From positions 672,001 through 736,000 of the forward strand of contig CM000154.2 in the NCBI GenBank assembly GCA_000004695.1: DNA of 64,000 nucleotides. The letters are read 5' to 3'. Of this stretch, positions 1 through 64,000 are shown piece after piece. The notes under the pieces were generated by a model. It was not told where the DNA came from and made no database searches. It worked only from the letters and a program-made list of their open reading frames with translations. A program made the translations under genes and the position numbers. Source of the DNA: Dictyostelium discoideum. Its lineage: Eukaryota. Numbering within the stretch: the first letter of the stretch is position 1; each line of letters opens with the position of its first letter.

Positions 1-1096
1 ACCACTTGTACGAAGTGGTGTATTAATTATATTTTTAATTGAATTTGCAAATGGAGTTTGATACATTGGTGAAAGATTAATTTTTTGATTACTTGAATTA
101 CCACCACTTGAACAATCGATTAAATCAATTGTACCTAATTGATTTAAAATTTCAACCAAGTGAATTGTATCCTCCATATTCCAACCATCATTTGTCCATT
201 CTTCACATGAAAGACGTACACCCAATGCTTTATTTCTTGGCCAAACTGAACGAACTGATTCAATGATTTCCAATAAGATTCTAATACGATTTATAAAACT
301 ACCACCATATTCATCAGTACGTTTATTTGATGTTGGCGAAAGGAATTGATTAATTAAATAACCATGTGCTGCATGAATTTCAATGAAATCAAATCCACAT
401 TTAAGTGAACGAATAGCTCCATCTTTAAATGCTTGAATGGTACATTGAATATCTTTAATACTCATTTCAATTGGTATTGACATATTATCACTATATCTAA
501 TCGGTGATGGACCTACAACTTCCCAACCATTACCAGATGGATCATTCTTTTCAATTGATTTTCTAGATCCTTCTAAAAATGGTGGTTGAGTTGATGCTTT
601 TCTACCTGCATGTGATAATTGTATACCAACACACTTTTTTTTTTTTTTTTTTTTTTAATAAATTAATAAATTATATGTATTTAGAAAAAAAATAATTAAA
701 TTATTGATATTATTCACTTACAGTATCATAAGAATGAATTGAATTTATAATTTTTTTCATTGCTGGTATATGACAATCATCCCAAATTCCAGCATCAGCA
801 TAGGAGATTCTACCTTCTTGTTGGACTGCTGTTGATTCAAAAATGATTAAAGCTGCACCGCCTTTGGCAAAACTACTATAGTGAATTAAATGCCAATCAT
901 TCATTAAACCACTATTATTTTTACAAGAATATTGGCACATTGGAGAAACAACAATTCTGTTTTTCAATACCATATTATTAATTTCTAATGGTGTAAAAGT
1001 TTTTGGTACTACCTCATCAATAGTTGATAAATTGCTTGGAATTCCAGAACCTTTATAATTATTTGGATATTTATATGGATATGTAAATTCTTGCAT
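1..1096 (-). CDS. NADH:flavin oxidoreductase / Old Yellow Enzyme family (3' end outside window)
   Basis: Minus-strand exon 1 is 1096..721 (MQEFTYPYKYP...VSPMCQYS...HSYDT) with a GTAAGT donor. Exon 2 runs from 633 to beyond the window start (CVGIQLSHAGRKAS...HAAHGYLINQFLSP...). Both carry classic OYE motifs. The intron is 634..720 with an AG acceptor. Confidence 0.85.
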
Positions 1097-2076
1097 TATT
1101 TTTATTTATTTATTTATTTATCTATTTATTTATTTATTTATTTGATTTTTGTTTACTTTTGCAAAAGTGATGGTTTTTTTTTTTTTTTTTATTTTATTTT
1201 ATACTGGACATTTTTTTAAAATATAAAATTTATTGTATGTAGATTAAACCACCCATTTTAAGTAATTATTTGACTTGTTAGATCATTTTTGAATAAAGTT
1301 TGAAATTAAAGTTATTTTTAATACTTTAATACTTTCCAAATTATAAAAAAAAAAATAAAAAAATAAAAAAAAAAATAAAAAAAAAAAAAAAATTTCAACC
1401 AACAATACCCGTCTCCAATTAATTTTCGAAAAATTCTGAACTTACACCAATATTGTAATCCAAATACCTCATCAAGACAATCCGATTTTTGATGAATTTT
1501 CAATTTTCCTACTTTTATGAATTTAAAAATAAAATTATCATCATCATCACAAAAAGCCTTTATTTAAAAAAAAAAAAAAAAAAAAAAAAATGCAGTTCGC
1601 TAAAATAAAAAGACATCAAAAAAAAAAAAAAAAAAAATTTATATATTTTTAAAAATAAATATATATATATAATTTTTATATATTAAAAAATTTCAAACTA
1701 ATATATTTTTTTTTTTAAAAAACATTGATGGTTGGTTGTTATTAAAATGATAATGCATATAAAAATTTCAAAATTTAGTTTGTTTTCTTAAAAATTTTCA
1801 TTTTTGTTTGCGAAAAAATTGATATTTTTTTTTTTTCGAAAAGACCCATAAAAAACAAAAAATGTTAATCAATTGCCCTTAAATTATAAATTTTAAACAT
1901 ATGTTGTTGGGAATTATTAGGACATCAGGTTTAAAACCTATTCAGACACCAGAATACAATTTGAATTGAGCGGGCAACGTTCCTTTCACTCTGCACTACA
2001 TCAGCATTACTAGAGAGAAAGGTTGAAAAACCTCTATCGAAGGTGGTGGAACTGCTGAGAAGTAACAGCAATAAAT

Positions 2077-2804
2077 AAAACATTCAAACCGATAGATGAG
2101 AGGTTCAAAATCCATCCAGTTAGTAGGGACTAAAAAACTACAAAACATAAACCCGATCCGATACCTAAGACTCCTTTTTTTTTTTTTTTTTTTTTTTTTA
2201 ATAAATCAAATAAGGTGAGATACAACACAGCAATACCCAAAGTATTCATAAACATCAACAGCATTTCTCACCAAAAAGGTAGAAACACCCTCTTCAGATT
2301 CTTCTCAAGATCACTTCCAGGTATCAACCACGAAAGAGACACCAGATGCAAGATCTGTGGCCACCTATTCAGAGACCCTTATTCTCACCTCTTCACTCTA
2401 TGCCAAGATATCCTAGATATTGAAAAAACCATCATATCAACAGTTAACAAACTATCATTCATCAAAATCCACAGATGGTCAATGGAAACCTTAGACATAT
2501 CAAAATACAACAGAACTGAGAGAATCTTCCCCAATCTCATAGGAATAATAGCACACCAATTATGGAAGATAATCTGTCACAAATTGTTCAACACTGATGA
2601 AAGCAAACCAGAGCCAAAATTCGAACAAAAGGTCATAGAAACAGAATTACTAAATCTCATCGAAACTGAAAAATTCATCACACTAAAGAAAATCAAACAC
2701 GACGAAGCAATACTAAAAAACACCAATCAAGATCTTCACAAATACAAATTCAACAAAGCCTGGCAAACCCCAGCAGCTCCGAACCCTCTTCCAATTTAAG
2801 TAGT

Positions 2805-2861
<57 letters not shown>

Positions 2862-3040
2862 ATATAATATAGTTTAAAAAATTTAATACAATTGAATAAT
2901 AAAAATAAAACCGTTTAACAAACACCGCCGAAAAGACACAAGGACATTCCTTGAAGGTCTGATCACAGGTAAAAAAAAAAAAAAAAAAAAATCAAATAAT
3001 CACATGACCTTGGAGTCTTGGTCTGCCCACGAATTTAAGT
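2077..3040 (+). mobile_element. Putative retroelement-like insertion with internal ORF and oligo(A) tails (family not identified)
   Basis: ORF 2215..2799 (194 aa) has no recognisable domain. It is followed by A(53) at 2808-2860 and A(22) at 2971-2991. The segment is bracketed by 'aaataaaacattcaaa'+'gaggttcaaaatcc' (2077-2112) and 'cttggtctgcccacgaatt' (3021-3040). The same motifs sit contiguously at 21661-21709 without the insert. Confidence 0.35.
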
Positions 3041-3137
3041 GTAAAGTTTATTTTATTTAAACTGGGTGCCTGCAAACATTATCTCATCGACCGATTTATC
3101 GAATTTTAATACTAAAATCTTAAAAACTAGAAAGAAA

Positions 3138-3247
<110 letters not shown>

Positions 3248-3762
3248 CACCTTATTTGAAAATTCAAATTAAAAAAAAGAAATAGCTTTACATTTTAAAA
3301 TTAAAATTCATAAATAAAACCATTATAAAAATATTGAAGTATATCAATAGGTTTAATTTAATTATTGTTTATTTTATAATAAAAAAAAAAAAAAAAATGA
3401 AAATTAATAAATAAAAATAATTAAAATTCTATATTAAAAATAAATATAAAAAAAATAAAAATAAAAAAGATTGTTTTTTAATTACCATTTCTTTTATAAA
3501 AAAATAAATAAAAAAATAATACCATAATAAAGATAATGTTTGCATCACCATTAGAGAAAATGGCAATTGTAATTCAATCTAAAAATAGTGATGGAATGAT
3601 TATCATTTTACTTTTAAATGATATTTATATTTATTTACCAATCCTTCAATTTTATCATTTGTTCAATTAACTTTAATTAAATTATATCCACCACAAATAT
3701 TATTATAAAATAAATAAATAAATAAATAAATAAATAAACAAAACATATGTATTTTAAAAAAT

Positions 3763-4881
3763 TTATTTGTCATCTTTATTTTTGTTAATTTCATCAGATG
3801 ATTCTTTATTTTGATCTTGTTGTTGTTGTTGTTGTTGCTGTTTTTCAAAATGGAAATTACCATGATAATCTAATCTTTTAATTACAAAATCATCAGTTTT
3901 TGGGAATGGTTCATTAATTGAATCATCATTTGATTGTTGTGGTTCAATTCCTTGTTGTTGTTGTTGTTGTGATAATGTAACACTATTATTTTCATTTGTT
4001 AAAATTGAAGGTATTGAAGAATCATTATCAAATTTATAACCAAATGAACTTGTACCAGAAATTTCACTAAAATGTTTTTTTGCAGAACCACGTTGTAATG
4101 GTTTTTGTTGTGATTCATGTGGTGCCCAACCGATTAAATAAATGATTTGAAAAGTTGCAGGAATTGAATTATTATCTTCATTACCATATAAATGTTTATA
4201 GATTGCAGATGCAGCTAAGAATGTATCTTTACTTGTATAGTTTCTTCTTTTTAAGATTGCATTATTTTCACCCATATTTTGTAAATCTCTCATTAATACA
4301 AACATATTATCATAATTTATTGTAATCTTTTCAGTGTCCACTGTTGGTAATGTGTATCTATTCTTTGATAAAATGTTACCAATATCACTAATCTTTGTAA
4401 ATGGTGATACATGTGGACTAAATCCACCCTCTCTTTCAATCTCTGCTAAATATAATGAATCTTTTAATTCCATCAATGTATCCTCACCAAATAACGATGC
4501 CAAAAACACACCATTTGGTTTTAATAATCTCTTTAATCCTCCAAAAACTCCTGGTAAATCATTTACCCAATGTAATGATAAATTACTTATAATTAAATCT
4601 AAACTTTGATCTTCAATACCTTCAATTTTATCTTCTAAACTATTAACTAATATTTTTGTAGGTTTAACTTTATTATTATTATTATCATCTTCATTCTCTT
4701 GAGAGACATTATTATCATCTCTATATAATAATTCTTTTGATGATTCAACCATATAATATTTATCAATTTTTGCACCTTTTTCTTGTATATATTTAAATAA
4801 TGCTCCATTTCTACTACCAAAATCTAAAACATTACCACATTTTATATCTTTAATATCCTTTTTTAATAAATTAATTAGAAA

Positions 4882-4917
<36 letters not shown>

Positions 4918-5136
4918 TACTAAAATTCTATCAGCTAATCTATCAGCAACTTCATTCATTAAATAATCATAATGTTTTGGGTCATCAACATTTGTAACTG
5001 TATTATTTTTTTGAATAGTTTTTACATTTGTATCAAAAATTGTCATTTTCGTATAATTTGAATATTGTCTTGTTTGATTCCAATCTTTGGAAAAACATTT
5101 TAAATTAAATCCTTTTCTAAATGTTGTTCTTAACAT
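3763..5136 (-). CDS. ndufaf5: SAM-dependent methyltransferase, mitochondrial complex I assembly factor NDUFAF5-like
   Basis: The translation shows VLDFGSRNGALF (SAM motif I), LIISNLSLHWVNDLP, PNGVFLASLFGEDTLMELKDSLYLAEIEREGGFSPHVSPF and IGWAPHESQQKPLQRGSA. Proposed exons are 5136..4921 and 4857..3763. The in-frame poly-K at 4858-4920 is an intron (GTATGT donor, AAG acceptor, 63 bp). There is an N-terminal mitochondrial presequence and a C-terminal polyQ tail. Confidence 0.8.
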
Positions 5137-5561
5137 TTATTTATTATTTTTATTATTATTGTTTTCGTTTTTTTAATTTTTTTAAAAAGGAAGGGGACAA
5201 TAGAAAAATAAAAAAAAAATGGTGAAAATATGAAAAATAAAAAAAATAAAAATTTTTTATATTACCACAAATGTTCAGTTTTTTTTTTTTTTTTTGGAAT
5301 GAAACCAAAACCAGTGATTAATTAAATAAAATTTTTATTAAACAAATATATATGTATATATATATTGAATATTTTTTCATGCCAATAAATCGGATTTATT
5401 TGGGTTGGAGGTTTTGTTTTTTAACTAATAACCCTGATTTTTTTTCAAAGTTTCTTGGTTTAATATCTTCAAGTATATGAAATTCTTTTTCCTCCTATTC
5501 ACAATATTTGTGTGTACCATATGGACTTTTTGGTGTAATAGAATTGGTTACTGAAGTTCAA

Positions 5562-5594
<33 letters not shown>

Positions 5595-5715
5595 TGAAAA
5601 TTAATAAATAAAAATAAAAATAAAAAGATTGTTTTTTTTTTTTTTTTTTTTATTATATTTTTTTTTTACCAATTCTTTTAAAAAAATAAATAAAAAAATA
5701 AAACTATTATAGATA

Positions 5716-6399
5716 ATGTATAAATTCTACTCAAAAATTTTACAAAACACAATTAAAAATAGTCATTTATTATTTTCTACAATAAGTTATTGCACTCGTT
5801 TTAGCACATCTCATGAATGGGTTAAAATGTTAAATAAAGGAAATATTGCAACTATTGGATTCTCAAGTTTTTCATCTGGATTTGTATTATTTTTTTTTTC
5901 AAGTTTAGAAATTTTTTTTTTTTTTTTTTTTTTAACTAATTTTATTTGTTTAAAAAAAAAAAGATAGGTAAATTTAATAATATAAAATTACCAACTGTTA
6001 ATTCTTATTGCAAATTAAATGAACCAATTGGATTAGTTGGATCACCAGATTCAACTAAAGAAGTGCTCCAATCTCTGGTAAATGTATTGAAGTAAATAAT
6101 GAATACTCAAAGAACCTAATTTAATTATTGAAAGTCCAGAAAGAAAGGGTATGTAATAAAAAAAGATAAAATTCATAAAAATAATAAATAATTTTTTACA
6201 AAGAGTTACTAAAATTATTTTTTTATATTTTTAAAAAGGATGGTTGGTAAAAATTGAAGTTGATAATCATGAAGATTTTGAAAATTTAATGACTAGAGAA
6301 GAGTATCAAAACTTTTTAAACAATAAAGTTGGTGGTGATATTAAGGATAGTGGTGAAAATATTGACAGTGGAATCCCAGGAACATTAATCTTAGGTTAA
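5716..6399 (+). CDS. Glycine cleavage system H-protein-like paralog (copy a), splicing unresolved, possible pseudogene
   Basis: Coding segments are 5716..5883 (…FCTRFSTSHEWVKMLNKGNIATIGFSS), 5964..6077 (IGKFNNIKLPTVNSYCKLNEPIGLVGSPDSTKEVLQSL), about 6103..6148 (ILKEPNLIIESPERKG) and 6239..6399 (WLVKIEVDNHEDFENLMTREEYQNF…*). The second and third segments are +1 out of phase, with no canonical GT-AG path joining them. Confidence 0.45.
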
Positions 6400-6625
6400 T
6401 AAAAAAAAAAAATTTGTAAACAATTCCACAAAAAAAAAAATTTGTAAACAATTCCACAAAAAAAAAAATCTAAAAAAAAAAAATCTTAAAAAAAAAAAAA
6501 ATTTCTTTAAAATAAAAAGAATCTCAAAAAAAAAGTAGTAAAAAAAACATTTTAAAAAAAAAAAATGTCTCACAAAAAAACATTTTCAAAAAAAAAAAAA
6601 AAGTTTGTTCACGTTTTCAAATTCA

Positions 6626-6657
<32 letters not shown>

Positions 6658-6741
6658 GTTTTTTTTTTTTTTTTTTTTTTATTTTTATTTTTATTTTTAT
6701 TTTTATTTTTTAACCTCTTATAGATATATACTTTTAAAAAA

Positions 6742-7195
6742 ATGTTAAAAACCTTAAGATTTGGAACAAGAGCATTCGGCCAAAATTTAAATATTGCCAA
6801 AAGAAACTTTTGTACTAGATACACAAACGATCATGAATGGGTCACTTCTCTTGGTTCTCAAAATTATAGATTGGGTATTACCGATTTTGCCCAAAAACAA
6901 GTAAGTATATTTCAAATATTTTCATAAATTTTTTTTTTTTTTTTTTTTAAGTTATTATAACACATTAATTAACCATTAAAAAAAAAAAAAAAAAAAATAG
7001 TTAGGTGATATTGTCTTTGTTGAAATACCACAAATTGGAGCAACATTATCTCAAGGTCAACCAATAACAGTAGTTGAATCAGTTAAAGCAGCTAGCGATA
7101 TCTATATTCCAATGGATGGTTCAATTACTACTGTAAACCAAGAATTAGAAAGTTCACCAGAGTTAGTAAATGAAGAACCAATGGGCGATGGTAAG

Positions 7196-7226
<31 letters not shown>

Positions 7227-7264
7227 TTATTTAGTTAAAATAATTTATATTAATTACAATTACA

Positions 7265-7357
<93 letters not shown>

Positions 7358-7484
7358 TTTTTTTTTTTTTTTTTTTTTTCAAACACAAAAAGGTTGGATT
7401 GTTGAGTATAAATCAAGCAAAACTGATCAATTCCAAAGTTTAATGAATAAAGCCCAATATGATGAATATATTAAAGAACATTAG
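6742..7484 (+). CDS. gcvH: Glycine cleavage system H protein (copy b, canonical lipoyl-lysine motif)
   Basis: Exons are 6742..6900, 7001..7190 and 7393..7484, with GTAAGT donors at 6901 and 7191 and AG acceptors. The protein reads …FCTRYTNDHEWVTSLGSQNYRLGITDFAQKQ|LGDIVFVEIPQIGATLSQGQPITVVESVKAASDIYIPMDGSITTVNQELESSPELVNEEPMGD|GWIVEYKSSKTDQFQSLMNKAQYDEYIKEH*. Intron 2 contains (ATT)n. Confidence 0.85.
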
Positions 7485-7686
7485 AAACATTGTTTTTTCC
7501 ACTAATTTTTAATTTAGGATAATGACCTAAAAAAAAAAAAAAAAAAGATCAAAAATAATATGATCAAAAATAAAAATAGAAAAAAGATATTTGTTAACAT
7601 ATTATATTTTAAATAGAAAAATCAAAAATGAATTGTTTTTGTTATTTTTTTATTTTTTTTTTATTTTTTTTATTTTATTATTATAT

Positions 7687-8002
7687 TTATTCATTGCTAA
7701 CAAAATGATTTTGATGGTAATCATCATCTTCTCCAAAAACACTGATTCTTTTAATTTCATTTACAATGTCTGGATATTCATTAAATCTTAATAAAATTCC
7801 TTTCAAATCTTCAATTTTTGGTGGAAATCCTAATCTATTCATTTCATTTGCAATTTTTAAACAAGTTTTAGCATAACCAACTTTTGCTGTTCCAAACATT
7901 AAAGTTCTGAAAAAAAAAAAAAAAAAAAAAAGAATAAAAAAAAAAGTATTAATATTTTATATTTATTTTATATTTATTATTATTATTGAAAGAACTATTT
8001 TA

Positions 8003-8035
<33 letters not shown>

Positions 8036-9762
8036 TTTTACTTACAAATAAATATAATAATCACCTTCAATACCATTATTTTTCATTTGGTGTAAAATTT
8101 CTAAAGCTTTTTCTAATCTTCTATGATCAACATACATTTTGATGATGATACCATAAGTGATTATATCTGGTTTAATATTATGTTTTGGATATTCTATATC
8201 GAAAGTTTCTCTAGCTCTATTTAAACGACCTGAATGTGTAAGAACTTTCAAGTATTCATCCATTGGATATTTTGTGAGAGGGATACCTCTTTCTTTCATT
8301 TCTTGTAAAACCTTTTCAGATTTTTCAATGTTTATTGATAGTCCAGTCTTGTTTAAATAGGTTTTCTTTGAGATGATTTGATTATTTGCATAGCCAAACA
8401 AAGCACATGTGAATACTCTTTGATCTGGTTTTTGTTTGAAATCATCACGATTGTATAACAATTCTCTATAGATTTTTTCAAAAACTTGAACCTCGCCTCT
8501 CTTTGCTGCTCCCTTCATTAGTGATGTGTAAGTGATGATATCAGGTTTGAATTTATGTAAAGCCATATCTTGTAATAGTTCAAATGACTTCAAATAGTAA
8601 TGATCATCAGAACGTTTTGCACATGCATATATCAATGAATTGAAGGTGACTTCGGTTGGTGTCAAATTTAAGTACTTGAATTCTTCGTAATATTGGAATG
8701 CCTTTTCCACAAGATCATTCTTTGCGCATGCATCAACCATCACTGATAAGGTAACTGAATCAGGTTGCATACCTTTAATTCTTGCCTCTGAAAATAATTG
8801 GATTGCCAATTTAGGTTTTTTATTTTTTACAAGACCATTTATCAATGATGTATAATTTATATGATCTGGTAATAAACCATAGGTGGTCTCCATTGAATTT
8901 AAAATTTGAAATGATTCATCCACTTTACCATTAGCCATGTGTACTATAAATAATGAATTGAAAATATGATTATTTGGTTTAATTCCATTTGCTAACATTT
9001 TTTCAAATACCATTAAACAATTATCAATATCTTTACAATTTGCTAAACCACTTAAAATACAAGAATAAAGTCTTAGATTTAATTCAACTGATTTTTCCTA
9101 AGAAAAAAAATAAAATTAAATATAAATATATTAATAAATTATTTTAAAAATCAATATATATATATTATTATTATTATTATTATTATTATACACCTTACTT
9201 CAAATAATTTCATAATTTCTAAAATTCTATTTGGATGATTTGATAAACCCATACGTTGAATAAATTTAATTGCTAATGGAATAGTGAAATTATTTTGTCT
9301 AAAGAAAATATAAGGATCAACCGATTCTGTTGAGAAATTATATAAATGTTGTTTACCTTTTCCAAGGATTGGTTGAACATGTGGTTCTAATAACATATTG
9401 TATTGAACTCTTTTTGATGGATCTGATAATGGTGAACTTGTATTTGGTAATAATTTAGCTCTTTCAATTAATTCTGGTCTAATATATTCATCTCTTGTTT
9501 TTTTTGAAATATTTAATTGTTCACTTTCTCCATATTTTTTCTTTTCTAAATGAAATTTATTTTTATCTTCCGTTATTATAACTTCATCTCTATAGATACT
9601 ATTAATTTTATTTATTGGTGGTTGTATTTCTTGTTGTTCTTGAGGATTTTTCCATGATGATGATGATGATGATGTTGTTGAAAAACTTCTATAAATCTTT
9701 ATGAATTTTCCTTTATTTTTATTTATATTATTTAAATTTAATAATTTATTAAAAACTGACAT
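7687..9762 (-). CDS. Pentatricopeptide-repeat (PPR) protein, probable mitochondrial
   Basis: Exons are 9762..9199, 9097..8046 and 7906..7687, with donors GTAAGG (9198) and GTAAGT (8045) and cttAG/ttcAG acceptors. Tandem PPR-like 35-aa repeats recur (…ITYTSLMKGAAKRGEVQVFEKIYREL…, …VTFNSLIYACAKRSD…). The N-terminus is Ser-rich. Confidence 0.75.
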
Positions 9763-9901
9763 TGTCTATTTTTTATAAAAAAATATATAATTGATTTTTT
9801 TTTTTTTTTCCAAAGTTTTCAAAACCAATAAAAGTTTATAATTTAAAAGAAAAAAAAAAAAAAGGGGGTATGTACAAGTATAATCACTTTTTATTTGTGA
9901 T

Positions 9902-9936
<35 letters not shown>

Positions 9937-10722
9937 CGCAACCAATAAAAGTTTTATAAAAAAAAAAAAAAAAAAAAAAATAAAATAATGTAAAATAAAA
10001 AAAACGAAAAAAAAAAAAAAAATAAAATAAAATAAATGAAAAAAACAAAAAACGAAACGAATTGTAAAAAAAAAAAAAAAAAAATAAAAATAAAAATAAA
10101 AAAAAAAAAAAAATAAATAATAGATATTTTTAAGTAAATTAATATTAATTGAATTTTTTTGGTACTAAAATTTATTATTTTCACAATAAACACAAATAAT
10201 CATACAATGATAACAGTTTTTAAGTAAATTAATATTAATATGAATTTTTATTTTTATTTTTATTTTAATATTGTAAAAACCATTCAAATTTGCCCACTTT
10301 TTCTAATTCCAAATATTTTTATATGGGAGCTCATATAAAATTAATATGTATAATTTTAAAATTTTGAAAAGTGCTCAAACTTGAATGGTTTTTACAATAT
10401 ATTTTTTTTTTCATTAAATTATTTTTATTTAATTTTTATTTTATTTTATATTTTATTTAATCCATTTGTTTCTATTTCATTTAAATATATATAAAATCTA
10501 GGATATCCCAAAATTGGGAAAATGAATTTTTTTTTATTTTTAATTTTTTTTTATGTGTGTGAATTAAAAAAAGTCAAATCATTTTTTTTTGATGACCAAA
10601 CAAAATTTTTCATTTTTTTTTAAAAAAAAAAAAAAAAAAAAATTGAATTTTTTTTATATTTTTTTTTTTTTATTTTTAATTTATTTATTTAACATCACCA
10701 AACAAATATTTACATACATAAA

Positions 10723-11036
<314 letters not shown>

Positions 11037-11409
11037 ATTTGTAAAAAACAATTAATAATAATAATAATAAAATAAGTGAAAATAAATATATAGAAAAGGA
11101 AATACAAGAAAAAGAAAAAGAAAAATAATGATTAAAATTTTAATAATGTAAAAAAAAAAAATAAAATAATAAAAAAAAAATAAACAACTCAACTCACTTT
11201 ACCTCATCGCAACAATCTCTTTTAAAACAAAAACCCCCCAAATCAGTAATAAAAAAAAAAATAATAAAATAAAATAAACTTTATTGATTTATTTTAAGAT
11301 TGCGTCTTAAAATAAATCAATGATGATTAAAAAAAAAAAAATTACATAATTCTATTTTTATTTTCAGTTTTTTATTTTTTTTTGTTATTTTTCTTTTTTT
11401 TTAATTTTT

Positions 11410-12092
11410 TTAAAATGGTAATTTATTTAAAGCAGAGGAATTTTTACCATCTTGCCATTCACTTCTGGTGATCCAAATTTCTCTTGTACTTTCCAAACAA
11501 CCTAAAATTGCACCACCTCTCCAACCAGCATGACGACAATCAACATCACTTCTAATGGAACTATTGGCAAAACCAATATAATTTTCAAGTGGCATTATAG
11601 TTGTAGAGGATGGTGTTGGGGTGGTTGTAGCAGAGTTTGTGGAATTTTGTAATTGTTGTTGTAATTGTTGTTGTTGTTGTTGTTGTTGTTGTAGTTGTTG
11701 TTGAAATTGTAATTGTTGAGCTTGATATTGTTGTTCCAATTGTTTAAATATACAAACTCTTAGTACATCTTGAATACCAGGTGCTAAGGCACCACCACCA
11801 ACCAAAAGAATATTTGATAAGTATTTCTTTTTATTTATATCACTTCTCTCCAATTGTGATACACTCTTTAAAATTGCAATATCCAATGGAATATCAATAT
11901 AATTATCTTCACAATTTGATGAGGATTCTATTTTTAATTTCTTTGTTGGTGATGATGTTGTTGAAGTTGAAGTTGATGGTACCGTTGAATTTGAATTAGA
12001 AATTGATGGTACTGTTGAGTTTGAATTTAAAGTTGATGGTACTGTTGAATTTGAATTTAAAGTTGATGTTACAATTGTAACATTATTAAAAC

Positions 12093-12156
<64 letters not shown>

Positions 12157-12221
12157 ACTATTAATATTACTATTACTACCACTATTATTATTATTATTAT
12201 TATTATTACTACTACTACTAC

Positions 12222-12252
<31 letters not shown>

Positions 12253-13203
12253 AATATTATTAATTATATTATTATTAATAATATTATTATTATTACTACC
12301 ATCTTTATTATCTCTACTTGTATTATTTTGAGCAAAGCTAAGTATATGACTATGATCATCGAATGGATCTTCATGATCATATGATGATAGGTAATGATTA
12401 TAATAATGTTTTTGATCTTCAACATATAAATTACTTTCACTAGTATTTGCCAATGATCTTGATTTAATTAGATAATTTACAGAACTTCCACCAAATTGTG
12501 ATAAAATATTTGGATAAAATAAAGACATACCAACAACTTGATAAACTTCATCTGCATTAAAATGATAAATATTCATATGTTTATCATGTTTAATATCTTT
12601 AACTTTAAATGTACCAACTCTTTGTTTTTGAAAATCATTCTATGATTATTATTAAAAAAAAAAAAAAAAAAAAAAAAGTTAATAAATATTTTAAATCTTT
12701 TGTTTATACTCTATATAATAATAATAATAATAATAGGATAACCTACATAATAATAATCTAAATTTTCAATTTTAATATTATCAAAAACATTTAAATAAAA
12801 TGGAGAGAAATCGACTAATTCATAAATTGAAGATTTGAAAGGAAAATAATATTTATGTATTTGTTTTGCAACCATTTGTCTTGTTAATGTATCAGAATCA
12901 CTCTTATCCATACCAGTTAAAAGATATTCCAATAGTTTTGTTAATTGTTCACCACCATAGCCAAGTGTTAATCTAGTATTTGGTAAAAGGTAACCTTCAT
13001 CAACACATGCAATCGATATCTTTTGATGACCTAAATCAATAACACATGATTGTGTTGCCATTGATACTCCAAACGATGAACAAATTGATTCTTGAAAGAA
13101 TAATACTGATGTAAATTGTAATTCCTTTAATAATAATGTTGTAATTTGTTTTAATGATTTTCTATCAATATTATCTGTAACAACATAAACACATCCATAG
13201 CTC

Positions 13204-13249
<46 letters not shown>

Positions 13250-14250
13250 AAAAAATTAATATTTTAGAATTATTATTAATTTTAAAACAAATTATTAAAT
13301 AAATAAATAGTTACACTTAAATCAGAGGATGGTATATTTAAATATCTTTGAATTGCATATTTCCACATTTGAGTTATATCATCAAACATTGATTGAACTG
13401 AATGATAGATTCCAGTATTAAAAGTTGACATGGTGATTGGTTGATAGGCAAACCATTTATCTTTGTCTCTGCTTACTGCGATTGCATCATCACCAATACA
13501 ATAATCGATTTCGTTGTAGTTTAATGGTTGTGGGACATAGGGTGGTGGAGTAGTTGAAACGTTTGTAAGTGATGATAATGAAGAGGTTTTCTTTTTCTTC
13601 TTTTTAATGATTTCAAAAGTTGTGGAATTATTCTCATTGTAGAGTGTTGGTTTTTGTCTAACTTTAATATAATCAACTGGTGGTAATAATTTAGTAGTCT
13701 CTTTAACTGATTGTTCAACCTCTTCTAATAATTTTTTTGGTATATGTATTTTGGTTTGTGTTTGTATATTTATTGGGGGTGGTGGTTGTTCAATTTTTAT
13801 ATTTGAGGTTATATTTGTTTTTGAATCAGTTATAGGTTTATCTATATCCATTGATTCAGTTGGTTTAATTTCTACTTCTTCTGTTGTTGATGTTGATGAT
13901 GTTGATGATGTTGGTTTAACTTGTTCATCAGTTGTTATTGTTGTTGCCATTGGCAATGTTGATTTAACATCTTCTGTGGTAGTGCCAACTGCTTCAGAAG
14001 GGGTCACTGTATTTTCAACATCTATTTTCATAATATCATCATTATTTTCATTTGATTTATTATTTATTATAGTTGACTCTACTGGTGATACTATTGTTGG
14101 TGTTTCAGTGGTTGTTATTGTTGGAGTGGAGATTTTTTCTTTTTTCTTTCTTGCTATGTAATTTGGAATTGTTTTTGGAACTGATTCTGATGCCAATCCA
14201 ATCTTTAACGAATGTGATCCATGGTGAATTACAATAACTTTACTTTCCAT
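11410..14250 (-). CDS. Actin-related protein 8 (Arp8, INO80 complex)
   Basis: Exons are 14250..13315, 13202..12747 and 12639..11410. Motifs: VIVIHHGSHSLKIGLASE (N-terminal), …YLNIPSSDLS|SYGCVYVVTDNIDRKSLKQ…CVIDLGHQKISIACVDEGY…TRLTLGYGGEQ, …MNIYHFNADEVYQVVGMSLFYP…ILLVGGGALAPGIQDVL…DCRHAGWRGGAILGCLESTREIWITRSEW. It aligns collinearly with human ACTR8, including the long insert regions; this copy has poly-Asn/Ser/Thr inserts. Confidence 0.8.
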
Positions 14251-14464
14251 TATATTATATTTGTTTAATACAATGAAAAAAAAAAAAAAAAAGAAAATGA
14301 AAAAAAAAAAAAAAAAAAAAAAATGAAAAAAAAAAAAAAAAATAATAAAAAAAAAAAAGAATTAAAAATTAAAATGGAAAAAAAAATAAAAAAAAATTAA
14401 ATATTATGTTTTAAATTAATTATTATTTTTTTAACTTTATTTAATCATTTTTTTATTTATCTAT

Positions 14465-14499
<35 letters not shown>

Positions 14500-14712
14500 A
14501 CACTATTCTGCTTTTTTTTTTTTTTTTTTAATTTTTTTATATTTTTTTTTTTTTTATATTTTTTTTTTTTTTTTAATTTTAATTTTTTTAATTAAAAAAA
14601 AAGTTTTAAAAACAAATTCACTATTTATTTTTATTTGTATAGTATTTCTATTTTATTTTTAAAATAATTTATTTTTATCCTTAAAATTGTATTATAAAAT
14701 TAGTATAATATA

Positions 14713-15987
<1,275 letters not shown>

Positions 15988-16004
15988 AACAAAAAAAAAA
16001 CAAA

Positions 16005-16045
<41 letters not shown>

Positions 16046-16285
16046 GATTAATTAACAAACAATAAAACTTATAAATTTGTAAAAAAATAGATTGTTTCTT
16101 TTTTTTTTTTTTTAATGACTAAAATTTATTCATTATTATCGGATGTTGTTTTTTTTTTTTGACACTGCTATTGTAGTATTATATGGGTAAATTTTTACAA
16201 AATGCCTTTTGATTTGATTTAATTTGATTAAAATAAAATGAAAAAAAGACCTAGTTTTATTTGATATTTAGAGTTGTTATCGAGC

Positions 16286-17217
16286 TTATTGTGGTGGTGG
16301 GTATACCTTTGATTGTGCTTTGACCTTTTTATCATATTCTTCCTTGTTGGTCCTAAAATAGAAAAAAAAAAAAAAAAAAAAAAAAAAATAAAATAAAATA
16401 AAATAAAATAAAATAAAAGGTGTTAACTTTTTATACAATTATTGATACATTTAAATGTTTATAATGATAACTTACAAAAATAAGTGGATTGGAAGTTGTT
16501 GAGCAGGACTTTTTGGATTTGGGTTATCTAATAAATCTTGAATACCTAATAAAACCTATTATTATTTTTGAGTAAAGTGTAAATAATTATATCAATCATT
16601 CTAAATAAAATTCTCTATAAATCTCATATCACTATAATCATAACCCCACACAAACAAACACACACACACACAAAAATATAAAATAAATAAACACACAAAT
16701 AATATATAATGATAGATTGATAAATTACTGTTTTAATTGTTACGGATGGTTTCCAATCTGCTTCTTCATTTAAAATACTTAAACAAACAGTACCTGATGG
16801 GTAAACATTTGGGTGGAAAAAATCTTTTGGGAATCTACATTTAGGTGGTTTACTTGGATAATCTTCAGTAAATTCCATAATAAGTGGATATACACCACCT
16901 TCCCAATTTGTCTATAGTTATTTATAATGTTGGTTTGGTTAGTTTGTTGCCCCTCTATTTTTATTATTTTTTTTATATTTTTTTTCTTTTAAATTTGTTG
17001 TACCAATGGTTTTTGGTAATGATATTGATAATTTATATATAAAAAAAAAAAAAGAAAGACCACCTACTTTTGTTTTACCAGGAATACCACAATTCCAAAC
17101 ATATAAATTTAATGATCCATCTGTGTTTGTTGATGGTCTTGCAAAGAAACCATATGGATGATCTCTTCTCCAATTCTTTCTTTCTTCTGATAATCTAGCT
17201 GATGATATTCCTGCCAT
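16286..17217 (-). CDS. ubc9: SUMO-conjugating enzyme UBC9 (E2)
   Basis: The four exons are 17217..17068, 16911..16729, 16555..16476 and 16352..16286, with donors GTAGGT, GTAATT and GTAAGT. The product reads [50 protein letters not shown]|[61 protein letters not shown]|[26 protein letters not shown]|[22 protein letters not shown]. It is collinear with human UBE2I and has the HPN and catalytic Cys motifs. Confidence 0.85.
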
Positions 17218-17364
17218 ATATAATATATATATATTGAGTATTAAAATTTCAATTGAATGTAATACCTTTTATAATTTGAAATAAATAAAAACTAAATACA
17301 ATTTTTTAAAAAAAAAAAAAAAAAAAAAAAGTTAACTGAGAGTTTTTTTTTTTATTTTTTGTTT

Positions 17365-17402
<38 letters not shown>

Positions 17403-17692
17403 TTTTTTTTTTTTAAAATTTAATTTAAAAATAAATATTTTTTTTTTTTTATTTCTAGAAGGAATACCCGAATCCTTATTTGAAATATTAAAATAAAAAA
17501 ATAAATAAAAATTAATATAAGCAAAATAAAAAAATAAAAAAATAAAAAAATAAAAAAAAGCCACAAGTCTCAAAGTTTTCGATTATTTGTTACCAGAAAA
17601 TAAAAAATATAAAACTAATATAAAAATACAAAAATGAAATAATATATTATATTATTGATATATATACATTATAATATTATATTTAAGTAAAC

Positions 17693-17723
<31 letters not shown>

Positions 17724-17906
17724 AATTATTAAATAAAAGGCCTCAAGTCATTCGATTATTTGTTACCAGAAGATAAAAAAAAATATAAAACAAATAAAAT
17801 AATATATTTATAAGTGTGAATAAACTATGTTTATTGATTTGATTTACTATTTTATTATTAAATAGTTAATGAATAAAAAGTAAATGGATTTTTTTTTTTT
17901 TTTTTT

Positions 17907-20602
17907 TTAAAGTTTTTCATTATATTCTTCAAGAGTTGGTAATTTTGGATTTAAACCTTTTCTCTTTCTAATTGATGAAGCTACTTCAGTTGATCTTTTA
18001 TCTTGACCAACGATACCAATTGAACTCCAATGATCAAAAACACATTGAGGGAAAGCTTGACCAGCAGTACTTGAACGTAAATCAGCAGTGAGACCAAATG
18101 ATTCCATTACAGGAAGATAAGCTTTGATATTGAATAATGGAGTACCAATACGACGTTCTTCACCAATGACAACACCTCTTCTACGATTGAGTACAGAGTA
18201 GATACCACTAATACCACTTTCAGGAGTACTAATATCAACCAAATACATTGGTTCCAAAAGTGTTGGTTGAGCTGATAGTTGGGAGGCATACATTACACGA
18301 CGAGTTGTTGGAATAAATTGACCACTACCTCTATGAATTGCATCGGCATGAAGCATTACATCATAAACGTTGAAACGAATCGATCTCATTTTCTCACCAC
18401 ATAATACACCTTCATTTGAGATCCATTGGAATGCTGAAACCATAGAGTCTTTAATTTCATGAAGATATTGAACACCTTTGGTTTTGTTAACTAAAACATT
18501 TGGACCCTTATATTCTGGACCAAATGACCAAATGTTAACTGCATCATTCTTATCCCAAGAATGTTTATCATAGAGATAATTGGCACGACTTTTAACATCT
18601 TGATTAAAAGCCACCAAACCATTATCAATATCATCAGTTAGGTCTGACGATAATGGTTCAGATTTCATGTAGATACGATTGTGTTTATTTGGTGATTTTG
18701 CAAGACACATGATTTTTGATTCCTCTGAAACAGATTCACAAAATGATACCACTGGATCAGAGGTAATAATTTCAATGCCTGCATGATCTTCTTCAAGGTC
18801 TTTAAGACAAATTTCCAAGTGAAGTTCACCTGCACCAGCAACAATATGTTCACCAGATGTTTCGGTGATACATAAAACACATGGATCAGCTTTTGCTAAA
18901 ATTTTAAGACCTTCAATAAGTTTTGGTAGTTCAGATGGATTCTTTGGTTGTACAGCCACCCGGACTACGGGAGAAACCGAGAATTTCATAACTCTTATAT
19001 TATGAGCCGTTTCTTCCGTAGAAATCGTACCAGATTTAACCAAGAACTGGTCTACACCAACCAAACCAATGATATTACCACATGGACAATCATCGAGAAG
19101 TTCAATCTTTCTACCCATCATAAGTACGGTACGTTGAATTGATTTAAGGTATAGATCATCCTTTTTGCCTGGTACATAATCTGGTCCCATGATACGAACC
19201 TTTTGACCAGTACGGATGGTACCAGAGAAAACACGACCAAATGCATAGAAACGACCTTTATCCGAGGTTGGAATCATTTTAGATACATACATCATCAATG
19301 GACCATTTGGATCACAATTAGCAATAGCCAATGCACATTTATCATCCATTGGACCTTCATAAAGATGACTAACACGATATTTCTGTGCTTCCAATGGTGA
19401 TGGTAAATGAGAGACAACCATTGAAAGAATGGCATCTGAAGCTGGTAAGAACTTTCTCATGATTGATTTGATCAAATTCTTACCCTTCAATTCAGCATCT
19501 TCAGGTGAGAGAGAAATGTTGAGTACTTTCAACATTGAATCGATTCTATCTTGATCTTCATCGATTACTGCACGAGTCAATTTATAAATTGGATCCAAAA
19601 TAAATTGACAAAATGCTCTTTGTAATGGTTTTGCTTCACCACTACCATCATCAGATGAAGGTACATTTGAAGTTTTCCATTTCTTTGATTCTTGATCAAA
19701 GTAATTATCACCCCATAAACGTGACATTAATTTCTCTTCAGAAACACCAAATTTTGAAGCGTAAAGTTTTGCGAATTTACCAATTGTAAAACCCCAACCA
19801 TGTAGGCCAGAACCAAATGCAATTGTACCTTTCTCTGGTGAGAGGTTAATATCACCCATCATACCATTACCAAATTCATTGTTTTCACCAGTACAACCAA
19901 ATGATCCAATTACTACATTTACAGATTCAATGGCTCTTGTAAATGATAAATAGGCATCTTCACTGTTTAATTGGAGTTCCAAAAGAAAACGATCAACCTT
20001 GTTTACAAATAAAACTGGTTTAATACGTTCAGCCATTGCTTGACGTAAAACAGTTTCAGTTTGTACACAAACACCCTCAACACAATCGATAACTACCAAT
20101 GCACCATCGGTAACACGAAGTGCTGCTGTTACTTCAGAACTAAAATCAACATGACCTGGTGAATCAATAAGATTGATCAAGAATTCGTGTGAGCTACAAC
20201 CAGTTGGTAATTTCTCATCTTTTGGCATTTCAAAGTGAAGTGAAACAGATGATGACTTTATGGTAATACCACGTAATTGTTCATCTGGACGACATGACAT
20301 ATATCCTGCATTACCAGATACCTTATCTGCAATAATACCAGCTCTTTGAATTAATGAATCAGTAAGAGTAGTTTTACCATGATCAACACTTTTTTTTTTT
20401 TTATTATTTTAAAAAATAATAAAAATAATAATAATAATAATAATAATAGAAAATAAAAAAAAATATTAATAATTAATAAAATTTTATTAAATAATAATTA
20501 TAAAATAAATTATAATACTTACTGAGCAATAACAGACATATTTCTGATATTTTCACGACGATCCATAATTGAACGAATTTGATCTATTGTAAAATTGACC
20601 AT
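17907..20602 (-). CDS. efbA: Translation elongation factor 2 (EF-2)
   Basis: Exon 1 is 20602..20523 ([32 protein letters not shown] donor). Exon 2 is 20388..17907 ([47 protein letters not shown]…[20 protein letters not shown]…). The diphthamide-region and GTPase motifs are present. Confidence 0.9.
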
Positions 20603-21135
20603 TTTTTTTTTGTTTTAGTTTTTTTAGAAATGAGAGTTTTTAAAATGAATTTTAATAATAAGAGTTTAAAGAGAATAATTGTACAAAGGCAAATTAAAGT
20701 TTGGCCAATGTAGGGGAAAAATAAAGTTTAAGTTTTATTAATTTTGTTTTGTATATGTAATAATATTTATTATTGATATGACAAAAATAAAAAAAAAAAA
20801 ATTTTGTTTAAATAGTTTTCCTTTGGCCAAAAAAAAAATATTTGGGAAAATAGAAAGAAAATATATTATAATTTTAATATAAAAAAAAAAACAACCCCCC
20901 AATCAATATTAATTTTTACAAAGACATCAATTCTGAACATATTTTCAATTTCATTTTTTTTTTATATAAAAAAAGAAAACTCAAAAACCAAAGAAAAAAA
21001 AAAAGTCCTTTCCAAACTATTTCTTTTAAAATATTAAATCTTTTTTCAATCTAATGTTATCAAAAAAAACTTTTTACATTACATTTTTTTAAAAAAAAAA
21101 AAAAAAAAAACTCCCATAATTTTTAAAATTAATTA

Positions 21136-21293
21136 AAAATGTTCTAATTTAATTTTAAAAATGACATTATTTTAATAGGGTGGCCTTACCAGCATCAAAT
21201 TCTATCCTTTCGAGACCCATTTGGTGGGATGTGTGGAGAAATCCATACAGTTGGTTCAATTCCAATCTTGAAAACAAATAAATCTTGCCATCT

Positions 21294-21340
<47 letters not shown>

Positions 21341-21500
21341 TGTTCTAATTTAATTTTAAAAATGACATTATTTTAATAGGGTGGCCTTACCAGCATCAAA
21401 TTTTATCCTTTCGAGACCCATTTGGTGGGATGTGTGGAGAAATCCATACAGTTGGTTTGATTCTAATCTTGAAATCAAATAAATCTTACCATCTGTTTTT
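21136..21500 (+). repeat. Tandem duplication of a roughly 160-bp unit carrying a tRNA-like B box (GGTTCAATTCC), each copy ending in a T-run; candidate Pol III ncRNA or tRNA-derived element
   Basis: Copy 1 is 21136..21294, followed by T(41). Copy 2 is 21336..21495, followed by TTTTT, at about 96% identity. Both carry '…ccatacagttGGTTCAATTCCaatcttg…', which forms a T-arm-like stem-loop, and an upstream 'ggccttaccagcatcaa'. Confidence 0.4.
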
Positions 21501-22048
21501 ATCGACACTGAGTTTGGTGTATTTTATTTGGTAATAATTGCATTATTGCTTACTAAAATTAGGTTGTTATTATTGGTGCTTTTAGACTTTTTTGATTAGG
21601 TGAGGGATTTTCTTTCTTTTTTCCCAAAAAAATTTATTAAAAAAAAAATTATAAAAAATAAAATAAAACATTCAAAATAATGGGTTCAAATCTTGGTCTG
21701 ACCACGAATTAACAAATAATAATAATATTAATAAAAATAACTTAATTTTAAAAAATAAAATAAAAAGGATAGTCGACAAGTTTTTTTTTGAGGGAAAGGA
21801 AATTATATATATTTTTTTTTTTTTTTTTTTAAAAATTAGGATATTTAAAAAAAAATCATTAATAAAAAAAAAATTAAAAACAAATTTTATTGTATCTCAT
21901 TTTTTGGTATATCCTTTTTTAATTAAAAAAAAAAACACCAACCAATTATGTGTTTTTATTTTTTAATTAAAAAAAAAAAAAAAAATTGTAATAATAACAA
22001 TTTTTTGAAAATATCCCATTTAAAAAATATCTTAATTTGATTTTTTTG

Positions 22049-22090
<42 letters not shown>

Positions 22091-22102
22091 CACAAAAATT
22101 AT

Positions 22103-22136
<34 letters not shown>

Positions 22137-22188
22137 CATTTTTATTATTACCAATTTTTTTTATTATTTGTTCATTTTCATAAACAGA

Positions 22189-22591
22189 ATGAGCTTTTTT
22201 AGTAATTTATTTTCAAAACCTGAAGAGTAAGCAAATAAAAATAAAAATAATTACAACAAGATAATTTTTGAGGAAATTAAAAAAAAAAAAAAAAAATCAT
22301 TAATTAATTTTAAAAAAAAATCATTAATTAATTTTAAAAAAAAATCTAATCTTTTATTTAAATAGTAAATTAACATCTTTTCAAGTTTCAAAAGCACCAA
22401 CATTTGAAGAATTTAAAAAAACATTAAAAGATAATGGAGTCTCTGATACAACATTTGAAGATTTGTTTGAAAAAATGGTATTAATGACATTGACGTCATT
22501 TTTAGAAAAGTACCCATCAAAAGAAACTTCAAAATGTCAACATAGTAAGTTTTATTTTTTTTTCTATTTATATACCAACAAAATTATTAAT

Positions 22592-22632
<41 letters not shown>

Positions 22633-25600
22633 AAAGTTCCAACACAACCAGAATGGTTTTATTCATGTAAAACTTGTTGTAATGAATCAAACTATTATTG
22701 TAGAAATTGTTTTTTTGATGGTGAACATATTGAAAAAGGACATTCAATTTCAATGACAGAAAATTCTAGTGGTAGAGTTTGTGATTGTGGTGGTGAAGGT
22801 ATTAAACCTGAAGCATATTGTAGTAAACATATTAAATCCAATGAAAAGGTAAAGCAAGAGCTACTAAGTAAGATTCCAAGTTTCGTTAAAAAGGATATTC
22901 ACATTTTCTTTAGATACTCACTTCAATATCTTCAATATTTGTCAACTACATCAGCAACTCAACCAACAATCTCTGAAGAGAACAAAGAGGAGACCATATT
23001 AATTGGAAGTTGGTTCATTATGATAGCATCAATTTCATCGTCATTGGTTCATATGGCTGCAGAAGAAACTTCAGGAAGAGTTTTAGATTCATTAGAGAAT
23101 GGTGAATTTAAATTGAATGAACACAAACCATTACCTTACAAAATTGAAACTCATTCAATGGATGGTAACAGTGATATTATTCAACCATTTGCAAGTAAAA
23201 ATTCAAGTTTATTATCATTTGTATTTGGTAATAGTACCGCATTGCATTCTCTATTGCCATTGATCATCATTTTATATGATAATCATAAGAATTTCAAATT
23301 GGTGGTAATTGAAGAGTTTCTTAAAAACTATTCAAACTTATTTAAAAATAGAGATCAAGTTTCCACCGATATCTCTTTGAAAATGTCAAGTCTCTATTTG
23401 GGTAATAGTTTAATTTCAAAGTTTTGTACCGACTATTCAAAATATAATTACTTGGAATTGGTATTACGTGCTCATAAGAATTACTATGTACCATTGTTAT
23501 TACCATTCTATCAAACTTCAAATCCAGAGGATATCAAAAAGGATGTTATGTTACAAACTGATCTTGAAAATTTCCCAAGATTAATGAAATCCGCGAATAT
23601 TGTAAAATACTTTGTAACCGATGAAGAGAAAATGGATTTATTCTTTGAATTGGCAGGTTCTTATCATAAATTTACAACCTTGGAATATATTGACCCATCA
23701 ATTTCAACTTGTAAATTCCTTTTAAACACTGAACATTACCTTGTCAATACCATTAGAAATATTTTGACAACTATTGAATCTGAAAAAGATTTTATTTTTG
23801 ATTCTGAAACTTTGAAAAAGAAGTTTTTAGATTCAACAATTAAAAGTATCGCCGAGAAATTGGTAAAGAATATTAAAGAATTAAAAAAAAGAGAAATGAC
23901 AAATCGTTGTGGTATGATGTTAGAACATAAGGACTTTTTCGTTAATTTCACCTATGCTGAAATTCCTGTACATTTCCCATTGTTCCGTATTTTATCAGCT
24001 TTCTTATTACTTAGTGGAATGGATCCAATGGAATTGTTGACAACAAAATATAATCTAACTCAAGCTGATATCACTGAAATGGTTACAACTATTCTTTTGT
24101 TTAGATTCTGTTATATCACCTATGATATTCAATCCTCCACTGAAAATATCACCGATATCTCCATGTTGTACGATTTACATATACTTCAAGTTGGTCTCTG
24201 TTTATTGGGTACAAAGAAATTCTTATTGACTTTCTTTAATGCTTTATCATCAATCAGTCATGGTAACAATTCAAAGGTATTCGTTGATAATCTTTCCTTG
24301 TTAATCTCTGTATTCCAAACTAGAGCAAATCTTGCACCAACTAAAACTCAAGCATTCTATCATTTGTACCAAGGTGCCATGTCTGGTTTATTCTTTAAAG
24401 TTCATTTCCGTTCATTCGATATGATTTTACCAGGTTTCACTGAAAATGATATTTGTGAAAAGCATATCGAAGAGTTTACAACACCAGGTGAAACAGAAAA
24501 GCTTTTACTCGATCAAACCAATTGGAAATATTATGATAAATATTATCCATACTTTTCTTTGAACTATCGTGATTTAATCTCTTCAAATTGTTCAAAGAAG
24601 TATAAAGCCTATCAAGAATCATTGGGTTTACCAGGCAACTTCAATCCATTACCACCACAACTTGAAGAATTACCATCACAATTATCTGGTGTTTATTCAG
24701 CATTAAATGATCAATACCTTTTCGAAATGATTTTCAATGTTTTGGTTGCACCATTGCACTCAACATTTGTTGATTATGAAAATTCCTTTGAATTACAATC
24801 TGTTATCAAACGTTTATTCTCTTCAGTTCCAGTTCCACCAATCAATGAATTTTTTTATATTTTAACATTGACTTTCAAATCTTTTAAAGAACAATTCTTA
24901 CCAAAATTACAAGATTCAGAGAAATTGGAATTACAACAATCACTTCAAGAATACTTTAAATTGGATTCTGAAAATAAATTCACTTTCAAATTCCAATCAA
25001 CAATTAAAGAGAATGCAATCACTCATTTACTTCAAGTTTATCATGTTAACTTGGGTGAATCAAATGGTAAAGTTATGTTATCATTATATGATTTACTTTT
25101 AAAATATAATGAAATCATTAAAAAAGATAATTTACTTTATTCTGAATATACTTCAAATATCAATTATGTTTTCAATATTCTTTTTGAATTTGATTCTGAA
25201 ATATTTAATCAATTTAAACAACAATCAAATGTAGTTGCTGCTGTTGTTGATGTTGCTGCTTCTGCTGCTGCTGTTGATAACTCTACTACAGAAAATACCA
25301 CCACAACCACTTCATCATTAAATGTTGAAGATTCATTAAAAGATTTAAATATTAAAGATGATTCAACAACAACAACAACAACTACTGTTGATGCTACTGC
25401 CACCACCACCACTAATGAAGAAACAACAAAGAATTGTGTAATTTGTAATGGTAATGAAGAAGTTGGTAGATTATTTTCAATGTCATATATTGATTTATCA
25501 TCAGTTACATTCCAAAATGCAACTAGAACTGTTTATCAATATTCAAAGGATAAAGAGAATGGTTATGATCCACGTTATCAAACTTTTCTTGAAAACTTTT

Positions 25601-27162
25601 ACTTTATTGATATTAAACCAGGTACATCACAATACATTCCATATAAAGATGATCCAGCACCATTATTTGCATGTTATCTTTTCCAAAGGTGTCCATCCAC
25701 TTATATCTCTAGTTGTGGTCATAATGTTCACAAGAAATGTTTAGAAAAATATAATAAAACCAATCCACCACCAGTCAATACACTTTTCAACAATACCTAT
25801 AAATGTCCAAAATCAGGTTGCTCAAGAGAATGTGACATTCTCATTCCATTAGGTAAACCAGATACTTCATTAGATTTTAAATCTTCAGCCAATGAATTAT
25901 TCTCAACCATGTGTTATTTCGATTTCTTAGCTTTGATGGAAAAAGAAAACAAATACAGTATCGATAAGTATTTATGGAAATTTGTTTTACAAAATATTGA
26001 AACCTTGGAATTGAAATCAAGAAAAACCAAACTCTACAATGAATCTGAAAATGATCCAGAATACCATTTAATGAGTGAACAAGAATTCCAAAATGAAATG
26101 TTAACAACTTCACGTCTTTTCAAGGTAGTTATGACTGCAGATGTTGAACCAGAACCACTCTTACCAATTTACGACCAATCAACCTTCTTTATGGATCCAT
26201 TCACAAGTAGTAGTTATTCAGTTTACTTGGAACCAAAAGAACAACCAATTGAATTGTTATTCAAAGGTTTAGCATTATACCTTTTCAATGTACTCCTTAA
26301 TCATTGCTTTAGAAATAAAGTTGTTCCAAGTGAAAGTGCTGATAATCCAACCATCGTTTCAAAATTAATCATTGAAGAATTTAATAAACTCTTCTTTGAT
26401 GATTCAAATAAATTAAAACAATTGGATCAAAAGGTTTATTTAGAATTTAAAAATCAAATCCATCCATACCTTAGAAAACTTTTGATTTTCAATAATCTCT
26501 ACAAACCAGAATCATTGAAATCTTCAACCACTTTTGATATTTCTTTGGATGTACTTTCAGACTTTAATCAATGTATGAAGTTATTGTTTAATTTCGATTC
26601 AATTGAACTTTTATTCTCACAATTGGTTACAAAGGATTATTTAGAGTTAACTTTGAACTTCTTTATGAAAAAGAGAAAACTCAGTTCAAATATTTCAAGT
26701 TTCCCACAATTATTATGTACCTATCCACCACCACAACAATATGACTTCCTTCCAGATTTCTTTGAAATGTTGCCAAAATATGCCGATTCTATCAAAGAGA
26801 ATACTGATGTTGGTAATTGTTCAGTTTGTAAAAAGATTAACAAAATGGTTTGTTTAGTTTGTGGTGTTGGTATTTGCCCAAGCACAACTTGTAAACTTGG
26901 TCCAATCGTCCATTTATATTCTTGTCAATCCGCTCCAATAGGTTACTATCAACATGTTCCTTCTCCAAGTCTTTTTGTTTACATAACAAAACATAGTATT
27001 TTCACAAGATCATTCTCAACCTCCATTTACTTAGATAAAAATGGTAAAAAACCAACAGATCTCTCTGATTGCAATTTAACTCTTTCAAAGAAAGAATTGA
27101 AAAAACTCTTTATTAATTGGATGAATCATTCAAACTCTAATTTTTTAATTAAAAATAAATAA
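22189..27162 (+). CDS. UBR-box E3 ubiquitin ligase (N-recognin family), paralog 1
   Basis: Exons are 22189..22226 (MSFFSNLFSKPE, GTAAGC donor), 22366..22544 (…KAPTFEEFKK…SKETSKCQH) and 22637..27162. UBR-box zinc finger: EWFYSCKTCCNESNYYCRNCFFDGEHIEKGHSISMTENSSGRVCDCGGEGIKPEAYCSKH. UBR RING-like region: FACYLFQRCPSTYISSCGHNVHKKCLEKY…CPKSGCSRECDILIPLG. C-terminal Cys-rich UBR autoinhibitory domain: CSVCKKINKMVCLVCGVGICP…. Confidence 0.8.
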
Positions 27163-27273
27163 AATAATTTGAATAATTTAAATAATTTAAATAATTTAAA
27201 TAATAAAAATAAATAAATAAATAAAAATAAATAAATAATTAAATATTTAAGTTAATAAATAAAATCATTCTAT

Positions 27274-28330
27274 TTATTGAGTTAAATAAACAAAGAATAA
27301 AATAGCTAAAATTGAACTACCCCAATTAGCAACTATAAAACCAAAAATTCTACAACGATGATTATAATCCCAACCAACATGGGGGTGGAATTTGAACACC
27401 TGATAGAATAAAATGATTGGTAAAGCTGCAATGTTTACACCTAATGCTTGAGCAAATGATACAATGTAAACGCTAAACATTATATGCATTAACCAATAAT
27501 AAAAGTTTGCACTAGTGGTCGGTTAATTCCTGATGTCCAATAAATTGTTATAAAGAAAAGTGTACATGATACTATAACGTATGGAATTTCAAAAACAATC
27601 ATTTACTTACTGTATCACGTTTAAAGTATTCTTTTTGAATGAAAAACATTAGTGATACTAAATAAATTAATACCAAGTATCAATGCTTCCCAACTCATTA
27701 AAACTCTTTGTTGTTGATCAGATGAACTATCCTTTAAGTCATAAAAAGTAAAACCAATTACAAGACCAGAGATTGTACTTTGAGCAAAACTACCTATTGT
27801 ATAATAAACGTCACGAAAGTAAATTATATTTAAACGTTTATAAACTTTAATGAATTGAGTTAAATAACCATTTGCAAATTCTCTTGCTTTACCTTTATTT
27901 TCAACGACGTTGCCATCTTTACCATTTGAAATATATTTTTCTAATGTTTCTTTTGATTTTAAATGATGATCCAATTCTTGTAATACATCTTGATATTATT
28001 TTGATTGTTTCCAAACTGTTTGTCAATCAAGATTTGTTGTACCACTAATACCTGCACCAGTTGCTTCTAAAATATATTAAGCAGGATTTTCATCTTCAGT
28101 ACATGGACAAACACCATTACGTTGGAAATAAGAGGTTAAATTTTTAGATTTTTCACCTATATCACCAAAATATACTTTTTTACCACCCCTTGCTAATATT
28201 TCAAAACATAGAAAAAATAAAAATTTAGATATGATCAATTTGTAGTTCACCACTTTGTTAAAATGAGTGATGGTATCTTCACTTGGAATAATCTTAAATA
28301 TACTGTACAAGGGAGGGGCCAAAAAATTTT
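27274..28330 (-). pseudogene. ABCG-family (PDR/WBC type) transporter fragment, disrupted by frameshifts or stops and a local inversion
   Basis: Three minus-strand ORFs in different frames carry ABCG motifs: …[40 protein letters not shown] (NBD end), …EKYISNG…YLTQFIKVYKRLNIIYFRDVYYTIGSFAQSTISGLVIGFTFYDLKDSSSDQQQRVLMSWEALILGI (TMD) and …FGFIVANWGSSILAILFFVYL. In-frame stops occur around 27975-27990 and 27520-27620. The plus strand at 28266-28310 encodes [12 protein letters not shown], an NBD start motif, in the opposite orientation. Confidence 0.6.
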
Positions 28331-29010
28331 AGTTACAGATGATGATGATGATTTACCAATTGTGTCATTTGAAAAGTTTGGTGTTGATGTTTGTGATGTT
28401 AATGAGTTTGGTGTTGATGTGGATGATGATGATAATGGTGGTGAATTTTTATTAGAGTTTACAATTTGAATTGGTTGGAATGATGATTATAATGACGAGC
28501 TTGAAGTATTACTAATAGATCCTAATGGTCCTAATCCACAAACTGAAATTGCATTACTTATTGTCGAGTTTAATGGTGATGATGAAGTTGGTTATGCTCC
28601 TGGTGTTCCTCCTGAATTGGAGTTTTTCTTCCACCCAATAAACGATGGCATATTACTTTATTTTTGTATAAACTCTTTTTTCTAATTAGTAAAAAAAATT
28701 AAAAACCAAGGAAAAAAAATTAAAAATAATAAAACTATTTTAAAACATATCACATTACGATAGTGATTTTAAATCAGTAAAAGAAAAAAAAAAAAAAAAT
28801 TAAACATTTAAATAATAAATAAACTAAAATTTAATCTTTTAAATAATAATAATAAATAAAATTAAAAATAATAAATTAATAAGAATAAAACTATTTTAAA
28901 TAATCACTTTACCCTTGTGATTTTAAAATATTAGAAAAAAATAAAAAAATAAAAAAAAAATATAATTATTTGAAATATTTTTTTTTTTTATTGAAATAAA
29001 TATTATTATA

Positions 29011-29138
29011 AAATGAAATTTAAAATGTTTCTTTTTTAAAATTCAAGATTCTAACATGGCAAACAGTTAGAAATAATTAAATGTTTGCCATGTTAGAATC
29101 TTAAATTTTAAAAAAGAAACATTATAAATTTCATTTTA
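29011..29138. repeat. Near-perfect 56-bp inverted repeat (hairpin) with a 16-nt spacer
   Basis: The left arm aaaatgaaatttaaaatgtttcttttttaaaattcaagattctaacatggcaaaca and the right arm tgtttgccatgttagaatcttaaattttaaaaaagaaacattataaatttcatttt are reverse complements with 2 mismatches. Confidence 0.9.
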
Positions 29139-29444
29139 TAATAATAGTTATGAGATGATTGCTAAATGAAATACAAACTATTGTATTGGAAAGTTGTTGA
29201 CAACTAATGTTTAACCTGCAATTGGAAATGGTCTTGTTTTTTTGATTCGTAATCAGGGAGTGTTGATATATAAGATTTTATCATTTTGAATTTGTTCCAT
29301 GGTGAATGATTTTTGTATTGTGTCTTTGTCCGTATACACCATGAAACTAAAGAGATCGTGCGCTATTTCTTTTTTTGAATGTCGGAATATTCTTTAGATT
29401 TGCTTCCCAATTTTCATGAAACATAACATAAAACTTTCCAATAG

Positions 29445-30123
29445 TTAACGAACCTGAATTACCCTTGTTGAAATATGGTGGTGATCTCCCAGTTGAACAG
29501 CTTTGCTAAAGTTGGTGGTGGATATGTTGGTTGTAGAAGTAGTTGATGTATTGGTTGTAGAAGCAGTTGATATGTTGCGTGTTGTGGAAGAGGTTGGTGT
29601 GTTGATTGTAAAAGTAGTGGATTTGTTGGTTGTAGTGGTAGAGGTTGAGTGCTTTAAAAACTCCTCTTTCAACTTTGAATAATTTTTATGGGCAGCATAT
29701 TCATATAATTTATCATAACAAGGAAATCTAAGTTTAATACTATCCCAAGCAGTTTCAAAAAGATCAAAAGATTTACGACTAATACCCTTGATGAATTGAT
29801 TTGCATACTCTTCTTTTTGTAAAATGAAAGTTTTTACCAATGATTCTAAATCATCAGATTCATCAAATTTAAATATATAATCTCTATTATTATTTTTTAA
29901 AGTTTGGCATATTCTACTTGATGCTGTGGATTTACTACCTTGATATGTACAATCATCACCTTTATTGACAGAAAATCCGAAATCAATTAAAAGTGGATGT
30001 TTATTTAAAACTAAAATATTTGACGGTCTAATATCTCTATGAATTACATTCTTTTTGTGGATTGATTGAATTATATCTACCAACTAAACAATTTTTAGAA
30101 AAGTAAGTAAAATAAAAGTATTA

Positions 30124-30204
<81 letters not shown>

Positions 30205-31319
30205 TAATATTAAATAAAGTTACCTCTGAATAAAATGATGCAGGTGCACCACTGCTATCAATTGGGAGTCCTCTTGGTGAGATTTGAATAAAAAAACCTT
30301 TTTCACAACATTTAATAATTGATGGAATACCAGTTATACCCTTTAATCTATTCAACATTGAAATTTCATTGTCATATTCCAATTTTTGATGAAATACCTT
30401 GAATACTTTAGAATTATCAACAATAAATACTTGGGATGTTGCGCCAGAGAAAAATTCAACTCCTGATGTTTTTGATATTTTTAAACTGGATGGAATTGGA
30501 GTGATGTTATATTCTACATAAGACATAAGATCATAAAGATGTTGGATACCTGTTGTTAAAGGGTAGTCTTTTGTTATTTCAAACTTTTTACTACCATCTG
30601 AAAGTTTATATCTGAAAAATTTGATTAATTCTTTGTTTATCAAGAAACCAAACATTGATCCATCGTTGAAATGACGGTTTGAATTTTCAACTACGAATTC
30701 CATGTAACTAATAACTTGACCTTTATATTGTGAAGTATCTAAACTTTGATTGATTTTAATGTCTCCTGTAATATAAACCCAGTATGGTTCATATGGGAAA
30801 TTGATATCTCTTATTGCTAAATCACAAAACATTTTAGGTTTAGAGCTGCACATCATTTTAGAGGTACCATCATATATTTGGATTTTTTTTCCTTTGTTTA
30901 AAATTCTAAATATTCTAAATAACTCTTTTTGTAATGCTTTTTCATCTGTGTATTGACCTGTACTAATTTCATTTACTAAATTACCTAATTCAACCTTAAC
31001 CTCTGTTGTTGGAATTTTCCATTGTTTGAAATTGCAATTCTCTTTAATAATTCCCGAATCATTCTTTTTTGAAAAATTTTGAGAATATGTTGTTTTGCTT
31101 AAAAAAAAAACACAGTTGTTAGATATATGTAAAAAACATTATGTAAAACAATAAAAGCATTGATATTTTCTTACCTCTGTTTGAGTTCTTGATTCTACAA
31201 GGGCTTCCACCATTTTCTTTTTCCTCTAATTTTTTATTATTTTCCTCTAGTTTTTTATCTTTTTCCTCGTTATCTCTTTTCAAATTTTCAATTATTTGAA
31301 GTAAATCTTTTTCAGCCAT
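29445..31319 (-). CDS. Divergent protein kinase (eukaryotic protein kinase catalytic core with atypical N-lobe)
   Basis: Proposed exons are 31319..31175 (MAEKDLLQIIENLKRDNEEKDKKLEE…, coiled-coil, GTAAGA donor), 31041..30224 and 30083..29445. The catalytic loop reads LVDIIQSIHKKNVIHRDIRPSNILVLNKHPLLIDFGFS. The G-loop/VAIK equivalents are FFSGATSQVFIVDNSKVFKVF. Intron 2 (30084..30223, GTAACT donor) contains (AAT)n. The exon 1/2 acceptor is uncertain. Confidence 0.6.
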
Positions 31320-31768
31320 TATTTTCGTTATTATTATTTAATAAAAAATTATAAAAAATGAAAAAAAAAAAAAAAAATTTTAAAAATTATAAAAAATAAA
31401 AAATAAAAAAATTTTTTAAAAATTATGAAAAAAAAGGCGCGAAAAAAATTTTCGTTACTAATCCATTTATGTATCAGATCAAATAAATTGTTTTTGTAAT
31501 AATTGATATTGTTGTGCTTGTTGTAACTGTTGTGCTTGTAATTGTTGATATCATTGGGCTGTTAACGCATTTTGTGGTGGTGGTTGTTGCTCAAGTCAAC
31601 CTAAAATGAACACCTAAAATGTATTAAATACTCAAAAAATAACATCCAAAGTGTGTGGTGAATTATTATGTGTTTTTTTAAAATTTTAATTATTTATTTA
31701 TTTCATTTTTTTTTTTTTTTTTTAAGTTATTATTTATTATTATTTTATTAAGTTATTATTAAGTTATT

Positions 31769-32800
31769 TTAATAAAATTCATCATCATCACTATTATTAT
31801 TACTTATAATTATATAAGTATTTGGATTAAATAATGGTCGAATAAAACTACCAACATTTAATAAATCAACATTAAAATTTTCAATATAACCATTTTGATT
31901 TTGAATTACATTATAAAAGAATAAAACAATAGAGAAAAATAAATTATCAAAACCAGGTGAAATATCCCAAATTACATTATTTTGTGAATAAATTCCTTTT
32001 GGAATTAAAATATCACAATGTAATGGTCTTTTATATGCAATACTAATCATTATTGAATATTGAGATTAATAAATATAAAATGAATGAAAAAAGTTAGTAT
32101 ATAGTATGTATATGGTGTGTATAGGGTATTATGAAACTTACATTTACTATCTTCATGTTTAATATATTTTGAAGAAAATGGTATCTGGATTTGGAGCAGT
32201 AACATCCCTATATAATTTATAATCCATGTAAGCAACGAATAAACAAAATAATAATTGTTCATCAGTTGGTAATTCATTTGCAATCCAACCTTGACCACCT
32301 TAGGAAAACATGTTTATCACGAGATAATTCAATAATTCCAACAGTGTACCATTCATCATATTATCATATTGTTGTTTTGTAAATGAAATAAATATTAAGA
32401 AGATTAAAAAAAATGAAATTTAAAACGCATATAATATGACCCAAATCCAATATAATCTGAATATTTGGTATTCTCCCAATTACTTGATATCATTGGAAAA
32501 TTTTCACTTTTTAATGTATTTCTATTTGAACTAACAAATGGTGCTGTTTTTGTGGTTTATTTATAATTTGATTTCTATTATTAATAATAGATTGTCTTGG
32601 TGTAATAGTAGTAGTTGGTATTGTTCCTGATGTCGATGTTGATGATGTTGTTGGTATTCTATTTGCAGATCTTGATAATGCACTTGTTGTTAATCTTTCA
32701 ATTTTATTATTATTATAATTATTATCTTTATAATCTTTATTATTACATAAAACATCTTGAATTATAATAATTTTAAAATTTAATAGTTTCATTTACATCA
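31769..32800 (-). CDS. Putative multi-pass membrane protein gene, multi-exon or decayed; identity unresolved
   Basis: Minus-strand coding-like segments lie in three different frames: KSENFPMISSNWENTKYSDYIGFGSYYM (about 32385-32470), GGQGWIANELPTDEQLLFCLFVAYMDYKLYRDVTAPNPDTIFFKIY (about 32160-32300), and …ISIAYKRPLHCDILIPKGIYSQNNVIWDISPGFDNLFFSIVLFFYNVIQNQNGYIENFNVDLLNVGSF…DDDEFY* (31769-32050). No consistent GT-AG path was established. Confidence 0.25.
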
Positions 32801-34103
32801 TCATCATCATCATCACACATATATACATTCTAGTTTTCCATTATTTTTTTTTTTTAATTAATAAATAAAAATAAAATCATTGGAAAGATTTTTTTTTTTT
32901 TTTTTTAAACAAAATATTTTTTAATTATTAAAAAATGAAAAAAAAAAAATTTAAGTATGTGATATAGTTAACAATACTTTTTTATTTTTTATTTTTCATT
33001 TTTCACATAGAAAAAAAAAAAAATTTCCACTTTTTTTTTTTTTTTTTTAAAAATAATATCACAAGATATTATATGAAAGAGAAAAAAAAAATTTTGTCAT
33101 AAAATTGGGAAAAAAAAAAAATGAGAAATAAAAATAAAAAAAAATTAATGAAAAACAAAAAGATATTCATTAATAAATGTGTAATTGTTATTTTTTTTTT
33201 TTTTTTTTATTTTTTTTTTTTAAAATAATATCACAAGATATTATATTAAAAGTATATTTTATTTTTTTTTTTTTTATTTTTTTTTTTTTTTATATGAGAA
33301 TATTTACTACATTAGGAATGAATTAATTGAACTACTTATTGAAACTTTCTTTAATTATAATTTTATTTTGGCATAATATTATTTTAAAAACATTTACTAA
33401 TTGTTATGTTAATTTAAATCTGTATCATAGTCATTTTTTTCATTTTTTTTTCCTAATTTTAATTTTTTTCTATCTTTTTTAATTATTGATTTTGTGAATG
33501 ATATTATACCTAAAGATATAGTTTTTGTTGTATCATATAAAACCCAAAATAACTTTTCCAATATACATAATATGAATAAAAATGCCAATAAAAATGGTAT
33601 ATATGAAAATATACATAGGATGTAGTATAAAAAGTAAACTGTGTAATAGATGATTATGTAAATATTTTTAAAAGTAAAAAAATGAGATATTACAATAAAT
33701 AATGAAATTATTATTATAATTAAAAAAAGTTTGTTGTAGTTGTATTGAGTTTATTTTATCCATTTTTAATAAACCAAAATTTATTTTTTGAAAGTTTAGA
33801 ATGATTTAATTATGAAATAATTTTTTTTTTTTTTTTCCAATAGCTTTTTATAATTATTTTTGAGTAAATTATAAATAAAAAAAAAAAAAAAAGAAAATTG
33901 AAAAAAAAAAAAAGTTTTCTTTTTTAGGAAAGTTAAATATTTTTATTTTTTTTATTTTTTTTTTTTATTAATTATTTTTATGGTAATCAAAATATCGTGA
34001 TTAATAATAAAAAAATAAATATAATATTTTAAATTCTTTTTTTTTTTTTTTAATTTTTTTTTTTTTGATTTTCATCAAATTTGATAACGGGAAGGAAAAA
34101 TAA

Positions 34104-34487
34104 TTATTTTGGAGAGCAAACAATGTTTGAACAATTACCAGGAATTATAGCATCCATTCTTTGACCGAAATTAGTGAGAGCAGCATAATTTCTATGTGAT
34201 TCACCAGCAGTGATTTGATATTGTTCTATTGGATACCATTTTACAAAACACACATCAGCACCACTAATAAAAGATTGAACATTACCACGGAAACCATCAG
34301 ATAATGAGAGATAACCTTGAGAGACATTGTAAACATAACGATCACCTTTGAAATCCCAACTACTAAATAAGTAAACTTGACCATCTGGTGCACCAACACA
34401 TGTTGGATCTAATGATAAACTACCATTAATAATTGAAAAAAATAAAATTGTTGAAATAATTAAGATTAAGGAATTTCTAATATTCAT
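34104..34487 (-). CDS. Small secreted beta/gamma-crystallin-fold protein
   Basis: Single exon. Signal peptide [25 protein letters not shown]. Greek-key signature [16 protein letters not shown]…[22 protein letters not shown]. Six Cys residues. Confidence 0.55.
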
Positions 34488-35065
34488 TTTTAATTTTTTT
34501 ATTTGTTTTTTTTGTTAAATGTTTGAATTTTAATGAAGACTTGAAAAACTAAATTCTCAATCTATTTATAGTTTTTTAATTTCAATATTGAAAACATATA
34601 AAAAAATTCAGATTTTATATTAAAAAATCAATATTACTTACTTTGGATAATTAAAAAACTTTAAAAATAAAAAATCCAAGTTTATTAACCGACTTTCTTA
34701 ATTTCAGTTGGTAAATGTACATTTTATATATTTAATTAATATCATCATAAATAAAATAATATTTTATTAAAAAAAAAAAATTAAAAAAAAAAAAAAAAAA
34801 AAATTAAAAAAAATAAAGATATTAAAAATTAATAGATCTATATTTTATTTGGTTTAAATTTAGAAAAAAAGTTTTTACTAATTTTTTTTTTTTTTTTTTT
34901 TTTAATTTTTTTTTTTTTTATTTTAAAATTTTTTTATTTTTAATTTTTTTATTTTTAATTTTAATTTAATTTAATTACAATTTAATTATAATTTATTTAT
35001 TTTAATTTTGAATTTTTAAAATAGAAAAAAAATAATTAAAAATGGAAATTGGTTTTAAGTGTTTC

Positions 35066-35110
<45 letters not shown>

Positions 35111-35216
35111 TTTGATATAAAATAAAACATTTATTTCTATTTGAATTAAATTATATTTTTATTATGAAAGAATAACAACAGTTTAAAGTTGATATTATCA
35201 TAGAAGATGTGATTGT

Positions 35217-36009
35217 TTAATATTCTTCTTCTTGTTCTTCACCTTCAGTTGAGGCAGAAACAGATTCATAATCTTTTTCGAGAGCAAGTAAATCGTCACG
35301 AGCTTCAGCAAACTCACCTTCCTCCATACCTTCACCAACGTACCAATGGACGAAAGCTCTCTTGACAAACATGAGATCGAATTTGTGGTTGATTCTTGAG
35401 AAGACTTGAGAGATGGCGGTGGTGTTTGATAACATACAAACGCTCTTCTTGACTTCAGCCATTTCACTATCTTTGGTTGAAACTGGAGCTTGATTATTGA
35501 TACCACATTTGAAACCAGTTGGGGACCAATCGACAAAGGAAACGTTTCTTGATTTCTCTGAACGAATGTTTTGAACGGCTTTTTGGGCTTCTTTTGGTAC
35601 GATATCACCTCTGTACATTAAACAACAGGCCATATATTTACCAAGATTTGGTTGACATTTGGCCATAATGTTCTTTTCAGAGAAGACGGCACTGGTGATG
35701 TTATCGACAGTGATGGTTTCGTGGTGAGCTTTTTCACGTGAGATAACTGGTGCATATGAGCAGAGTACAAAGTGAAGACGTGGGAATGGAACTAAATTGG
35801 TTTGAATATCATTGATATCAAGATTTAATTGACCTGGGAAACGGAGTGATGAAGTTAATGAACTAATAACTTGAGCAATTAAACGATTCAAATTGGTATA
35901 AGTTGGTTTTTCAATATCTAATGAATTCTTACAAATATTATAAATTGCTTCATTATCCAACACTATTTTTTTTAAAATAATAATAAAAAAAAGTTAATAT
36001 TTAAAAAAT

Positions 36010-36061
<52 letters not shown>

Positions 36062-36704
36062 ATTAAAATAACTTACTAAAACTAACATCAGTATGTTCTA
36101 ATAAAGAATGAGTTGAAAGTACAGAATTGTATGGTTCAACGACAGAGGTTGAAACTTGTGGTGATGGGTAAACACAGAAATCGAGTTTTGATTTTTTACC
36201 ACCATAGTCGAGAGCTAATTTTTGGAGTAATAAAGAACCGAAACCAGAACCTGTACCACCACCAACACTGTGGAAGACGAGGAAACCTTGGAGACCATCA
36301 CATTGATCGGCTAAACGTCTGATACGATCGACGCAAACATCGATTAATTCTTTACCAACGGTGTAGTGACCACGAGCATAATTGTTGGCAGCATCTTCTT
36401 TACCGGTAATGAGTTGTTCTGGATGGAAGAGATTCTTGTAATCACCAGTTCTAATTTCATCAATTACGGTTGGTTCCAAATCTAAAAAGATGGCTCTTGG
36501 GACAACTTTCTTACCATTGGTTGATTCGCTAAAGAATGTACCTAAATCTTTGTTGAGGTTGTTGACGTCACTTGATTGTTTACGATCAGCTGGAATTGAA
36601 CCATCACGTTCGATACCATGTTCTAAACAGTAAAGTTCCCAACATGAATTACCTACTTGGACACCTGCTTGACCAATATGAATTGAAATAATTTCACGAC
36701 CCAT
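35217..36704 (-). CDS. tubA: Alpha-tubulin
   Basis: Exons are 36704..36077 and 35962..35217, with a GTAAGT donor, a 114-bp A/T-rich intron and a tAG acceptor. Motifs: [31 protein letters not shown]…[12 protein letters not shown]…LEHTDVSF|[44 protein letters not shown]…[13 protein letters not shown]…EGEEQEEEY*. Confidence 0.9.
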
Positions 36705-36947
36705 TCTTTTTTTTTATTAATTGTTGATTGTTGGTTTTTTTTAAAAATACACAAATAAAATAAAATTGAAAAAAATAAAATAAAACTATTTAATTTAAAT
36801 TGAAATAAATATTATTTGTATAAGTTTCTGGTAATGAAGAAATCTTTACAAAGTTATTATTAAAAAAAAAAAAAAAATAATAATAAAAAAAAAAATAAAA
36901 AAAAAAAAAAAAAAATTGAAAATTGGTGATGAAAAAAAAAAAATTGG

Positions 36948-36994
<47 letters not shown>

Positions 36995-37194
36995 AATCTT
37001 TTTTTTTTTTATTTTTTTTTTTTTTTTTTTTTTTGTGAAATTGAAAAAATTAATTTTGCGCGCCTTTTGTGAAAGGGATTTTTAATTAAATTGAAAATAA
37101 AATAGGAATGTATAGATTAAATTACCAAATTAAGATTGATTATAAAATTATTATATTAATATATATTTTTATGATAATTATGACATGAAAACTT

Positions 37195-37232
<38 letters not shown>

Positions 37233-37301
37233 ATTCAATTTTATTTATTATTTCCAAATTATTTACTTTAATAAAATATTATTTTATTAAATTATAAAAA
37301 A

Positions 37302-37832
37302 ATGATAAGTAATTTTTTAAAATCAAATAATATTAAAAACAATTCTCCCTTTAGATCATTTTGTACTCGTTATAGTGAATCTCACGAATGGATTAAATTT
37401 AACCATAGAAATAAAACTTGTACTTTAGGAATAACTAAATATGCTTCGGATCAATTAAAATCAATTGTGTAAGTACCAAAATTAAAAAATTAAAAAAAAA
37501 AAAAAATTATAAACTAATAATTATAAATTTTTTTTTTTTTAAAAAAAAGAAATATTAATTTACCAGATTTAAATTCAACGATTACAAGAAAACAACCATT
37601 TGGAAATATTGAAAGTACAAAAACTGTTGCTGATCTTTTTTCAGATGTCGATGGAAAAGCAGTTTTATTGAACTCAGATGTCATTGTAGATCCAACAATA
37701 GTTAGCCATAGTCCAGAGGACAAAGGGTGGTTAATTAAAATGGAAAGTAATGACTTTGAATCATTTAATAAAATGATGACAAAAAGTGAATATGGTCAAT
37801 TCTTAAAAGATATTAATAAATCAAATGTTTAA
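37302..37832 (+). CDS. Glycine cleavage H-protein-like paralog (copy c)
   Basis: Exons are 37302..37468 and 37550..37832, with a GTAAGT donor at 37469 and an aaAG acceptor. The product is MISNFLKSNNIKNNSPFRSFCTRYSESHEWIKFNHRNKTCTLGITKYASDQLKSI|VNINLPDLNSTITRKQPFGNIESTKTVADLFSDVDGKAVLLNSDVIVDPTIVSHSPEDKGWLIKMESNDFESFNKMMTKSEYGQFLKDINKSNV*. A Lys is retained at the lipoylation position. Confidence 0.8.
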
Positions 37833-37866
37833 AACAATTAATAACAATTAATAACAATTAATAATA

Positions 37867-37949
<83 letters not shown>

Positions 37950-38170
37950 TAATAATAATAATAAAAAAAGATATTAATAAATCAGAAAATACCATAAAAA
38001 TCCCAAAACAACATAAAAATAGAAATATGGATTTTTATGGCGACACAATTTTTTTATTTTTAATTTTTTTTTTTAATTTTTTTTATTTTTTTTGTTAGCT
38101 AAATTTCTCTTTTTTTTTTTTTTAATTAAAACTTCAAAAAATTAATTAATTTCACAACACATACAAAAAA

Positions 38171-38938
38171 ATGTCAAATAAAGTTATTTTATTTGGTGAT
38201 TTAATGTCACAACCAACAAGAGCAGTATTATGGTTTATGATATTAAATAAAATACCATATGAATTTCGTTTAATTTCAATTAGAAATATGGAACAAAGAT
38301 CAAAAGAATTTGAAAAAATGTAATTATATATATATCAATTTAAAAAATAAATAATAAGAATAATAAATTATAAAAAAAAAAATATATATATTTACTAATT
38401 TTTAATTTTTTTTTTTAGTAATCCATTTAAAAAATTACCAGTAATTCAATATGAAAATCAAAGATTATTTGAAAGTCATACTATATTAAGATGGTTATCA
38501 CAACAATTTAAATTACCACAATATTATGATTACAATGATTTAAATAATAGATGTAAAGTTGATATGTATTTAGATTGGCATCATCTTGGTTTAAGAAAGG
38601 CAACAGCGGGTTTATTCTTTCAAAAGTTTATTTTACCAAAATTTGGTAAATCCGAATCTGAAGATATGGTAAAAGATGCAGAATTAAATATTCCAAGAGC
38701 ATTCAAAGAGATTGAATCAATATTTTTAGCAAATGGTAATAATAATTATTTAATTGGTGATCAAGTTACAATCGCTGATTTCTCATGTTATTGTGAAATT
38801 AATCAATTGGAAGCATTAAATTTTGATTTCAAACCTTATCCAATCCTTACAAATTGGATGGAAAGAATGAAACAATTTAATGGTTTTGAGGAATCTCATA
38901 AAATTATTCATAAAATTGCTTCACAATCAAGATTGTAA
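38171..38938 (+). CDS. Glutathione S-transferase (theta-like)
   Basis: Exons are 38171..38319 and 38419..38938, with a GTAATT donor and a ttAG acceptor. The product is MSNKVILFGDLMSQPTRAVLWFMILNKIPYEFRLISIRNMEQRSKEFEKI|NPFKKLPVIQYENQRLFESHTILRWLSQQF…IGDQVTIADFSCYCEINQLEALNF…SQSRL*. The GST N- and C-domain motifs are present. Confidence 0.8.
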
Positions 38939-39020
38939 ATTAATAAAATAATAAAAAAAAAAAAAAAAGAAAAATCTATACAAATAATTATTTGTTTTAT
39001 TTAAATTTGAATTTTTATTT

Positions 39021-39516
39021 TTATTTATAATCAGTATTTTCACAATAGTGAGCATACTCTTCTTCAGTCATTAAATGATTGGTTTGAAATGGTTCATTAA
39101 TTTTTAATTCAATTGTCCATGAATCTTGGTCATTATTAAAAAATAATGAATTTGATTTTAATGGTAATTTTGGTTTAATCTTTGTTGTTGTTGTTGTTGT
39201 TTTCGTTGAAATTGTTGTAGTTTGTTGATTATTAAATTTATTATTAACTTTTGAAACTATACCAGATAATGGTGATTTAAATTGAATATTTTCTTCTTCT
39301 TTTGTCCATATAGATAGAAATGGTTGATTTAACCTTATTTTATCATTTATTTTTGGTAATTTAATTTTTAAGATTTTATTAAATTCATTATTTACAATAT
39401 CTGATACATAATTAGTAATACCAATTGTTGCAAAATCTTTATTTTCTGAAATTTTAATCCATTGGTGATTTGGTGAATATTTTAACTTTTTATTTCTATT
39501 ATTATTATTATTATTA

Positions 39517-39548
<32 letters not shown>

Positions 39549-39650
39549 GTTTTTATTATTAATAAAATTTCTAATAAAGAATAAATTATTAAAGTTATTC
39601 CTAAATATTATATTATTATTTATTATTTTATTTGATATTATTTTGTTCAT
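39021..39650 (-). CDS. Glycine cleavage H-protein-like paralog (copy d, poly-Asn/Thr inserts)
   Basis: Single exon. Motifs …KYSPNHQWIKISENKDFATIGITNYVSDIVNNEFNKILKIKLPKINDKIRLNQPFLSIWTKEEENIQFKSPLSGIVSKVNNKF…DQDSWTIELKINEPFQTNHLMTEEEYAHYCEN are collinear with the H-protein. Confidence 0.65.
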
Positions 39651-39674
39651 TATTTTTGTTTATATTAAGAAAAA

Positions 39675-39712
<38 letters not shown>

Positions 39713-39960
39713 AACTTTGAACAATAAAAAAAATATATTCCTTTTTTTTTTCCCTTTTTTTTTTTCCTTTTTTTTTTTTTCCTTTTTTTTTTTTTTTTCC
39801 TTTTTTTTTCCTTTTTAGTAATTTTTTTATTTTTAATTTTTAATTTTTTTTTTTTTTTGAGATTTATATCTTTTTGTAAACCAAAAGTTGGATTTTAATT
39901 ATTAATTTAATTGAGGGTCTTTTTATTTTTTTATTTTAATTTTTATTTTTTATTTTTATT

Positions 39961-40302
39961 TTAAATTTTAATTATTTTATTTTTACAATAATTATCATAT
40001 TCATTTTTATTCATTAAACTATTAAAATCATTTATATTTGAAAATTTTATTTTACATAACCAACCCTTTGACATTGGTGATGAATTTATATAATTTGGAT
40101 AATCGAGTACATCTTGATTAATTGAAATCAATTTACAATTTCTTATTGGTGAATTTAAAAGAATTTGGTCAGAAATTGTATCTAAAGAAATGGTTAATGG
40201 TTCATCATCAACTTGATTTTCATCTTTTATTATTGGAAATTTGATATATAAAACATCATCAAATTTATTAATTGGGCCATTCTCTGTTAATCCTAATGTA
40301 CC

Positions 40303-40343
<41 letters not shown>

Positions 40344-40452
40344 TATTATTATTATTAATTGAAATCCATAAATGATTTTTTGAATATCTTGTACAAAAAA
40401 ATTTATTTGAAAGACTTTTTCTTAAATTATTTGTTGTTTTGAACAAAAACAT
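39961..40452 (-). CDS. Glycine cleavage H-protein-like paralog (copy e, lipoyl-lysine position not conserved)
   Basis: Single exon: MFLFKTTNNLRKSLSNKFFCTRYSKNHLWISINN…IIIGTLGLTENGPINKFDDVLYIKFPIIKDENQVDDEPLTISLDTISDQILLNSPIRNCKLISINQDVLDYPNYINSSPMSKGWLCKIKFSNINDFNSLMNKNEYDNYC…. There is no Lys at the E-S-V-K position. Confidence 0.6.
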
Positions 40453-40675
40453 TTTTTTTAATTGCTCGCTCTAAAAAATGAAAAATAAAAATTAAAAAAA
40501 AAAAAAAAATATTTTCATTTTTTTCATTTTACATTTTTTAAAAAATGTTTTAATTTTATTTATTTTTATATTAATTTTCTATATCAAATAGATCAGTCAA
40601 AAATACTCAAAATGATATAAAAAAAAAATCAATTCAACCATCTATTTTTTTTCAAATTTTTATAATGCCAAAACT

Positions 40676-40686
40676 GACATCGAACC
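40676..40686 (-). promoter_or_regulatory. External B box (exB) downstream of the tRNA gene
   Basis: The minus strand reads GGTTCGATGTC, a B-box consensus match, about 30 bp 3' of the tRNA. This is the arrangement typical of Dictyostelium tRNA genes. Confidence 0.55.
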
Positions 40687-40715
40687 AGCGACTTTAGGCT
40701 CGCAGATTGAAAAAC

Positions 40716-40805
40716 TGCCCGAGCTCAGAATCGAACTGAGGACCCTCTGTTATCGCTTTAGTACATAGTACAAGACAGATATAATAACCACTATACGACA
40801 CGGGC
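40716..40805 (-). tRNA. Intron-containing tRNA gene, anticodon most likely UGU (Thr); 73-nt mature body plus a 17-nt intron
   Basis: The minus strand reads GCCCGTGTCGTATAGTGGTTATTATATCTGTCTTGTA[CTATGTACTAAAGCGAT]AACAGAGGGTCCTCAGTTCGATTCTGAGCTCGGGCA. Features: D-loop AGTGGTTA, anticodon stem TCTGT/ACAGA, loop CTTGTAA with the intron after position 37, T-arm CTCAG-TTCGATT-CTGAG, a 7-bp acceptor stem with one U•U, and discriminator A. It is immediately followed by GTTTTT, a Pol III terminator. Confidence 0.7.
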
Positions 40806-41193
40806 TCACATGTATTTTTTGTATTAAATAGCAGTTACCATATTCAGAATTTACCATTATTCCATTCAAAAATAATATTCAGAATGTGCCCAAGGAGAAA
40901 AAACTAATAATTGCGTTATCCAATTCAAAAAAAGAAAAATATTCAGAATGCGAGATAAAGGTGGAATTGGTTAAGTTTTAGTGAAAAAGTATCTAATATT
41001 CCCTTTTGACGTAAAGGTCCTCTCTGTACATAATAAACCAAAGAAGGATATTACAGTTTTGTAATGAATAGCACTTGGAAAAACCATCAAAATGTTAAAC
41101 CATTAAAAGATTGCACAATAGCCATCCAATATAAAAACATATTAAGAATTTAACCACCAACAAATAATAAAAAAAACTCTTTAAAGATTTTTT

Positions 41194-41405
41194 ATGGCTT
41201 TTTTATTTATTTCTATTTCTATTTCTATTTCTATTTCTATTTCTATTTCTATTTCTATTTCTATTTCTATTTCTATTTCTATTTCTATTTCTATTTCTAT
41301 TTCTATTTCTATTTCTATTTCTATTTCTATTTCTATTTCATTTCTATTTCTATTCTATTCTATTTTATTTTATTTTATTTTATTTTATTTTATTTTATTT
41401 TATTT
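41194..41405. repeat. (ATTTCT)n microsatellite of about 24 units, followed by (ATTTT)n
   Basis: Direct reading. Confidence 0.95.
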
Positions 41406-42242
41406 ATTAAATTTGTGAAAATATCATCACTATCGCCATCATTAATTACTTTAATGATATTTTTATATTTTCGATAAAATTGGTCATCATATAATTGAAT
41501 TGCATCGTTGGGTAAATAAAGCGATGTTAAAGAGGGAGGATGTAATGAAAGATCCAATGAAAAATTTGCAGAGAGTAATATTAGAGTTTCTAAATTTTGA
41601 GGTAATAAATGAGATTCCAATAAAGGAATTTCTTCTAATCCATTTGAAACATAGATTTGTAAAATCTTTAGATTAACTAAATCTGTTAAAAAATCACTTG
41701 CAGAATAATATTGTGGTAACCAGTGAAATGAAAATGATGTTAAATTCTTCAAGTTTGATAATGATCTAATATTCTCTATTTGACTATTATACTGTGACAT
41801 ACTAAAAATAATAGTCTCACAAGATTGTGGTATTGAATCTTGAATAATTGCACGAGTATAACCACAAATTTCTAATGATTTCAAATTCTTTAAATGTGAT
41901 AAACACATAATACCACCAGCACCAGCACCAGCACCAGCACCAGTACCAGTACCAGTACCAGTACCAGCTTCACCATCTTCTGTTGATGATGGAATTAAAT
42001 CACGATCATATAAATTTAAATTTAAATCTGTTATAGAATTTGGTAATAAAGGTAATGTGAAATTTTCCATTCCACCATCCATATTATTTGCTTTGAAATT
42101 TGGAAATGGGTATTTTATATTCAACTTCTTCATTGTTGAATGTAATGTTAATAATGCTTGATCATTTTCAATTAGTTCTCTAGAAATTGATAATGATTCA
42201 ATTGAATTTGGAAATTCTTTAAAATTTTGATTACTATTACTT

Positions 42243-42291
<49 letters not shown>

Positions 42292-43399
42292 GATTATTTT
42301 TACTTTTATTTTTGGTTTCATCTTTTTTTTGAATTGATAAAAATTTTAAAGAATTTGGAAAATTAATAAAATGATTTGTTTTGAATTGGTTTTGATTAAC
42401 AGTTATTTTTAAATCTATTAAATTTGTTAATGATGGTATAAGTAATTCATGATTAAATGGTTGAGATATTTCTAAACTTGTTAATGAAGTTGGTAAGAAA
42501 TTGGTTAGGGATGTTGATGATGGTAATTGATGCAATTCTAGTTGTTTTAAATTTGATGGTAATGAATTACATAGATCAGTACCAATGAAATTCGGAATAC
42601 CACATGATTTTAAAGATGTTATTGAATTTGGTAATACACCTGGTTCAATATCACCTTTGAACGTACCTAAATCTAATGATTTCAATTGTTTATTTGGTAA
42701 TGAACCTTGTAGTAATCGATTCTTATATTTAAAGCCTAAATCCAATTCAATTAAATCATCTGGTAACCAACCTGGTTCAATGGCTAACCTATAGGCATCA
42801 CCAATTTCTAATTTAGTTAATGATTGTGGTAATAGGTTAGGTCCGAGAGGATAGCTATTAAATGATTTACCAATGTATAATGTTTCTAAACCATTTGGTA
42901 TTATAGATTTATTAGTAGTTTGGTCTAGTAAACTTTGTGAAAAAAAGTGACCAAATTTCAAAGTTTTTAAAGTCGTTGATGGAAATAAACCAGATATAAT
43001 TCTTTGATTATTTGAAAAACATGTTGTAAATTTTTTAATAATTTTTGGAAATGGTAATGGTGGTGGTGGTGATGATTCATTTGATTCATTTGATTCATTT
43101 GATTCATCATAATCTTCACTTGTAAATACTTTTTTATATGGTGTCATGGTTGGATTTGGTGTTTCAATAACTTGAACATTTTCTATAAAATATGAAAGTA
43201 ACGGTTCAATTTTATGAATTTCCATTATAGAATTGGATGGAATCGTTATTGTTATATCTCTTAAATATTCTCTTTCTTTATAGTTTTTTAATTGTTCAAT
43301 AGTAAATATCCTATTTGAATAATTTTGATTAAATAGTTTCAAATATTCAATAATTTGATTCTTAATTACAATATTCCTCCATAATTTATAAAATAAAAA

Positions 43400-43463
<64 letters not shown>

Positions 43464-43477
43464 TTTATAATTTCCAT
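41390..43477 (-). CDS. FNIP-repeat-containing protein (Dictyostelium-type FNIP repeats)
   Basis: Single 695-aa ORF with about 22-aa repeats of the type …LPxSLTxLxFGxxFNQxI… (for example LPQSLTKLEIGDAYRLAIEPGWLPDDLIELDLGFKYKNRLLQGSLPNKQLKSLDLG). It has an N-terminal poly-Asn and (GT/GA) Gly-Thr/Gly-Ala runs. Confidence 0.75.
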
Positions 43478-43716
43478 TTTGTGTTTTGTCTTGAAAAGAT
43501 TTTTTTTTTTTTTTATTTTTTTTTTTTTTTTTTTTTTTATTTTATTTTTTTTTTTTTTTTTTTAACAAAATTTTTAAAAAAAAAAAAAACCTCAAAAAAA
43601 AAATAATTTTTATCTATCTATCTTAATCATATTTATTTTATTTTATTTTATTTTTTTTTTTTTTTTAATAATTTCTTTTAATAATTTAGGGAAGGAAAAA
43701 CTTAATTCAATAAAAG

Positions 43717-43751
<35 letters not shown>

Positions 43752-43754
43752 AGA

Positions 43755-49476
<5,722 letters not shown>

Positions 49477-49591
49477 ATTACCAAGAAAACTATTTTATTG
49501 TTATTTTTAATTACAAAATAAATTGTAAAAAAAAAAAAAAAAAAAAAAAGAGAAATTATTTAATTTATTTTTATTTGTTTTTTTATTATTT

Positions 49592-52251
<2,660 letters not shown>

Positions 52252-52441
52252 TTTATAAAATTTTTTAAAAAAAAGAAAAAATTATTGTTGGTGTTTTTAA
52301 TATGGTGTGAAAAAATAAAAAAATAAAAAAAATAAATAAATAAATTTTATAATGAAAGATTTTAGTGTGCGTTTTAAAATAGTGAAAGTAAGTGTGGTAG
52401 GGTTTTTATACAAATAATACTATCTCTTTTGATCCCTTTAC

Positions 52442-52472
<31 letters not shown>

Positions 52473-52796
52473 CAAATTAAATTAAAAAAATTTAAAAAAA
52501 AAAATAAAAAAAAAAAAAATAAAATATTATAAAAAAAATCAAATGTGGTAAAAAATATATATATAAAAAAAAAAGATTTTTTTAAAAAATAATAAAAATA
52601 GTAATTATAATAAAAAAAAAAATGGAAAGAAGTAAAGGGTCTTAGGACTCACTAAAATGGGAAATATATATAATTTTTTTCTTTTTTATTTTTATTTTTT
52701 TTTATTTTTTTTTTATTTTTTTTATTTTTTATTTTTTTTTATTTTTTTTTTTTTTTATTTTTTTTTTTTTTTTAAATTAAACGAAAAAAATAAAAA

Positions 52797-54740
52797 ATGA
52801 TAAGAAATTTATCTATTTGTAAAAATTTTAGTAGTAGTAATAATATTATTAGTATTAAACCAATTTATTTATTAAATATAAAAAGAAATTTTTCAACCAC
52901 TCAACAGCAACAACTTAAAAAAGAAATTAAATCAAATCAAATAGAAGATTTTAATGTAAAGAATAAATGGTTTGATATAAATTCAAGATCAGCATTTTTA
53001 TTATTAAATCAATGTTTTAAATCAATATTTGAAAAAGCATTAACAAAAGAAGAGATTGAAAAAGTATTTAAAAATGAAAAGATTAAATATCAAGCATCTC
53101 TATCAACAGTACCATCAAAGAAAGTATTTGATCATGACTATTCGCTAAGTAATTTAGTGGTAGCATCAATGTTATTAAAAGACAATAATTTAGGTCAAAA
53201 ATTAATTGATGCATTTGAGTCTAATAAATCGGAAATACCCTATTCATCAATGATTGAAAAGTTAGAATTAAGTAATAAAGGTCATTTAAATCTTCGAGTT
53301 TCAGACGAATATTTAACAACTATATTAAAACTATGGATCAACCCTAATGAGGATAAATCGAAATTCCTAATAGATAATTTAAAATTTCAAGACGATGTTA
53401 ATTTAAATGAAATGGAAAAAGAGAATAAACTATTACCAATTAGAAGTAAGAAAGTTTTAGTTGATTTTGCATCACCAAATATGTCAAAGGAATTGCATGT
53501 TGGTCATTTAAGATCGATTGCATTGGGTGAATCAATTTGTAGAATTTTAGAATACATGGGACATGATGTGGAAAGAATTAGTCATGCTGGTGATTTCGGT
53601 ACACCATTGGGAATTGTATTGGCACATTCATTGGAGACCAATGCTGATTATTTAAAACATATTCAAGATCCAACTTGTAAAGATAACGAACCAATTATAC
53701 CAACACCAAAGGAACTATCTGAACTTTATACCACATCAAAGAAAAGAACTAAATCTGATGAACAATTTTCAAAGAGAACACTTTGGACTGCCGCTGAATT
53801 TCAAAAGGGCCCACCAATCTATGACAAAGTTAGTGGAGAACAAATTGGTGGTAGTGATCCAATAGTGTATGATGCATGGTTATCACTTTGTGAAGCATCT
53901 AGAATCGGATTCAATAAAGTGTTTCAAATGTTGGATATTAATGTAAACGAACGTGGTGAATCATTCTATAGGGATATGTTACCTGGTGTAATTGAAGATT
54001 TGACTAAAATGGGATTCGTAGATATTTCAGATGATGGTAGAAAATGTATATTCTTGGATAAAACCAAATGTAAAGATTCTCAAGTTCCAGTAGTAGTTCA
54101 AAAGAGTGATGGTGCTTATCTATACGCCACAACCGATATCGCCGCAATTAAACATCGTGTTGAAAATGGTAAAGAATGGGTCATTGTCATCACTGATGAT
54201 TCACAAAGTGATCATTTCCAACAAGTGTTTAAAATTGCTGAAGATGCAAATTGGTTAAATCGTAAGCAAACTCGTGTTGATCATTTATCATTTGGTGTTG
54301 TTCGTGGTCCCAATGGTCAAAAATTATCATCTCGTGATGGTAATCCAATTGCTTTAATCGATCTATTACAAGAATCAATTGAACGTTCAAAACAAGCTAC
54401 ATCACTTTCAAAATCTTTTACACGTTCTGAAAAATTAGATATTACTCAAAATGCAAATAATGTTGAAATTAATAGAATGCTTGATACTTTTGAAAATAAT
54501 AATAATGATGATAATAATAATGAAACTACAATTGATGAAAAACATTTCCTCAAGATTGGTATGGGTGCATTAAAATATTATGATTTAGCACACAGAAACA
54601 ATCCATATGTTTTTTCTTATGATAGTATTTTATCATTTAAAGGTAATACAAGTATTTATATTTTATATTGTTATACTCGTATTTCAACTTTATTAAGAAG
54701 AGCTAATTTTGATGGTTTAAATTTAAATCCAAAGTATGTA

Positions 54741-54773
<33 letters not shown>

Positions 54774-55090
54774 AAAGTATTAACTTTTTTTTTTTTTTTT
54801 TTTTTTATTTAGTTTGATTGAATTTAAAGAATTTACAGAAAAAGAAAGAAATTTAGTATTTATTATGTCTAGATTTAGTGATGTAATGAAAGGTACAGAA
54901 CAATCATTAAAACCTGGATTTATTTGTGATTACCTTTGGGATCTCGCAAATAGTTTCCATCAATTTTATGAAACTGAAAAAATTATTGGAAATGAAAGAC
55001 AAGATCAAAGATTATTTATTTGTTTGGCAGTTCAAAGAATTTTATCAACCGGTTTACATTTATTAGGTGTTGAAACTGTTGAAAAATTAT

Positions 55091-55092
<2 letters not shown>
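52797..55092 (+). CDS. Arginyl-tRNA synthetase, probable mitochondrial isoform
   Basis: Exons are 52797..54733 and 54813..55092, with a GTATGT donor and a 79-bp intron. Motifs: FASPNMSKELHVGHLRSIALGE (HIGH motif), …VVQKSDGAYLYATTDIAAIKHR…, and the C-terminal DALR domain …DLAHRNNPYVFSYDSI…|LIEFKEFTEKERNLVFIMSRFSDV…LFICLAVQRILSTGLHLLGVETVEKL*. The N-terminus (MIRNLSICKNFSSS…RNFST) is presequence-like. Confidence 0.8.
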
Positions 55093-55128
<36 letters not shown>

Positions 55129-55879
55129 AATTAAGAAATAGAAAAAAAAATAAAATAGAATGAATGTAATAATTTTATATTTTTTTTTTTTTTTTTTTTT
55201 TTTTCAGGGTTTAATTATTTTTATTTATGATTAATTTTTTGTAATTGTTTTTTTTTTATTTTAATAAAATAAATATATTAAATTTTTTTTTAAAAAAATT
55301 AAATTAAAAAAAAATAAAAAAAAAAATGATTTCAAAAACTAATAATACTAAATAGTAAAAAAAATTTTTTTTTTGGTTTTTTGAAAAAGAAGTTCCATCA
55401 AATTCATATAATAATAAATTCCAATCTCATGTCCATCGAAAAAAAGATTTTTTTTTAATTTTTTTTTTTTTTTTTAATTTTTTTTTTTTAATTTTTTTTG
55501 ATTTTTATTTTTATTTTTTTTTTTTTTTTTTTTTTTTACCCAACCTTTTTTTTATTTTTTTATTTTTTTCACACACACATTATCTTTTTGCTTTTTATTT
55601 TGAAAAATAAAATAAAAACTAATCAAAGAGTTGTAGTAAATAAATAAATAAATAAATAAATCACCACTTGTAATATTATATATATATAAATTTATTATTA
55701 TTATTATTATTATTATTTTTTTTTGTATTATTATTATTATTTTTTTTTATTTCCACAAACACCGCAATCACACAACCATTGCCATCAATCACACCCAATA
55801 TATACATTTTAATAAATACGCTCAATAAAAAAAAAAAAAAAAAAAAAAAACCTCAATAAATAAAAGTATATACAGACAC

Positions 55880-55907
<28 letters not shown>

Positions 55908-55910
<3 letters not shown>

Positions 55911-56560
55911 TCAGTAGATCCAAAACAATCAAAAATAGCAGATGTATTCGAAAGATGTGATGTTTTAGAGAGTTTTCCATTTCATGATGATCAATCAGAG
56001 ATTGAAGAACAATCACCAAGTATTGGATATGATGCATATGATAAATCATTGAATTATACAGATAGAGGTGCCTATGAAACTCAATGGTCCGAAGAAACAA
56101 TTGGTATGGAAAAAATGGAAGAAGTTTTAAAACAGGGTGATTCATTCATCAATATGGTCTATACATATCGTTCATGTTCAAAGGCATTACCAACTGTTAA
56201 AACCGCTGAACAAGTTAATAAAACTCAAATCTATGAAGGTAATTTCGAAGTGTTAGAACCAGAGATTAAGAAATTAAAGGATTTCATGTACTTTCAAAAG
56301 GACACAATCAAATTATTTTGTGATCATATTAAAAAATTAGCATCAACCTATGATAAAAAAAAAGAAACAATCTCAGCTTCTGAATCTTTTATCAATTATT
56401 TAGTTCGTATTTTAGATCTCTTAGCAATTTTAGATGCTTTAAAAAATATGAAAGCTTGTTTAAATAATGATTTTTCATTTTTTAAAAGGTAAAAATTAAA
56501 TTAAAAATTAAAAAAAAAAAAAAAAAAAGAAAAAATAATTATTATATAATTTTATATTAA

Positions 56561-56594
<34 letters not shown>

Positions 56595-59500
56595 AATAGA
56601 GCAACTGGATTTTTAAGAAAACAAATGTCAGGTACTGAAGATCAAACTCAAGAGAATCATACATTATATTTATTTTTAGCAAATCAAAATTCAATTACAT
56701 CATCATTGAAATTAGAATTACATAATATTGATAAGTTTGATGATATTTTACCAATGATTGTTAATCAATGTGCAGATTATTTGGAGCAAGAAAAGTATAT
56801 TTTACCAAGTGAAAAACATTGTTTACTTAGAGTTATGCCATTTGTATTGTTTTTAATCGATGAGAATGACTCTAAACATAATATCAACAAGAACAAGAAT
56901 TTGAATATCTCACGTTATGCAAAGATTTTCAAAAAGAATCCAGTCGTACCATTGTATGGTGATATGCAAATCACATTGGAATCATTGGTTAAGAGATCAC
57001 CACATTTCGATGAGAAGGCATGGGGTACCTCAACATTGGATAGTAAATCAGCGTTGGATTACGAGATCATTCATGTTTTGGACCAAACACGTTCCCTCTA
57101 CAACGAGTATATGGCACGTTTTGCAAATATGGTCAACGAGATTAGAGCGGCCAAAGCTCGTGGTCCAAAGGAACCATTGCCATTGGCAGAGTCTGATATT
57201 CAAGCAATCACATTGATGGGTTTGAGGATTCTCTCTGATTGGACCTCAAGAGTACTTCAACAATCGGCTTGGAAATATTCTAAACCAAACAATGATCCAA
57301 CCATTTCAGCAACCTTTGATTATGAACGTGTCGTTAAATTCAATTATACCAAAGAGGAGAGAACCGCTTTGGTTCAATTGATCGCCATGATCAAATCATT
57401 GGCTTCATTGATGATGAAGAGTGAAACATTACTTCAACCAATACTTCGTAAGACCATTCATCAAGAGTTGCAAGAGTTTGTTCAAATCAATCTCAAAGAG
57501 ACCATTAAATCCTTTGTAAAGAATAATCCAAAGAAGAAGGATAACATCAAATTGGAGATGTCACAATTGAAGAATATCTCTGTCGATTGGTTCAGTGGTT
57601 TCGAACCTGCCGAAGCTGTACCAAACAAAAAGAGTAAAGAAGTCGAAGAGAAAGTTCAAATTCCTGCTCGTGCCGTACCACCATCACCAACCCAATTGGA
57701 ATTGATTCTCACTTTGGTCTCATCATTAATGGATAAAAAGAAGGATTTCTCCTCTGATCAATATCGTGACTTTGAAGCATTTAGTAGCAAGGCCTTCTTT
57801 TATCGTTACCTTTTATCATTATCCTCATCAATCATTTCAATCACCGATTTAGCCGATCTTTGGTATCGTGAATTCTATTTAGAATTGAACAATCGTGTAC
57901 AATTTCCAATTGAAACTTCGCTTCCATGGATTCTTACCGATCATATCTTGGAATCAGATGATCCATCATTAATTGAACATCTCTTCTATCCTTTGGGTCT
58001 CTACAATGATACTGCTCAACGTGCTCTCCTAAGTTTAAACCAACGTTTTCTCTACGATGAAATCGAAGCAGAACTCAATCTTTGTTTCGATCAATTACTT
58101 TACAAACTCTCTGGTAAGGTTTATACTCATTTCAAGACTCAAGCAAGTTCTATCCTCTTGGATAAACCATATAAAACTCAATTGGAATTGGCTCATTTCA
58201 ATGGTAAATTACATACACCAAAATCACGTTTCGACGTTTTGCTACGTCAAAAACATATTACCCTCCTTGGTCGTTCCATTGATCTTTGTGGTCTATTGGC
58301 TCAAAGACAAAACAATACCATTCGTCAAAATTTAGATTATGCCATCAGTAGATTCGAAGCTTGCGATTTAACATCGATCGTTGAATTGGAGACCCAAATC
58401 GCCAATATCAAACTCACTCACAAACTCTTATCAGAATACTTTGATATAGATCCATTCGAATCAATCTTTAATGAAATCAATGAGTCCACTTCTTTGGTCT
58501 CTTATCATGGTCGTATTGTACTTCATATTATCTTTGAATTGGTGGCCGATTTCGCTCCAAACTATACCTTCAATTCAATCACTCAACGTTTTATAAAGGC
58601 TCCATACACTTTCACCGAAGAATTGAAACGTGATGCACTTCCAAAAACTAATCCTGTCTTTTTGTTTGGTAATAAATATTTGAATGCTGCCTATGCAAAC
58701 TCGATCGAACTCTACAAGAATTTCATTGGTGTACCACATATTCAATCAATCCTTAGAATCGTTGGTAAAAAGAATCTTCCTTTGATCGTTGCTGAGGTAT
58801 TACGTAATATTGAAATCAAGATCACCAATGTTCTCTCACCATACGTTAGTGAATTACTTCAAGGTATGCCTGCATCGACTAAATTACCAATCTATGATTA
58901 TGGTACTGAAGGTGGCTATGGTTATTTCCAACTTAAATTGAAAGACATTTACATCTATCCAGATTTACGTCCAGAGGTACTTCAAACATTCAGAGAATTG
59001 GGTAACAGTTTGGTATTTATGAATCTTTTGGATCAAGTTATCACTCAAACCGATAGTTATAACTTTGCCAAAGCTGCACCTTTCCTTGGTATCACTCCAG
59101 AGACTTGGAAAGATTTAGAACCATCCACTGAGGATCCAACCCTTCAATCACCATTGTACTCTCAATTACAAAAGTTGGCTCAACTCTTGGAGAGTAGACC
59201 AGAGGTTGCCAAATCTTCACAATCACTCAATGATATGGTTGCAAACGCATGGCGTGCCGATAAATTCTATCGTCCATCCGAACAAAACTTTTCTCTCTTT
59301 AAGAGTGTCCTCCAACGTTTCTCTTCAATCCTTAATATTGTTCGTCATGATTGGTCTGGTGCTCCTCCAGATAATGGTGTCATTTGCGTTGATTCCTCAA
59401 CAGAGTTTTATCGTTTATGGAGTGCCCTTCAATTTGTAATCTGTTGGCCACTCTCAAATGAAAATGATAAATCTTTCCATGAATTGTTTGGTGATGGTTT

Positions 59501-59799
59501 AATGTGGGCCGGTTGTTCATTGATCCATTTCCTTGGTCAACAATATCGTTTCGAATTATTTGATTTCTGTTATCACATTTTAAATGTAGAAGAGGCTGCT
59601 GCTGTTCGTTCAGATAAACCTGCCTTAAAGAATTTCTTTAAGAATGCTCAAATCATCAAAGATATCAATAATCAAATCTTTAGTATACTCAATACATATT
59701 GTCCACCACCACCACCTTCTAATATGATCCTTTCACCACCTGCTACTGAACAAGCTGAACAATTTATAGTTACAACCACTGTTGAAGAACAATCAATTC

Positions 59800-59831
<32 letters not shown>

Positions 59832-60112
59832 CTTCAACAATCAACTTCAAATTCTGGAAGTAGTTTATCACTTTCTGCTGCTGGTGCACCACCTCCACCA
59901 CCACCACCATCAACAAATGGTTTACCACCTCCACCACCAATGGCTGTAAGTAAATCAAAAATAAAATTTATAATAAAAAAAAAAAAAAAAAAAAAATTAA
60001 TAATACTAACATGCTCATAATTTAATAGGAATATGAAATGAGTTCAAGTATTGATGATTTTGCTCCACCCCCACCACCACCATTTGGAATGCCACCACCC
60101 CCACCAATGTAA
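55908..60112 (+). CDS. pirA: CYFIP / PIR121 (Sra1) subunit of the SCAR/WAVE complex
   Basis: Exons are 55908..56488, 56600..59945 and 60029..60112, with donors GTAAAA and GTAAGT. Motifs: [47 protein letters not shown]|[28 protein letters not shown], …[13 protein letters not shown]…. It is collinear with human CYFIP1. The C-terminus carries polyQ and poly-Pro and ends …[27 protein letters not shown], the last 28 aa coming from exon 3. Confidence 0.8.
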
Positions 60113-60426
60113 AAAAAAAAAAATAATAATAATAATAAAAAATCAATTCCAACCTGGAAAATAAAAAAAAAAAAAAATTAATTCCAACTTGGAAAAAAAA
60201 AAAAAAAAAAAGAACAATAATTTGGTACACTACAAAAAAAAAATAAAAAAATAATAAATGGTATTTAATAATAAAATAATAAAAAAAAAAAAATGATAGA
60301 TATAGTTAATGTATAATTAATACACCTATTTTTATTTTTTTATTTATTTTTTTTATTATTTTTTTTTTTTATTATTTTATTACCATTCAAAATTTAATGG
60401 GTACTTGGTGTTTTACACATCCATTA

Positions 60427-60472
<46 letters not shown>

Positions 60473-61544
60473 CTAATGTAATACATTAAAAAGTTAATCC
60501 CTAATACAATGAAAGTAACAACTAAAAAAATAATTATTCAATTTTTTTTTTTTTCATTTTTTTTTTTTTTTTTTTCCACACACAATCATTTCAAAATACT
60601 ATTTTAACACAATGATTACACATATATTTGATTATTTATATATTGTTATTTACATGTGGGTGAGGGGGGTAATCGAAAATGTAGTTTAAAAAAAATTGTA
60701 TTCTCATACACCCACATTCATTCACACTTAATCTATATACAAATATAAATTACAAAAAGCAAAAAAATTATGCACATCCACAATCTACCATGTTAATAAA
60801 ATTCATTTGAAAATAATAATAAACAAACAATGATCCATTGTACAAATTTTTGATTTTAAAATTATTATTATTATTTTTATTATTATATATATTTTTTTTT
60901 TTTTTTTTTTGGTGATAGTGGTGATATATTTTCAGTATACTTAATTTAATTTATTTAATAGAAAATAATAATAAAAAATTAAAAAACAAAAAAAAAAAAA
61001 AAAAAAAAAAAAAGCATTTATATTATTATTAATATAATCATAAAGATAGGGAGTTCTCAATTTTATTCAAAAAAAAAAGTAATATAAAAAAAAATTAAAA
61101 AAAAAATTGTTAGGTAAATTAAATTTTATTTCAATAATTTAAAAATTTATTTTATTGGTTGATATTAATGTTCAAATAATATTTTTTAGAAGAATTTTTT
61201 TTTATTATTTTTTTTTTTTTTTTTTTTTTTTGAACTTTACAATTTTATATATTAAAAAAAAAAAAGATTGTAAATAATAATAAACAAACAAAAAAAAAAA
61301 AAAAACAAACAAAATAATAATATAACAGGAAAAAAAAAAAAAAATAAAGTATGTTCATATTTATTAATAATCAAAAAATAAATTATAAATAGAATTATTA
61401 ATATTTTTAAAATTTTATCCTTTTTTAGTTTTTTTCAATTTTTTTTAATTTGTACATAGGAAAAAAAAAATAGTAAAAGAAAAAGAAAAAAGAAAAAAAG
61501 AAAAAAGAAAAAAAAGAAAAAAAGAAAAAAAAAATAAACAAAAT

Positions 61545-64000
61545 GAAATTATTTATTTATTCAATTTTATTTCTTTTAATATTTAAAAGTTTTTTTGTAA
61601 ATTCAACAACATTAAAAGAAAATGAAATTGGTTCAATAAAAAAACAAAAGTCTCCATTTGAAGAGAATAATATTTCACAATTAGATTTTACATCAGTTTT
61701 TTCGCCAGGTGTTTATGCTATACCTTGGACTGATCCAAATATGCCAACAGTGGCATTGGAACAAGCCTCACATTCTGGTTATTTCATTGGAAATGTTATT
61801 CTTCAAGGAAGTCAATTCAATGACCCAAAATTGAGTGGTTTATTGAATGGAAAGGATCTTTATGTACTCAGTCATTTTTCAGGTGCAGCTTGTTGTCAAA
61901 ATGTTACAAGTGAAATAAAATTATTATTTACCTTTCCAATAAGCAATATTTGTTTGTTGATCGCATCTGTTGATGAGAGTGATTTTGTTACTGTAAGAGC
62001 CAGAAAAACACAAACCGATAATATTTATGGAATTGGTAGCTCAAATGCTCAAATGGATATGAAAAAAGATTGGGCAAACTATGGACAAGGCACTTTATCA
62101 GTTTCAGGGGTACAACCATCAAATAATTCGGGTATACCTCCAATTGTTCTCACTAGAGATCATTCAAAAGCTTTTATTACAAGTATGGGAAATCCAACCA
62201 CAATTAACTATCAGATCTTGGCTCCATTCATTAATGTATCTTCAATTCATATTTCTTATTCAACTTTATCCGATTCTCAATACGTATTTTATGCACTTTT
62301 CCAATGTCCAAAACCAACCAGTGATATTGAACCAACCTGTGAACCTGGATGCATGACAAGTGGAACTACTTCAACAACAACAACATCAAAAACAACAACA
62401 ACAGCAACAACTAAAACATCAACAACCGGTTCTTTGACTACTGGCCCTTCACAAAGTACTGGTCCTTCAACAACTACAACTACTGGTGGATCACAAAGTA
62501 CTGGTGTTTCAACGACCATAACAAGTGGATCACAAAGTACTGGTGCATCAACAACTGCCACAGCTAGTGGATCACAAAGTACTAGCGCATCAACAACTGC
62601 CACAGCTAGTGGTTCACAAAGTACTGGTGCATCAACTGCCACAACTAGTGGAGGAAGCACTGGATTTATTTCCGGAGCTTCAACAACTTCAATGTCAACA
62701 ACAACAGCAACAGGTAGTATTCCAACAACTGGATCACAAACCTCTACATCAGGATCATACACAACAACTGGATCACAAACCTCTACTTCAGGAACATACA
62801 CAACAACTGGATCACAAACTTCCACTTCAGGAACATACACAACAACCGGATCACAAACTTCCACTTCAGGAACATACACTACAACAACTAAACCATCTAC
62901 AACTACTGGTGGAGGAAGCACTGGATTCCTATCAGGAGCTTCAACAACTTTGGGTGGTGGGTCAGGATCATCGACCTCCTCACAATCTGGTCAAAGTTCA
63001 ACCGGTATTATTTCAGGAGTTATATCAGGAGGTAATAGTGTCGCAGGAGGATCAGGATCAGTCGGAAATAGTGGTTCAATTACTGGTTTAACAACAACTA
63101 CTGGTGGAATAAGTGGAGGTAATTTTATTGCAGGTGTAACAACTTCAAATTCAATCGCTCAAACTGGATCAGTTACAGGTTTAATTGCCAATGGTATTGC
63201 AGGATCAGTCGGAGGTTTAACAACAGCCAATTCATTAACAGGAGTAGGTTCAATTGGTAATATCGCCAATGCAATTTCAACTGGTCTTGTCGGTCAAATC
63301 ACAACATCAAAACCAACAATCTCATCAACAACAACAACAATATCCAGTCAAGCTACAAGTGGCTTTATTTCTGGAGCAGGTAGTATCGCTGGTGGATTAT
63401 CAATTGGTAATAGTGGATCAGTAGCCGGAATAACAACTCAATCAGGAAGCTTAACTGGTGCAAATACAGTAGCAGCAGTAACAACAGCCAACTCAATTGG
63501 ATCCAAAACATCAATAACTGGTGTTTCATCAATTGGAGCAATTTCAGGTTCAATTGATGGATTAACAACTGCAAACTCATTAACTGGTGTGTCATCAATC
63601 GCTGGTATAACTAATCAAGCATCATCAATCGCCAATGCAATTTCAGGTGGTAATATTGCAGGTGTAACTACATCTCAAATTTCAACCGGTATTATTTCAG
63701 GAGTAATTGCAGGAGGATCTGGATCAATCACATCTCCACAATCTATAACTGGCCAAAGTTCAACCAGTATTACTTCAGGAGTAATTTCAGGAGTTATATC
63801 AGGAGGTAATAGTGTCGCAGGAGGATCAGGATCAGTCGGAAATAGTGGCTCAATTACTGGTTTAACAACAAATGGTGGAATAAGCGGAGGTAATGCTATT
63901 GCAGGTGTAACAACTTCAAATTCAATCGCTCAAACTGGATCAGTTACAGGATTAACTGCAAATGGTATTGCAGGATCAGTCGGAGGATTAACAACAGCAA
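61545..64000 (+). CDS. Secreted Cys-containing N-domain protein with a long Ser/Thr/Gly-rich repetitive (mucin-like) region; 3' end outside window
   Basis: The reading frame is open from the ATG at 61545 to the window end. Signal peptide MKLFIYSILFLLIFKSFFVNS. The N-domain is about 270 aa with 9 Cys (…AACCQNVTSEIK…CPKPTSDIEPTCEPGCM). 39-bp tandem repeats begin at 62430 (…STGASTTATASGSQ… x4, then …TTGSQTSTSGTYT… x4). A roughly 210-bp block is repeated (63028-63240 and 63805-64000). Confidence 0.6.

Follow-up and report, generated by a model that had tools for sequence, protein, structure and literature searches.

TRE3 elements usually land ~100 bp downstream of the B box in a tRNA gene. They are L1-like, end in an oligo(A) tail and carry an ORF2 with endonuclease, reverse transcriptase and zinc finger, and their site preference is downstream of a tRNA gene, in the same orientation (PMC5911963, PMC5006619); TRE elements represent ~3.7% of the D. 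discoideum genome (PMC5006619). On the extrachromosomal rDNA element, TRE5-A integrates at A/B-box loci that have no tRNA context (PMC5391098), a published precedent for Pol III-type targets other than tRNA genes. DUSE-dependent ncRNA genes (Class I RNAs, snRNAs; PMC7919456), with a DUSE ~60 nt before a G-start and a T-run after a GC-richer block, are a further described system with which the locus can be compared.

In a stretch of 64,000 nucleotides of D. discoideum DNA, hereafter the window, we found a segment (2214-2991) that is very probably a dead, 5'-truncated copy of a TRE3-family element, a tRNA-gene-targeted, L1-like non-LTR retrotransposon. The likeness to the described family (TRE3-A/Tdd-3, -B, -C, -D) includes the L1-like type, the oligo(A) tail, the target-site duplication and the frequent 5' truncation, as well as an ORF2 with endonuclease, reverse transcriptase and zinc-finger regions. 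The name TRE3 is set here by architecture, behaviour and published description, at the family level and with no subfamily assigned. Such a copy is a known kind of element and ordinary; the only unusual point is its target, which is not a tRNA gene.

The retroelement segment and its relatives

The segment lies on the plus strand, measures 778 bp and is recognized by its similarity to copies at other loci. Homology with longer copies begins exactly at G2214 (GGTGAGATACA), the bases 5' of this position being unlike TRE3, and similarity among copies stops at the terminal oligo(A) tail (2971-2991). The sequence TCAAATAA is found directly before G2214 (2206-2213) and again directly after the A-tail (2992-2999); with three further A residues the left copy, (AAA)TCAAATAA, starts at 2203 (2203-2213), so that the segment is bracketed by a target-site duplication of 8-11 bp. 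The chance of a random abutting 8-mer repeat is ~1e-3 by our own estimate. Given that the duplication abuts both limits of homology, the element can be equated with 2214-2991. Target-site duplications had been proposed as a feature to look for in a preliminary description of this DNA, and they are thus present. Together with the A21 tail, the variable 5' truncation and the many copies, they are hallmarks of non-LTR elements.

Following the mechanism known for the family, the copy would have arrived by target-primed reverse transcription. The element's endonuclease would have nicked the target, reverse transcription would have begun at the oligo(A) tail, and it would have ended, or switched template, 778 nt in, leaving behind the C-terminal zinc-knuckle part of ORF2, an internal A-run, a 110-nt 3' module and the tail. 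Under such an insertion model, the pre-insertion site is expected to have read ...AAATCAAATAA TCACATG...

The C-terminal 194 codons of ORF2 form a frame that is still open (2215-2799, plus strand) and has no genuine start codon: since homology to longer copies starts at G2214, its apparent GTG start is a mere truncation point. The encoded protein is 99% identical to that of an ORF at another D. discoideum locus (L006, 9187-9777), which comes after a 519-codon ORF matching the Pfam reverse transcriptase domain RVT_1 (5.4e-37). In protein P0136, RVT_1 and the region found in the window (96% identical) occur within one frame, and a distant relative, P0142 (1189 aa), contains an endonuclease domain (Exo_endo_phos), RVT_1 and this C-terminal region. 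The three components of a TRE3 ORF2 (endonuclease, reverse transcriptase and C-terminal zinc finger) are thus found via relatives, the window itself retaining the knuckle and the C-terminus only. Protein searches gave 15 Dictyostelium matches and 22 representatives, and all homologues come from D. discoideum, D. citrinum or D. dimigraforme. The ORF had been described as devoid of any recognisable domain. This is correct as far as Pfam is concerned, a search of the 194 codons returning nothing significant, but it overlooks a zinc knuckle, CKICGHLFRDPYSHLFTLC (CX2CX9HX4C; 2347-2403, plus strand), whose C/H positions are kept in every homologue covering the region, and the fact that the frame is the C-terminus of a reverse-transcriptase-bearing ORF2.

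Downstream of the ORF, alignment of the 3' ends of seven copies from three species showed a constant architecture. Six of them reach the end of ORF2 and all have, in the same order, the stop codon, GTAGTAGT, an A-run of variable length (2808-2859 in the window), a conserved 110-nt module (2860-2970), and the terminal A-tail. The seventh (L002, 3290-3412) is a stand-alone module plus tail. The core of the module, TTTAACAAACACCGCCGA, is invariant in the seven copies. The two A-rich stretches, all on the plus strand like the rest of the element, had been read as two A-tails. Both runs exist, but the constancy of the arrangement indicates that they belong to the 3' UTR of one element, the first of them being internal.

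Copies related at the DNA level occur in D. discoideum, D. citrinum and D. dimigraforme, with identities to the window copy of 96% (L006, 9192-9951), 96% (L001), 93% (L010), 88% (L007) and 76% (L002). Six different 5' ends were found, at 2214 in the window and at the equivalents of 2523, 2464, 2428, 2399 and 2862 elsewhere, and this variety is a signature of target-primed reverse transcription with 5' truncation. Five interpretable copies follow a tRNA gene, whose orientation they share, at a distance of 77-145 bp (L001, L006, L009, L010, and L002, where the fragment is inverted), and they match the published TRE3 pattern (PMC5911963, PMC5006619). In the D. discoideum locus L001, for instance, a 96% identical copy of window positions 2523-2988, with the same A-run, 110-nt module and A-tail, sits ~100 bp downstream of a tRNA gene (3863-3934) whose orientation it shares, and has a 14-bp target-site duplication, GTTTGTTAGTTTGT, at both sides. 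The copy of L006 begins 84 bp past the tRNA gene at 7480-7553, which has an external B box (7588-7598).

Two arrangements at these loci deserve mention in their own right. Positions 7619-10495 of L006 contain TRE3 copies in tandem, one of 2.3 kb followed by one of 0.5 kb, and a single 16-bp target-site duplication (GAAAAAGGTTCTTTTA) flanks the pair, which suggests either one integration with template switching or an insertion into the tail of the first copy. In L002, a tRNA-like sequence with two B-box motifs (GGTTCAAGCC and AGTTCGAATCC; 3650-3735, plus strand), below the Rfam tRNA threshold, is separated by 274 bp, which include a tandem repeat, from a TRE3 copy downstream on the plus strand; the tRNA-like sequence may be another degenerate target.

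The preliminary description had placed an oligo(A)-tailed, TRE-type non-LTR retroelement beside B-box-like sequence, and this proposal is borne out by a 5'-truncated TRE3-family copy. The outcome that it had set against itself, a single-copy segment similar to no repeat and expressed as an ordinary gene, is not what we observed, the segment belonging to a multi-copy family whose members are 76-96% identical.

Target DNA and the motifs shared with a second site

None of the usual placements was found for the window copy: it does not follow a tRNA gene of like orientation at 40-150 bp, nor does it show the TRE5-like position, ~50 bp upstream of a tRNA gene and in opposite orientation. No tRNA gene was detected upstream of it by Rfam at E<=10, or by ARAGORN with intron detection, whether at default thresholds or with the standard option that lowers the score. 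With the score threshold reduced much further, ARAGORN made only one call on the minus strand upstream of the copy, which we judged spurious. As a positive control, the tRNA gene at 40716-40805 was recovered by both programs (ARAGORN with intron detection). The Rfam search covered 1750-3150 and 21300-22000, at the gathering threshold and at E<=10, and gave chance-level matches only. A tRNA gene at 2030-2130 was considered as the target and rejected, no cloverleaf being recognized there by tRNA models.

What is present upstream, on the same strand, is a pair of motifs resembling internal Pol III promoter elements. An A-box-like sequence, TGGTGGAACTG (2044-2054), fits TRRYNNARYNG, and is followed 47 nt later by a B-box-like sequence, GGTTCAAAATCC (2102-2113, containing GGTTCAA), itself 90-93 nt before the insertion point; an A box thus precedes the B-like box at a distance within 30-60 nt. 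By the stringent definitions used for D. discoideum (A box TRRYNNARYNG, B box GTTCRANNC; PMC5391098), the latter, GTTCAAAAT(C), misses the consensus by one inserted base and is not a strict B box. An A box followed by GGTTCRA with a gap of 30-60 nt occurs nowhere else on either strand of the window (128 kb), against 0.11 expected, a figure to be read with the fact that this A/B-box reading is post hoc, made after sight of the sequence.

Both boxes lie in an unclassified block of 266 bp (1909-2174, plus strand) that is not AT-rich, with 39% G+C against ~13% in its flanks, and is a candidate Pol III-type unit. A candidate DUSE-type promoter motif, ACCCATAA (1844-1851, plus strand), matches WCCCAYAA exactly and precedes by 58 nt the GGG (1909-1911) that opens the GC-richer block; the same spacing between DUSE and start is observed at the ncRNA gene beginning at 21178 and at its D. 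firmibasis orthologue. Immediately after the block comes a run of 25 T residues (2175-2199, plus strand), a possible Pol III terminator. DUSE and T-run are thus both present around 1909-2199, each motif being common in this genome: WCCCAYAA shows no enrichment in the window, with 6 occurrences against 11 expected, and T25 alone is weak evidence given that T-runs are common throughout the genome. The resemblance to DUSE-dependent ncRNA genes is partial, in contrast to which the block measures 266 nt and has no Class I motif, no Rfam match at E<=10 and no significant folding (z-score -1.06 for 1909-2174; -0.4 to -1.5 for the upstream block on both strands). A six-frame protein search with 1880-2180 and 2992-3135, concatenated, gave nothing at E<=10; no second copy of the block was found in ~150 kb of other Dictyostelium DNA, and a comparison of the flanks (tblastx, blastn) with the remaining window sequence and with ~90 kb from Dictyostelium loci retrieved only the two short motifs described below.

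We regard the A box and B-like box, 90 bp upstream and in the same orientation, as the most likely attractant of the element, and give about even odds that a Pol III-type locus was its target. Both boxes may be parts of a Pol III-type unit (1909-2199) that is driven by the DUSE and terminated by the T-run. The case differs in several respects from the TRE5-A precedent (PMC5391098): there, the element lies upstream of its target, in opposite orientation, and the evidence is experimental, whereas here a TRE3 element lies downstream, in the same orientation, at a chromosomal site, with a B box off consensus by one inserted base and a link drawn from sequence only.

The surroundings of the copy have a particular history. 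The neighbouring gene is NDUFAF5 (DDB_G0287769), which directly adjoins an MtN3_slv gene in D. citrinum and D. firmibasis, while the two are separated in D. discoideum by an old-yellow-enzyme gene and a DUF5898 gene. Comparison of window positions 1500-3812 with loci L003, L004 and L008 showed that 1500-3534 has no counterpart beside NDUFAF5 in D. citrinum or D. firmibasis, and that 3534-3812 is a 280-bp relic copy of the MtN3_slv 3' end (79% identical), which marks the old junction. Judging from these gene orders, the old-yellow-enzyme gene moved to this side in D. discoideum. Because 1500-3534 is missing from the loci of the other species, the unclassified block and the TRE3 copy lie in lineage-specific junction DNA. 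An empty site was not found: a second D. discoideum assembly (99.7% identical) carries the insert, and D. citrinum and D. firmibasis are devoid of the whole segment.

Two motifs around the insertion recur at a compact site elsewhere in the window (21661-21710, plus strand; site 2), which contains a 16-mer, a B box and a 20-mer, without an A box. The 16-mer, AAATAAAACATTCAAA, is found between the A box and the B-like box (2073-2088) and at 21661-21676, on the plus strand, exact and at these two places only; its match alone is weak, as ~0.24 would be expected by chance. The 20-mer, TCTTGGTCTGNCCACGAATT, is more telling: its copy at 3016-3035 (TCTTGGTCTGCCCACGAATT, plus strand), starting 16 bp past the right target-site duplication, is identical at 19 of 20 positions to 21691-21710, for an expectation of 0. 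When all GC-containing 20-mers of the window were compared with one another, allowing one mismatch at most, this pair was recovered, the others occurring only between duplicated-looking regions (the tandem ncRNA genes, ~24-26/46-48 kb, and a repeat block at 62-64 kb), and for this reason we regard the 20-mer match as true homology and not as a chance resemblance. A whole-window repeat search was dominated by low-complexity DNA. The B-like motif of site 2 is GGTTCAAATC (21683-21692), and the strict B box of the site, GTTCAAATC, satisfies GTTCRANNC; the site also comprises a near-palindrome, TGGTCTGACCA, and is ~165 bp downstream of the second of two tandem ncRNA genes. All the sequences listed in the preliminary description (16-mer, 20-mer, B-like motifs, ORF 2215-2799 and A-runs) are indeed present, with coordinates that needed shifting by at most 5 nt, and by 4-5 nt for two motif positions.

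The 16-mer, the B-like box and the 20-mer are target DNA, outside the element. If the TRE3 copy is removed, ~107 bp still remain between the B-like box and the 20-mer (2114-2213, including T25, plus 3000-3015), a stretch that has no duplication of its own and no match elsewhere. A spliceosomal intron was considered for these extra 107 bp and rejected, no GT...AG boundary being possible on either strand. Judging by the 20-mer, the two motif sites share ancestry, and both a gain at site 1, beside the TRE3 copy, and a loss at site 2 are possible.

One explanation of the flanks, compatible with the TRE3 copy, is that a single low-copy unit of target DNA is partially represented at both of them, for example a small module of Pol III type or with a B box, or filler DNA copied in double-strand-break repair, one site having gained ~107 bp or the other having lost them. 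The real homology of the 20-mer is in its favour, as are the strict B box of site 2, downstream of a B-box-containing pair of ncRNA genes, and the position of site 1 within ~2 kb of lineage-specific junction DNA made by rearrangement. Yet only two copies were seen, with no further collinear similarity (when site 1 was aligned with the region from the ncRNA genes to site 2, the 20-mer alone aligned), the covariance model of the neighbouring ncRNA family matches neither site, and ~90 kb of other Dictyostelium loci contain no copies. On balance we hold such an origin to be a serious possibility, a little short of an even chance. An origin from the rDNA A/B-box loci was tested by searching the supplement of PMC5391098 for the motifs, and none was found there. 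A 15/17 match of AAATCCATCCAGTTAGT to the ncRNA was judged to be at chance level.

Alternative readings of the segment

Three scenarios that dispense with a TRE3 copy limited to 2214-2991 were weighed. According to the first, the whole of 1909-2991 would be one internally deleted TRE3, its 5' UTR fused to the 3' end of ORF2. In its favour, the sequence of 1909-2174 is rich in A without being AT-rich, which resembles the sense strand of TRE elements, and the comparison covered copies that stop short of a full-length TRE3 5' end. However, the block and the ORF2 remnant are separated by the T25 and by one copy of the target-site duplication, a segment from 1909 to 2991 is not flanked by any duplication, no tRNA gene is found within 150 bp upstream of 1909, and the block is missing from all eight other TRE3-carrying loci. 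We consider this scenario very improbable.

The second is the model of the preliminary description, in which one insertion of ~0.9 kb (~2113-3015) cleanly split a pair of motifs that is contiguous at 21661-21710. The 16-mer, B-like box and 20-mer do occur in equal order and orientation at both sites. But the homology to all other copies runs from 2214 to 2991, with the duplication at both ends, and the clean split fails on the ~107 bp of unrelated DNA that separate the motifs after removal of TRE3, and that match no element copy and show no duplication of their own. The split is thus very improbable. The alternative offered at the same time, that 21661-21709 arose from the same element by deletion, receives no support for TRE3, given that the shared 16-mer, B-like box and 20-mer are all outside it.

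The third, an ordinary host gene, is the least credible of all: the frame is open over 194 codons and an automated annotation predicts a 203-aa gene over window positions 2096-2799 in GCA_054883475.1, but the frame opens right at the truncation point without a genuine start codon, shares 99% identity with the end of a reverse-transcriptase-bearing ORF2 and has many truncated copies with differing 5' ends, and the predicted first exon begins within the B-like box. That prediction (L003, 8322-9025), with its ATG inside the box and a continuation into the ORF2 remnant, is probably an annotation artefact.

Non-tRNA B-box genes and other features of the window

The tandem ncRNA genes located upstream of site 2 (21178-21294 and 21379-21495, plus strand) are 117 nt long and 96% identical to each other; the corresponding intergenic region of D. 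firmibasis contains an orthologue (L008, 3335-3448). A DUSE is present 58 nt upstream of the first copy and of the orthologue; the duplicated unit of the second copy has ~45 nt of upstream sequence and no DUSE. The ncRNA has a 7-bp terminal stem with compensatory changes, a tRNA-like T-arm bearing a B box and a T-run terminator, and no Rfam match. It also contains CUUAC(C)AGCAU, which we take to resemble the Class I RNA motif. At a very loose threshold, ARAGORN miscalled these genes as intron-containing tRNA-Gly, and made a spurious call at site 2 as well.

In D. firmibasis, this ncRNA gene is followed by two tandem non-LTR 3' fragments (L008, ~3519-3617 and ~3620-4345), each with A-run, module and A-tail, which begin ~100 bp after the ncRNA B box and have the same orientation. 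A weakly similar ORF2 C-terminus is present as well (E 6e-4, in a small search). No tRNA gene lies between the ncRNA B box and the fragments, and no target-site duplications could be defined for them. This arrangement suggests that TRE3-like elements can use non-tRNA B-box genes, and that non-tRNA targeting recurs.

A bolder proposal, which we put forward tentatively and regard as possible rather than probable, is that TRE3-type elements would recognize any TFIIIC-bound B-box gene, the window copy then marking an undescribed chromosomal Pol III unit at 1909-2199, made up of a DUSE promoter, an A box, a B-like box and a T25 terminator, and 21661-21710 being a second partial copy of its B-box module. 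The D. firmibasis fragments, placed behind a conserved 117-nt ncRNA outside Rfam, count as independent support for the B-box-gene part of this proposal. A TRE3 copy as such is routine, and the modest value of this one resides in its target. TRE insertions are natural reporters of the binding of Pol III transcription factors, and an intact target-site duplication without a tRNA gene points to a candidate non-tRNA TFIIIC/Pol III site on the chromosome. Recurrent non-tRNA targeting would qualify the statement that TRE3 is always associated with tRNA genes, and would provide two concrete loci for testing.

Some other features of the window may be recorded. The intron-containing tRNA-Thr(UGU) gene at 40716-40805 (minus strand) is accompanied by an external B box (GGTTCGATGTC), located 24 nt downstream, and the ~340 bp read on the 3' side of the gene contain no TRE element; the gene is missed by ARAGORN in default bacterial mode and found by Rfam and ARAGORN -i. 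The regions 23950-26150 and 45600-48450 share GC-containing 20-mers, the first of them lying inside a large UBR-type E3 ligase-like ORF (22753-27162), so that a paralogous second copy is likely within the window. Lastly, 62450-63950 contains dense, GC-containing internal direct repeats, and is probably a repetitive coding region.

Follow-up and report, generated by a model that had tools for sequence, protein, structure and literature searches.

The window, the whole 64-kb stretch of DNA that was analyzed, came from Dictyostelium discoideum AX4; the EF-2 paralogue encoded in it was 100% identical to the AX4 protein at NCBI in a homology search. The EF-2 gene is on the minus strand, with its ATG at 20602, and a zf-UBR gene is on the plus strand. 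Tandem Repeats Finder identified an array between these two genes, at 21133-21500, with a period of 201, 1.8 copies, 96% matches and no indels. When the repeat unit was compared with the window by BLAST, the copies differed at 6 of 167 nt (96.4% identity), and no further copy was found in the 64 kb. The original prediction of a head-to-tail pair at about 96% identity in the EF-2/UBR intergenic region, with T-runs of 41 and 5 after the copies, was thus accurate: the longer run was at 21295-21335, and TTTTT was found directly 3' of copy 2. The duplication is not a chance match; it was common to AX4 and a second D. discoideum lineage (L007). The features of the locus are listed below.

21112-21119, + strand: Dictyostelium upstream sequence element (DUSE), TCCCATAA, an exact match to [AT]CCCA[CT]AA, outside the repeat unit
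21133-21500, + strand: the whole tandem duplication, units 21133-21333 and 21334-21500 (Tandem Repeats Finder, BLAST)
21179-21295, + strand: copy 1, mature RNA predicted at about 117 nt, 5' G to 3' CUGU (Rfam Class I model, covariance model R1, orthologues)
21179-21184, + strand: 5' strand of the terminal stem, GGUGGC, pairing with 21287-21292
21184-21194, + strand: Class I-like motif CCUUACCAGCA, at edit distance 2 from the Class I consensus CCUUACAGCAA
21208-21274, + strand: tRNA-like cloverleaf domain of 67 nt, acceptor 21208-21214 with 21267-21273, discriminator-like A at 21274
21216-21228, + strand: D-like hairpin CCCA UUUGG UGGG, its loop GG conserved and its stem covarying
21231-21248, + strand: 7-bp hairpin GUGUGGA GAAA UCCAUAC with an invariant GAAA tetraloop, at the place of the anticodon arm or long variable arm of a tRNA
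21250-21266, + strand: T arm GUUGG UUCAAUU CCAAU, read from the sequence, the DNA being the B-box-like GGTTCAATTCC
21287-21295, + strand: 3' strand of the terminal stem, GCCAUC (21287-21292), and conserved 3' end CUGU (21292-21295)
21295-21335, + strand: run of 41 T separating the copies, its first T being the last base of CUGU (Tandem Repeats Finder)
21380-21496, + strand: copy 2, a duplicate without promoter (no DUSE within 120 nt upstream) and with structure-weakening changes

An orthologue of copy 1 lay between the EF-2 paralogue and the UBR gene at four further loci (L002, L003, L004, and L007), which represent D. citrinum, D. dimigraforme, D. firmibasis, and a divergent D. discoideum lineage. 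The comparison set consisted of five independent sequences from one shallow clade, representing four species and five lineages. The functional copies had a predicted RNA length of 115-120 nt and a G+C content of 39-42%, compared to 37-38% in the two copy-2 sequences; copy 1 itself had 40%, compared to 24.7% for the window. Our own covariance model, R1, scored copy 1 at 136.9 bits. Copy 1 is a conserved non-coding RNA gene that is probably expressed. The proposal of a small non-coding RNA gene with a tRNA-type T arm and B box was supported at this level of evidence, while the unit of about 160 bp that had been offered as the transcript was not: the predicted RNA body occupies 21179-21295, about 117 nt, and the first 45 nt of the unit are upstream DNA. 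The EF-2 paralogue, which is lineage-restricted, was present in the same four species and is divergently transcribed about 0.5 kb from the RNA locus.

The repeated occurrence of the sequence, its B-box-like stretch and the neighboring T-run are features that could also be those of a SINE derived from a tRNA or of part of a TRE/DIRS-type mobile element. Such an origin is scarcely credible, however, as there was one syntenic position in each of the four species, and the two copies are a local head-to-tail duplication common to two lineages. In addition to the BLAST result for the 64-kb window, a search with model R1 of 166 kb (the window together with the syntenic loci) and of 76 kb at other loci of dictyostelids identified no further copy, and the UBR-paralogue loci of 'Dictyostelium cf. 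discoideum' and Polysphondylium violaceum had no R1 match. The single-locus synteny and the lack of extra copies in the 166 kb and 76 kb contradict the SINE-like element that had been suggested originally.

The conserved promoter element, as far as can be read from the sequence, is the upstream DUSE. The gap between the DUSE and the 5' G was 59 nt in AX4 copy 1 (67 nt counted from the DUSE start), and the same octamer, TCCCATAA, was found at a gap of 57-59 nt in all five functional orthologues (AX4 copy 1 and the four others). A DUSE is expected some 60-63 nt before the RNA start (PMC7919456, PMC3188802). In the Class I RNA study every expressed gene was preceded by a DUSE at about 60 nt, and high-scoring loci without a DUSE were unexpressed (PMC7919456). 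The element also serves spliceosomal RNA genes, besides Class I and Class II genes (PMC3188802). In D. dimigraforme the DUSE and the RNA were inverted together between the same neighbors, which is how a self-contained transcription unit would be expected to behave. The original prediction had overlooked the DUSE at 21112-21119.

Other transcription signals were less informative. A TGTG box was considered as a promoter element and rejected: the only candidate was AAATGTT, located 42 nt before the 5' G and unconserved in the orthologues, and it lies only about 18 nt downstream of the DUSE, compared to the approximately 60 nt expected for a TGTG box. No box A was recognizable by eye in the RNA. 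The reading of the locus as transcribed by Pol III was left unsupported, as the conserved promoter element is the DUSE and the T-runs are uninformative because the G+C content of the genome is 25%. The 41-T run between the copies may be a terminator; its counterpart was T18 in L007, T14 in D. citrinum, only TTTT in D. dimigraforme, and TTTATTTT in D. firmibasis.

Because the DUSE is located outside the repeat, it would serve copy 1 only. No DUSE was found upstream of either copy-2 sequence, that of AX4 (checked over 120 nt) or that of L007. With the orthologues as reference, copy 2 had five derived changes and copy 1 had one. The changes in copy 2 were C56 to U in the T loop, C to U in the T stem, a C.A mismatch within the terminal stem, plus single changes in the leader and the trailer, and the mean probability of the proposed pairs was 0.36 in copy 2 compared to 0.65 in copy 1. 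The L007 counterpart of copy 2 had lost 7 nt of the T arm. A B box had been assigned to each copy; this holds for copy 1, with GGTTCAATTCC, but not for copy 2, which reads GGTTTGATTCT at this position. With no DUSE, five structure-weakening changes, and the 7-nt loss in L007, copy 2 is not one of a pair of equivalent genes, as had been supposed. It is apparently decaying, judging by these changes, and probably arose by an old tandem duplication that excluded the DUSE, leaving a silent, decaying pseudogene. Copy 2 provides a built-in control, as it has the same body, no DUSE, and visible decay. In L001, a second, near-identical D. discoideum assembly, exactly one 201-bp unit was absent and the DUSE was fused to the copy-2 body, which means that the strain can do without the ancestral-type copy or that the assembly is collapsed. 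A closely related strain apparently retaining only the decayed body would be a second control.

Class I RNAs, whose hallmarks are a 3' CUGU and a DUSE some 60 nt before the RNA start, are found only in dictyostelids; they are abundant and are needed for normal early development by a mechanism that is unexplained (PMC7919456). A DdR-21 knockout is affected in its early development. Of the Class I frame, the DUSE distance, the 5' G, the 6-bp end stem, and the 3' CUGU were found in copy 1. The whole of the Rfam Class I model (RF01414) could be aligned to 21179-21294, the cloverleaf being treated as an insertion, with a score of 20.9 bits compared to a gathering score of 41.5, and the obvious cause of the sub-threshold score is the 60-nt insertion. 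This end-to-end alignment, though below threshold, supported the upstream likeness to a Class I motif that the original prediction had pointed out. At E ≤ 10 there was no RF01414 match in the orthologues of D. citrinum and D. firmibasis. The Rfam search that had been proposed as a check thus had a mixed outcome at the locus, with no family reaching its gathering threshold, and sub-threshold alignments to Class I RNA and tRNA-Sec.

The leader motif was CCUUACAAGCA in the orthologues and UCUUACAGCAU in D. firmibasis, which can be summarized as CUUAC(A/C)AGCA, and in every lineage it was 2 edits from CCUUACAGCAA. It had a 1-nt insertion in four of the five lineages, and the final A, one of the near-invariant Class I positions, was not kept. 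Among the curated Class I RNAs, the motifs of DdR-57, DdR-65, and DdR-64 were at 2-3 edits, and accepted atypical members were at 1-3 edits. The CUGU 3' of the stem was kept in all orthologues, while the leader and trailer drifted outside the motif and the terminal stem. The terminal stem was found in three versions, GGUGGC/GCCAUC, GGUGGC/GUCAUC, and, in D. firmibasis, GAUGAU/AUCAUC, where two pairs had changed on both sides. All 30 of its 30 cells were paired, and this helix (helix 1) was still 95% paired when the two pseudogene copies were included. A descriptor of the frame (G, 6-bp stem, motif within 2 edits, CTG 3' end) matched only the functional copies in the 166 kb, and the same Class I-frame descriptor (G, 6-bp stem, motif, CTG) had 1 match in 40 shuffled windows.

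Copy 1 and the Class I RNAs (RF01414; DdR-21 and relatives) have in common the DUSE about 60 nt upstream, the invariant 5' G, the 6-bp stem that joins the ends and is kept in structure rather than sequence, the CUUACAGCA-type motif beside its 5' strand, the 3' CUGU, and the intergenic site. The G+C content is also similar, about 40% here and 32-41% in Class I. The GG start and the lack of a TGTG box are found likewise in DdR-65 to DdR-67, while DdR-64 starts with GT and has a weak TAATGTG; these long atypical members (DdR-64 to DdR-67 of Kjellin et al. 2021) are the closest known counterparts of copy 1. Their lengths are 77-141 nt, and their DUSE is at 56-68 nt, without a TGTG box. The differences are in size and in the variable region. 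At about 117 nt, copy 1 is inside the curated size range of 42-141 nt but above the typical length, the family median being about 60 nt, and its variable region is a conserved cloverleaf, whereas in Class I RNAs this region is short and without conservation of sequence or structure. The 1-nt insertion in the motif is a further difference, and the locus scores below the thresholds of both the Rfam model and the model of Kjellin et al. In two curated long members, DdR-66 and DdR-67, an insert resembles a segment of 28S rRNA.

Copy 1 is new to the Class I catalogue that was checked (Kjellin 2021), in agreement with its being described as uncharacterized in the original prediction. The catalogue required a model score of at least 15 plus a DUSE score, and its Table S2 covers all candidates scoring at least 15; the locus was absent from the catalogue, including the full candidates in Table S2, and since it is missing from the full candidate table, the covariance model of Kjellin et al. 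evidently gave it less than 15. When the Kjellin 2021 supplements were searched for the AX4 and orthologue sequences, and the curated Class I RNAs in them for B-box strings, there was no match outside the genome FASTA. Models tuned to 60-nt members, as this locus illustrates, may miss chimeric relatives, so the Class I family may be larger and more varied than the catalogue.

The cloverleaf was the best conserved part of the predicted transcript. In a hand-made structural alignment 143 of the 145 pair cells were paired and both sides had changed in 8 of the 29 pairs, several of these compensatory changes being single events among five sequences from one shallow clade. Compensatory changes were found in every helix except the T stem, in which all cells were paired. 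Acceptor pair 6 changed from A-U to G-C in two lineages. The D-like stem occurred as CCCA/UGGG, CCUU/GAGG, and CCUC/GAGG, and in D. citrinum, D. dimigraforme, and D. firmibasis the D-like hairpin was longer, with 6-7 bp and a 4-nt loop; the alignment of the D arm was ambiguous in D. firmibasis. In the GAAA hairpin, pair 1 was G-C or U-A, pair 2 was U-A, A-U, or G-C, and pair 5 was G-C or A-U. When the alignment was fitted to the model, 97.7% of the cells were paired, compared to 38-52% with the partners slid, and none of 500 shuffles reached the observed value. RNAalifold, applied to a plain MAFFT alignment, independently recovered the terminal stem and the four-way cloverleaf junction. The domain folded alone had the cloverleaf as its minimum-energy structure in 4 of the 5 orthologues. 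The full RNA, folded as a single sequence, had z-scores of -1.5 and -1.6, and the minimum-energy structure of AX4 copy 1 was not the cloverleaf; single-sequence folding is uninformative alone, and the fold was decided by the comparative data. Four G.U pairs, three of them invariant, would read C.A on the opposite strand, which fixes the RNA strand as plus.

Several features of this domain are those of a tRNA. The acceptor has 7 bp and the T stem 5 bp, the T loop is UUCRAUU, and each D loop contains GG. The T loop and the D-loop GG were conserved, and the T loop (UUCGAUU or UUCGAGU in the orthologues) fits the pattern T54-Psi55-C56-R57-A58. The original prediction was correct in assigning a T arm with a TTCAATT loop, though the stem is the 5-bp GUUGG/CCAAU and not GTTG/CAAT. 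As modeled, an acceptor-like stem of 7-8 bp would be stacked on a canonical T arm, with the elbow expected in three dimensions. It had also been stated that the unit does not fold into a complete canonical tRNA cloverleaf; ARAGORN called no tRNA gene at the locus when run on the whole window, but a cloverleaf-like four-way junction does form.

It might be argued that the locus is a non-functional relic, a degenerate tRNA pseudogene (for example of tRNA-Sec) that was tandemly duplicated and whose likeness to Class I is coincidental. No tRNA was called and no Rfam family was found at threshold, copy 2 is clearly decaying, and one assembly is minus a unit. The conservation of copy 1 makes this highly improbable: copy 1 and the DUSE at a fixed distance were kept in four species and five lineages, eight pairs had compensatory double changes with 143 of 145 cells paired, and neither the shuffle nor the slide controls reproduced this pairing. 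There was one derived change in copy 1 compared to five in copy 2, and promoter and RNA moved as a unit in D. dimigraforme. The compensatory changes in every helix except the T stem contradict the degenerate tRNA pseudogene that had been among the original suggestions.

The cloverleaf most closely resembles tRNA-Sec or a class II tRNA minus the anticodon arm. The best match in the tRNA clan was the Rfam tRNA-Sec model, with 21.4 bits for AX4 and 26.0 bits (E 0.0048) for D. citrinum, where the anticodon arm was skipped; the match in D. firmibasis was local, and all scores, 15-26 bits overall, were below the gathering score of 47. The model aligned the GAAA hairpin as the variable arm. The geometry of acceptor and T stem is compatible with either 9/4 or 7/5, and in D. 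firmibasis the 7/5 T-stem pair is retained after a change from G to A. A functional tRNA was rejected, as the arm at the anticodon position ends in a GAAA tetraloop with no 7-nt anticodon loop, ARAGORN made no call, and the scores in the Rfam tRNA clan were sub-threshold. So was tRNA-Sec proper, which the D arm (in three species) and the variable-arm-like hairpin would fit, but not the lack of an anticodon arm. The RNA resembles tRNA-Sec and class II tRNAs (RF01852, clan CL00001) in that its acceptor is stacked on a T arm whose loop is canonical and in that the T arm is immediately preceded by a long hairpin, comparable to a long variable arm; the D hairpin of 6-7 bp with a 4-nt loop in three species is as in tRNA-Sec. 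Vertebrate tRNA-Sec genes have an upstream promoter together with an internal B box. In contrast to these tRNAs, there is no anticodon arm or loop, making decoding impossible, and the acceptor ends are buried in a leader of 29 nt and a trailer of 21 nt. Relative to tRNA-Sec, the scores of 15-26 bits stand against a gathering score of 47 and ARAGORN was silent, the comparison being with the Rfam model.

Vault and Y-type RNAs have paired ends and tRNA-type internal boxes, and Dictyostelium has vault particles. The end-pairing terminal stem, the B box, the length of about 100 nt, and the 3' T-run could therefore be those of the RNA subunit of a known ribonucleoprotein of this kind. Vault RNAs, which are about 100 nt long with pairing ends, tRNA-type internal boxes, and an oligo-U 3' end (in part from PMC7904556), are similar to copy 1 in length, pairing ends, box sequences, and oligo-U-type 3' end. 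They differ in that copy 1 has an upstream DUSE as its conserved promoter element, an unrecognizable box A, and no match to their model. A vault or Y RNA is very unlikely here, as there was no match to any Rfam vault or Y RNA model even at E ≤ 10 and the conserved frame is that of Class I. No description of a Dictyostelium vault RNA was found in the vault literature that was examined.

The explanation that we consider fairly probable is that copy 1 is an autonomous, DUSE-driven gene for an RNA of about 117 nt, a divergent Class I member that carries a cloverleaf and acts as an intact two-part adaptor, with copy 2 a pseudogene. From the gene anatomy, promoter element, synteny, covarying structure, and copy 2 decay observed here, we infer transcription, an intact rather than a processed product, protein partners, and a function. 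The RNA would be modular, with the Class I 'handle' (5' G, 6-bp stem, single-stranded CUUACAGCA-type motif, and 3' CUGU) at its ends and a 67-nt tRNA-like cloverleaf in place of the usual short, unstructured variable region. As an adaptor, the intact RNA may have from its handle the same stability, localization, and protein partners (Rnp1A, for example) as other Class I RNAs, while the tRNA-shaped module may dock on a factor that reads the elbow and the shape of acceptor and T arm and not an anticodon. A Class I member with a tRNA-mimic variable region would be a concrete experimental handle on an unexplained family.

RNase P and RNase Z recognize an acceptor stacked on a T arm, the T loop, the D-loop GG, and single-stranded flanks. 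The canonical acceptor, T arm, and elbow of the cloverleaf would also be recognized by these enzymes, so the RNA might be cut, and we regard it as possible, though rather unlikely, that copy 1 encodes the precursor of a small tRNA-like RNA, as for mascRNA, the functional product being the cloverleaf of about 67 nt. RNase P would then cut before U21208 and RNase Z after A 21274, possibly with CCA addition, and the Class I-like leader and trailer would serve only promoter spacing, precursor stability, or control of processing. The domain, the best conserved portion of the transcript, is suited to such processing: its acceptor of 7 bp is stacked on a T arm of 5 bp, the T loop is UUCRAUU and the D loop contains GG, the flanks are single-stranded, and the base that follows the acceptor is unpaired. 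If the leader and trailer were merely discarded, however, neither the compensatory changes in the distal stem that joins them (GGUGGC/GCCAUC compared to GAUGAU/AUCAUC in D. firmibasis) nor the keeping of the Class I-type motif while adjacent leader bases drift would be expected. The covarying stem and the kept motif point to selection on the flanks themselves. The intact RNA is likely to be functional, given the covariation of the terminal stem and the retention of the leader motif while the rest of the leader and trailer drifts.

Two known systems have a comparable organization. The mascRNA and MEN-beta tRNA-like elements are located at the 3' ends of the long Pol II transcripts MALAT1 and NEAT1 and are freed by RNase P and RNase Z. 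As in copy 1, a non-decoding, tRNA-shaped cloverleaf lies inside a larger non-coding RNA, but the host here is a 117-nt RNA with conserved, paired flanks, and there is no sequence relationship. If the product were nevertheless processed to a free tRNA-like RNA, there would be a mascRNA-type pathway in an amoeba. YrlA is a bacterial Y RNA-like RNA with an end-stem handle (the Ro/Rsr-binding helix), an internal mimic of the tRNA acceptor, T, and D arms, and a shortened 'anticodon' side. Its modular logic is the same as that proposed here, but YrlA belongs to another domain of life, its handle is a different one, and there is no homology, so that the likeness may be regarded as a functional analogy.

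The proposed adaptor could be extended to the family as a whole, with Class I RNAs as a modular display scaffold in which a common handle bound by Rnp1A-type proteins would present exchangeable modules, each mimicking an RNA of the translation apparatus. This is speculative, and we consider it improbable. The body without an anticodon arm might then dock on a reader of shape, such as seryl-tRNA synthetase or the tRNA-Sec machinery, or alternatively on the ribosome together with the lineage-restricted EF-2 paralogue. If this reading were true, the function of Class I RNAs would be translation control in the switch from growth to development.

Additional tRNA-related matches were found in the course of the searches. 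A pattern scan of metagenomes with TGGAGAAATYCAN{3,10}TTGGTTCRANTCCAA gave no homologue and two matches, both of them ordinary class II tRNAs on unrelated contigs. These were genuine class II tRNAs, with UGGA-GAAA-UCCA variable arms. Elsewhere in the window, an intron-containing tRNA at 40716-40805 was found by Rfam but missed by ARAGORN.

Analysis of the repeat with Tandem Repeats Finder identified a single array at 21133-21500 (period 201, 1.8 copies, 96% matches, 0 indels) and a run of 41 Ts at 21295-21335; TTTTT lies directly 3' of copy 2. In a BLAST search of the unit against the window, the units were 96.4% identical across 167 nt (6 mismatches). Given this array and the BLAST identity of the units, the tandem repeat is real, and the head-to-tail pair of about 96% identity with T-runs of 41 and 5 in the original prediction was confirmed by both programs and by the sequence itself. 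The copy number of the unit, for which a BLAST check had been proposed, was established within the 64-kb window, where there was no third copy. The B-box string GGTTCAATTCC, attributed to both copies, occurs only in copy 1, with GGTTTGATTCT in its place in copy 2. The stem of the T arm, given as GTTG/CAAT, is GUUGG/CCAAU. The EF-2 (minus strand) and UBR (plus strand) genes named as flanking neighbors were borne out, and the locus is laid out as follows.

17907-20602 (-), EF-2 paralog gene, ATG at 20602, one intron, 853 aa
21112-21119, Dictyostelium upstream sequence element (DUSE), TCCCATAA, an exact match, with 59 nt between its 3' end and the G at 21179
21179-21295 (+), copy 1, predicted RNA of about 117 nt
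21380-21496 (+), copy 2, tandem duplicate
Other side of the RNA locus (+), zf-UBR protein gene

A T-rich tract in this intergenic region, at 22051-22131 on the upstream side of the UBR gene, is about 81 bp long and 88% T.

No tRNA was called at the locus by ARAGORN. The Rfam search that had been suggested gave no family at gathering score; run permissively on 21000-21700, it yielded two sub-threshold matches. The model for Class I RNAs, a dictyostelid ncRNA family (RF01414), aligned full-length to 21179-21294 (20.9 bits), its 5' match being GGUGGC-CUUAcCAGCA and its 3' match CUUGCCAUCUG, with the middle of about 60 nt as an insertion. The tRNA-Sec model covered 21207-21274, the middle part of the Class I alignment (21.4 bits). 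Neither match is significant by itself, and all of the database model scores are below threshold. These sub-threshold matches point to a chimera.

The DUSE is an upstream element of dictyostelid ncRNA genes (PMC7919456; PMC3188802). It is found upstream of Class I/II genes and also of all the genes for spliceosomal RNAs, U1 to U6 (PMC3188802), and is therefore uninformative on polymerase identity. The DUSE at this locus is outside of the repeat unit, so copy 2 does not have one.

Syntenic regions were fetched with the EF-2 paralog and the UBR protein as anchors from a near-identical D. discoideum assembly (L001), D. citrinum (L002), D. dimigraforme (L003), D. firmibasis (L004), and a divergent D. 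discoideum lineage (L007). The RNA was present in every region, at 75-90% identity by BLAST; the comparative evidence consists of five sequences from one shallow clade. The RNA and its promoter formed a separate aligned block inside the intergenic region, and the remaining cross-species blocks adjoined the flanking genes. In all five functional copies the gap from TCCCATAA to the 5' G was 57-59 nt and the RNA ended in CUGU followed by Ts. In D. dimigraforme (L003 8092-8304) the DUSE and the RNA were inverted jointly, with the order and orientation of the flanking EF-2 paralog and UBR genes kept, which is the behavior that would be expected of a self-contained transcription unit.

A structural alignment was made by hand, with each row verified against the DNA, and contained five helices.

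Terminal stem, 6 bp
Acceptor-like stem, 7 bp
D-like stem, 4 bp
Hairpin, 7 bp, with an invariant GAAA cap
T stem, 5 bp, with the loop UUCRAUU

Standard pairs occupied 143 of the 145 pair cells in this alignment, and eight of the 29 pairs had changed on both sides. The terminal stem covaried (GGUGGC/GCCAUC versus GAUGAU/AUCAUC), the acceptor stem showed a compensatory change from A-U to G-C, and in the GAAA hairpin one position was U-A, A-U, or G-C and another had changed from G-C to A-U. The RNA is assigned to the plus strand by four G.U pairs, of which three are invariant. A covariance model built from a plain MAFFT alignment recovered exactly eight copies in 166 kb (99-144 bits) and had no match in more distantly related dictyostelids (76 kb). 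In the model-derived alignment, which is biased towards structure by fitting, 97.7% of cells were paired, compared with 38-52% with partners slid by 1-3 columns, and the observed pairing or covariation score was reached in none of 500 shuffles. RNAalifold independently predicted a four-way cloverleaf inside the terminal stem from the unfitted MAFFT alignment, and the cloverleaf was the minimum-energy structure of the 67-nt domain alone in four of five orthologs. At the level of sequence, these comparisons establish a conserved transcription unit predicted to encode a structured, two-module RNA. The covariation, the fixed promoter spacing, and the single-locus synteny in the regions compared contradict both of the other readings that had been offered, that the unit is a tRNA-derived, SINE-like element or that it is a degenerate tRNA pseudogene.

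The defining features of Class I RNAs were taken from the catalog of Kjellin et al. (PMC7919456) and compared with the locus.

Class I features and what was found at the locus
DUSE at about 60 nt: present
Invariant 5' G: present
Covarying 6-bp end stem: present
3' CUGU: present
11-nt motif: approximate, 2 edits; near-canonical in D. firmibasis (UCUUACAGCAU)
Size: atypical
Model thresholds: not reached

A descriptor combining the Class I features matched only the functional copies in the 166 kb of window and loci, and matched once in 40 shuffles of the window. The locus sequence and its orthologs were absent from the supplements of Kjellin et al., and the complete D. discoideum table contained no low-scoring candidate with TCCCATAA (PMC7919456). 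The curated D. discoideum set does include long, atypical members, DdR-64 to DdR-67, of 77-141 nt (PMC7919456). These have a DUSE at 56-68 nt, no strong TGTG box, motifs 1-3 edits from consensus, and weak or undetected expression. We have moderate confidence that the locus is a divergent, uncatalogued Class I-type gene, and only moderate because the model thresholds were not reached. It is best called a Class I-type RNA with a tRNA-like module, of which no earlier record was found in the sources searched.

The T loop of the tRNA-like domain fits T54-Psi55-C56-R57-A58 and GG is kept in every D loop, so the components of the tRNA elbow are present. The domain has no anticodon loop. In D. citrinum the tRNA-Sec model scored 26.0 bits, with E 0.0048 in a search of this small size, skipping the anticodon arm and assigning the GAAA hairpin to the long variable arm; the D. 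firmibasis match spanned the variable arm and the T arm. Folding gave a D arm with a 6-7 bp stem and a 4-nt loop in three species, a form that is a trait of tRNA-Sec. A metagenome pattern scan found no homolog and matched only genuine class II tRNAs, whose UGGA-GAAA-UCCA variable arms resemble the GAAA hairpin. On the basis of these alignments and resemblances and the missing anticodon loop, the domain is described as a tRNA-Sec/class II-like body minus the anticodon arm.

The function of the RNA is a matter of conjecture. RNase P and RNase Z recognize precisely this combination of acceptor, T arm, and elbow, and the main alternative, in which these enzymes would release the cloverleaf (about 67 nt) from the transcript as a free RNA, like mascRNA, seems rather improbable to us. 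The RNA probably acts intact, because drift is seen in the other bases of the leader and trailer but not in the leader motif, and the terminal stem covaries. The Class I handle of such an intact RNA would bring Class I protein partners, for example Rnp1A, and the tRNA-shaped module would dock onto a reader of tRNA shape rather than of an anticodon. Among the long Class I RNAs, DdR-66 and DdR-67 have an internal segment resembling the part of large-subunit rRNA that flanks expansion segment ES27. The insert, GTAGAATAGGTGGGAG...GTGAAATACCACC (segment GTAGAATAGGTGGGAGAC...CCGTGAAATACCACCAC; ddi_curated.fa, PMC7919456 supplement), matches in its 3' part a fragment of mouse 28S rRNA given in PMC6052916. 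Neither DdR-66 nor DdR-67 is named in the main text of PMC7919456, where rRNA is mentioned only in an unrelated context. The insert hints that display of pieces of the translation apparatus may be general among the long members of Class I.

Orthologs were used to polarize the six differences between copy 1 and copy 2 in AX4. In copy 1 a single change was derived (G57 to A in the T loop, with the purine kept) and copy 2 had five: T-loop C56 to U, a T-stem C to U, a terminal-stem C.A mismatch, one in the leader, and one in the trailer. The mean probability of the proposed pairs was 0.65 for copy 1 and 0.36 for copy 2. The divergent lineage L007 also carries two copies, an intact copy 1 with new compensatory changes and a copy 2 with no DUSE, a T arm shortened by 7 nt, and the same C.A mismatch as AX4 copy 2. 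Since L007 has both copies and its copy 2 is damaged, the duplication is, judging from the sequences, older than the split between the AX4 and L007 lineages, and copy 2 appears to have been decaying ever since. Class I loci with high scores are not expressed if they lack a correctly positioned DUSE (PMC7919456). Outside the repeat, the near-identical assembly L001 (GCA_054883475.1) and the window differed at about 4 bases over 12.7 kb; at 4304-4502, L001 had exactly one 201-bp unit fewer than 21133-21500 of the window, with the DUSE fused to a body of the decayed copy-2 type. This is either a copy-number polymorphism produced by unequal crossover or an assembly collapse at the 41-T run.

The divergent EF-2 paralog protein was 100% identical to an NCBI protein of D. 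discoideum AX4 and 73-77% identical to ordinary dictyostelid EF-2 (837-843 aa), with the GTPase motifs and the DAIHRG diphthamide site intact. The only other species in which orthologs of it were identified (86-90% identity) were D. citrinum, D. dimigraforme, and D. firmibasis; the paralog was found in the same four species as the tRNA-like RNA, always about 0.6-1.9 kb from it. In D. citrinum the gene calls include a SUI1 (eIF1-type) gene lying between the UBR gene and the RNA (L002 8666-8995), and none was called at this position in the loci of the other species. The 1602-aa D. citrinum protein at the UBR position had no Pfam hit on record.

Elsewhere in the window, a tRNA gene with a 19-nt intron was identified by Rfam at 40716-40805 (-) (47.7 bits), having been missed by whole-window ARAGORN. 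A second exact DUSE, ACCCATAA, is present at 1844-1851 (+), and about 55-60 nt 3' of it begins a stretch of about 230 bp (about 1905-2135) that is apparently richer in G+C. This stretch has no plus-strand ORF of at least 40 aa, three 50-aa ORFs on the minus strand, and no Rfam family even at E ≤ 10. The region 1844-2140 (+) is a candidate that may be another uncatalogued DUSE-driven ncRNA gene.

What the first reader, a model, noticed from the sequence alone, without database searches (positions are those of the whole stretch)
29011..29440. 56-bp near-perfect inverted repeat (hairpin) followed by a 300-bp GC-richer unique block at the 3' end of a kinase gene
The arms 29011-29066 and 29083-29138 are reverse complements with only 2 mismatches around a 16-nt spacer. 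Long perfect palindromes are rare in this genome outside transposon termini. The adjacent 29140-29440 segment (…gtgcgctatttc…gtcggaatattc…) is compositionally unlike the surrounding AT-rich DNA and has no long ORF. It could be a MITE or DNA-transposon terminus (Tdd-4, DDT or thug-like), a structured ncRNA, or a cruciform-forming element. It ends 5 bp downstream of the kinase stop codon (29445, minus strand).
Basis: seen in the sequence. Interest (0 to 1): 0.55.

Follow-up and report, generated by a model that had tools for sequence, protein, structure and literature searches.

The report
Lone palindrome beside decayed kinase tail
Just downstream of a Dictyostelium discoideum kinase gene lies a real 156-bp near-perfect palindrome, apparently single-copy and found only in some strains. 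The "GC-richer block" next to it is the frameshifted remnant of the kinase's own C-terminal domain, so the locus looks like ordinary gene decay and rearrangement rather than a transposon or a known RNA gene.

Summary
The inverted repeat is real and larger than reported: arms 28996-29069 and 29078-29151 (74 nt, 4 mismatches, 8-nt spacer). RNA folding gives -77 to -81 kcal/mol (z about -19 to -23). It is the only such repeat in 226 kb of Dictyostelium DNA examined.

The 300-bp block is not anonymous DNA. On the minus strand it is the decayed C-terminal "tail" domain found in paralogous kinases. It is out of frame with the kinase ORF and carries a 1-bp frameshift that is polymorphic between strains. 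Its GC (30%) equals that of exons.

The whole segment is lineage-specific. Sister taxa have an intact ABCG transporter gene here. AX4 and ACTFIT carry an ABCG stump plus the kinase and the palindrome. Strains ACTFIW and ACTFIR lack nearly all of it.

No second copy, target-site duplication, transposase, Rfam family or published D. discoideum miRNA matches the hairpin.

Best reading: a local inverted duplication in the kinase's 3' flank, with no demonstrated function. If the kinase transcript runs to the first AATAAA (28992-28987), it would carry a 74-bp dsRNA stem. A young small-RNA hairpin therefore remains possible but untested. Low interest.

The parts
28996..29069 (.). Left arm of the palindrome (74 nt).
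   Evidence: I1, 95% complementary; mismatch positions; structures.
29070..29077 (.). 8-nt unpaired centre (AGAAATAA). The innermost TTA/TAA triplets of the arms close it with a 3-bp stem.
   Evidence: Dot-bracket structures.
29078..29151 (.). Right arm of the palindrome (74 nt). It is contiguous with the kinase-side sequence.
29253..29505 (-). Relic of the C-terminal 'tail' domain of the kinase family, with its stop codon at 29255-29253. It is out of frame with the kinase ORF. In the window it is split by a 1-bp frameshift near 29358, which is absent in the Logan strains.
   Evidence: Paralog tails. Profile search: best of 3120 six-frame peptides of the window. Frameshift-corrected peptide scores 16.9 bits, with 0 of 2000 shuffles reaching it. 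Logan variant gives a continuous 83-aa ORF, 19.5 bits, E 1e-4.
29152..29252 (-). 100 nt between the relic's stop codon and the palindrome. GC is coding-like (29.7%) and its origin is unresolved. It would be the first part of the kinase 3' UTR.
   Evidence: GC; no similarity found elsewhere.
29445..30083 (-). Last exon of the protein kinase gene (model P0001 = UPI00004E2E1D, 520 aa). Stop codon at 29447-29445.
28987..28992 (-). First AATAAA on the minus strand downstream of the kinase stop, beginning 4 nt past the base of the hairpin. Taken as the putative poly(A) signal.
   Evidence: Its use as a poly(A) signal is inferred, not shown.
28674..28990 (+). Two tandem A-rich units of about 155 bp (about 73% identical by BLAST). 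Each carries an ATCAC-N9-GTGATTTTAAA mini-palindrome (28749-28773 and 28903-28927). They lie immediately left of the hairpin.
   Evidence: (D3).
27274..28198 (-). 3' stump of an ABCG/PDR transporter gene that is intact in sister taxa.
28252..28328 (+). Short ABCG fragment in inverted orientation relative to the stump.
   Evidence: L003 17180-17126 and L014 17357-17287, 89-91% identity, opposite strand.

Best explanation
The locus is the decaying 3' end of a lineage-specific protein kinase gene in Dictyostelium discoideum.

The block. The 'GC-richer block' (29152-29444, extending to 29505) is what remains of the roughly 65-residue C-terminal tail domain that paralogous kinases still encode. It is now out of frame with the kinase ORF. 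In this strain it carries one further 1-bp frameshift.

The palindrome. About 100 nt beyond the relic's stop codon, a stretch of about 75 nt of the 3' flank has been duplicated in inverted orientation around an 8-nt centre, giving a 156-bp palindrome. The likeliest origin is a fold-back or template-switch repair event. The surrounding few kilobases have been reshaped by similar events: truncation of an ABCG gene, an inverted ABCG fragment, a tandem 155-bp duplication, and large strain-specific deletions.

Shown:
- the structure of the palindrome;
- no further copy in the DNA available;
- its presence in some strains and absence from others and from sister taxa;
- the homology of the block to the paralog tails.

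Inferred:
- the mechanism by which the palindrome arose;
- that it has no selected function;
- that kinase transcripts run through it to the AATAAA at 28992-28987, and so carry a 74-bp dsRNA stem in their 3' UTR.
For: Palindrome geometry and significance.

Independent assemblies carry it unchanged.

Block is a tail-domain relic:
- Paralogs P0003, P0004, P0005 and P0008 end in a shared tail.
- A profile of those tails finds the block's frame piece 29505-29350 as the best of 3120 six-frame peptides of the window. The adjoining piece 29393-29256 ranks sixth, and the two are collinear on profile positions 3-33 and 30-63.
- The frameshift-corrected peptide scores 16.9 bits; 0 of 2000 shuffles reach it, the best scoring 9.3.
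- In the Logan strains a 1-bp deletion at 29358 makes the tail one 83-aa ORF, scoring 19.5 bits, E 1e-4.
- Block GC is 30.4%, equal to exon GC.

Unstable, lineage-specific context:
- D. cf. discoideum ACTFIY and D. dimigraforme have an intact ABCG gene of about 1460 aa between the UBR gene and the 127-aa gene, and no kinase.
- The window and ACTFIT have an ABCG stump, an inverted ABCG piece and the kinase segment.
- ACTFIW and ACTFIR lack window 27277 to about 31061-31092 and 31382 to about 33844-33847.

Paralogous kinases have no comparable hairpin downstream of their stops.

No Rfam family reaches its threshold.

No match to published D. discoideum miRNA lists, with positive controls working.
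Against: - Copy number could be tested only in about 226 kb of a 34-Mb genome. A low-copy repeat family is therefore not excluded.
- The four arm mismatches (5%) mean the duplication is not brand new. For scale, AX4 versus ACTFIT flanks differ by about 0.3% and AX4 versus ACTFIW flanks by about 3-9%. Its survival, and its complete invariance across the strains that carry it (although these differ only about 0.3% overall), could reflect either constraint or arm-to-arm gene conversion.
- Two of the mismatches become G:U pairs in the minus-strand (kinase-sense) RNA, which folds slightly better (-81.2 versus -76.6 kcal/mol). This is weakly compatible with selection on that RNA, but with only two sites it is also what chance allows.
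- No donor sequence for the arms was found, so the fold-back origin is an inference from geometry and context.
- No expression data could be consulted.
Confidence: 0.6

Rival explanations
1. Young hairpin-RNA or proto-miRNA locus. The palindrome is transcribed, either inside the kinase 3' UTR on the minus strand or from its own start on the plus strand. It is then diced by DrnB or DrnA into 21-nt RNAs. These would act in cis by destabilising the kinase mRNA, or in trans.
For: - Its size and stability (156 nt; -0.49 to -0.52 kcal/mol/nt at 37 C) fall within the range tabulated for D. discoideum miRNA hairpins (-0.43 to -0.70; PMC11014262 supplement).
- Rfam's only hits are sub-threshold matches to long or palindromic miRNA precursor families: mir-3119 at 45 bits against a gathering score of 80, and MIR9563 at 45 against 90.
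- The first minus-strand AATAAA lies just beyond the hairpin, so kinase transcripts probably include it.
- A T12 run followed by G sits 3-18 nt upstream on the plus strand. This resembles the pri-miRNA start motif of PMC6161686.
Against: - No 10-11-mer from the stem occurs in the miRNA tables or hairpin listings of PMC6161686, PMC4894637 or PMC11014262, and the positive controls were found.
- T>=12 runs occur 77 times per strand in 64 kb, so the start motif is uninformative.
- The Rfam hits reflect generic perfect hairpins and are far below threshold.
- The locus is absent from two D. discoideum strains and from all sister taxa examined, so it cannot be essential.
- No expression data are available.
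Confidence: 0.17
2. Palindromic MITE, or a solo terminus of a DNA transposon (Tdd-4, DDT or thug-like), inserted next to the kinase.
For: - Long, near-identical inverted repeats are the hallmark of such elements.
- thug-S copies are a known multi-copy source of miRNAs in D. discoideum (PMC4894637 and PMC6161686).
- Only a small fraction of the genome could be searched.
Against: - No second copy in 226 kb of Dictyostelium DNA or in JGI metagenome contigs.
- No flanking direct repeat.
- No transposase-like ORF nearby.
- Arms separated by only 8 nt leave no internal sequence.
- The presence/absence breakpoints between strains are kilobases away from the palindrome ends.
- From my own knowledge, not tested here: none of the described D. 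discoideum transposon families is a 156-bp palindromic element.
Confidence: 0.07
3. A selected structural element: a conserved structured ncRNA, a 3'-end or terminator hairpin separating the convergent genes, or a protein-bound cruciform.
For: - It lies between two convergently oriented gene models: 28263-28685 on the plus strand (ACTFIT annotation) and the kinase on the minus strand.
- It sits directly upstream of the minus-strand AATAAA.
- It is invariant among the carriers.
Against: - No orthologous copy exists in any other species or in two other strains.
- Paralogous kinases lack any such hairpin.
- No Rfam family reaches its threshold.
- The carriers differ by only about 0.3% overall, so invariance says nothing about constraint.
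Confidence: 0.04
4. Assembly or sequencing artefact, for example a chimeric fold-back read.
For: Palindromes can be created by library artefacts. One Logan contig breaks inside the hairpin (L008).
Against: The identical sequence appears in the window, in NCBI assembly GCA_054883475.1 and in three independently assembled runs that span the whole hairpin.
Confidence: 0.01

Closest known systems
Young amoebozoan miRNA hairpins (dfi-mir-1190, ppo-mir-1226; PMC11014262)
   Same: An unusually long, almost perfectly paired, species-specific hairpin in AT-rich dictyostelid DNA. Free energy per nucleotide is in the same range.
   Different: No small RNAs are known from this locus, and it is absent from all published D. 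discoideum miRNA tables checked. Its stem is even more perfect (4 mismatches in 74 bp) and its loop is only 8 nt.
Plant MIR genes and animal hpRNA/endo-siRNA loci born by inverted duplication (own knowledge: Allen et al. 2004 model; Drosophila hpRNA loci)
   Same: An inverted duplication of genic or flanking sequence gives a long perfect foldback that Dicer enzymes can process. It lies within or next to a protein-coding gene.
   Different: The arms show no similarity to any other gene available here, so no founder or target gene is evident. Processing is untested.
MITEs, and thug-S-derived miRNA loci of D. discoideum
   Same: Terminal inverted repeats that form a hairpin when transcribed.
   Different: This element appears single-copy, has no target-site duplication, no internal sequence, and no insertion polymorphism at its ends.
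Fold-back (template-switch) inverted duplications at rearrangement sites (own knowledge from yeast and human structural-variant studies)
   Same: A palindrome with a short asymmetric spacer closed by a 3-bp microhomology. It lies in a region with other inversions, tandem duplications and deletions.
   Different: It is only 156 bp long and interstitial. No breakpoint junction or donor sequence could be demonstrated.
Unitary decay of a gene's C-terminal domain (for the 300-bp block)
   Same: Exon-like GC, collinear homology to the paralogs' tail domain, frame disruptions, and an indel polymorphism between strains.
   Different: The kinase domain upstream is still an intact ORF, so only the tail is dead. 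In some strains the tail is still one uninterrupted but out-of-frame ORF.

Membership tests
microRNA / hairpin-RNA precursor (Dictyostelium DrnB pathway) | Stable stem-loop able to hold a roughly 21-nt duplex | tested here: met
   74-bp stem; -76.6 to -81.2 kcal/mol; z -19 to -23.
microRNA / hairpin-RNA precursor (Dictyostelium DrnB pathway) | Discrete 5p and 3p small RNAs mapped to the arms, reduced in drnB-/rbdB- strains | not testable with these tools
   No read data are accessible. Indirectly, stem 10-11-mers are absent from the miRNA tables of PMC6161686, PMC4894637 and PMC11014262, with positive controls found.
microRNA / hairpin-RNA precursor (Dictyostelium DrnB pathway) | Transcription across the hairpin (a pri-miRNA or a host mRNA) | not testable with these tools
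   Sequence inference only. The first minus-strand AATAAA lies 4 nt beyond the hairpin. The T12+G motif on the plus strand is too common to count.
Rfam RNA families | Score at or above the family's gathering threshold | tested here: not met
   Best hits are mir-3119 at 45.4 bits (threshold 80) and MIR9563 at 44.6 (threshold 90).
MITE / DNA-transposon terminus | Multiple dispersed copies | tested here: inconclusive
   No other copy in the 64-kb window, in about 160 kb of other Dictyostelium loci, or in JGI metagenome contigs. The full genome could not be searched.
MITE / DNA-transposon terminus | Target-site duplication abutting the terminal inverted repeats | tested here: not met
   The flanks ...TTATTGAA| and |GAGATGAT share no terminal direct repeat. 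A TA dinucleotide cannot be judged in DNA this AT-rich.
MITE / DNA-transposon terminus | Presence/absence polymorphism with breakpoints at the element's ends, or an associated transposase | tested here: not met
   Strain deletions end at 27277, about 31061-31093, 31382 and about 33845, not at 28996 or 29151. Nearby ORFs have no Pfam domain.
Conserved structured ncRNA | Orthologues with compensatory base changes | tested here: not met
   The locus is absent from D. cf. discoideum, D. dimigraforme, D. firmibasis and two D. discoideum strains. The carriers are identical across the hairpin, so no covariation is available.
C-terminal tail domain of this Dictyostelium kinase family (for the block) | Collinear sequence homology to the paralogs' tails, located directly after the T/S/N-rich linker | tested here: met
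   Top-ranked of 3120 six-frame peptides. Corrected peptide 16.9 bits with 0 of 2000 shuffles reaching it. Logan variant 19.5 bits, E 1e-4, covering profile positions 3-63.
C-terminal tail domain of this Dictyostelium kinase family (for the block) | Reading frame continuous with the kinase ORF (a functional domain) | tested here: not met
   The kinase frame stops at 29447-29445 and the tail is in another frame. There is an extra frameshift near 29358 in the window and in ACTFIT. The ACTFIT model P0018 splices into a non-homologous frame.

The most novel reading that the evidence does not exclude
The palindrome is a very young, strain-polymorphic hairpin-RNA gene embedded in the 3' UTR of a kinase mRNA. 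Dicer-like cleavage of the 74-bp stem would both destabilise the host transcript and release 21-nt RNAs. That would capture the birth of a small-RNA locus by local inverted duplication in an amoebozoan, with natural strains that carry or lack it available for comparison.
Probability: 0.12. Interest if true: 0.5.

Novelty: new member of a known kind. Interest (0 to 1): 0.2.

Why it matters
As it stands, it matters little. It is a tidy case of gene decay and local rearrangement: an ABCG gene truncated, a kinase losing its tail domain, and an inverted duplication. All of this lies in a region that varies between D. discoideum strains.

Two practical points follow.
- The block should be annotated as a pseudo-exon, not spliced into the gene as in one public model.
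- A 74-bp perfect foldback probably sits in the kinase's 3' UTR. If small-RNA data showed that it is diced, it would be a rare, datable example of small-RNA gene birth in Amoebozoa, with natural carrier and non-carrier strains to compare.

Tried and rejected
- Rfam at permissive E-values gave only sub-threshold generic miRNA-hairpin hits.
- BLASTN and short-word searches of the hairpin, its core, the block and the neighbouring exon-like piece against the window and 14 fetched loci found nothing beyond A/T low complexity.
- tblastx of 28310-29460 gave only low-complexity noise.
- A plain tblastn of my hand-made tail peptide against the paralog loci was not significant. A profile of the paralog tails was needed to show the homology.
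- An exact-match scan of the JGI metagenome contigs for the 21-mer core returned 0 hits.
- Exact protein look-ups of raw ORFs failed because the real genes are spliced. P0001 itself is on no contig on record.
- ddi-mir-1183 and ddi-mir-1177 were suspected of lying nearby because of similar chromosome coordinates or gene numbers. Neither is in the window.
- ddis_Cluster_1861 of PMC11014262 is a perfect 162-nt hairpin that failed manual inspection. I considered it as a possible match and rejected it, because its -1.05 kcal/mol/nt is twice as stable as this AT-rich stem even at 22 C. No coordinates are given for it, so this is not absolute.
- Glöckner et al. 2001 on the Dictyostelium repeat families (PMC311061) is not held. 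A search for other descriptions of Tdd-4, DDT and thug found nothing usable.
- Pfam found no domain in the small neighbouring ORFs or in the tail.
- Paralog 3' flanks were searched for comparable hairpins and none was found.

Full report
ORGANISM AND GENE CONTEXT

The window is Dictyostelium discoideum.
- The spliced kinase ORF is 100% identical to a 520-aa protein (P0001, UPI00004E2E1D) that ends ...STRVIQVR. Its stop codon is at 29447-29445 on the minus strand.
- The large ORF at 22753-27162 is the N-recognin (zf-UBR) E3 ligase annotated in strain AX4 (XP_637052.1).
- The window is 99.7% identical over 13 kb to NCBI assembly GCA_054883475.1 (strain prefix ACTFIT, locus L001), and 100% identical over 28600-30300.

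THE OBSERVATION

- The arms are 28996-29069 and 29078-29151: 74 nt, 95% complementary, 8 nt apart.
- The four mismatched pairs are 29000/29147, 29023/29124, 29044/29103 and 29066/29081.
- As RNA, the 181-nt region folds at -80.3 kcal/mol on the plus strand (z -19.2) and -81.8 on the minus strand (z -23.3).
- The 156-nt core gives -76.6 and -81.2 kcal/mol, that is -0.49 and -0.52 per nt.
- As DNA it gives -61.6 kcal/mol, z -18.2.

It is also rare.
- Every other inverted repeat among the 25 longest in the window (arms >=40 nt) is A/T-tract noise at 70-82% complementarity.
- In 226,490 bp of non-redundant Dictyostelium DNA (the window plus eight loci), my scan found no other repeat with arms >=30 nt, about >=90% match, loop <=100 and >=5 G/C per arm.

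It is not an artefact. The identical sequence is in L001 and in Logan assemblies of independent runs SRR26869248, SRR26869257, SRR26869258 and SRR26869267. Three of those contigs span the whole hairpin; the SRR26869248 contig (L008) breaks inside it.

THE 300-BP BLOCK

Its GC content (30.4%) is indeed far above the intergenic DNA to its left (10%). It equals the neighbouring exons at 28-31%.

The explanation came from the kinase's paralogs.
- P0003, P0004, P0005 and P0008 continue past the T/S/N-rich linker into a shared tail of about 65 residues...G-x-[YF]Y...A[DN]L...P..K[RK]...F......GILYM....
- The minus strand of the block reads SLTIGKFYVMFHENWEANLKNIPTFKK. After a frame change it reads EIAHDLFSFMVYTDKDTIQKSFTMEQIQNDKILYINTP*.
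- A profile built from the four paralog tails was searched against all 3120 six-frame peptides of the window. It ranks the piece 29505-29350 first and the adjoining piece 29393-29256 sixth. The two are collinear on profile positions 3-33 and 30-63.
- The frame-corrected peptide scores 16.9 bits. None of 2000 shuffles exceeds 9.3.
- The four Logan contigs differ from the window by a 1-bp deletion at 29358 plus G>T at 29360. This makes the tail a single 83-aa ORF scoring 19.5 bits, E 1e-4 for that search space.
- Even in those strains the tail is in a different frame from the kinase ORF.

The block is therefore the dead C-terminal domain of this kinase, with an indel that is polymorphic between strains. 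The ACTFIT gene model P0018 splices part of it in, but in a non-homologous frame (...VIQ|FHGVYGQRHNTK...). That is probably a prediction artefact.

The 100 nt between the relic's stop (29255-29253) and the hairpin also have coding-like GC (29.7%). I could not explain this.

SYNTENY AND POPULATION CONTEXT

- In D. cf. discoideum ACTFIY (L014) and D. dimigraforme (L003), the UBR gene is followed by an intact ABCG/PDR transporter of about 1460 aa. In ACTFIY the ABCG gene is followed by the 127-aa gene and tubulin. In D. dimigraforme it is followed by the counterpart of the 127-aa gene, called there as 124 aa. Neither locus has a kinase.
- D. firmibasis has different neighbours.
- In the window and in ACTFIT, only the last roughly 0.9 kb of ABCG survives (27274-28198). 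It is followed by a short ABCG piece in inverted orientation (28252-28328). About 4.9 kb (28199-33075), containing the palindrome and the kinase, replaces the rest.
- D. discoideum strains ACTFIW (L002) and ACTFIR (L013) lack window 27277 to about 31061-31092 and 31382 to about 33844-33847. They keep about 300 bp resembling the kinase's first exon region at 81-84% identity. The segment therefore predates the split of these strains and was later largely deleted in some.
- Immediately left of the hairpin are two tandem A-rich units of about 155 bp, each with an ATCAC-N9-GTGATTTTAAA mini-palindrome.

The palindrome thus sits in a few kilobases that have repeatedly undergone deletion, inversion and duplication.

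TESTS OF THE SPECIFIC READINGS

Transposon or MITE:
- No second copy of the arms or core in the window, in the fetched loci or in JGI metagenome contigs.
- No direct repeat abutting the ends.
- No Pfam domain in the nearby small ORFs.
- The strain breakpoints are kilobases from the palindrome ends.
- The full genome and the repeat library could not be searched, so copy number remains formally open.

Known RNA families:
- Nothing reaches an Rfam threshold. The only hits are generic long-hairpin miRNA families at about half their gathering scores.

Known D. discoideum miRNAs:
- 10-11-mers tiling the stem are absent from the supplementary tables and hairpin listings of Liao et al. 2018 (PMC6161686), Meier et al. 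2016 (PMC4894637) and Edelbroek et al. 2024 (PMC11014262). Control sequences and identifiers were found in the Liao and Edelbroek supplements.
- Two miRNAs with suggestive coordinates, mir-1183 and mir-1177, are not in the window.

Family-wide feature:
- Five paralogous kinase genes have no comparable hairpin downstream of their stops.

HOW IT MOST LIKELY AROSE AND WHAT IT WOULD DO

The right arm is contiguous with the kinase-side sequence. The spacer is 8 nt and is closed by a 3-bp TTA/TAA stem. The neighbourhood shows other inverted and tandem duplications. I therefore infer a fold-back or template-switch inverted duplication of about 75 nt of the kinase's 3' flank.

The arms differ at 4 of 74 positions, so the event is not very recent, or the arms are homogenised by conversion.

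On the minus strand there is no AATAAA between the kinase stop and 28992-28987, which begins 4 nt beyond the hairpin. Kinase transcripts would therefore probably include the complete stem in a 3' UTR of about 450 nt. Such a 74-bp near-perfect dsRNA is a plausible substrate for the Dicer-like nucleases. Edelbroek et al. note that unusually long, nearly perfect hairpins mark newly evolved amoebozoan miRNAs.

A T12+G motif on the plus strand resembles the published pri-miRNA start motif. However, T>=12 runs occur 77 times per strand in this window, so it carries no weight.

None of the transcription or processing steps is shown.

VERDICT

- The transposon interpretation is unsupported.
- The block is explained as a pseudo-exon.
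- The palindrome is best read as an apparently single-copy, lineage-specific inverted duplication without demonstrated function (confidence about 0.6).
- A minority possibility (about 0.15) is that it is a nascent small-RNA hairpin.
- It belongs to a known kind of feature. Interest is low unless small-RNA data show processing.

Noticed in passing
window 27277-33847 (compared with L002, L013, L003, L014): There is a large structural polymorphism here. Two D. discoideum strains (ACTFIW, ACTFIR) lack 27277 to about 31061-31092 and 31382 to about 33844-33847. D. cf. discoideum ACTFIY and D. dimigraforme carry an intact ABCG transporter gene of about 1460 aa at this position instead of the kinase segment.
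   Followed up: partly
window 27274-28198 (-) and 28252-28328 (+): An ABCG/PDR transporter pseudogene stump is followed by a short fragment of the same gene in inverted orientation. The ACTFIT annotation builds a 114-aa gene from the inverted fragment plus an exon-like piece (window about 28263-28685, plus strand). That gene is probably not real.
   Followed up: partly
window 29358-29360 (L005-L008): A 1-bp indel plus an adjacent substitution is polymorphic between strains. The Logan-run allele restores a continuous 83-aa tail ORF. The window and ACTFIT allele is frameshifted.
   Followed up: yes
window 28674-28990: Two tandem A-rich units of about 155 bp (about 73% identical by BLAST) each carry a mini-palindrome ATCAC-N9-GTGATTTTAAA (28749-28773 and 28903-28927). 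The arms are conserved and the loops differ. The motif was found nowhere else in the window or in the other loci.
   Followed up: partly
window 29152-29252: The 100 nt between the relic's stop codon and the hairpin have exon-like GC (29.7%). They show no recognisable ORF or homology, and their origin is unexplained.
   Followed up: partly
window 30100-30215 (-): The kinase's last intron is almost entirely a (TAT)n microsatellite of about 100 nt. Raw ORF calling reads it as a poly-tyrosine run. Similar tracts in other loci produce spurious BLAST matches.
   Followed up: no
window 29517-29659: A 24-27-nt periodic direct repeat (5 copies) encodes the T/S/N-rich linker (STTSTTN...) between the kinase domain and the dead tail. 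Paralogs have similar linkers.
   Followed up: no
window 31062-31381 versus L002 13235-13532 and L013 15179-15526: The strains that lost the kinase keep about 300 bp resembling its first exon and promoter region. Identity is only 81-84%, much lower than the 90-97% of the flanking DNA.
   Followed up: no
window 31097-31175 (-): The AX4 model (P0001) and the ACTFIT model (P0018) join the kinase's first exon to different acceptor sites (...NSNR|EVKVEL versus ...NSNR|ENCNFKQWKIPTTEVKVEL). The simple GT..AG intron I tried is out of frame, so the 5' structure of the gene is uncertain.
   Followed up: no

Follow-up and report, generated by a model that had tools for sequence, protein, structure and literature searches.

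The DNA upstream of ThrUGU-6, a tRNA-Thr(UGU) gene of Dictyostelium discoideum, is most likely the fossil of DGLT-A-type (Ty3/gypsy) LTR integrations, not promoter DNA. The gene lies in a stretch of 64,000 nucleotides of assembly GCA_000004695.1 (contig CM000154.2, positions 672,001 to 736,000), which was analysed as a whole and is referred to here as the window, all positions being counted from its first letter; the block upstream of the gene occupies 40806–41190. Most of this block is homologous to repeat units of D. citrinum; the block begins at an LTR-type distance from the tRNA gene, contains a unit with LTR-type termini and is missing, with the tRNA gene itself, from the corresponding site of two sister species. 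From these features we infer a history of integration followed by recombination, and a probable second, more distal LTR unit. No function has been demonstrated for the block.

The initial annotation, which was made from the letters alone, had read a minus-strand tRNA-Thr(UGU) with a 17-nt intron after position 37, a CTTGTAA anticodon loop, a U6•U67 mismatch, a TTTTT terminator and an external B box (exB) about 30 bp downstream, and each of these points holds. Rfam family RF00005 scores 47.7 bits (gathering 29) from 40805 to 40716 on the minus strand, and ARAGORN with its intron option agrees, reporting tRNA-Thr(tgt) at c[40716,40805] and placing the intron, 17 nt long (ctatgtactaaagcgat), at 37/38; in its default mode the program makes no tRNA call at 40716–40805. 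The anticodon loop is CUUGUAA, and two non-canonical pairs, U6.U67 and U13.U22, are seen in the outputs of both programs. When the cloverleaf is enforced on the folded pre-tRNA, positions 32–37 pair with the intron and the 3' junction falls in a 5-nt single-stranded stretch. Such a single-stranded 3' splice junction, together with pairing between anticodon loop and intron, is the usual eukaryotic splicing substrate. The intron of the ThrUGU-6 pre-tRNA is of canonical form and would pair with the anticodon and be excised through the action of the tRNA splicing endonuclease and ligase. The unconstrained minimum free energy fold is not a cloverleaf (z -1.2) and is uninformative. The coordinates of the gene and of the features around it are collected in the table.

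Features at the ThrUGU-6 locus, in window positions
Feature	Position	Strand	Evidence and remarks
tRNA-Thr(UGU), ThrUGU-6	40716–40805	(-)	Rfam; ARAGORN intron mode; S2 Table of PMC5391098
Exon 1 / intron (17 nt) / exon 2 of ThrUGU-6	40805–40769 / 40768–40752 / 40751–40716		
T5 run, RNA polymerase III terminator	40710–40714	(-)	1 nt past discriminator base; read from sequence
External B box (exB), GGTTCGATGTC	40676–40686	(-)	29 nt beyond tRNA 3' end; pattern scan
Spacer, 14 nt, TCACATGTATTTTT	40806–40819	.	From tRNA +1 to LTR; last 4 nt, TTTT, are the left putative TSD copy
Unit 1, solo LTR-like, 236 bp	40820–41055	+	5' TGTATTAAATAGCAG ... GGATATTACA 3'; homology to D. citrinum L007 units
Internal expansion of unit 1	40840–40950	+	Three ATATTCAGAATK copies from local 35 + 64 bp duplication
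GTTT, right copy of putative unit 1 TSD	41056–41059	.	Between unit 1 and unit 2
Unit 2, putative degenerate or truncated LTR	41060–41187	+	Starts TGTAATGAATAGCAC, contains ATATTAAGAATTTAAC; 3' boundary uncertain (41176–41188)

The gene is already known and is not a discovery, since its window coordinates, with the offset of 672000, coincide with those given for ThrUGU-6 in the AX4 genome (chr5:712716-712805, 90 bp; S2 Table, PMC5391098), the length being the same; the window accordingly corresponds to AX4 chromosome 5, 672001–736000. Each of the six ThrUGU genes that have been annotated, the other five being at chr2:5288579, chr2:6680526, chr4:3710357, chr4:3717164 and chr5:3336512, has a length of 90 bp (S2 Table, PMC5391098), and the published primer for the family crosses the intron, with one mismatch at ThrUGU-6, so that the intron is a trait of the family; the intron variant GUACUAAAGCGAU distinguishes ThrUGU-6. 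De novo integrations of TRE5-A(bsr) have been recorded at this gene (546/11/1 mapped contigs; S2 Table, PMC5391098), which indicates, if indirectly, that a Pol III complex assembles on it in vivo. External B boxes have been described for the tRNA genes of social amoebae (PMC5911963), and the pattern GGTTCGANNYC finds two matches in the 64 kb where 0.14 would be expected. The second of these, GGTTCGAAACC at 57597–57607 (-), runs antisense inside a long ORF (56625–60020), has no tRNA-like context and is probably a chance match. With its cloverleaf, its intron at 37/38, its published listing and its oligo(T) run, ThrUGU-6 is a nuclear tRNA gene of Pol III type 2 that is predicted from sequence to be functional; it depends on its internal A and B boxes and on exB, and the Pol III machinery evidently continues to recognise it.

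The initial annotation had also described the upstream block as lacking the usual homopolymer runs of A and T. This is true in part: the block holds four A/T runs of at least 6 nt, and runs of 5 nt or longer account for 13.5% of its length. Its GC content is 27%, against 6–18% in its immediate flanks, in a window which has a GC content of 24.7% overall, encodes poly-Asn proteins and averages 30% in coding windows; on a crude non-coding mask the block is not an extreme compositional outlier. What does stand out is the repeated motif ATATTCAGAATK, for which three copies had been claimed and three are found (40840, 40875 and 40939), compared with 0.17 expected, a count reached in 0 of 100 shuffles. 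Stops interrupt all six frames of the block, the longest open stretch being 49 codons; Rfam returns no family for it even at E <= 10, no DUSE or class I RNA motif is apparent on inspection, and the 64-kb window holds no further copy. Searched for in collections of metagenomes and of prokaryote genomes, the tRNA exon and the core of the unit gave 0 matches, and k-mers of the block brought up nothing relevant in literature full text. A 20.5-kb locus (L001) in another D. discoideum assembly, GCA_054883475.1, is 99.7% identical to the window and is identical to it across the tRNA gene and the block.

The block begins TGT exactly 14 nt from the tRNA +1 position, a placement which pointed to an LTR, and homologues in D. 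citrinum give this reading its substance. At locus L007 of that species (JBTAPK010000048.1), three units of about 140 bp are found at two places. By blastn, block positions 137–268 match L007 2433–2568 at 72% identity over 136 bp (E 4e-15) and also L007 12291–12385 at 76% (E 2e-13). When the profile is made solely from the D. citrinum units, nhmmer recovers window 40942–41055 (E 1.9e-12), the match ending exactly at ACA, and Smith–Waterman scores of unit 1 against the D. citrinum units stand at z 16.3 and 14.2 relative to shuffles. The suggestion of a retroelement remnant made in the initial annotation finds support in that the repeat family, to which most of the block belongs, stands in D. 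citrinum as well upstream of a tRNA gene, one of another kind; the type of element has to be revised, however, as the remnant is of an LTR type at -14 and not a TRE5 at -50.

The layout in D. citrinum parallels that in the window. Unit a of L007 (2412–2550) starts 14 nt upstream of a tRNA-Ser(GCU) gene and is flanked by a perfect 4-bp TSD, TCTT/TCTT; unit b follows directly after the TCTT duplication of unit a and is more degenerate; and unit c has no tRNA gene alongside but directly adjoins another DGLT-A, at its right LTR. In the window as in L007, then, units are stacked in tandem and the distal one is the more degenerate. All family units of L007 and the window run from 5' (T/C)(G/A)TAWTRAATAGCAG to GGTTATTACA 3', and no PBS follows any of them at either locus. 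The copies found in the loci compared, those of the window and of L007, are all solo units, and no full-length element combining these LTRs with a PBS and a PPT was met there. Locus L007 itself appears to be rearranged: its positions 2300–18550 hold a segmental duplication of about 9.5 kb (88–100% identity) bracketed by two inverted tRNA-Ser(GCU) genes, and the duplication junction carries a DGLT-A of a second LTR type, with an inverted fragment of that LTR at about 12437, which suggests LTR-mediated rearrangement.

Unit 1 itself ends TGTA...TACA. In the alignment with the D. citrinum units (A2), its first 20 nt (window 40820–40839) sit on the 5' end of the unit, and roughly 99 extra bases, consisting of the duplicated segments with ATATTCAGAATK, have no counterpart in the ~140-bp D. 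citrinum units; the last ATATTCAGAATK copy aligns with their CGTTTAGAAGG. Less the internal duplication, unit 1 is about 137 bp long. Its flanks, TTTT and GTTT, match at 3/4 positions and lie inside a T-run, and as the putative TSD of the window is both imperfect and so placed, it carries little weight.

Unit 2 is probably an older, degenerate or truncated LTR copy, a reading of the sequence which draws on a terminus of 15–17 nt, one motif and its position. At its 5' terminus 12/15 positions equal the family terminus, and it follows directly after the putative TSD, as unit b follows unit a in L007; motif D3 is common to unit 2 and unit 1. Its overall similarity is weak, with z of about 2.5–2.6 against unit 1 and no significant score against the D. 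citrinum units. An arrangement of two tandem units had been rejected when judged on internal similarity alone (z 2.5), and it was revived solely through the parallel layout in D. citrinum: it is the mirroring of units a and b that leads us to regard unit 2 as a probable older copy.

A link between this family and DGLT-A is given by a bona fide DGLT-A element in D. citrinum. The DGLT-A at locus L003 (JBTAPK010000055.1, 9449–13681) has 306-bp LTRs that are 100% identical to one another, a TSD of AATC/AATC and, 2 bp after the left LTR, the PBS TGGCGACAT (TGGCGACATAGCAG); it lies 14 nt upstream of a tRNA-Arg(UCU) gene, so that the same 14-nt spacing is seen in the window, at unit a of L007 and at the L003 element. 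It looks like a very recent insertion. In D. discoideum, DGLT-A is considered inactive. The L003 element is about 4.2 kb long, and its 1120-aa ORF seems to be without the Gag-like N-terminal part. The family termini, 5' TGTAWTRAATAGCAG ... GGTTATTACA 3', compare with 5' TGTGATGAATCAC ... GTGGTTATTACA 3' in the L003 LTR: the family ends are TGTA(A/T)T...ATTACA, the last 10 nt at the 3' end, GGTTATTACA, are identical to those of the L003 LTR, and at the 5' end TGTAATGAAT stands against TGTGATGAAT.

The published accounts of DGLT-A fit the position of unit 1. DGLT-A inserts about 15 bp upstream of tRNA genes, within 13–18(33) bp (PMC5006619, PMC6101501), and the figure of about 50 bp given for both TRE5 and DGLT-A in the initial annotation is accordingly right for TRE5 (~48 bp) and wrong for DGLT-A (~15 bp; PMC5006619, PMC6101501). 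The D. discoideum element has a 265-bp LTR and is often found as solo LTRs, formerly named 'H3R' (PMC5006619, PMC6101501); insertions stacked upstream of earlier ones have been described (Table 1, footnote c, PMC5006619), and the RNase H and integrase of DGLT-A contact the TFIIIC subunit Tfc4 (PMC6101501). Unit 1 resembles the H3R solo LTRs in its Ty3/gypsy-type position at -14, its TG...CA ends, its putative 4-bp TSD pattern and its L003-matching termini, and is unlike them in its interior, which is dissimilar to the three LTR types compared, and in its length of 236 bp versus the published 265 bp.

These three LTR types came from DGLT-A loci reached by protein search, for which Dd_DGLT-A RNase H and integrase fragments were rebuilt from the OCR text of a supplement and padded with X to a query of 770 aa, which matched P0121, P0122, P0123 and P0131. 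The interior of unit 1 gives no blastn match and z <= 0.4 against the DGLT-A LTRs of L002, L003 and L007, three lineages which are themselves only ~58–70% identical in protein to published DGLT-A. The LTRs of L002 (D. discoideum) and L003 (D. citrinum) do resemble each other (z 6.6), and the element closest to the published Dd_DGLT-A fragments, at 80–86%, is that of L008 in D. dimigraforme, which is without a clean LTR. Identification of the block as a DGLT-A solo LTR by direct similarity was for this reason rejected, the L002 and L003 LTRs being unlike the block and both falling outside the published DGLT-A lineage. The L002 locus (GCA_054859355.1, JBTAPG010000003.1, 10001–12115) holds a DGLT-A-like ORF, P0122, that is ~58–69% identical to the published Dd_DGLT-A fragments, with an LTR of about 310 bp related to that of D. 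citrinum L003, and strains of D. discoideum may carry more than a single lineage of DGLT-A.

Unit 1 may be either a known H3R solo LTR or a member of an orphan family of the kind seen in Dp_DGLT-A.4 and Dp_DGLT-A.5 of D. purpureum, which are represented almost only by solo LTRs, have no ORF and were assigned by their position 10–34 bp upstream of tRNA genes (PMC5006619, Table 1). The likeness lies in their being LTR families known nearly only as solo LTRs near tRNA genes; they differ in belonging to another species and are likened to unit 1 by description, D. discoideum having no reported orphan family of this kind. That unit 1 stands for an unreported orphan DGLT-A-type LTR family common to D. 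discoideum and D. citrinum, non-autonomous or extinct and lacking a coding partner, is a more tentative reading, and a rather unlikely one. A wider parallel is offered by the sigma elements of Ty3 in Saccharomyces cerevisiae, which are likewise solo LTRs, left by a Pol III-tethered Ty3/gypsy element where Pol III initiates (~15 bp upstream of the mature ends of tRNAs), with stacked insertions; their sequence is unrelated, and Ty3 depends on contacts between integrase and TFIIIB and makes 5-bp duplications, as against the contacts of DGLT-A RNase H and integrase with Tfc4 (PMC6101501).

The sequence of events that would account for the block can be outlined on this basis. A DGLT-A-type element, tethered to the Pol III complex, would have inserted 14 bp upstream of the tRNA gene with a 4-bp target duplication; the targeting mechanism is here that of the model published for DGLT-A, with its contacts of RNase H and integrase to the TFIIIC subunit Tfc4 (PMC6101501). 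Recombination between its LTRs would later have reduced it to a solo LTR, unit 1, in which a local triplication could then have given rise to the three ATATTCAGAATK copies. Unit 1 would have landed between the tRNA gene and the remnant of an older LTR, unit 2, leaving the older copy distal. Both units would go back to insertions into the region of Pol III initiation.

The surroundings of the locus are conserved in D. citrinum and D. dimigraforme, in both of which synteny is kept across nicastrin, UBR, FNIP, the gcvH paralogues, GST and tubulin, and the syntenic locus of both species contains no tRNA gene, exB or block. Of the three species, D. discoideum is therefore the only one with the tRNA gene and the LTR relics at this locus. 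The spacer between FNIP and gcvH measures 185 bp in D. citrinum versus 937 bp in the window; aligning the two spacers globally to locate the borders of the insertion was uninformative in this AT-rich DNA. Loss of C-terminal coding sequence from the FNIP gene was considered as the origin of the block and rejected, as the FNIP C-termini align end to end with D. citrinum and the block is thus not decayed coding sequence.

Some further features of this neighbourhood may be recorded. Directly 3' of the FNIP-repeat gene, positions 41199–41400 are taken up by a long microsatellite, in which about 22 units of (TTTCTA)n give way to (ATTCT)/(ATTTT)n and which makes a spurious 74-aa 'ISISIS' ORF (41194–41418); in D. 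citrinum its place is taken by no more than a short AAAAT-like tract. Between 36063 and 40452 of the window, three glycine-cleavage H-like paralogues (~37302–37832 +, 39021–39650 - and 39961–40452 -) are interleaved with a GST gene in a cluster which adjoins alpha-tubulin and is conserved in the sister species. In D. dimigraforme (L005/L006, JBTAPM010000048.1), the gcvH–gcvH–GST–tubulin cluster is duplicated in inverted orientation where a contig of 4.68 Mb ends, and no FNIP gene is called at the position expected from synteny.

Considering that TRE5 elements of D. discoideum also insert upstream of tRNA genes, that about a quarter of these genes carry TRE5-A and that ThrUGU-6 is itself a recorded TRE5-A(bsr) target, the block could be read as a 5'-truncated remnant of such a non-LTR element, in plus-strand orientation, so that its 5' end would point to the tRNA gene and its oligo(A) tail would lie at 41163–41176. 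The 5' end of TRE5-A always faces the tRNA 5' end (PMC5391098), and an A-rich run, AATAATAAAAAAAA, does lie at the distal end of the block. TRE5-A/B/C, however, lie 40–54 bp upstream, are 5'-truncated, carry an oligo(A) tail and lack LTR-type ends, whereas the element here starts at -14, which is where its homologues too have a well-marked 5' terminus, and shows the TG...CA ends and, putatively, the 4-bp TSD pattern of LTR elements; its D. citrinum homologues are discrete units of about 140 bp that end in GGTTATTACA with no A-tail, and no TSD of variable length was found. On this anatomy of position and end structure, on which TRE5 was rejected, a TRE5 origin is very improbable. We give equally little credit to the idea that the block is an unannotated product, whether a small RNA gene, a degenerate exon or a pseudogene. 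This would explain its exon-like GC content, which is near the mean of the coding windows, but the six-frame stops and the empty Rfam search speak against it, as do the C-terminus that the neighbouring FNIP gene shares with D. citrinum and the fact that no gene is called at the block in the other D. discoideum assembly.

A duplication of unique host DNA, which would have brought the block together with the tRNA gene and exB from another ThrUGU locus and would make the D. citrinum similarity that of a conserved host element, deserves somewhat more attention and is still improbable. The tRNA gene, exB and block are all missing from the syntenic spacer of the two sister species and could have arrived together, and tRNA gene numbers vary widely among dictyostelids (418 in D. 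discoideum). Conserved host DNA of a ThrUGU locus does not sit well, though, with homologous units that adjoin a gene for another isoacceptor, Ser-GCU, with a unit c that has no tRNA gene and abuts a DGLT-A LTR, or with the perfect 4-bp TSD of unit a and the LTR-like termini common to the units and DGLT-A. Transfer of the tRNA gene along with solo LTRs that already stood beside it is possible and is compatible with the favoured explanation, the integration of DGLT-A-type elements.

[quoted passage not shown] As the tRNA gene and the relics are missing from the syntenic site of two sister species, the locus provides a dated example of the gain or loss of a tRNA gene. The repeat family is kept between D. 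discoideum and D. citrinum and yet is internally unlike the DGLT-A LTRs sampled, and the LTR repertoire at the tRNA genes of these related species may therefore exceed the single DGLT-A family reported for AX4. If the orphan family is real, the lineage-specific presence of LTRs, tRNA gene and exB would hint that tRNA genes can be copied together with their LTR relics, and such joint copying, if it occurs, could be one source of the many tRNA genes that D. discoideum has.
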